32,000 nucleotides of DNA from Trichodesmium erythraeum IMS101. Lineage in GTDB: Bacteria > Cyanobacteriota > Cyanobacteriia > Cyanobacteriales > Microcoleaceae. The translations under genes were made by a program, and so were the position numbers. Each line of letters starts with the position of its first letter. Position 1 is the stretch's first letter. Under the pieces are notes generated by a model. It had not been told where the DNA came from. It did no database searches and saw nothing but the letters and a program-made list of their open reading frames with translations. The DNA lies in contig NC_008312.1 in NCBI RefSeq assembly GCF_000014265.1, positions 3,900,001 to 3,932,000 on the forward strand, given 5' to 3'. Positions 1-32,000 of the stretch are shown here, one piece after another.

Positions 1-138
1 GATAACCCTGGGGAGCTAGAAAAAAGTTTAAATAATATTCCTGGAGTTTTGGAAAATGGCTTATTTGTAGGGGTTGCAGATGTAATTTTAGTAGGAGAAA
101 TTGACAATGGAAAACCAATAGTTAGGACAATTTCTTAA
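1..138 (+). CDS. rpiA: ribose-5-phosphate isomerase A, C-terminal fragment (5' end lies outside the window)
   Basis: Frame 1 is open from base 1 to TAA at 136-138. It translates to [45 protein letters not shown], which matches the conserved RpiA C-terminus pattern (IPGVV..GLF....AD..L.G...G) as recalled from E. coli RpiA. Confidence 0.75.
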
Positions 139-672
139 CAAAAAATATTGAGCCAGACTCTAGAAAATCATATCAACTCTAGGAAGAACAACCGAAGTTT
201 AAAAATTATTGGCAAACCTTTTCCAAGTTGCCAATATATAATTAGTTAACTTTGAAAGGAAAAAAGTTCAAAAAAGTTAGTAAGGAATGAGAATTTTATT
301 ATTTACAAAAATTAAATTCCCCAAACTTCATTAGATATGAGTTCTTTCACAAAAATTCAGAATTTTATTTAATTCTCATTCCTGACTTGTTTAACAAGGA
401 AAAACTGCCTCCCCAGTTAGAACTACTATTTTTATTCTCGTCAATAGTGGTATATTGAAGCGACGTTAAATAAATAATTGACCTCTAAAAATTAGGAAAA
501 TTACTTCTTTTTTTAAGAAAACTATTGACATCCTCCCCTGCTGTTCTGTTAGGGACAGCAGGAACTCTACCGATACGAAGTACCGACTTTGGTTGAGGCT
601 TCACACACAGTGCACAAAGAGAGCGCTGAGTCCTCCGGGTCTATGTTTTGTCTGGTCACTGCCCCCCACAAC

Positions 673-700
673 TAATTAATTGATTAATTAATTAATTAAT
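673..700. repeat. (TAAT)7 tetranucleotide tract (one unit is TGAT)
   Basis: Direct reading gives taat taat tgat taat taat taat taat. This puts stop codons in all frames immediately after the GC-rich island at 531-672. Confidence 0.6.
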
Positions 701-1497
701 GCATGAATAACACAATGTAAAAAAAACAGTTAAAAAGTCGTCTGAGGAGTAGGAAAGGCTTTAAACACAATTTTTCGGAATTGCCTTTACTGTAAAGGTA
801 AGTCATTTATGCTGAAGGTAAAGAGAGAAACTGGAAAAATGCAATACATTTATAACCGGATTTGGTATCATTTGTCCAATACAATACTCTAAAGGGTTAT
901 GGCTGCCCTACTTGTTCAAAGTAATAAATTAGACAGATTTTTTCCATTTTTTAGTCGTGTAATGGATATGGCATGAATTCTTTTAACCAATGATAAATGT
1001 GATAAACATGAAATATAGATCGCATCTGATATGCAAGTTAAAACTTGAAAAATTCCTGAGTCTGTAGAGGTTTTGCTCCCCACAGTGACCGTAGGAGCAC
1101 AAAGTAAAAATTGAAATGTTTAAACTTATGAAGTTTTATATCAGCTTCATAGAGTGGTAAAGACATATAGAACAAACCCCGGTGCGAGCCTACCTAGTGG
1201 ATAAATTCTTGTTTTTAACCATAGACATCTACAAAAAAACCTGGTTTCTGGGTTTGTCTACCCAGTTTGAAAAATAGATATTCCTATATTATTTTCCAGC
1301 CTACGAAAAATTCTGAGAAACTCCACACTAAATTCAATAGCTTTTCTCCAGAAAATAAAATTGGCCAGGGAATGATTAATGATAATTAGCTAATAAAAAA
1401 CCAAAAAATATCTAGATCCAGGGTAAAATCCTCTACTGTAAAGGATTATGAATCATCCAAAATTCTTAATTACACAAAAAATTTCAAATTATTTAAC

Positions 1498-3078
1498 ATG
1501 ATAGATTTATCTACCATTGCAGCTCAACTTAATGCCCGCACCATTCTCCCAGAAGGAATAGTCGTGATCACCCTGCTGGTAGTTCTCGTCGGAGACCTAA
1601 TACTGGGGCGTAGTTCTACTAAATGGACTCCTTATGCCGCCATTGTTGGTCTCTTAGGAGCAATTGTAGCCTTATATACTCAATGGGATAGTAGCAATAC
1701 CATAGGTTTTTTAGGAGCCTTTAATGCCGATGCCCTGAGTATAGCATTTAGAGGCATTATTGCTATATCAGCGATTACTACTATATTAATGTCAGTAGCA
1801 TACATAGAACAAACTGGAACTCCACTAGGAGAATTTATCTGTATTCTGCTAACCGCTACCTTGGGAGCAATGTTCCTATCTGGAGCAGATGAGTTGGTAA
1901 TGATTTTCATTTCTCTAGAAACTCTAAGTATCTCCTCTTATTTATTAACCGGTTATACAAAACGTGATCCTCGTTCTAATGAAGCAGCATTAAAATATTT
2001 ACTCATAGGAGCCGCTAGCTCCGCAATTTTTCTTTATGGCATTTCCCTGCTTTATGGTTTATCCGGTGGAGAAACCAGGTTAACAGCGATCGCTTCTAGT
2101 ATGGCAAATGCTGGTAGTGCTAATATTTCACTAGCCCTCGTCATTGCCTTAGTATTTGCTATTGCAGGTATTTCTTTCAAAATTTCTGCTGTTCCTTTTC
2201 ATCAATGGACTCCAGATGTTTACGAAGGTTCTCCTACTCCAGTTGTGGCCTTTCTTTCAGTGGGTTCTAAAGCAGCAGGTTTTGCCCTAGCCATTCGTCT
2301 TTTAGTAACAGCTTTCCCATTAGTTTCAGAACAATGGCATTTTGTATTTACTGCCCTAGCTATTCTAAGTATGGTATTAGGTAATGTAGTTGCTCTTGCC
2401 CAAACCAGCATGAAACGTCTACTTGCTTACTCATCTATTGGACAAGCTGGTTTTGTGATGATCGGTCTTTTGGCCAATACGGAAGCAGGTTACGCTAGCA
2501 TGATATTTTATCTGCTGGTTTATTTATTTATGAACTTGGGTGGTTTTACCTGTGTGATTTTATTTTCTCTACGTACAGGTACAGACCAAATTAGTGAATA
2601 TGCAGGTCTATACCAAAAAGACCCACTGTTAACATTAGGATTAAGTCTTTGTTTGTTGTCTTTAGGTGGTATACCACCACTTGCAGGTTTCTTTGGTAAA
2701 ATTTATCTGTTTTGGGCAGGCTGGCAAGCTGGATTATATTGGTTAGTTTTATTAGGATTAATTACCAGTGTGGCTTCTATTTACTATTACATTCGTGTGG
2801 TTAAAATGATGGTAGTAAAAGAACCACAAGAAATGTCTGATGTAATTAAAAATTATCCTCCCATTAGCTGGAAACTCCCTGGTATGCGTCCTTTACAAGT
2901 AGGATTAATTTTGTCAGTTCTAGCAACATCTTTAGCTGGAATTTTATCTAACCCTTTATTTACTTTAGCTAATAGTTCTATTGCTAAAACTCCTATGTTA
3001 AATTCAGCTTTAGTCAAGACTGTTGAAGCTAATTCAGTAGCCAGTCAACTAGATTTTTCTTTGCCGTCAAAGAACTAG
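1498..3078 (+). CDS. ndhB: NAD(P)H-quinone oxidoreductase (NDH-1) subunit 2, NdhB
   Basis: 526-codon ORF encoding a polytopic hydrophobic protein. The motifs [32 protein letters not shown] and [37 protein letters not shown] are characteristic of cyanobacterial/plastid NdhB (NuoN family). Confidence 0.95.
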
Positions 3079-3121
3079 TTGAAGTTGTTTGGAGTAAATA
3101 AACTAAGTTCAGAACGAGAAA

Positions 3122-3156
3122 TGTTCGACTTAATTTTAGTCGAGCATTTTTTATTT
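3122..3156 (+). terminator. putative intrinsic terminator of ndhB
   Basis: 9-bp stem tgttcgact/agtcgagca (one G-U pair) with a 7-nt loop, followed by TTTTTTATTT, about 45 nt after the ndhB stop. Confidence 0.6.
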
Positions 3157-3268
3157 ACCTAGTTTTAATTGAGCAATTTAGGATAGGGTCGCGCAACAGC
3201 GGCAATAATAAGGCTTTTTGATTTTGGAGGGTTCTTTAAAGTTACCATTAAAATAACTTGGTGCCTTC

Positions 3269-3289
3269 TGAGTTATGAGTTCTGAGTTC
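3269..3289. repeat. STRR-like tandem heptamer (TGAGTTN x3)
   Basis: tgagtta tgagttc tgagttc read directly. Short tandem heptamers are typical of heterocystous cyanobacterial intergenic DNA. Confidence 0.4.
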
Positions 3290-3537
3290 CTTAAAACACC
3301 ACTGTATTTTTTGTAGCGAATATCTCAGATAATCACAAATAAATTATAAATTAATAAATAGGATTTAGATAGAGATCTGATTTATCAACAAAATTTCGTG
3401 ATTTTAATAATAATAATCAGGACGATCAACCTTTTTTTTGTTTAGGTGTGTAAGTCCTGAGAAATTTAATTGTTTATGGCGACCTATACTAACTGAATTT
3501 ACAAATAATCAGATTAATTAATCGAAACTAAGAAATA

Positions 3538-3972
3538 CTATGCTAAAACTTTGAGAGCTTCTGGTTTAACAATAACTTTAACTCCTGATTTGACTTTAAT
3601 ATGCCACGTACCATTAGGTAATTGATTTAGTAATTCTACAGGTTTACCTTGATCTGCTTCTAATTGTTGGTTGGGAGAATTAACTAAAACAACAGTGCTT
3701 GATGATTGATTTAGAGATGTTAGGTTGTTAGGTACAGGAGAAGTTAGACTAGAAGAGTAATCTGAAAGATTTGCTAACTGCATCCTTAGTTGGGTGAGTT
3801 TTTTTTGTAGTTCTTGATTTTCTTGTTGATACTCTTGTGCTTTCACTGTTAGTTCTTGATTTTCCTGAGTTAATCTTTGAACTTCTAATTTTAATCTCTG
3901 AACTTCTACACATTCATTAATACTAACATTACAAGCTTTTGCTATAACTTTTTTAATTAGAGGACTATACAT
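3538..3972 (-). CDS. hypothetical coiled-coil protein (144 aa)
   Basis: Isolated ORF with a heptad-like Q/E/L-rich segment (QRLKLEVQRLTQENQELTVKAQEYQQENQELQKKLTQLRMQL) and a small beta-rich-looking C-terminus. I recognise no family. Confidence 0.45.
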   Translation of the reverse strand: MYSPLIKKVIAKACNVSINECVEVQRLKLEVQRLTQENQELTVKAQEYQQENQELQKKLTQLRMQLANLSDYSSSLTSPVPNNLTSLNQSSSTVVLVNSPNQQLEADQGKPVELLNQLPNGTWHIKVKSGVKVIVKPEALKVLA

Positions 3973-5489
3973 AATCTTTCAAAAACCAATTAGAGTTAAT
4001 TCTTTTCATTGATACAGAAGTTATCCTTTTCTTCGACTTCCCTTACCTTTTCTTAATAATATTCTATTTTTCCTATAGAGTAGGTTACCCCTTATAAGAT
4101 TTTAATGTGATTCAAATCACTCTAAAAATTATGGGTCGGTTTGGAGATAACTTTTTTTGATGATATTACTTTTAGGGACAATCAATAGACCTTTTTTGAT
4201 ATTAATTAATTCATACTTAGATATATTTATAAAGGCTTAAGTTAATTTATAGGTACTTCTACCTGTTATTACCTAATTAATCCGGAAAAAAAAATTAATT
4301 TCAACAAGTTAAAAGAGTTAATATAAATTAATAATTTGTATATCCCCTTCATTTCTTATATTTTATATAATCTTTGCATATTATATCTGTTTTGTCAACC
4401 TAATTTTGGGGAGATAGTTTTTCTTTTTAGTGCAATATAACTCATTAACCCTTATAGTTGATTATACTACTGTGCATAGTAAATACGATTGATTTTAATA
4501 TTATTTAGCATTTCGTTAAAGCTATTCTTTTTATATATATGATTCAAAGAATCGACTATTTTTTCTGAAATAAATAAGATGAGGTAAGTTTTGATGTTTA
4601 CCCTCAAAAGCAAGGAAAATTAACTTTTTTTAAAATAATTTAAATTATATATAATCAAAATTTTTATTTTCGGTTTTGTAGTAAATGTTTATTAAGCTGA
4701 GAATTATACTAATTCTCAAAAATAATGCAAGACCCTCCTCAAGGCTTCAGTCCGGTAAACAAGAGTAATCTTTTTAAAGATTCGTTTGTCAAAAGCAACC
4801 GTTACTAATTCCATTAGTCAAACCAACCATATCTAAGAACTTTTTGTAGAATGCCCTACCTGCTCTCAAGAAAATACAGCAAGACTTTTGAGATTGAAGT
4901 GCGACTCGTTGGCCACTAAGCCTTTAATTAGGATATAAATGGCCGTTTTAAATCAATACATGGGATACCCCGATTTGGAATAACTCTTATTACCTTGATG
5001 GTGAAATTCCATCCACCTTGTTGTTAGGTTGACAGCGTAGACCACAGGGTAGCGACTGAACATCAATCCCTGAAGCTGGTTTAAAAGCGGGAAAATACTA
5101 GTTACCAAAGGACGATACCGCGAGCAAAGGTTGACAAGTGGACGAACAGGAAGGTAATCAAACTCTCGTGACAAACAACCATTCCAAAGGTAGCTAAGGG
5201 ATGTAGGACGAAAGTCAGAGGGTTAATGGGCATAGATATTTCGTTGTTTATGTCAACAACCATGTCAAACCCTCCGGGAGAATTTACCCCACTAAATCAA
5301 TCGCAATAAAGGGATAAGGGAACGAGGAAACCTCTTTAAGACACCTAAGTAAATAGGTCGAAAGCTTAGGAAGCCATTCAAGGTCAATCTACACAAAAGT
5401 TGTAGGTCTTAAGGAGAATAGGATTGAGTAAGAAGCATATTAATGCAGACGTACTCACTGTTAGACGTAATGTAAAGTAATGACTAGCT

Positions 5490-7395
5490 ATGAACAAAGC
5501 TAAAACCCTAAAAAGAAATTTAGAAAATCCTAAACCATTTTTAAGCGTAGTATGGGATACAAACGATATACCAGACCTATGTAGTGTCAATCCCAATCTC
5601 AAATGGAAAGACATTAACTGGAAGAAGGTAGAAAAGTATGTATTTAAGTTGCAAAAGTTAATTTACAGAGCATCCAGCCGTGGCGAAATCCGCAAAATGC
5701 ATAAATACCAAAAACTTCTGACCAAAAGTTACTATGCCTTGTTGCTAGCTGTTAGGCGTGTGACTCAGGACAACCAGGGAAAGAAAACTGCTGGTATAGA
5801 TGGCATAAAAAGCCTTCCCCCAATGCAGAGATTTAACTTGGTAGAAATGTTAAGGTCACGACATCTTAAAGCAAGCCCAACCCGTAGAGTCTGGATACCA
5901 AAACCAGGTAGAGAAGAAAAACGCCCATTAGGCATACCCACTATGTACGATAGAGCACTTCAAGCACTGGTAAAGTTAGGCATGGAACCAGAATGGGAGG
6001 CACTTTTTGAGCCTAATAGTTATGGTATTTTCCGGAGGTCAACACATGATGCTATTGCAGCAATCTATGTCAGCATTAACCAAAAAACAAAATATGTTTT
6101 AGATGCTGACATATCCAAATGTTTTGACCGAATTAACCATGATGTACTGATGGGAAAAATTGGAAAATCTCCATACAGACGATTAATCAAACAATGGTTA
6201 AAGTCTGGAGTATTCGACAATAAACAATTCTCAAACACTGTGGAAGGTACACCACAGGGAGGGGTAATATCACCTTTGCTAGCAAACATCGCCCTACACG
6301 GGGAAAGAAAAATGCCTAGAAGATTACGCTGAAACCCTCCCAGGGACAAAACGCGATAATAAAAGAGGATTATCCATAATACGATATGCTGATGACTTTG
6401 TAATCTTACACAAAGACATCAAAGTACTGTTACAAGCAAAAACCGTAATACAGGAATGGTTAAACCAGGTAGGATTAGAACTAAAACCAGAAAAGACCAA
6501 AATTGCCCACACCTTAGAGGAATATGAAGGGAATAAACCTGGATTTGACTTTTTAGGATTTAATGTTAGGCAATATAAGGTTAAGACAACCAAAAAAGGG
6601 TTCAAAACACTGATTAAGCCGTCCTCTAAGAGTATAAAAACTCATTACCGGAAGCTGGCGTATATATGTGACATATACAAAACCGCTCCTACAAAAGTTT
6701 TAATAGCTAAACTTAATCCGGTAATCAGAGGATGGGCCAATTACTTTTCCACCGTAGTCAGTAAAGAGGTATATAGTAAATTAGATTGCCTCCTATGGAA
6801 AAGACTAGGTCAATGGGCAAGTAGACGGCATCCAAACAAGTCAGCCAAATGGGTTAAAAATAAGTATTTTCCTCGCTACAAAGTCACCAGAAACTGGTTA
6901 CTTAACGACGGCGAATATATACTTAACCAACACTCAGATGTTGCCATAGAAAGACACATCAAGGTAAAAGGTAATAAATCCCCATTAGACGGCGATTGGA
7001 CTTATTGGAGCAGTAGAATCGGTAAACACCCAGGTGTTAGGAAAGAAGTTACAACGCTGTTAAAACGGCAAAAGAATAAATGCGCATTTTGTGGGTTAAC
7101 CTTCAGATCAAACGACCTCATGGAAGTTGACCATATAAAACCAAGATCTGAAGACGGTGATAACTCAATTAAAAACAAGCAACTGTTACACCGACATTGC
7201 CATGATACTAAAACTGCTTTAGATAATAAAACATACACAAGACCTAAGTTACAGGACTTACCTGATGAATACCTATGGGTGAATGATATGTTAATTCTAA
7301 AACAGGGATGTACCTATGAAAAAGGACGTCTAAGAGAGGAGCCGGATGAGGTGAAAGTCTCACGTCCGGTTTTGAAGACGAGCCGGGTAAGGTAA
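5490..7395 (+). pseudogene. group II intron-encoded protein (reverse transcriptase / maturase X / HNH endonuclease), interrupted by one frameshift
   Basis: 5490-6332 encodes the RT motifs TAGIDG, RRVWIPKPGREEKRPLGIPTMYDRALQ, LDADISKCFDRINH and GTPQGGVISPLLANIALHG. The continuation is open only in the +1 frame from 6283 to 7395. It reads EKCLEDYAE..IIRYADDFVILH, RGWANYF, and the HNH CAFCG..EVDHIKPRSEDGDNS..NKQLLHRHCHDTKT. The frames switch near the G4/A-runs at about 6297-6315. Confidence 0.85.
7339..7372 (+). ncRNA. group II intron catalytic domain V
   Basis: GAGCCGGATGAGGTGAAAGTCTCACGTCCGGTTT forms a 34-nt hairpin with a GAAA tetraloop, a 2-nt bulge and the AGC triad, matching the domain V consensus. 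Confidence 0.85.
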
Positions 7396-7418
7396 CTTAC
7401 CTGGCGAATGTTTAACTA

Positions 7419-9845
7419 TTACCTAACACTATCTGGAAACTCAGCCTTTAAGTTAGGTAAAACTGAACAAGGTTTTTGTTGTTGTAAATTTTCTGGTTTG
7501 TTCCAGGTAAAAGGTGCTTGTTTGGCAGCAGACATCCACAACAGCTGTTTTGCTCTAGTCATTGCCACATATAATAACCGAAATTCCTCAGCCATTTTCA
7601 AATATCCTGCTTGTTCCCAAGCTTTAGAAATATCTGGAAAATTTTCCTGTTGCAAGCTTGCGCGAATTTGTGCCCTTGCCACTTCAGTTAAGTCAAAATC
7701 TCCCAAAAATTTAGCCTGAGGCAATACTCGTAAATTACCAGGAATTATATTTTCATGCAAAAAAGGTAAAAATACAAAATCCCAATCTAAACCCTTAGCT
7801 TTGTGCATAGTAATAATAGTAATTTGTTCAGAACGAGTATAATATTTATCTGCATTTTCCCCAACTTCTACAGATTCAAATCTCTCAGAACTTACAATTT
7901 CATTTAACACTTCTAAAATAGCATTCATCGAACTATTACCAGCAGTTTGTTTAGCAACTCTTTCTGCTAACTTATCTGCAGTTGCCAAATCTGACTGTTC
8001 ATAGTTTAATACTAAGGCTAGAAAAGAAATTAAATTATATAAAGGCAATTCAGATTTTGCTCTGAGTAAACTACGACAAAAATTACGACATTCACGTACT
8101 TTTTCTGATTGATATGGGTCGAGAGGACCTGGATAAAGAAATTTTTCTAATTGAGAGGCAAAAGAATTATAATCTTGCTGAGGAATTAACTTATGATTGC
8201 CCAAAACTTTCAAAGCCGACTTTAAATAATCTGGAGAATGGGGGCGGTGAATAAATTGTATTAATGCTAATATTTCTTCCGGAATTTGAGAGGGACGTGC
8301 CCCTTGAGAAACATCATGTATTTTAATACCATATTTTCCTAAATCAATATCTACTCCATATTTTCCAGGATTACTAAAAGTATCTGCGATAAATTTGCCT
8401 TGTTTATTTTCCCGTACTAATACAGCAAATTTACCTTGAGGATTTTCTTTAAACAAACTAATTATACGTTTACCCATCAACTCAAGTGTTTGATAAATAT
8501 TATCAGGTTCATGTATTTCTAAACCACCACCAATAGCTGGAGGGTTATTATTATTATTATTTCCTGATTCTTTCTCTTCTACAGGCTGAATATTTTGGTC
8601 TCGAAATGGTTTTTCATTTCCTGCTAATTTTAAATTATTTACCCATTTCAAAACAAAATTAGCTGCATCTATAATAATTTTACAACTGCGGCCTGCTTGT
8701 TCCATAACTGCCATTTTTTTTAACTGTTCACAGTCTTCACAAAATCGCCGAAAGTATATTGGATCTGCTGGGGTAAATGTCGAATTAATTGCTTGGTTTG
8801 GATCTCCCACACGCATCAGATTTAGATGACTTAATTTTGATAATCTTTGATATTGGGAAATTAAATTACAATTTAAGTTACTATCATTATATTCACTAGA
8901 TGTAGCGAGTATTTCTAATAATTTTGTTTGCAAAGGTGTAGAATCTTGAGCTTCATCTTCAAACACGGCAAATACTCTATTTTGCCACATTTTTCTAGCA
9001 CTTTCATTTTGCAATACTCGTAAAGCTGCTAAAATCATTTCATCGTAGTCAATTAATTGATGTTCCTTTAATATTTTCTGATATGTTTGATATAAACTAG
9101 CAGCAATAGTCAAAACTTGATAATTATCATTCTTTTGGCTTTGTAGTTGCCATAAATCTTCAGGTTTAAGACCAGAACTTTTAGCCTGTTGAATTGCTTT
9201 CCAAGCTAATTGAGGTAAAACTTCAGTACGTAAAACTGACTGCCTTCTTAAACATTCCGTTTCTTCTCCATCAAATTTAATTCCTTTAATTAAAAGTTGA
9301 TAATGTTTCGGATTATTGGCTATCCAATTTTCTACACAAGCACGAGTTATTTTATTGCTAGGAGTAGGCATAATTAAATTATAATTTTCTAAATCTAACT
9401 CAGATAATTCAGGATGACCTACGGCAATACTTAAAGCTAAACCGTGCAAAGTATGAACAATAAAACTACTTTCAAAACTGCCTTTAGGTAAAGATAATTC
9501 CTCTAAACATTGTTTGTTAATTTGAGCTTTAATATTAGTAGCTGCCGAACGGGTAAAAGTAACAATAATTAATTGATGGTGGCTATGTAATTGATAACGG
9601 GCGATCGTTAAAGCTGCTGCTATTGCCATACCATAGGATTTTCCGGATCCAGGAACTGCCGATACTGCCAAAGGTCCCCCTTGCCAGTTGGCCATTTGTT
9701 GTTGTCCTGGTCGCAAATAAGAACAAACTTTTGGAATTACTTGTTTTCTTAAAGTTGCTATAGATAAGTCATTTTCTGTGCTTGTAGCACTCGTTTTAAT
9801 ATCAGCAGATGGAGGTGTAAAATTATCGTTAAAATTGTCAGTCAC
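7419..9845 (-). CDS. UvrD/Rep/PcrA-family (SF1) ATP-dependent DNA helicase
   Basis: 808-codon ORF with Walker A AVPGSGKSYG, motif II FEDEAQDS, and the C-terminal motifs TMHKAKGLDWDFVFLP and YVAMTRAKQLLW typical of UvrD-like helicase C-domains. Confidence 0.85.
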   Translation of the reverse strand: MTDNFNDNFTPPSADIKTSATSTENDLSIATLRKQVIPKVCSYLRPGQQQMANWQGGPLAVSAVPGSGKSYGMAIAAALTIARYQLHSHHQLIIVTFTRSAATNIKAQINKQCLEELSLPKGSFESSFIVHTLHGLALSIAVGHPELSELDLENYNLIMPTPSNKITRACVENWIANNPKHYQLLIKGIKFDGEETECLRRQSVLRTEVLPQLAWKAIQQAKSSGLKPEDLWQLQSQKNDNYQVLTIAASLYQTYQKILKEHQLIDYDEMILAALRVLQNESARKMWQNRVFAVFEDEAQDSTPLQTKLLEILATSSEYNDSNLNCNLISQYQRLSKLSHLNLMRVGDPNQAINSTFTPADPIYFRRFCEDCEQLKKMAVMEQAGRSCKIIIDAANFVLKWVNNLKLAGNEKPFRDQNIQPVEEKESGNNNNNNPPAIGGGLEIHEPDNIYQTLELMGKRIISLFKENPQGKFAVLVRENKQGKFIADTFSNPGKYGVDIDLGKYGIKIHDVSQGARPSQIPEEILALIQFIHRPHSPDYLKSALKVLGNHKLIPQQDYNSFASQLEKFLYPGPLDPYQSEKVRECRNFCRSLLRAKSELPLYNLISFLALVLNYEQSDLATADKLAERVAKQTAGNSSMNAILEVLNEIVSSERFESVEVGENADKYYTRSEQITIITMHKAKGLDWDFVFLPFLHENIIPGNLRVLPQAKFLGDFDLTEVARAQIRASLQQENFPDISKAWEQAGYLKMAEEFRLLYVAMTRAKQLLWMSAAKQAPFTWNKPENLQQQKPCSVLPNLKAEFPDSVR

Positions 9846-9898
9846 TTTATTCTCAATCGAAATTTAGCAATAAATATTAATGTTTCTTTTTTTATAAT

Positions 9899-11002
9899 TT
9901 AATCTATTTTAGCTACAGGAAAACGAAGGTAAAAAGTTGTACCTTTGCCTATAATTGATTCAAAACAAATCTCTCCCCCGTGGGCATCAACAATTGTTTT
10001 CACAATAGCAGTTCCTAATCCTATACCACCCTGTTTTCCATAACTTACAAAAGGTTTAAATAAACTATTCTTAATTTCCTCAGGAATACCAGATCCATTA
10101 TCCGAGAATGTAATTTCAACCCATGGCTCTTTTCTTTTAGCTTTAATTTCTATCTGGCCTTTATCTTTATTTACAGCTTCTACAGCATTAGCTAATAAAT
10201 TTTGTAGGGCACGGTTAATTTTGTTTTCATCAGCATTTATGATCAAACTCTCTTCAAAAGAAACTATTAACTCTACAAAAGTCGAATCAATATAAACCTG
10301 GTTTAATTTTTGAAAGTTTTGTAATAGCTTGGCTATGTCAACTTGCCGAGAGTATAGTTTTGTATTTCCCTGAGAAAAAGCAAGCACTTCTTCTGCCATA
10401 TTTAACATCCTCTGAACTTGCATAGAAATTAAATCGCACCACTCTTGACTTTCTTGATCTGGATGGAGTTCTTTTAACATGGAACTTGATAGTTGAATGC
10501 CAGTAAAAGGGCTTCTAAAATCATGAATAATAGTGTTGACCATCTCTCCAATTAAAGTCATTTTTTCTTTATAAGCTAATTGGTTGACATATTCCGTTGT
10601 TATGCTGCGCAGCCTTTGAGATAAAATACTTAATATCTTTAAAACAACATCCCCTTGTGTTTCAGCTAATATATCGATTATATGGTCATAGTAAATTTGA
10701 GCTACAGTTGTTTCCCTAAGTGCAACTACCCTACAACTCCTTGGCTGTCTATCTATAATTCCCAATTCGCCAAAAAAATCATTTGATTTAATTGATGTAA
10801 TTATAATATAATTATCACATTCCTCACTTTTTTTACTGACTAGAGCTTCACCTTCGAGAATTAAGAATAAGGCATCTGAATTATTGCCTTGGTCAACAAG
10901 AATATCCTGGGGACTAAATTTTTTAATAATAGCAAATTGGGAAATTTTGGCAACTTTATCTTTCCCAAAATAGCGAATAAATTGATGTTCTTCTAGTTTC
11001 AT
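9899..11002 (-). CDS. cyclic-nucleotide-binding domain-containing sensor histidine kinase (soluble)
   Basis: N-terminal cNMP-binding signature FFGELGIIDRQPRSCRVVA, H-box HDFRSPF, N-box NLLANAVEA, and G-boxes SDNGSGIP and GGIGLGTAIV. No hydrophobic TM segment. It lies 53 nt upstream of the helicase on the same strand. Confidence 0.85.
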   Translation of the reverse strand: MKLEEHQFIRYFGKDKVAKISQFAIIKKFSPQDILVDQGNNSDALFLILEGEALVSKKSEECDNYIIITSIKSNDFFGELGIIDRQPRSCRVVALRETTVAQIYYDHIIDILAETQGDVVLKILSILSQRLRSITTEYVNQLAYKEKMTLIGEMVNTIIHDFRSPFTGIQLSSSMLKELHPDQESQEWCDLISMQVQRMLNMAEEVLAFSQGNTKLYSRQVDIAKLLQNFQKLNQVYIDSTFVELIVSFEESLIINADENKINRALQNLLANAVEAVNKDKGQIEIKAKRKEPWVEITFSDNGSGIPEEIKNSLFKPFVSYGKQGGIGLGTAIVKTIVDAHGGEICFESIIGKGTTFYLRFPVAKID

Positions 11003-12585
11003 TAGTAGTGAGATATAGTATATTTTTAGGTTGACTATTATTACTTGTAATAGATTAATCTACAGTCAAAAATATCTGTTGTCAAAAAAAACATTTTTAT
11101 GATAAAAAAAATTGAGACTAGCAATTGAAGAGTAAATTAGTATGAAAATCAATTAAATTATGATAAAATATTACAAGTGAATTAGAGTATATAAATCATA
11201 ACAATTGAATTAATATTTGGTAAAATAGTTATACTGTTTTTCATGGCCGTTAGTTATTTAAATACTATTTATTAATATTTATATTTTATGTTTATTCAAA
11301 AGGAAATTTCATATAAAATATTTCAATCACCTGTATTCTGGTAACACTTTTTTGATTTGTATTAATGTGTTTATACAGTGATTTCTGCTCGTTATGAGAT
11401 ACATATATTGATAGTTTTAGGGGTTAGGTATTAAGGAATATGACGAGTAGGACACGCAAAAGCAAAAAATATTTATCCTGCCAGTTGTAGGATGTTAGTC
11501 CAGAGTCTGCTGTATATTCTGCCCTTAGTAAGTAGATAGGCGTGTTTCCCGCTTGTAAAAAAATGTAAATTTTCTATCAAATCTACTGTCTAGAGAAGTT
11601 GAGAGTTAACTTTACAAAATCTAATATAGTTAAGCAATTTCTGTGGGTACCTACTGATAAGTACTGACACAAAATTATTTGCCAAGGGCGATATTTACGC
11701 AAGGATTGGATTTAAGCTAATCAATGTGTTTAATTTATGTTGCCCTTTACTTATAGCAGTTCTTATTATCTGTATGTATAAAATATTTGGGGATAAGAAT
11801 TACTGAAGAAATTAAGTAGAAACGTGGAATTAAGCTAAGAGATTCATATTCTTGCCCATCGGGTGGCCTTTTTGTTGTTTTTTTTGAATACACAAAACGA
11901 ATCCTATTAAAATATCGTCACCTGAGCTCAGGAAAATTGTCCAAGTATCCTAGTCAAACGGTACGGTTTGTTTGCCCCTGAGTATTTCAACATTACTTGT
12001 GGATATTATTGGTCATCCTAGGCAGTATGGGGATTTTTAAAGATTAGAAATGATTTTTGTTCACAGCACCTGACGGATAGTTATTCATTGTATATAGGCC
12101 AATATTTGAAACTAGGCAATAAATAATATTGATATCCTTCCCAGGTAGTGCCTTGAACTCGGGGCTAATATTAATTCATGATAAATGGCAGACTTAAGTT
12201 GAAAAATTGTTTTGATTGTGTTAAAGTTGATACTAATATAGTAAAAGTAGTGAAATTTATTGTTGTATGCCTTGACCTAGAGTCTATATATATCCGCTCA
12301 AAATTTCAACTGTAAACTTAAGGCTCAAAATTGAAGATGTAAAAATGTAAGTTCACAGATAGATATTAACTATGGGGAAACAAGAGAGAGAAATGAATAA
12401 AAACAAATATTGTTAAAGTTTGAGACCAAGAATACACAAAAAATCAAAGGTAGTTAACCCAGAGAAAAAACTAGGTAATTGTCAAATGCAAAGATAAACA
12501 ATAAAAATAATATGAAAAAAACATAGAAAAAGTTTTCCCAATGATATATAATAAAGATTTACTACTAGCTAGCTGAAATTGCTCT

Positions 12586-14037
12586 ATGTTTGAAGCTCTT
12601 GCTGACCGCTTAGAAGTGGCCTGGAAAAAACTAAGGGGTCAAGACAAAATAACAGATTCTAATATCCAACAAGCCCTGGGAGAAGTACGTCGAGCCCTGT
12701 TAGAGGCAGACGTCAACTTACAAGTTGTGAAAGGCTTTATAGCGGAAGTCAGCAGTAAGGCAAAAGGAGCAGATGTATTAACAGGAGTAAGACCAGACCA
12801 ACAGTTCATAAAAATCGTCCATGATGAACTAGCGCAGATAATGGGAGAAAGTAATGCTCCCCTAGCGAAAGCCGACCAACCGCCAACTATTGTCCTGATG
12901 GCAGGTTTACAGGGAACAGGAAAAACCACAGCCTCAGCTAAGTTAGCCTTACATTTAAGGAAAGAGAACCGGAGTGCTTTACTGGTAGCTACTGATGTCT
13001 ATAGACCGGCTGCTATTGACCAGTTAGTTACCTTAGGAAAACAGATAGATGTACCCGTATTTGAATTAGGTACAGATATAGACCCTGTAGAAATTGCTCA
13101 GAAAGGGTTGGAAAAGGCCAAGGCAGATGGTATAGATATAGTAATTATAGATACAGCAGGTCGGCTACAGATAGACCAAGATATGATGGCAGAACTTGCT
13201 AGAATTAAAGCAGCAGTTAAGCCTCAAGAAACCTTGCTAGTAGTAGATGCAATGACAGGTCAAGAGGCTGCAACATTGACCCGTACCTTCAATGATCAAA
13301 TTGGGATAACAGGGGCGATCCTAACTAAAATGGACGGAGATACAAGAGGAGGGGCAGCTTTATCAGTCCGTAGAATTTCTGGTCAACCGATAAAATTTAT
13401 AGGGGTGGGAGAAAAAGTAGAAGCCCTACAACCTTTCTACCCAGAAAGGATGGCTTCTAGGATTTTGGGAATGGGAGATGTACTTACCCTGGTAGAAAAG
13501 GCTCAGGAAGAGTTTGACATAGCTGATGCAGAAAAAATGCAGGAAAAAATCCTCTCAGCTAAGTTTGACTTTACTGACTTCCTCAAGCAAACGCGACTGA
13601 TGAAGAATATGGGTTCCTTGGGAGGAATTATGAAATTAATTCCAGGAATGAATAAAATAAGTGATGATAAGTTGCAGCAGGGAGAAACTCAGCTAAAACG
13701 TTGTGAGTCTATGATTAATTCTATGACGCGCCAAGAGCGCCAAAATCCCGAACTTTTAGCGAAATCTCCTTCCCGACGACGACGCATTGCTGGTGGTTCA
13801 GGTTATGCTGAGAAAGATGTGAGTAAACTAGTGAGTGACTTCCAAAGAATGCGATCGCTGATGCAGAAAATGGGCCAAGGCGATCTATCAGGGATGGGGA
13901 TGCCTGGAATGCCTGGTATGGGAATGCCTGGTATGCTAGGAGGTAAAGCACCTCCTGGTTGGCGTAACCAGCAAAGTACGGGTAGCGGTAAAAAGAAAAA
14001 GAAGCAGAAAAAGAAAAAAGGCTTTGGGCAGCTTTAA
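12586..14037 (+). CDS. ffh: signal recognition particle protein Ffh (SRP54)
   Basis: MFEALADRLE start, the GTPase motifs GLQGTGKTT, DTAGRL and TKMDGD, a Met-rich M domain (PGMPGMGMPGM) and a Lys-rich tail. Confidence 0.95.
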   Translation: MFEALADRLEVAWKKLRGQDKITDSNIQQALGEVRRALLEADVNLQVVKGFIAEVSSKAKGADVLTGVRPDQQFIKIVHDELAQIMGESNAPLAKADQPPTIVLMAGLQGTGKTTASAKLALHLRKENRSALLVATDVYRPAAIDQLVTLGKQIDVPVFELGTDIDPVEIAQKGLEKAKADGIDIVIIDTAGRLQIDQDMMAELARIKAAVKPQETLLVVDAMTGQEAATLTRTFNDQIGITGAILTKMDGDTRGGAALSVRRISGQPIKFIGVGEKVEALQPFYPERMASRILGMGDVLTLVEKAQEEFDIADAEKMQEKILSAKFDFTDFLKQTRLMKNMGSLGGIMKLIPGMNKISDDKLQQGETQLKRCESMINSMTRQERQNPELLAKSPSRRRRIAGGSGYAEKDVSKLVSDFQRMRSLMQKMGQGDLSGMGMPGMPGMGMPGMLGGKAPPGWRNQQSTGSGKKKKKQKKKKGFGQL

Positions 14038-14489
14038 AAGAGGAGCAAAAACAAAAGCTGAAGTATCACCCAGATATGCTTAAAACATACATGCTTTTTT
14101 CAAAATTTCTTATGGTAGATGTTCAAGAAGCATTTTATCTAAGCTCTATCCAGTCTAGTGAGGTCTTAAAAAAAATAGGTGGAGTTACTGGGGATTTTTA
14201 AGTATGTCATTAAGTATGAGAATCTTTGATTACTAAATAGGTTTGTCTATAGACTTTGTATGATATGTAAGTATGAGATAGTAACAGATGCGGTTAGCTT
14301 CATCGTTGATGCCTGTGGAGGTCGTGCTGCCGACAGTGACCAAGGGAAGCAGGAAGTAAACATTAAAATATCACTAAATGTGAGGTTTTATATCAGTTTT
14401 ATAAAGCAGTTAGTAAAAAAATCAAAACGCTATCTAGGTTACCATGAGATAATAGCTTATAATTCTAAACAGGAGTACAATTACTCGAA

Positions 14490-14915
14490 ATGATCAAACT
14501 GCGATTAAAGCGATATGGAAAAAAACGGGAAAGTAGCTACCGGATAGTAGCAATGAACAGCGATTCTCGTCGTGATGGCCGTCCATTAGAAGAACTCGGC
14601 TTTTATAATCCTAGAACAGATGAAACAAGATTAGATGTGCCAGGAATTACAAGACGCCTTGAACAAGGTGCCCAGCCAACAGATACAGTGCGTGACATAT
14701 TGAAAAAAGCTAATGTCCTTGAATTATCCAGAACCGGAGTTAACACCCAAGCAAACGTATCAGTTTCCCATGCAGAATCGACCGAAGCCATTACCAATGC
14801 TGAACCGATCCAAGCAACTGCCAATACTGAAAGCAACGAAGTCAGTGACAGTGAGTCAACTGCAACAGCAACAATTAGGGAGTCTGAGGAACAACCGCCA
14901 ATCAGTGAATCCTGA
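14490..14915 (+). CDS. rpsP: 30S ribosomal protein S16 with an acidic Ser/Thr-rich C-terminal extension
   Basis: [43 protein letters not shown] is the S16 signature. The ORF continues ~55 codons beyond the usual S16 length. Confidence 0.9.
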
Positions 14916-15333
14916 TTATGCTGAAATAGTCAGATCTTTAATTGAGCCATTTCTAGAGTCACCAGAGTCTTTACGAGTGGACTGTGAAGTGAACCCCCGG
15001 CAAGCAAAAGCATGGATTCGTCTGGCTTTTGATGAACCGGAAAAAGGGCGAGTATATGGTCGTGGAGGACGTAATATCCAAGCAATTCGTACTGTATTAG
15101 CAGCAGTAGCTCAAGCAGCAGGTCAATCTGTACATTTGGAAATATACGAAGACCAGTCAGAGATACAACAGTCTTATTCTTCTGAGTATCCAAGTCATCG
15201 AGAAGAGGGAGTATACAACCGAAGGACTATATCAAGTAGTCGCCTATATGACAACAGACACAGACTATCTCGTCATCGTGGTACAACTCCAAGTCCAATT
15301 AGATACAAAAGAGATGGACATGGAATGACATAA
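14905..15333 (+). CDS. KH-domain RNA-binding protein (UPF0109/KhpA-like)
   Basis: The core [48 protein letters not shown] contains a GxxG loop, and the position after rpsP is the conserved one. I place the start at the in-frame GTG at 14905 (MNPDYAEIV...). That overlaps rpsP by 11 nt, of which the last 3 are the rpsP stop codon. The ORF-track ATG at 14713 would overlap rpsP by about 200 nt. Confidence 0.7.
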
Positions 15334-15345
15334 AAATCATAACTA

Positions 15346-15393
15346 ATGCCACCATTAATCTTTATAAGGAATAGTGGGGGCATTTTATTTATT
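15346..15393 (+). terminator. putative intrinsic terminator after the rpsP/KH pair
   Basis: 11-bp stem atgccaccatt/aatagtgggggcat-type pairing (one mismatch, one G-U) followed by TTTATTTATT, 12 nt after the KH-protein stop. Confidence 0.5.
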
Positions 15394-15681
15394 AGTATGG
15401 ACTTCCCAAGACTATTCGGGATCAGAAACTTCTGAAAACTGGAGACTAACCCCGAAGCTGGAGGGAGAGAGAGGAAGTGGGGGAGAAGAGAGAAAGATTA
15501 TGGTGGCTAGGGAGGTTAAACTATTTAAGTTCTCTTAAGTGCTCAAAAAAATATATTTTTTCTCATGAAAAAACTTCTTAAACAGATATGTATAACTTGT
15601 ATATTTTTTCAAATTTTTGGTGAAGAAACTAGCTAATTCCTATAATTATAGAATGAGAATGAGACAAAGAAATATGTTGGT

Positions 15682-16635
15682 ATGACAGAGGCACTGAAAA
15701 TAGAATTGCCTAATATTGATAGTGCGATCGCTCTTTCTGGTTATCAGGAAGAAAATATTAAATTTCTGGCAAAGCACACAGGGGCAAATGTCGTACTAAG
15801 GGGACAAGAATTATTAATAACTGGCACTGCAACTCAAATTGAGAGATGCCAGAAGATTATATGTTCTTTAGAAAAACTTTGGAAACATGGTAAAACTATA
15901 ACTGGAGTAGAAATTCTTACTGCTCGCCATGCTATTGAGACAAACCGTCAGGATGACCTGGAAGAACTTCAGCAAGATGTTCTGGCAAAAACTCGTCGTG
16001 GGCTAGAAATTAGGGCTAAAACTTTTCGCCAAAGAAAATATGTACAGGCCATTCGCCGTCACGATATGACTTTTTGTGTGGGCCCGGCAGGAACGGGGAA
16101 AACTTTTTTAGGAGCTATTATAGCAGTCAAAGCACTTTTAGACAATGAATATGAACGCCTAATTTTAACGAGACCTGCGGTGGAAGCCGGAGAAAAATTA
16201 GGGTTTTTACCAGGAGATTTGCAACAAAAAATAAATCCCTATTTGCGACCTTTGTATGATGCTCTTTATGAATTAATTGAACCAGAAAAAGTGAATACTT
16301 TGATGGAAAAGGGAGTTATTGAAGTTGCACCTCTAGCTTATATGAGAGGTCGGACTTTGAATAACTCTTTTGTGATTCTTGATGAAGCTCAAAATACTAC
16401 TCCTGCTCAGATGAAAATGGTATTAACTCGCTTGGGTTTCCGTTCAAAAATGATAGTGACAGGAGATATTACTCAAACAGATTTGCCTCTAACTCAAAGG
16501 TCAGGATTACTTGTTGCGATGAAGATTCTACGGAATGTCGAAGGTATTTCGATTTGTGAACTATCTCAAGGGGATGTGGTAAGACATCCTTTAGTAAAGA
16601 GAATAGTTGCTGCTTATGAAGACTATGAAAAATAA
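15682..16635 (+). CDS. phoH: PhoH-family ATPase (PhoH/YbeZ-like)
   Basis: Walker A GPAGTGKTF, Walker B ILDEAQN, and VTGDITQTDLP, all typical of PhoH-like proteins. Length is 317 aa. Confidence 0.9.
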   Translation: MTEALKIELPNIDSAIALSGYQEENIKFLAKHTGANVVLRGQELLITGTATQIERCQKIICSLEKLWKHGKTITGVEILTARHAIETNRQDDLEELQQDVLAKTRRGLEIRAKTFRQRKYVQAIRRHDMTFCVGPAGTGKTFLGAIIAVKALLDNEYERLILTRPAVEAGEKLGFLPGDLQQKINPYLRPLYDALYELIEPEKVNTLMEKGVIEVAPLAYMRGRTLNNSFVILDEAQNTTPAQMKMVLTRLGFRSKMIVTGDITQTDLPLTQRSGLLVAMKILRNVEGISICELSQGDVVRHPLVKRIVAAYEDYEK

Positions 16636-16658
16636 ATAATAAAAATAAGTATCTACCT

Positions 16659-17072
16659 ATGAATACTAACTTGAAAGATTTTTTAGAAGTTTGTGAACAA
16701 CTTGGAACTTTACGTTTAATTGTGACAAGTAATGCTGCGGTATTGGAAGTTAAGGGAAAAATTCAAAAGTTATTTTATGCTGAACTTCCCAAGGGTAAAT
16801 ATGCTAATATGCATAGTGATATTTTTGAGTTCCATCTGAATATGGATCAGATTAAACGGGTAAAGTTTGAAACTGGGGAAGCCAAACGGGGAAATTTTAC
16901 TACTTATGCAATTCGTTTTTTAGATGGTCAAGGTGAAGTGGCTTTGAGTGCATTTTTGCAGTGGGGAAAACCAGGAGAGTATGAGCCTGGGCAGGTGGAA
17001 GCTTGGCAAGGGTTGAAGGAAAAATATGGTGAGATTTGGGAACCTGTGTCAGTGGAAAGTTTAGAGTCTTGA
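16659..17072 (+). CDS. conserved hypothetical protein, possibly ChuX/HutX-like haem-binding family
   Basis: 137-codon ORF 23 nt after phoH with compact coding-like composition. The family call rests only on recalled resemblance (LRLIV.SNAAVLEV..., EFHLN....I..V.F) and needs an HMM check. Confidence 0.4.
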   Translation: MNTNLKDFLEVCEQLGTLRLIVTSNAAVLEVKGKIQKLFYAELPKGKYANMHSDIFEFHLNMDQIKRVKFETGEAKRGNFTTYAIRFLDGQGEVALSAFLQWGKPGEYEPGQVEAWQGLKEKYGEIWEPVSVESLES

Positions 17073-17150
17073 GTTAGTTTTTTGGCGTTGCATACAATAT
17101 GAGCACTATGATCATCTGCAATGAGGGAGCTTGCATGTAACGTTCCTATA

Positions 17151-17310
17151 TTAGTTGTTAGGTGTTAGTTTGAAAAATTAACAAATTGATAACACCTTAC
17201 TACCAAGTTCATTGATTTTGGCTTTGGTTTTTTATTGATGGCTTTTTATTTTAATCATTTTCTATCTTTGCTATCTACCAAAAAACCTAAAACTACCAAA
17301 TCTACTAATA
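17151..17310. repeat. dispersed ~200-bp repeat, copy A head (split by the IS630 element)
   Basis: It aligns by eye with 28712-28884. Both begin with heptamer repeats, followed by a near-identical core (GTTTGAAAA(A)TTAACAAATTGATAACACCTTACTACCAA) differing only in one A of the A-run, then TTGATTTTGG..TTTTCTATCTTTGCT(A/C)TCTACC..CTACTAAT. Confidence 0.75.
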
Positions 17311-17368
17311 CTAATTTCATAAACTTAAGCTACACTTTTAGAAGTAACCTATTATAGAAAATGTCCCC

Positions 17369-17872
17369 ATGTCAGGAGTAGTAAAAATTGAGATAAATGA
17401 ATCGGTAGAAACTCTCAAAAAACTTTTAAAAAGTGCGAGTACAGCTCAAGAAAAGGAAAGACTTCAAACTATTTACTGGTTGAAAACTCAAACAGTAGAA
17501 ACAGTAAAAGAAATTGCGATAATGTTAGGACGCAATCGAGTCACAGTACAAAAATGGTTAGGGAAATATCGTACAGGTGGACTGAATCTTTTACTAGAAC
17601 CAAAGAAAAATCTAGGAGGGAGGCCAAGTTCAATTCCACCAAATGTAATCGAGAAATTAGAAGCAGAATTGCAAAACCCGGAAGGTTTCCAAAGCTATGG
17701 TGAAATTCAACAGTGGTTAACGACTTGTTTTGACATCGAGCTGTCTTATCGAACAGTTCATCAATTAGTCAGATATAAATTAAAAAGTAAATTAAAAGTT
17801 CCACGTCCAAATCACATAAAACAAAATAAAGAAGCTCAAGAAAACTTTAAAAAAAACTCTCATCTCAACTAG
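17369..17872 (+). CDS. IS630-family transposase, N-terminal HTH part (orfA)
   Basis: 167 codons with helix-turn-helix-like segments (EIAIMLGRNRVTVQKWLGKYR, SYRTVHQLVRYKLK). It ends 14 nt after an A8 run. Confidence 0.8.
   Translation: MSGVVKIEINESVETLKKLLKSASTAQEKERLQTIYWLKTQTVETVKEIAIMLGRNRVTVQKWLGKYRTGGLNLLLEPKKNLGGRPSSIPPNVIEKLEAELQNPEGFQSYGEIQQWLTTCFDIELSYRTVHQLVRYKLKSKLKVPRPNHIKQNKEAQENFKKNSHLN
17849..17856 (+). promoter_or_regulatory. A8 slippery run, candidate programmed -1 ribosomal frameshift site of the IS630 transposase
   Basis: The -1 frame has a TAA at 17848-17850 and opens exactly within the A-run (17851). From there it encodes the DDE domain. Confidence 0.5.
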
Positions 17873-18336
17873 AAGAGAAAATTAAGTTAATTAATAAATA
17901 TTCGGAAAATCAACTGCCAATTCGCTATTGGTGTCAAGACGAGACTAGAATTGGATTAAAAACTATAACAGGTAAAGTCATTACTGCTTGCGGTGTTAAG
18001 CCCATTGGTTTATATCAATGGCTATTTAAATATCTATGGCTTTATGGTTTAGTAGAACCAAAAACAGGAGATTCCTTTTTTTATGAATTTAGTCATCTAG
18101 ATACTCCTTGCTTTGAAAGATTTTTAGAGCTTTTTTCTCAAACATATCCTGAAGAGATTCATATTATTCAACTAGATAACGGGCGAGGGCATCTAGGGAA
18201 TGATTTATCTATCCCTGATCACATCATTTTATTATTTCAACCTCCTTATTGTCCCGAAGTTAATCCCATTGAAAGACTGTGGAAAGAGGTGAAAAAATTC
18301 TTGAAAAATCGAGTTTTCGATTCCTTAGATTTCTGA
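17851..18336 (+). CDS. IS630-family transposase, DDE catalytic part (-1 frame), ended by a premature in-frame TGA
   Basis: The DDE(D)-type motifs WCQDETRIG, IIQLDNGRGH and YCPEVNPIERLWK are present. TGA at 18334-18336 is followed by 34 more sense codons in the same frame (RRILRNILTGFSQKDIASCTGYDFILEALCVVGL) and then a TAG at 18439-18441. Those codons resemble the usual transposase C-terminus. Confidence 0.7.
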   Translation, partial: KKLSSQLEEKIKLINKYSENQLPIRYWCQDETRIGLKTITGKVITACGVKPIGLYQWLFKYLWLYGLVEPKTGDSFFYEFSHLDTPCFERFLELFSQTYPEEIHIIQLDNGRGHLGNDLSIPDHIILLFQPPYCPEVNPIERLWKEVKKFLKNRVFDSLDF

Positions 18337-18449
18337 CGCAGAATCCTGAGAAATATATTAACTGGATTTAGTCAAAAAGATATTGCTTCTTGTACAGGAT
18401 ATGATTTTATTCTTGAAGCATTATGTGTAGTCGGACTTTAGGAAATTGG

Positions 18450-18515
18450 TATAACTATCTTTGCTCTCTACTACTAAACCACTAAATTTACTAAAACTTA
18501 ATATATTTGGGAGTG
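18450..18515. repeat. dispersed repeat, copy A tail (after the IS630 element)
   Basis: TATCTTTGCTCTCTACTACTAAACCAC...GGGAGTG aligns with TATCTTTACTCTCTACCTGAAACCAC...GGGAGTG at 28884-28920. Confidence 0.65.
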
Positions 18516-18664
18516 CTAATGGTCAGTTATTAAGTTAAAATTTTAGAACTCAGCAGTTAGAAAAAAGTTTGCTTGACAATTGAAGCGATCGCTAAGTGAT
18601 AACTGTTGCGCTACGGAATATGAAAAACGCAGTTCCTCGGAAGGAGGTTAACTGATAACTGATT

Positions 18665-19102
18665 TTATGCTTGAGTCCAACCTTGAAAAGCTGCCACTAA
18701 AACATTAGCAATTGGATGATCGAGAGCTTCTTTGAATGCTTCTGTTCCTGCTGATTTTAATACTCCTATTACTCGCTGTTTTAATGTGGGGTGATTTTCA
18801 ACAACTTCAACGGCTTTAGCAACAACTGCCATTTGCCCTGCGGTAGTTTCCGTAGGGTTTGATAGCTCTAATTGTTGAAGAAGCTGTTGAATTTCTGCTG
18901 CGGTTTCAGCTAAAGTTCTTTGTTGAGCTTCATTAATGTTTCCAGCTAGTTTCTCAACCTTGATTTTTCCGTTGTTATAACCTACAGCTATATTAGTGTT
19001 TTGATTTTCAACTTCTCCTTTATTAACACCTATACTAAAAGCACCTTGTTGTTTGATATTGTCACCGTATATACTGGTTTTTTTTGAATTATCGTTTTCC
19101 AT
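18665..19102 (-). CDS. hypothetical protein (145 aa) with a GEVENQNTN module and a helical C-terminal region
   Basis: ORF with coding-like composition. Its N-terminal ~85 residues are paralogous to the C-terminal part of the adjacent 358-aa ORF. The C-terminal part (AETAAEIQQLLQQLE..NPT....HPTLKQRVIGVLKSAGTEAFKEALDHP) resembles regions I recall from many cyanobacterial hypothetical or pentapeptide-repeat proteins. Confidence 0.6.
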   Translation of the reverse strand: MENDNSKKTSIYGDNIKQQGAFSIGVNKGEVENQNTNIAVGYNNGKIKVEKLAGNINEAQQRTLAETAAEIQQLLQQLELSNPTETTAGQMAVVAKAVEVVENHPTLKQRVIGVLKSAGTEAFKEALDHPIANVLVAAFQGWTQA

Positions 19103-19311
19103 AATGCTTGTCTCTAGATATGTACTACTTAATTTTCTACTGATGTTCTCTCAAGTAGAACAGCTATATACGACTTTTATGTTTCTAATTTGTGGATAAA
19201 TTCTACAGAACCTCTCTAAATTGTAGAAGATTTACTGGAAAAAATACTGCCTTGGAGATTCCAATATCAATATTGACAAGTATGCTCATTGTCGTTGGAG
19301 GATCTTAGATA

Positions 19312-20388
19312 TCATTTGCTAAATAAGTGGTTACCAAATAGTGGTTTTCCAATTCTGATAATTGGTTCTCTTGGCGCGAAATTGTTTTTCATCATTTCGA
19401 TGTGTTCAGGAAGTGTCAAGTTAGGTATCTTGATTTCTATAGGGTTTAAATTTTCTAATTGTGGAATAAGTTGGTTAATTTTTGGTAATGTTTCACCTCT
19501 AGTTTTTTCTTGAAGTTCGTTAATGCTTCCAAGTGTATCAGCTGTGATTTTTCTGTTATCAAAACCTACATCTACATTAGTGTTTTGATTTTCAACTTCT
19601 CCTACATTAATACCTGTACCAAAACTTCCTTGTTGTTCTATTTTGTCACCGTGTATGTCAGTGTTTCCCTCTATGTAAAAATGTGTGTTACTTGATATAT
19701 GATGATGTATAACGTTTGATTCTCCATTCATCATGGAGAGTCCTAATGACCAAAGAGAAAATTCAACACCAGACCCTATTATGTTTGCAGCAAAAGTCTG
19801 GGTACTATTTGGGGTTCCGTTTTGATACCCATTCTGGTTTCCATTTTGAGATAGATTACTATTTTCCCTATTGTTATCGTCTTCCTCGCTGTCTTCTAAA
19901 CTCGAATTCTTCTGAAGTTGCGGTTCATTCATTAAGGGGTTTTGGAAAGAACTTAAACTATATTGATTGGAATATTCCCAACTATACTCATTATTTCCTT
20001 GTCTACTATTGATAGAGTAAGAGGAAAAGTTCTCTGAATGGTTTTCCACTCCAGAATTTAGGTTTTGTGTTTCGGTTTCTGGTCTATTGCTAGTAGGAAC
20101 GGAGTAGGAAGCCTGATTTTCTGGATAATTAGGAGAGTTGTAGTCATGATCAAATGCTGTTGTTTCATAATTATTCCATTCATTGTCAAAGGAATACGGT
20201 GACTGATTTTCATAAATATTCTCCCTTGTGGGTATATCGTGCTCTAGGCGATGGGGATCTCCTGAGTTCGGGAAAGATAAATGATCATGTTGATATGACA
20301 AGTAGTCACATTCACTTGATATTATATCTGAATATTCATCAGATTCACCAGGCATAGAAGCTGGGTTCTGCGAATTAGGAATGTTCAT
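19312..20388 (-). CDS. hypothetical protein (358 aa) with an N/S/Q/Y/E-rich low-complexity N-terminal region and a C-terminal GEVENQNTN module
   Basis: Long ORF with only shadow ORFs on the opposite strand. The C-terminal IHGDKIEQQGSFGTGINVGEVENQNTNVDVGFDNRKI...INELQEKT...NP.E is paralogous to 18665-19102. Confidence 0.6.
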   Translation of the reverse strand: MNIPNSQNPASMPGESDEYSDIISSECDYLSYQHDHLSFPNSGDPHRLEHDIPTRENIYENQSPYSFDNEWNNYETTAFDHDYNSPNYPENQASYSVPTSNRPETETQNLNSGVENHSENFSSYSINSRQGNNEYSWEYSNQYSLSSFQNPLMNEPQLQKNSSLEDSEEDDNNRENSNLSQNGNQNGYQNGTPNSTQTFAANIIGSGVEFSLWSLGLSMMNGESNVIHHHISSNTHFYIEGNTDIHGDKIEQQGSFGTGINVGEVENQNTNVDVGFDNRKITADTLGSINELQEKTRGETLPKINQLIPQLENLNPIEIKIPNLTLPEHIEMMKNNFAPREPIIRIGKPLFGNHLFSK

Positions 20389-20670
20389 GGTGACAAAACT
20401 TCATTCCATATTAAGTATTATGGAAGGCCAAAATATCTCTGGACTTCCTTCTGGCCACTACATCAAGTTATATCCTTTGATATGTTTGCCTCAATTGTTT
20501 GTTTTAATTATAATCAAAGATATTATAGCATTATAAGTACTGAGTTAGTCAAAAAAAAATTATACTTGCTCAAAATTATTGTTGGCTTTTTACTAAGATA
20601 TTGGAGTCTTAAGGTTCAGATTTTTATGGCTTCCTCAGAGTAAACTTCTATAAATCAAAATGAGAGTTAG

Positions 20671-21306
20671 ATGAATCTTTTACTAGGATGTTTAGCTTAT
20701 CCTGTTGGCATTGCTGTAAGTAACGTCATAGGAAAATGTATTGACTACAAACTTGCACAGCCCCAAGCTCATGGTTTTCGAGAACAGGAACTAGAAGCAC
20801 AGCATCAGTTTCGTTTAAAAGAACTAAAACAACAATACGAGCAGAGTATAACTAAGTCTTTTGTAGATTCTGAGATTAGGATAAATGAACAAAAAATCAT
20901 TGAATATTTAAAGTCAAGTTATTCTATTTCAACAAAAAAAGCTTTGATAAATTTAGCGAGAGAAGATGCAAATAGTCCCTTTTTTGATGGGGTAGAGACG
21001 ACTTACAAATTTGTAAAGGGTTTGCATGAAAAGACTGGTTTACCAATCATTTTGGTGTCTCCTTTTTGGGATGATACTAGACCTAAAGATAAAAATGACC
21101 CAGGTGGCTATGTTGATTTTCGCACGGCTTTTAATAGTTCTTATAGTTGGCATAATTTAGCTTCTAAGCAAGATGGTTATTTTAAGAGGCCTTTATATCA
21201 AACAGATCGGGATATAAATTACGTTTATAGTGTGCTTTATGATGTTCCTATTATTTTAGTTCATGGAACAATTCAAGGGGTTCATTCACCTCAACAATTT
21301 GTGTAA
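20671..21306 (+). CDS. N-terminal TM/coiled-coil module, probably the 5' part of the following dynamin-like GTPase gene and separated from it only by one in-frame TAA
   Basis: It starts with a hydrophobic helix (LLLGCLAYPVGIAVSNVIG), followed by a coiled-coil-like segment (QELEAQHQFRLKELKQQYEQ) and then an alpha/beta-looking region. It is in the same frame (position mod 3 = 1) as 21439-22926, with no other stop in 21307-21438. Confidence 0.6.
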   Translation: MNLLLGCLAYPVGIAVSNVIGKCIDYKLAQPQAHGFREQELEAQHQFRLKELKQQYEQSITKSFVDSEIRINEQKIIEYLKSSYSISTKKALINLAREDANSPFFDGVETTYKFVKGLHEKTGLPIILVSPFWDDTRPKDKNDPGGYVDFRTAFNSSYSWHNLASKQDGYFKRPLYQTDRDINYVYSVLYDVPIILVHGTIQGVHSPQQFV

Positions 21307-21438
21307 AGAATTCACCCTCATATTACTTTTTGGAATTTATTACCGGATCAACAGGATAGTTATACAAGTCTAGATTTAAGGTTTTTCCCTTTTCAACTTC
21401 CCCTGGGAAATATTCAGAATCCTCATGCTTATCGGGAG

Positions 21439-22926
21439 ATGGGTGAATATAGTCTAAATTTGCAAGATACTGTCAGTAAGTATTTGGCTAAAGCTATTGG
21501 TTTGTTAAGTTCTTTTTATCATTTATATCGTTTTGAAACTCGTCCTAATCTACAACAATTTGAGTTAGAAAATGAACAGGAATTAGAGATTTTATTACTT
21601 CAGGTAAATAAGATTTATGATTTTCTATCCCAAAAGAATCCTAACAAAGTCAATTATTATAAACTTGAAAAATCTGTAATCTTTTTAGAGCTTGATATTG
21701 AGGAAATAAAACCTAAGAAAGAATTAGATACCAAACCAAACTCTAAGGTTAATTTGGAAGTAACTGAAATTTCTTGTTGGTTTGCTGAACGACTAGATAA
21801 AATAGCTAGAACAATTATTGAATTTGAACAGCAAGGTGATGTAATTAATTGTCAAGCTGTTGTCACTCTATTAGAAGAATCAATCGAAAAACTACTAAAT
21901 ATAGGTAATCAATTGAGAGTCTTGATGATTGGAGATCTTAATCGTGGTAAAAGTACGATTCTTAATGCTTTGCTTGGAGAAAGTTTGCTACCTATGGGAG
22001 TAACTGCTACTACTGCAATTCCTACTTTTGTTAAATATGGTGAACAGGAAAAAGTAGTAGTTTATAAGAAAAATGGTGAACAAGAATCATTAAGTTTGGA
22101 GGAATATAAAAAGAAATATACGCTCAATTCAAAAGAAGTCAAATCTCTAATAAAGAAGCTGTATAATAATGTAAAAAGAAAATGGCTTGAACCTCTAGAT
22201 TATGCTGAACTTTATTGTCCAATTGAAGTTTTATCAAGAGGGGTAGAATTTATTGATACAGGAGGATTTAATCTTACAGAAGCACAGAATCAAAAGACTT
22301 TTGATTACATTAAGGAGTGTGATGTTATTTTCTTTATTTTAAGTGCAGACCAACAACTTACTCAACAAGAGAGTAATTATATTAAAAGGCTATTAAGTAT
22401 GCAAAACGATATTAATCAAATAAAAATAAACCAAAATTTTACTCCAAAAATCACAAAACCTATATTTTATTTAATCAATAAATTGGAAAAGGTTGAAGAA
22501 GATGAAAAAAAAGAAGTCCATGACATTTTTGTTGATAAATTCTGTGAATGTTTAGATATAAGTGAAGATGAAGCAGAAAAAATGTGGGGAGATACAATAT
22601 TTGATGTGTATGCTAAAACAGCTTTAAAAAATTTAGAGCAAGGAGAATCTCTTGATGGTACTGGAATTATAGAATTTCAAAAACGGCTTGATAATTTTTT
22701 AAGTAATGAAAAATTAAAAACTAAATTACTACAAGCTGCTCAAATAGCAGAAATCGTTAAAGGTAAAATTGCTTCAAAAGTTAGTAATAGATTAGCTTTG
22801 TATAAATATACTGAGGTTGACCATGAGGTAAAAATTAAACATTTACAAGCCTTACAAGATAATATTTCTGCTCAAGTGGAAATAATTAAGGCTAAATATA
22901 ATCAAATAAGTAGCTGTGCAGAATAG
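21439..22926 (+). CDS. bacterial dynamin-like protein (large GTPase) 1; lacks the stalk/paddle insertion
   Basis: G1 GDLNRGKST, G2-region MGVTATTAIPT, G3 FIDTGG, G4-like LINKLE. It is paralogous along its length to the next ORF. The annotated ATG has GGGAG directly abutting it, so spacing is poor for an SD. Confidence 0.8.
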   Translation: MGEYSLNLQDTVSKYLAKAIGLLSSFYHLYRFETRPNLQQFELENEQELEILLLQVNKIYDFLSQKNPNKVNYYKLEKSVIFLELDIEEIKPKKELDTKPNSKVNLEVTEISCWFAERLDKIARTIIEFEQQGDVINCQAVVTLLEESIEKLLNIGNQLRVLMIGDLNRGKSTILNALLGESLLPMGVTATTAIPTFVKYGEQEKVVVYKKNGEQESLSLEEYKKKYTLNSKEVKSLIKKLYNNVKRKWLEPLDYAELYCPIEVLSRGVEFIDTGGFNLTEAQNQKTFDYIKECDVIFFILSADQQLTQQESNYIKRLLSMQNDINQIKINQNFTPKITKPIFYLINKLEKVEEDEKKEVHDIFVDKFCECLDISEDEAEKMWGDTIFDVYAKTALKNLEQGESLDGTGIIEFQKRLDNFLSNEKLKTKLLQAAQIAEIVKGKIASKVSNRLALYKYTEVDHEVKIKHLQALQDNISAQVEIIKAKYNQISSCAE

Positions 22927-23070
22927 ATCACATATACTTTAAAGCCAAAAAGCATATCTTCCCTGTAGTTTGGGAATAAATAATGGTAATTAATTTTGCC
23001 TAGGCACTTAGTAATATGACTTTCTAAACATGAAAGTCATACAAGTTAAATAACAATGAGGTAAACGACC

Positions 23071-25230
23071 ATGCAAAATCAAAATACTGGATTCAATTTA
23101 GAAGTAACAAAAATCCGCCATGGCTTTGCTGATAAACTTCAAGAAACGGAGAAAATAATTGGTGATTTTGAAAATCAAGCAATAGTTCAAGGAGCATCGG
23201 GACAGTTAGAATTATCTGCTGTTAGAAAGTCTTTACGTAATGAAATTGGCAAGCTAAAAAATGGTAAATTTCGCTTTTTAATCATTGGAGATTTTAATCG
23301 TGGTAAAAGTACTATTCTTAATGCATTTTTTGAAAAAAGTTTGCTACCTATGGGAGTAACTGCTACTACTGCAATTCCTACTTTTGTTAAATATGGTGAA
23401 CAGGAAAAAGTAGTAGTTCATAAGAAAAATGGTGAACAAGAATCATTAAGTTTGGAGGAATATAAAAAGAAATATACGCTCAATTCAAAAGGAGTCAAAT
23501 CTCTAATAAAGAATGTGTATAATAATGTAAAAGGAAAATGGCTTGAACCTCTAGATTATGCTGAACTTTATTGTCCAATTGAAGTTTTGTCAAGAGGAAT
23601 AGAGTTTATTGATACAGCAGGATTAAATCATACAGAAGAGGAAAATCAAAAAACATTTTCGTATATTGAGAAATGTGATGCAATTCTTTTTGTTTTAGCC
23701 GCAGATGAACAATTTACTCAGAAAGAAGAAGGTTACCTAAAAACGTTTTTGGGGTACAAGAAAGAGATTGAAGATATTGAAAACCAGCCACAATTAACAC
23801 AAAGTCAAAGCTCAGATCCAGAAAGCAGAAACACAAAGGAAGTCAGACCAATTTTTTACTTGATTAATAAATGGGAAAAAATTGAAGAAGATGAAAAAAA
23901 AGAAGTCCATGAAATTTTTGTTGATAAATTCTGTGAATGTTTAGATATAACTGAAGATGAAGCAGAAAAAACGTGGGGAGATACAATATTTGATGTGTAT
24001 GCTAAAACAGCTTTAGAAAATTTAGAGCAAGGAAAATCTCTTGATGGTACTGGAATTATAGAATTTAAAAAAAGACTTAGTGATTTTCTAACTAATGAGA
24101 GATTAATGACAGAATTAAAACAAGCTGTTAATAAAGCAGGAATTGCCAGCAGACAGGTAGTGTCGAAAGTTGAGGAAAGATTGTTTACACTTGAAGATGA
24201 TGTAAAAACATTGGAAGAAAAAATTGAGAAAACTAAGCCTTGTGTTAATCTTATTAACAAAATTGTTCAAAATGTAAAGGAGAAAATAAAAGACAAAAGA
24301 TATCTCTGTATTGCAAAAGTGGAAGGAGAATATAAAAGCTATTTTAATCAATTAGTTCTCAATTTTGAAAGAGATTTTGAAATGCCTGTAGTATCGGGTA
24401 TGGAAAATAATCAACGTGAAAAATATACCCAATCTTTAGAGAATAAATTAACAAAATATCGACAAAAAAAGCTGAAAAATTGGCATAAAATAAGTACGGG
24501 TATCGTGTATGAGATTATTAATGACTTAAACAATTCATTTAACAAAGAAATTAATGACTACAATAAACAAAGAGATGCTATCAGGGAAATTCTTAATAAA
24601 AAAAAGTTTAAAGTTAAAGACCAGACAAGTTTATCCATGGATCAAAGTAGTTCATCAGAAAAATCATCATTAACTCCGGCTGAGGCAAATGTAACAGGAA
24701 GAATGTTATTGGGAGGGACTGGTGGGACAGTAGGTACTGCAGCAGTAGGAGCTGGAGGAGTATCATTAGCCCATGTTTTCGGATCACATATAGCTTTAAC
24801 ACATATTGTTGGTTCTGCTGTGGCTTTAACTCCTTTAGGATGGGTTTTAATTGGTAGTAGTGCTGTTGTGGGAGGAATAGTAGCATGGTGGCAAAGAGAC
24901 GAAGAAGTTAAACAATTTCAGAAAAATATGCAGAACAGGGTCAAAGAAGCATTTAAAAAATTGCTTGAAGAAGATAAAGTCGAGGCTCTTAAACAGCAAG
25001 CCAGAGAGGTATTTAACCCTTATGAGGAGTCAGCTAAACAAATGAAAGACGATATTGAGTCTCTAGAAATATCCCTTGATAATTTGTTGGAAAAGAAAAG
25101 AACAACTTCAGTTAACATTGAAGAGGAGAAAGAACGTTTACAAACTTTCGTAGATAATATTAATGATAAATTGAAAACAATAGAAGCAAAATACAATGAG
25201 ATAGCTTTAGCCCAATCTAAAGACAGTTAA
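23071..25230 (+). CDS. bacterial dynamin-like protein 2 with a helical stalk and a Gly/Ala-rich hydrophobic membrane hairpin
   Basis: G1 GDFNRGKST, G3 FIDTAG, G4-like LINKWE. There is a long K/E-rich helical region and a ~65-residue hydrophobic segment (GRMLLGGTGGTVGTAAVGAGGVSLAHVFGSHIALTHIVGSAVALTPLGWVLIGSSAVVGGIVAWW, nt 24697-24892). GAGG lies 8 nt upstream of the ATG. Confidence 0.85.
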   Translation: MQNQNTGFNLEVTKIRHGFADKLQETEKIIGDFENQAIVQGASGQLELSAVRKSLRNEIGKLKNGKFRFLIIGDFNRGKSTILNAFFEKSLLPMGVTATTAIPTFVKYGEQEKVVVHKKNGEQESLSLEEYKKKYTLNSKGVKSLIKNVYNNVKGKWLEPLDYAELYCPIEVLSRGIEFIDTAGLNHTEEENQKTFSYIEKCDAILFVLAADEQFTQKEEGYLKTFLGYKKEIEDIENQPQLTQSQSSDPESRNTKEVRPIFYLINKWEKIEEDEKKEVHEIFVDKFCECLDITEDEAEKTWGDTIFDVYAKTALENLEQGKSLDGTGIIEFKKRLSDFLTNERLMTELKQAVNKAGIASRQVVSKVEERLFTLEDDVKTLEEKIEKTKPCVNLINKIVQNVKEKIKDKRYLCIAKVEGEYKSYFNQLVLNFERDFEMPVVSGMENNQREKYTQSLENKLTKYRQKKLKNWHKISTGIVYEIINDLNNSFNKEINDYNKQRDAIREILNKKKFKVKDQTSLSMDQSSSSEKSSLTPAEANVTGRMLLGGTGGTVGTAAVGAGGVSLAHVFGSHIALTHIVGSAVALTPLGWVLIGSSAVVGGIVAWWQRDEEVKQFQKNMQNRVKEAFKKLLEEDKVEALKQQAREVFNPYEESAKQMKDDIESLEISLDNLLEKKRTTSVNIEEEKERLQTFVDNINDKLKTIEAKYNEIALAQSKDS

Positions 25231-25342
25231 ACATTGTATGGTTAATTTTTTTTCTCAGGGTAGTTTACTAAGTTTTCTATTCTTTAGTAAGCTACGCTTT
25301 CTCGTAATTAACTGATGAAACTTGCAAATTATTTTGTTCAAA

Positions 25343-26998
25343 ATGAAATCTTCTATCACAATTTCAAAGTCTCTTCAAGCTGCCTGTCAATTTATTGATG
25401 CCCAAGAAAATCAGCAACTTATTAAAGATGTGGAATTAGCCTGCCAACAATTGGTTAATCCTAATTTTGGAATAGCGGTAGTTGCTCCTTTTAATTTTGG
25501 CAAATCTACTCTAATTAATGCTCTATTAGGTAAAGAAATTATGCCAACAAAAATGATCAGAACTACTGGAACATTAATTAGTGTCAAGTATGGAAAAACT
25601 TTAACAATTGTTATTACTTTCACTTCAGGTAAAGTAATAAGAAGTAACGATGGAAAAGTTCTCAAAAAGTTTACTGTTTTGAATCGTCAAGGTAAACCTA
25701 GAGAGGATGTAGTTTCTGTAGAAGTTTTTTATCCTCATAAATTGCTCAAAAATGGAGTAGAACTTTTTGATTTACCCGGAACAAATGATAGGGAAGAACA
25801 GGATATTTTGATTCGTAATCAGTTATTGCGGGTAGATTTAGTTATTCAAATACTAAATGCTAGACAACCTTTTACCCAGGGAGAAAAGGAAACACTTAAT
25901 AAATGGTTATTGAATAGAGGTATTAAAACAATTATTTTTGTTCTTAACCGGATGAATGAATTAGAAAGCAAAAATGATCAAGATGAAGTTTATAATGATG
26001 TTTATTCAACTATTAATACTTTTGAATCAGATTTACCTAAAGGGGTTAAAAAACTCTACCGTGTTGATGCACTTCCTGCTCTTAAGGCACAACAAGAAAG
26101 AAACATTTTGAAAATGATTACAAGTGGTATCATAAGTTTTGAATCAACTTTATTGACTATAATTTCTCTTCAAAAGGAAAGAATTAATCAGACTAGATTA
26201 TTTCGGGTAATTAGTATAGCTTCTCAGGTTAAGTCTGTTTTACAAAAAGAAGCGAATAATTTGCTCAAAGAAATTAGAGATGCTGAATATGTCAGAAATG
26301 TTGCTATTGAAAAAGGAAGGCAGCGAGAAGAATATCTCAGAGAAGAGTTTAAAAGAAGAGTAAGAGTTTATGGTAATTGGCTATCTTTAGATATGCTTTT
26401 AGGAAGTTATCAAGAAAAAGTAGCACTGGCTTTAGAAACAGGATCTTTTAATAACTGGCAAGATAGTCAATTTAAGTCAACTATTCTTAATTATACTGAA
26501 TCAATTGAAAAGTGGGCTAATCAATCTTGTGATGAGTTTCAGAAAGGTAGACCAAATAGGATTAAGATATCATTTCCCAGTTATCCTCATGTCTCTTTAC
26601 CTCAGCTTCAAGAGACTGATTTTGGTCAGTGGTTTGGTGATGTTTTTAATGGTGGAGAAAACCAAAGAAGATTGGATAAAGAATATGAAAGAAAAAAATG
26701 GCTTGCTTATAAAAGTGCTGCTTATAACTATTTACATAAATTTCGTACAGCTACTCTAGCTTTTCTCAATGAATATGAAAAAACTGTTGAATTATTAATA
26801 GTTTTTACTGTTCCACCAGAGTCATTTACGGTTATTCAAAAACGTTCTTGTTTAAAGGTTTTAAATAATTTACTAAATGCTATTTACAGTATAGAATCAT
26901 TGAAAATAACAACTAATATTCAGAGATTAAATTTGGGTAAAGATTTTATTTTTTTTATCCTTTTTTGTAAAAATTGTTTTTTGATGTTAATTGTTTAG
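25343..26998 (+). CDS. bacterial dynamin-like protein 3 (divergent paralogue, no membrane hairpin)
   Basis: G1 APFNFGKSTLINALLG, G3 LFDLPGTND, G4-like VLNRMNE, followed by a helical C-terminal half. I prefer the ATG at 25343 (MKSSITIS...) to the TTG at 25322 used in the ORF track. Confidence 0.8.
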   Translation: MKSSITISKSLQAACQFIDAQENQQLIKDVELACQQLVNPNFGIAVVAPFNFGKSTLINALLGKEIMPTKMIRTTGTLISVKYGKTLTIVITFTSGKVIRSNDGKVLKKFTVLNRQGKPREDVVSVEVFYPHKLLKNGVELFDLPGTNDREEQDILIRNQLLRVDLVIQILNARQPFTQGEKETLNKWLLNRGIKTIIFVLNRMNELESKNDQDEVYNDVYSTINTFESDLPKGVKKLYRVDALPALKAQQERNILKMITSGIISFESTLLTIISLQKERINQTRLFRVISIASQVKSVLQKEANNLLKEIRDAEYVRNVAIEKGRQREEYLREEFKRRVRVYGNWLSLDMLLGSYQEKVALALETGSFNNWQDSQFKSTILNYTESIEKWANQSCDEFQKGRPNRIKISFPSYPHVSLPQLQETDFGQWFGDVFNGGENQRRLDKEYERKKWLAYKSAAYNYLHKFRTATLAFLNEYEKTVELLIVFTVPPESFTVIQKRSCLKVLNNLLNAIYSIESLKITTNIQRLNLGKDFIFFILFCKNCFLMLIV

Positions 26999-27250
26999 GT
27001 GAATTTTTGACAGATGCTTTAGCACCTCTCAATGAATATGAAAAAAAATGTTGAATCATTAATATTTTTTATCGTTCTACTAGAGTTATTCACTGTTATC
27101 CCCCAAGGTTATTATTTAAGGTTTTGAAATAATTCACTAAATGCTATTCAAAGTATAGAATCCTTGAAAATAATAACTAATACTTATAGGTTAAATTGGT
27201 GAGAAAGTTTAATTTTTTTCTCTTTTTTTGTGAAAAGTATTTATTTATTG
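26756..27250 (+). repeat. tandem duplication (~263-bp period) of the 3' end of the third dynamin-like gene; the second copy is degenerate
   Basis: 26756-26985 (CTCAATGAATATGAAAAAACTGTTGAATTATTAATA...ACTAAATGCTATTTACAGTATAGAATCATTGAAAATAACAACTAATA...) recurs at 27019-27250 with many substitutions, indels and stop codons. Confidence 0.75.
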
Positions 27251-27721
27251 TAATAAAATAAATATTAATTATACTATAAATCTGTGATAATTTCAAGGAT
27301 AGATATCAGTATTCAATAGAGAATGATGGGAAAGGTTAGGACAGTCTTTCGGTAATACTTTTTTACGGAAGTCAGAAGTGAAATTGAATATTATGTCTTA
27401 TGTCGAGCTCAATACTTACCTTAATATTTATAGTTTGGTAGATGTTTGCAGAGGGCAGAAGATACTTATTCTGAAGGGTTTTTTCTAATTGTAACTAAGT
27501 TTTACAGGACTTCGGCAGAACCACCATATCTAGTAGAGGCGTTTAAGGTTAGGGCTCTAAACGGCTGTTCGCCCCTATAGATGGTGTATAGTTTGATATT
27601 TTACTTAAGCCCTCTTTTATACATAGACTATGCTGCTGGGCATGATGCAACATACTAAAAATTTCTGCAGTCAATATAGTTTCAGGTAATTATTTGAGAA
27701 ATGGTGTGCTAAAATAGGAGC

Positions 27722-28495
27722 CTACTGCCTATTCTCCATTCCCTTAACAAATGGCAGAACATCAGCCACAGACCAAGGTAAAGGAGGGCGATCGCTATAA
27801 CCAATAAAATGCTCATACCCCAACTGTTCGTACAACTCATTTACTAGTGTCTGTAAGTCTACTATTGGTTGAGTATCTCCAGCCAATAGAGGTAGTGAAA
27901 ATTGAGGAATGGGATCGCTCAAATTAAAAGGATACAACTCGGCAATAGGGCGAATGTTATAGGGACTGATCAAAATTCGATAGTGACTTTTAGTGCTAGT
28001 TAAGGAAGGTAAAAGTTCTCCCTCTCGCAAAAGGTCAATTTCCACCAGATGAGTCCTACTCTCTAAAAATTGTTTCCGTCTAGTTTCATATTTATTACGA
28101 CCTTCTCCTTTTTTGTTTACGAAAGAAATAACTTCAATAATTGTAACTACTTCGTTTGTGGTAGTATCCTTAACTTCAATATGATCCTGCTCAAGTTCTT
28201 CTCCCATAGGAATAGTTACTATAATAGGCTGACTGAAAGGTTGTGGTGTGGAGGCTTTTGTTGTTAGTGGGAGTGAATTATCTTGATTTTTTTGCACATT
28301 AACATCTGTTTGACTAATAACGATCTGTTTTGAGTTACCCATTTGATATACCCATTTATCAGTCACTAACTGATATTTAGGTAATAACTGGGGAGTTAAC
28401 ATTCTAGCGATCGCTGCCACCAGTTGATTATGAAATTCAGGCCAAAGTTCAGGTTGTTCGAGGTATGGGTTCATTCCGGGAAATGGGTTAGGCAT
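27722..28495 (-). CDS. DUF4058-family protein (cyanobacterial; restriction-endonuclease-like motif pattern)
   Basis: The MPNPFPGMNPYLEQPELWPEFHN start, IEVISFVNKKGEGR..Y..RRKQFLESRTHLVEIDLLREG and the ~257-aa length match my recollection of DUF4058 proteins. Confidence 0.7.
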   Translation of the reverse strand: MPNPFPGMNPYLEQPELWPEFHNQLVAAIARMLTPQLLPKYQLVTDKWVYQMGNSKQIVISQTDVNVQKNQDNSLPLTTKASTPQPFSQPIIVTIPMGEELEQDHIEVKDTTTNEVVTIIEVISFVNKKGEGRNKYETRRKQFLESRTHLVEIDLLREGELLPSLTSTKSHYRILISPYNIRPIAELYPFNLSDPIPQFSLPLLAGDTQPIVDLQTLVNELYEQLGYEHFIGYSDRPPLPWSVADVLPFVKGMENRQ

Positions 28496-28711
28496 AAAAA
28501 AAAGGAAAAATTAGTATTTATATTTATTTTAATTAGGGCTTACTGAAATTTGTCTTATGGGTGAGGGTTGAAGTCCGAACTCACGAATAGTTAGCGAGGT
28601 TGCATCAGAATTTCTGTAAGTATTTATACTATTCAAAACTGTTTCTACTTTCTCCAGATATCGATATCTATATAATTAATAAATAATGTTACACAAAATC
28701 AAGTTGATTTA

Positions 28712-28920
28712 AGGTATAAGGTGTGAGGTGTCAGGTGCTAGGTTTGAAAATTAACAAATTGATAACACCTTACTACCAAATATATTGATTTTGGGTCTGG
28801 TTTTTCCCGTTGAAGTTTTTACTTGAATTATTTTCTATCTTTGCTCTCTACCACTCAACCTCAAACGACCAAACCTACTAATTATCTTTACTCTCTACCT
28901 GAAACCACGAAAAGGGAGTG
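28712..28920. repeat. dispersed ~200-bp repeat, copy B (intact)
   Basis: Five AGGTNNN heptamers (28712-28746) are followed by sequence collinear with 17151-17310 plus 18450-18515. Confidence 0.75.
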
Positions 28921-29539
28921 AATTGTATCCAAGGCATCCAGGTCAATGTCAGCGGTTGTTAAGTTCCCTCCTGGGCTATTAGTAGATTTAAAGGTGACTG
29001 AATATTCTTGAGAAACTTGAATGACTCGCTCTTCATTACTACCACGACTACTACCACAGTCGACGATATCTGTGTTGCGTCTCTCCGCAGGCGTTTATTT
29101 TACAGCATAAGTTCTGGGAGAAGTCACAGAGGAACCTATTTAATCTATGTTTCCCACGACAAAATGTAGCATAGAAAGATAGGTCAACCCTTCCCTTGTT
29201 ATCTCCCTGAAACGGCGGGCAAGTTAACCCAACTAGAAGAAAATTATAGTGGTCAATTATTCTCAATAATTTAGTAAATATTTATGCTTAATATTTCTCT
29301 GATATTTTGACTTCTCATTAAGGTCAAGTAAATAAGGATAATTTTTATAATATAAATACTTAAGCAAGCCACAGATTTTATACTAATTTTGATATGACAT
29401 ATTGAAGTGCAGAATGTGAAATTTAAGGTGTCACAAATAGTTTTAAACTTTAGATGGGAAATAATTTCCTGAAATGACTGAGGGGGTCAAAATTTAGATT
29501 CTTTAAAATCTAACTTTTGACTGCTGCTTAGGGATGGTT

Positions 29540-32000
29540 TTAATCTCTGTCCGCTGGCTCCCGATAGAGTAAATCAATTTCTGTAAATACCTCTGAGGTT
29601 TCATCAAAGCGAATACTCTGGGGTTGAGCTGGTACACCATCAATGAGTAAATCATATTCACCAGGACCGAGGGACTCTAAATAATAAATTCCTGCACCAT
29701 TGGTAATTGATAATATTTTTGCTCCTTCTCCACTGCGGGGGATCGCCTCTACTCGTAAACCACCCACAGGGTTCCCCGCATCATCCAATACCACACCTAA
29801 CAAAGCATAGGCAGTTGTTAGGGGTATATAAATGGGTGTATAACTACCAGCTTTCACCTCGACAGCAGAAACTAATTGATTACTTTTCAACCCCAGGGGA
29901 ATACCTATCGGATCAAGCTCAAAACGGTAGGTATCTGGAGGCAAACGCACAAAAATCCCATTTTTGCGCAGGTCTGGACTATAACTACTAAATCGCCTGA
30001 CATCCTGATCATTAATCAAGAATAAAAATTCAGCTGTTTCATCCTCTAGCCCTTTGGTATAGATTTTTTCTCCTCTATCTTTACGATCATTGCCGTTTTT
30101 ATCCAAAAAAGGGATTAACACTAGTCCCCCTTCTGTGCGTAATCTCTCAAAACGACTCTTACCAAAACTTACGGAGGATGACAAAAAAGCAGATGAGGAT
30201 ATCTGTAAACTAAATCTAGAGCTGTTATTGCTCATGGAAATATTTTGATACTTTGCTGTGACATATAACCCTGGGATTTTTGCGGTTGTGATCGAAGCTT
30301 GCAAGCCTGAACCTTCTGTTCCGATGCCGTAACCAATATCAAAAATCCAATCTGCAAAGCGATCGCCTACTTGGGAACGAGGTTTATAACGCCAACCAAC
30401 TGTTGCGAGTCTATCGCTAGAGTTGTTATCATTCTGATCCATCTCTAAGTTCAGAAAAAGGGAATGATTATAATCATACAAACTTTTAGACTTGAGGAAA
30501 AAATATTCAAGATCTGTATCCCACCGCTGCTTTCTCATGCGGTGTCGGAGGGTGAGATTCTGATAACGAGAAAACAGATTCCAGTTAACATTTTGATCTT
30601 CATCGATATCAATGTTATTACGGAACAACAAATTACCAAAAGAACTACTGACATCGAGTCCCCCTACCAAAACTTTTTCGCCCACATCCCAACCTACATT
30701 TGTGGTGAGTCCTGGAAAAAGTCGCCACCTAATTCGTGCATCTTGAGCGTTATTATTACTGTTCAATGACAAGCGAACATCTGGACTCAAATCCCAATTT
30801 GCTCTAAATCTTTCTGATAAATCATCCTTATCAAACTCAAAATCTATACCCTGCTTCGGTTTAAAACGAACATTCAAATCATAGCGAATATTGCTACGTT
30901 TGTTGTCGGCTCTTTCATCACTATTGAGCATTGCTGTCGCTGTAATTTTTAAAGGCAAATTTCCTGGTTGAAAAAATACTTCCCCCATACCTTTCAGTTG
31001 CTGGTCATAAAAAAGTCCTGTACCTAGGGTGATGTTGTCTGTGGCACCCCAACGGTACAAAACTCCCCCTTGCATTTCATCCTCCATAGTTCCGAAGAAG
31101 GTCTCGCTATTTTGCGATCGCTCAAATCCACCCGATATCAGTAAGGCTGCAGTCCCACGACTGAGCTGACCAGGCAGTGAAAAGAACTCGGCTTCCCGAA
31201 TTTCTGGGTCTGCGCTCAGTCGCCCATCGGGGTAGAGACGCAATTTATAATTATTGGCTGAAGGGCTACCACGGAGGGAAGAGGAGACTGTAGTCACGTC
31301 TTCAAAGCGATAAATACCGGATGAGTCTACTAACTGTTCTGCCAAAACCCTCTTACTGATAGAGTTAACAAGCTGTACCAATGTGCCTGGCTCTGCTCTG
31401 CCCCGAATATCTCGTTGTAAGCGACTGGAATTCAATCTTTGTTCTGGGTTGAAGCCTTCGTTTCCACCGGAAGAGGTGATGGGTGGCGCAAACCCGAACC
31501 GCCGAATGGCAGTAAATCCGGTGTAGGTACTGCTACCTTCTGGCCACAATGTTTCTTGGTCACCGATGATATAGTCCGTTGTCGGTGTTTGTCGCATATA
31601 TTGGAGTTCGTTGAGTTTCCATGTTTGGCGATCGGTGAGGTCTTCTTGGTCAATATTCAGGTACCAACTGCCTCCGAATAGAGTCCCGATACCAACGAGT
31701 TCGCCAGTGTAGTCGTCGATTTGGTTGCCACTGCCGGAGATGTTTGCTTCTTGTCCGATGATACTGAGGGTGATGGGGGGGGCTGAGATGCGGGGTAAGC
31801 CTTCTAGGTTGAGCTGTCGTTGGTTGCTACGGATATTTGTTTGGGGTAGGTTTTTTCCCAGCCAGTCGGGGTTGAGTATAATTGCATATTCTTCTATATC
31901 AAATTCTACGGGAACACCTAATAGTTCACGAATTTGTTCTACGCTCAAAGCCATGCCGAGTTGATCATCGATCGCTAATTCGTTAAGGTCAATTTGTAAA
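29540..32000 (-). CDS. large outer-membrane beta-barrel protein, usher-like, with a C-terminal carboxypeptidase-regulatory-like domain (N-terminus outside the window)
   Basis: The reading frame stays open upstream of the track's Met (31954) to the window edge. The middle part has alternating beta-strand-like patterns rich in aromatic residues and Gly. The segment GTLVQLVN....LAEQLVDSSGIYRFEDV...YKLRLYPDG resembles usher plug/N-domain patterns. The C-terminus LLGVVLDDAGNPVGGLRVEAIP...NGAGIYYLESLGPGEYDLLIDG is typical of the CarboxypepD_reg fold. Confidence 0.55.
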   Translation of the reverse strand, partial: LQIDLNELAIDDQLGMALSVEQIRELLGVPVEFDIEEYAIILNPDWLGKNLPQTNIRSNQRQLNLEGLPRISAPPITLSIIGQEANISGSGNQIDDYTGELVGIGTLFGGSWYLNIDQEDLTDRQTWKLNELQYMRQTPTTDYIIGDQETLWPEGSSTYTGFTAIRRFGFAPPITSSGGNEGFNPEQRLNSSRLQRDIRGRAEPGTLVQLVNSISKRVLAEQLVDSSGIYRFEDVTTVSSSLRGSPSANNYKLRLYPDGRLSADPEIREAEFFSLPGQLSRGTAALLISGGFERSQNSETFFGTMEDEMQGGVLYRWGATDNITLGTGLFYDQQLKGMGEVFFQPGNLPLKITATAMLNSDERADNKRSNIRYDLNVRFKPKQGIDFEFDKDDLSERFRANWDLSPDVRLSLNSNNNAQDARIRWRLFPGLTTNVGWDVGEKVLVGGLDVSSSFGNLLFRNNIDIDEDQNVNWNLFSRYQNLTLRHRMRKQRWDTDLEYFFLKSKSLYDYNHSLFLNLEMDQNDNNSSDRLATVGWRYKPRSQVGDRFADWIFDIGYGIGTEGSGLQASITTAKIPGLYVTAKYQNISMSNNSSRFSLQISSSAFLSSSVSFGKSRFERLRTEGGLVLIPFLDKNGNDRKDRGEKIYTKGLEDETAEFLFLINDQDVRRFSSYSPDLRKNGIFVRLPPDTYRFELDPIGIPLGLKSNQLVSAVEVKAGSYTPIYIPLTTAYALLGVVLDDAGNPVGGLRVEAIPRSGEGAKILSITNGAGIYYLESLGPGEYDLLIDGVPAQPQSIRFDETSEVFTEIDLLYREPADRD

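Follow-up and report, generated by a model that had tools for sequence, protein, structure and literature searches.

Three same-strand dynamin-family GTPase genes (g1, g2 and g3; Tery_2544-2547) occupy positions 20671-26998 of a 32,000-nt stretch of Trichodesmium erythraeum IMS101 (contig NC_008312.1), hereafter the window. The initial annotation, which assumed a host from the Nostocales, saw in them a candidate relative of the Eleos/LeoABC anti-phage system with a distinct architecture. The host belongs to the order Oscillatoriales, and a full-text literature search for Tery_2544 to Tery_2547 found no paper. The question is what kind of dynamin-like protein (DLP) module this locus represents.

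We consider it probable, with real room for doubt, that these genes make up an accessory module of bacterial dynamin-like proteins (BDLPs), with g2 and g3 as a core pair and g1 as a partial-duplicate adaptor, and that the module is not Eleos. The pair itself has been described before in cyanobacteria. What is new here is the N-terminal domain (NTD) of g1 and the origin of g1 as a partial duplicate of g2.

Organization of the locus and its surroundings

The ORF coordinates confirm three same-strand genes with spacers of 144 nt (g1-g2) and 112 nt (g2-g3) (Table 1); g3 has an alternative TTG start at 25322. All G motifs quoted earlier are found in the translations: GDLNRGKST/DTGG/NKLE in g1, GDFNRGKST/DTAG/NKWE in g2 and FNFGKST/DLPG/NRMN in g3. 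Failure to match a dynamin-family HMM had been named as a possible refutation, but Pfam Dynamin_N scores 91.1 (g1), 82.7 (g2) and 87.8 bits (g3), far above its gathering score of 27 bits. The GC content of the block (30.8%) is lower than that of ffh (43.8%), phoH (38.4%) and the whole window (34.8%), as the described AT-richness implies, yet the difference is modest and the same AT-richness recurs in other non-core parts of the window.

Table 1 Features of the locus (positions in the window)
Feature	Position	Strand	Description
Left flanking direct repeat	17153..17308 + 18452..18520		Split by IS630 element
IS630-family element	17309..18451	+	HTH_32, HTH_23 and HTH_33 transposase N-terminal domains
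hyp145	18665..19102	-	Paralogue of C-terminal helical region of hyp358 (internal repeat, alignment)
hyp358	19312..20388	-	N/Q/S-rich hypothetical, divergently transcribed; conserved neighbour of g1-containing cassettes
g1 (Tery_2544 + Tery_2545)	20671..22926	+	751-codon frame: NTD (aa 1-~360), dynamin G domain, short neck
NTD of g1	20671..21750	+	N-terminal hydrophobic segment, long helix, alpha/beta domain, helical bundle
Premature stop Q212* in g1 NTD	21304..21306	+	Single in-frame TAA
g1 copy of G-domain repeat	21911..22754	+	Tracts 21911-22210 and 22458-22754
g2 (Tery_2546)	23071..25230	+	719 aa; full-length BDLP: G domain, neck, trunk, paddle
g2 copy of G-domain repeat	23267..24143	+	Tracts 23267-23566 and 23847-24143
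g3 (Tery_2547)	25343..26998	+	551 aa; shorter DLP: G domain and helical neck/trunk
Degenerate tandem duplicate of g3 3' end	26988..27251	+	Non-coding, 76% identity
DUF4058 gene	27722..28495	-	Downstream of cluster; Pfam DUF4058 264.6 bits
Right flanking direct repeat	28726..28950		~225 nt

The direct repeats around the block and the nearby IS630 element and DUF4058 gene are all present as reported. The repeats (~225 nt) are 83-86% identical, and the left one is unbroken in wild contigs without the IS element. This insertion is missing from all wild Trichodesmium contigs examined; in L086, L090 and L093-L096, position 17308 is followed directly by 18452. The DUF4058 gene, without a PADLOC match and without a tblastn match near the cassette at any locus outside Trichodesmium, lies outside the conserved module. 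Homologues of hyp358, which matches nothing in Pfam or PADLOC, are the immediate upstream neighbours of g1, in opposite orientation, in an Okeania locus (L007) and in loci L005 and L098, and the same three loci contain hyp145 homologues. The duplicate of the g3 3' end has stops in all three forward frames and aligns by tblastn as a fragment of 53% identity.

g2 and g3 are a known tandem pair

The middle protein matches Pfam Dynamin-like_hel_bact across the whole model (190.7 bits) and aligns over aa 40-711 with N. punctiforme BDLP (PDB 2J68; E 6.6e-64). Its hydropathy profile displays the Gly/Ala-rich hydrophobic hairpin, or paddle, at aa ~569-607, which was rightly noted as exclusive to this protein. 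The third gene is, as proposed, a divergent paralogue: its family profile matches 2J68 (E 6e-33) as well as C. jejuni DLP1/2 and mitofusins, and its model (pLDDT 88.6) finds BDLP, IniA, mitofusin and Cj-DLP as best Foldseek matches. An aromatic loop at the tip of g3, FGQWFGDVFNGG, is conserved, and the hydropathy profile shows a hydrophobic helix at the C terminus (aa 531-551) that had been missed earlier.

Such pairs are common. A total of 417 g3-like stretches was found in cyanobacterial genomes (one genome per species), and in most of the 80 loci fetched the g3-like gene directly follows one or two BDLP-like genes of the same orientation. The architectural novelty claimed for three tandem DLP genes does not hold, as clusters of two BDLP-like genes and one g3-like gene are a common type in filamentous cyanobacteria. 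The general arrangement, BDLP-like genes followed by a g3-like gene, corresponds to the 'Tandem A/B' clades (PMC5827413) and the pair of BDLP1 and its neighbour (PMC6104087). We conclude that g2 and g3 represent the tandem BDLP pair already known from cyanobacteria, with N. punctiforme BDLP1 and the gene next to it as the type example (PMC5827413, PMC6104087).

g1 is broken in IMS101 and has a rare N-terminal domain

The first ORF is indeed a single frame, but it is not intact: the 'reconstructed' 751-aa protein reads through an in-frame TAA that the initial annotation did not mention. The affected residue, Q212, lies in the motif VQRIHP and is almost unchanged across a 15-sequence NTD alignment (at least 90% of the sequences have it). 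Wild Trichodesmium alleles read FVQRIHPH at this site, and intact 751-aa alleles (P0186-P0188) occur on wild contigs; the GBRTRLIN201 MAG shares the TAA stop of IMS101. In g1 the Pfam helical-domain match is confined to positions 9-78 of 373, and trunk and paddle are missing.

The extra N-terminal module of ~360 aa is borne out and has no match among Pfam, NCBIfam and PADLOC profiles. Its alpha/beta domain carries the invariant motifs PFWDD, DGYxKRPL, TDRD and ILVHGxIQG. A word-indexed search returned 16 homologues, and the NTD is rare, with only 93 clusters among 1.84 billion representative proteins. The AlphaFold model (pLDDT 74) gives only weak LptE/PqiC/PelC-like Foldseek matches (E ~1e-3, target-normalised TM-score ~0.4), and no nuclease, NADase or pore-forming fold is recognisable in the NTD. 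In other proteins the NTD is fused to a full BDLP, small GTPases or TPR repeats, and stand-alone NTD genes adjoin Hsp70-like or large-GTPase genes. The anchoring of g1 in the membrane is uncertain because the hydrophobic segment (aa 1-22) is short and includes Gly, Ser, Asn and Pro residues, and the model has low confidence there (residues 1-20, pLDDT <50).

The G-domain repeat links g1 to g2. DNA identity is 94% between tracts 21911-22210 and 23267-23566 and 89% between 22458-22754 and 23847-24143. Within one locus, the G domains of g1 and g2 are 73-80% identical, compared with 58-69% for g1 orthologues between genera, and a tract where IMS101 g1 departs from the wild allele matches IMS101 g2. 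Genes of the type 'NTD + full BDLP', encoding 1034-1037 aa, survive elsewhere; in P0197 (1034 aa) the NTD is joined to a full, paddle-bearing BDLP, and this protein has a full-length identity of 46% to g1 and 43% to g2. These observations suggest that g1 arose by partial tandem duplication of such an ancestral gene, as a lineage-restricted addition, after which g1 would have retained the NTD, G domain and neck, and g2 the G domain, neck, trunk and paddle. The two G domains are probably kept alike by gene conversion. The repeat is also the substrate for a ~1.37-kb g1/g2 deletion in wild contigs.

The cassette is accessory and erodes in natural populations

Close g3 relatives (at least 60% identity) are limited to Okeania, Symploca, Tolypothrix brevis, Microcystis, Anabaena PCC 7108 and Scytonema PCC 7110. 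Okeania KiyG1 and Okeania SIO3B5 each encode both a common-type g3-like gene (~37-38%) and a close-type cassette (78-79%), and a partial common-type protein from Trichodesmium (P0118) has 38% identity. The IMS101 cassette is thus an extra, patchily distributed copy.

All three genes are intact in some wild Trichodesmium populations, and deletions and frameshifts across g1, g2 and g3 occur in several wild lineages. In L090, L093 and L095 a g1/g2 recombinant is additionally broken by frameshifts and deletions. Outside the genus, g1 is interrupted by an IS element in Anabaena PCC 7108, frameshifted in L005 and Okeania L007 (where assembly errors are possible) and intact in L098. The accessory status proposed earlier is supported by this patchiness, by mobile-element genes next to some relatives and by the decay in wild Trichodesmium; a universal syntenic core locus, the other refutation put forward, is not what we find. 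The module is dispensable; natural Trichodesmium populations are polymorphic for it and show its erosion.

Functional interpretation

By analogy with characterized DLPs, the locus most likely encodes a heterotypic membrane-remodelling module with a membrane-anchored adaptor. The g2 protein, of the BDLP1 type, would insert its hydrophobic paddle into the membrane, and its partner would be g3, the shorter DLP whose family is encoded behind BDLP-like genes in cyanobacterial genomes by the hundreds. Together they would most likely form a heterotypic, GTP-driven complex that tethers, fuses or repairs membrane, as deduced from C. jejuni DLP1/DLP2 and B. subtilis DynA. The g1 protein could be a minimal GTPase adaptor, anchored in the membrane. 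The G domain of g1 would then form a dimer with its g2 counterpart, and the NTD may supply localisation, sensing or assembly. As g1 of IMS101 is cut by the nonsense codon, only g2 and g3, possibly with g1 fragments, can act in this strain.

A family-level kinship with Eleos is not supported. The PADLOC LeoA profile reaches 34-38 bits on partial stretches of g1 and g3, LeoBC 20 bits on g3 only, and g2 matches no PADLOC profile; NCBIfam LeoA/HP0731 reaches 19.7 bits where its cut-off is 325, and the match between PDB 4AUR and the g3 profile has an E-value of only 1e-4. With scores this weak and far below curated cut-offs, the suggested LeoABC relationship does not extend beyond the common superfamily.

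The strongest competing explanation, to which we give clearly lower odds, is a module for anti-phage defence or conflict that works like Eleos or DynA without being their family-level homologue. Here, the NTD would be a sensor or effector and the DLPs would seal or remodel the membrane during infection, or abort the infection. Gene neighbourhoods of relatives point this way: the cassette adjoins a relaxase, ParA and a type ISP restriction enzyme in L005, and ParA, Mrr_cat and integrases in L098, and in Anabaena PCC 7108 it lies near ParA/ParB/SSB, IS elements, a CHAT-nSTAND-WD40 protein and a large helicase. The DLP pair of L097 and L099 adjoins a conserved cluster of a radical-SAM and two Hsp70 genes and CHAT-TPR or WD40 proteins. 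The joining of the NTD with DLPs, small GTPases and TPR repeats, and its pairing with Hsp70-like ATPases, is shuffling typical of conflict systems, and phage protection by DLP operons and DynA is a precedent (bioRxiv 10.1101/2022.05.11.491447; PMC12998192). The cassette is, moreover, patchy, and g1 was inactivated repeatedly and independently, so that g1 might, like parts of a defence system, be harmful to the cell or favoured only under certain conditions, and need not be an adaptor. However, a PADLOC screen of the window recognised no defence gene adjoining the cluster, its chromosomal neighbours are ordinary in Trichodesmium, Okeania, Tolypothrix and Microcystis, the LeoA and LeoBC matches are weak and none of the nuclease, NADase or pore-forming folds is recognisable in the NTD. 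Trichodesmium genomes generally accumulate pseudogenes, so decay is not specific to defence genes. As judged from sequence, a defence role of the cluster is possible.

Improbable in our view is a functionless relic, horizontally acquired and now being lost from IMS101, of which the g2 and g3 ORFs have not yet been lesioned. The nonsense codon in g1, the degenerate g3 duplicate just downstream, the nearby IS630 insertion and the lesions of all three genes in several wild lineages fit such decay, but g2 and g3 are full length with every G motif intact, and some wild populations retain the complete trio. Both proteins are also 63-79% identical to full-length orthologues in other genera, which implies long-term purifying selection.

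A housekeeping role in thylakoid or cytoplasmic-membrane maintenance, required for normal growth, is very unlikely: tandem BDLP clusters are very widespread in cyanobacteria, and a part in thylakoid dynamics has been suggested for them (PMC5827413), but this cassette is an extra, patchy copy beside the separate common-type g3-like gene of Okeania genomes, a type also represented by the partial Trichodesmium protein. Several natural lineages of Trichodesmium have the cassette broken or deleted, and plasmid-like contigs carry it in other taxa (L005, L098).

Comparison with known systems

DynA of B. subtilis is a fused, two-headed DLP involved in membrane repair and phage tolerance. It unites two DLP units working jointly at the membrane, which makes it a plausible functional analogue; it differs as a single fused polypeptide, and NCBIfam DynmDynABac matches g3 only (33.6 bits against a cut-off of 1600). 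Eleos (formerly 'Dynamins'; LeoBC + LeoA) likewise consists of consecutive dynamin-like GTPase genes in an accessory locus, and in ETEC LeoABC (PDB 4AUR) one Eleos gene is split to give three genes (bioRxiv 10.1101/2022.05.11.491447). The window differs in its profile scores, which remain below family level, and in lacking a defence-island context.

The G domain and short neck of g1 appear to form the same unit as the minimal GTPase-domain constructs of mitofusin and SynDLP (for example PDB 5GOM, 9EM9; G domain and first helical bundle), which dimerise via the G domain. Those constructs are engineered, whereas g1 is a natural gene product with a 360-aa NTD.

N. punctiforme BDLP1 (PDB 2J68/2J69/2W6D) is like g2 from end to end, including the helical domain and hydrophobic paddle. 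The g3 protein belongs to the family encoded downstream of BDLP-like genes, and Nostocaceae members of this family contain a DnaJ domain like the one reported for the BDLP1 neighbour. With the common cyanobacterial clusters (Jilly et al. 2018, PMC5827413) identity is only 26-30% for g2 and 36-40% for g3. The cassette belongs to a separate, patchy subfamily. Compared with those tandem clusters, the window adds the upstream g1 with its undescribed NTD, and g1-containing cassettes are accompanied by the conserved, divergently transcribed hypothetical gene.

The C. jejuni DLP1/DLP2 genes (PDB 5OWV/5OXF; PMC6104087) also form a side-by-side operon pair, in which one DLP has a BDLP1-like fold and the other is shorter with a lipid-binding tip loop, a likeness reflected in profile and fold matches. 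The window comprises three genes instead of two, and g1 is devoid of trunk and paddle. One DLP of the C. jejuni pair has an extra N-terminal globular 'assembly domain' that mediates oligomerisation (PMC6104087). Although no sequence similarity between this Cj-DLP1 domain and the NTD is detectable, it provides a precedent for a role of this kind for the g1 NTD.

Cluster anatomy

The initial annotation placed three same-strand ORFs with spacers of 144 and 112 nt at this locus and quoted dynamin-type motif strings for each. The arrangement is borne out by the ORF coordinates (see table), and all quoted strings are read in the translations, with G1 (GxxxxGKS/T), G3 (DxxG) and G4 present. In the Pfam check, Dynamin_N scored 91.1 (g1), 82.7 (g2) and 87.8 bits (g3) against a gathering score of 27. 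The three proteins are members of the dynamin superfamily, and the cluster of three dynamin-like protein (DLP) genes is real and was correctly spotted. The low GC content of the block (30.8%) was also noted rightly (ffh 43.8%, phoH 38.4%, whole window 34.8%), but other non-core stretches of the window are equally AT-rich and the compositional signal is therefore weak. The host had been assumed to belong to the Nostocales, whereas its order is Oscillatoriales. Promoter and terminator scans gave counts no higher than shuffled controls and have no bearing on operon structure. A literature search with the locus tags Tery_2544 to Tery_2547 found no paper.

Coordinates of the cluster, its surroundings and related loci (handles beginning with L denote loci or contigs of relatives)
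Feature	Sequence	Position	Strand	Remark
g1 (Tery_2544 + Tery_2545)	window	20671-22926	+	ORF translation
g1, first ORF	window	20671-21306	+	211 aa
g1, stop codon	window	21304-21306	+	TAA
g1, second ORF	window	21439-22926	+	495 aa
g2 (Tery_2546)	window	23071-25230	+	ORF translation
g3 (Tery_2547)	window	25343-26998	+	ORF translation; alternative TTG start 25322
First g1/g2 tract	window	21911-22210, 23267-23566		94% identical
Second g1/g2 tract	window	22458-22754, 23847-24143		89% identical
Degenerate g3 copy	window	26988-27251		76% identical
Stretch lost in L090 and L095	window	24491-25155
hyp145	window	18665-19102	-	hypothetical
hyp358	window	19312-20388	-	hypothetical
IS630-family element	window	17309-18451
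ORF with reverse-transcriptase matches	window	5490-6332		280 aa
Fourth dynamin-family gene	Okeania sp. KiyG1 (L007)	248-2857	-	870 aa
g2 homologue	Microcystis aeruginosa (L011)	6081-9905		1275 aa
DLP pair adjoining a conserved cluster	Scytonema PCC 7110 (L097)	11768-21656
DLP pair adjoining a conserved cluster	metagenome (L099)	12137-21662
NTD gene, then Hsp70-like gene	L100	8001-11199
NTD gene, then Hsp70-like gene	L101	8001-10055		4-nt overlap
NTD gene, then two large GTPase-like genes	L102	1306-6868

g2 and g3 are a tandem pair of a known kind

The g2 protein matches the whole Dynamin-like_hel_bact model (Pfam, 190.7 bits), aligns over aa 40-711 with the bacterial dynamin-like protein (BDLP) of Nostoc punctiforme (PDB 2J68, E 6.6e-64) and carries a Gly/Ala-rich hydrophobic hairpin in its paddle (aa ~569-607). 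Pfam gives no helical-domain match for g3; the profile of its family finds BDLP (E 6e-33) as well as Cj-DLP1/2 and mitofusins. The g3 model is a helical stalk (pLDDT 88.6) for which Foldseek matches BDLP, IniA, mitofusin and Cj-DLP, and the protein bears a C-terminal hydrophobic helix (aa 531-551) and, at its tip, a conserved aromatic loop. The helical neck and trunk with a membrane-binding paddle or tip is complete in g2, seen by model in g3 and truncated in g1. Directly downstream of g3 lies a degenerate copy of its last ~260 nt, with stops in all three forward frames.

A one-genome-per-species scan yielded 417 g3-like stretches. Of the 80 loci fetched, the majority have one or two BDLP-like genes directly upstream of the g3-like gene on the same strand, so three tandem DLP genes are common in filamentous cyanobacteria (Phormidium, Floridaenema, Oscillatoria and Microseira among them) and the three-gene arrangement itself is not the novelty it had been taken for. 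Judged by their sequences, g2 and g3 are a cyanobacterial tandem BDLP pair of an already-known kind. The same arrangement has been described as 'Tandem A/B' clades with a DnaJ-bearing 'chaperone' clade (Jilly et al. 2018, PMC5827413), and a BDLP1 neighbour with a DnaJ-like domain has been discussed (Liu et al. 2018, PMC6104087). In the Nostocaceae, g3-family proteins contain PF00226.

g1 is a single gene with natural alleles

The two annotated ORFs of g1 lie in one frame, separated by a lone TAA. In the alignment of homologues of the N-terminal ~360 aa of g1 (NTD), residue 212 is near-invariantly Q, within the motif 'VQRIHP', and this position is the stop codon in IMS101, which makes the mutation CAA to TAA. 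An independent MAG, GBRTRLIN201, has the identical stop, and intact 751-aa g1 proteins with Q212 (P0186-P0188) are encoded on wild Trichodesmium metagenome contigs (L086, L087, L089, L091 and L092), which together indicate a real allele segregating in nature. Tery_2544 and Tery_2545 should be merged in the annotation and flagged as a single disrupted gene. Beyond the NTD, g1 comprises a G domain and only positions 9-78 of the 373 of the Dynamin-like_hel_bact model (30.6 bits); both trunk and paddle are absent.

At the same chromosomal site, wild Trichodesmium contigs show three states, and some have g1, g2 and g3 all intact. In contig L093, loss of ~1.37 kb between the repeats of g1 and g2 produced an NTD-BDLP hybrid; the same deletion is found in L090 (strain 21-75) and L095, which have lost a second stretch as well (see table), and in all three contigs additional lesions then disrupted the hybrid. 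In these three contigs, unequal recombination between the G-domain repeats of g1 and g2 recreates the fused 'NTD + full BDLP' form that exists intact elsewhere (P0197, P0198). Among relatives, g1 of Anabaena PCC 7108 is interrupted by an IS, with its 5' end upstream of the element, g1 of L098 is intact (770 aa), and g1 is frameshifted in L005 and Okeania KiyG1, where assembly errors are possible.

Two DNA tracts are shared by g1 and g2 (see table). G domains of g1 and g2 from the same locus are 73-80% identical (Trichodesmium, Okeania, L005 and L098), at least as similar as g1 orthologues across genera (58-69%). In one tract differing from the wild allele, g1 of IMS101 reads KRKWLEPLDY where wild g1 reads LIEAWLDTLDY, and g2 of IMS101 reads KGKWLEPLDY. 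The shared tracts, the within-locus identity and the g2-like tract of IMS101 indicate gene conversion. Proteins of 1034-1037 aa join the NTD to a full BDLP including the paddle; one of them, P0197, is 46% identical to full-length g1 and 43% to full-length g2. The simplest history would be a partial tandem duplication of such an 'NTD + BDLP' gene, after which g1 may have lost trunk and paddle and g2 the NTD.

The NTD is an undescribed domain

The NTD has no match in Pfam, NCBIfam or PADLOC. A word-indexed search yielded 16 homologues, and profile searching across 1.84 billion representative proteins returned only 93 clusters, with g1-type proteins at E down to 1e-185. Its alpha/beta core carries the invariant residues P125, P131-F132, R151, D168-G169, R173-P174-L175, T178, H198-G199 and Q202, all present in g1, and is followed by a helical bundle. 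The Symploca homologue P0002 (64-66% identical) was used as the NTD model (pLDDT 74). Its hydrophobic N-terminus is poorly modelled; next come a helix of ~70 residues, an alpha/beta domain holding the invariant PFWDD, DGYxKRPL, TDRD and ILVHGxIQG motifs, and finally a helical bundle.

No fold is assigned to the NTD. A sequence-profile search of the PDB returned coiled-coil noise only (ATP synthase subunit b, E about 0.1), and likeness to LptE, PqiC or PelC was marginal by Foldseek against the PDB (target-normalised TM-score about 0.4, rmsd 7-9 Å). Foldseek against viral structures gave nothing at E ≤ 1e-3.

The NTD is found fused to the truncated DLP, a full BDLP, another DLP, small MMR_HSR1-type GTPases and TPR repeats. 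Where it stands alone as a gene, either an Hsp70-like gene (L100, L101) or a pair of genes for large GTPase-like proteins (L102) comes directly after it. Mechanochemical NTPases are thus recurrent partners of the NTD.

Distribution and genomic context

Relatives of g3 with at least 60% identity were found only in Okeania (78-79%), Symploca, Tolypothrix brevis, Microcystis, Anabaena PCC 7108 and Scytonema PCC 7110. Okeania genomes hold, besides the g1-g2-g3 subfamily of the window (the cassette), a separate g3-like gene of the ordinary cyanobacterial tandem type with 37-38% identity (L069, L048), and P0118 is a partial Trichodesmium protein of this common type. These separate genes indicate that the cassette is an extra copy and not the core one. 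The locus is accessory, as the initial annotation held: the cassette is an extra, patchy subfamily that has decayed in several wild Trichodesmium contigs.

The homologues of hyp358 and hyp145, two hypothetical genes transcribed divergently from g1, likewise lie divergently upstream of g1 in Okeania L007 and the metagenome contigs L005 and L098, in the latter two as one protein (665 or 729 aa). The two proteins are paralogous and share a C-terminal helical region with the motif ...LAETAAEIQQLLQQLE...NPxLKQRVIGALK... Pfam and PADLOC gave no significant match for hyp145, hyp358 or the longer homologues. Our analysis suggests that they are a fourth component of the module.

A ~225-nt direct repeat (copies 83-86% identical, only two within the window) brackets hyp145, hyp358, g1-g3 and a DUF4058 gene and could be the trace of an old insertion. 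The IS630-family element sits in the left copy. None of the wild Trichodesmium contigs examined carries it, and in them window position 17308 directly abuts 18452; the element was rejected as the source of the repeat, being a later insertion into that copy. A different IS (DDE_Tnp_1_2/DUF4096) occupies nearly the same site in L095. Elsewhere in the window, an ORF with strong reverse-transcriptase matches (PADLOC RT 120.7 bits, and homing-endonuclease-associated RT models) is probably an RT fragment of a group II intron or retroelement.

Several observations concern relatives of the cluster. In L097 and L099, a DLP pair of the close type adjoins a conserved gene cluster, the same in both, that encodes a radical-SAM protein, a pair of Hsp70-like proteins and several others lacking annotation, with CHAT-TPR or WD40 giants nearby; the g2 homologues there have 110-160 extra N-terminal residues, and the NTD profile detected no NTD-like ORF in these Hsp70 clusters. 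The g2 homologue of Microcystis aeruginosa bears a ~590-aa N-terminal extension which has no Pfam match and is unlike the NTD. In Okeania sp. KiyG1, a fourth and divergent member of the dynamin family (Dynamin_N 36.7 bits) is encoded on the opposite strand, upstream of the hypothetical genes. Short contigs in MAGs that bear the labels Flavobacteriaceae, Leptospiraceae and Tatlockia (L010, L012 and L042) carry DLP genes of cyanobacterial type, the L010 G domain being 96% identical to the Microcystis one; this probably reflects binning contamination, not gene transfer.

Proposed function

The structures of bacterial DLPs are well studied, and to our knowledge their cellular roles are mostly unknown. 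From the established identity and architecture of the proteins we infer a mechanism in which, most likely, g2 and g3 work together as a heterotypic pair driven by GTP for membrane tethering, fusion or repair, with Cj-DLP1/2 and DynA as models. Intact g1 would be a membrane-anchored minimal GTPase whose G domain may dimerise with that of g2, gene conversion maintaining the likeness between the two. The NTD could supply localisation, sensing or assembly, a role with a precedent in Cj-DLP1, whose assembly domain is N-terminal (PMC6104087). This third component is truncated in IMS101.

A role of the cluster in conflict or defence is a live alternative, though we consider it rather unlikely. The cassette neighbours include a relaxase, ParA and a type ISP restriction enzyme in L005, ParA, Mrr and integrases in L098, and ParAB, SSB, IS elements and CHAT-STAND genes in Anabaena PCC 7108, while ordinary chromosomal genes adjoin it in Trichodesmium, Okeania, Tolypothrix and Microcystis. 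In this small sample, three g1-containing relatives lie beside restriction, integrase or plasmid genes and four others beside housekeeping genes; within the window, PADLOC found no defence system adjoining the cluster. It is improbable, in our estimate, that the NTD, as a new, rare and probably almost wholly cyanobacterial family, acts as a membrane-associated sensor or effector for varied mechanochemical NTPases, and that the divergent hypothetical gene with g1-g3 forms a conflict or anti-phage system of three dynamins, so far undescribed and separate from Eleos. If so, the NTD would have been plugged into DLPs, small GTPases and TPR scaffolds by fusion and into Hsp70-like ATPases and large GTPases as an adjacent gene, and g1 would be a costly trigger gene, recurrently knocked out in nature.

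The locus offers a natural split, with N-terminal module, G domain and neck in g1 and G domain, stalk and paddle in g2. The undivided, presumably ancestral 'NTD + BDLP' form survives elsewhere and is recreated by recombinants, which makes this a system for studying how partners share out G-domain dimerisation and membrane binding. Intact, nonsense and recombined alleles occur together in an ecologically important marine nitrogen fixer, and metagenomes would allow them to be related to phage pressure or stress. The NTD is a new unannotated domain that recurs with Hsp70-like ATPases and GTPases, adjacent or fused. What is new here is this undescribed domain and the informative natural allele pattern.

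Comparison with known systems

Equivalence to DynA or CrfC was rejected, the scores being far below the curated NCBIfam cut-offs. DynA combines two DLP units in one polypeptide, whereas the genes of the window are separate, and NF052648 scores 33.6 bits for g3 against a cut-off of 1600.

Eleos is an operon of two Leo-homologous genes, enriched in defence islands, whose protection against phage depends on the P-loops of both GTPases; it lies beside known defence systems in about 60% of cases (bioRxiv 10.1101/2022.05.11.491447). The relation to Eleos/LeoABC put forward in the initial annotation did not hold, as the LeoA and LeoBC profiles score below family level. In PADLOC, LeoA reaches 34.3 bits for g1 and 38.0 for g3, both over partial stretches, LeoBC matches g3 alone (20.3 bits), and g2 is without a match. 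The NCBIfam LeoA/HP0731 model (NF041922) gives 19.7 bits against a cut-off of 325, and LeoA (PDB 4AUR) matches the g3 profile at E 1e-4 only. By these scores the cluster falls outside Eleos. It is a distinct variant of the tandem-BDLP kind.
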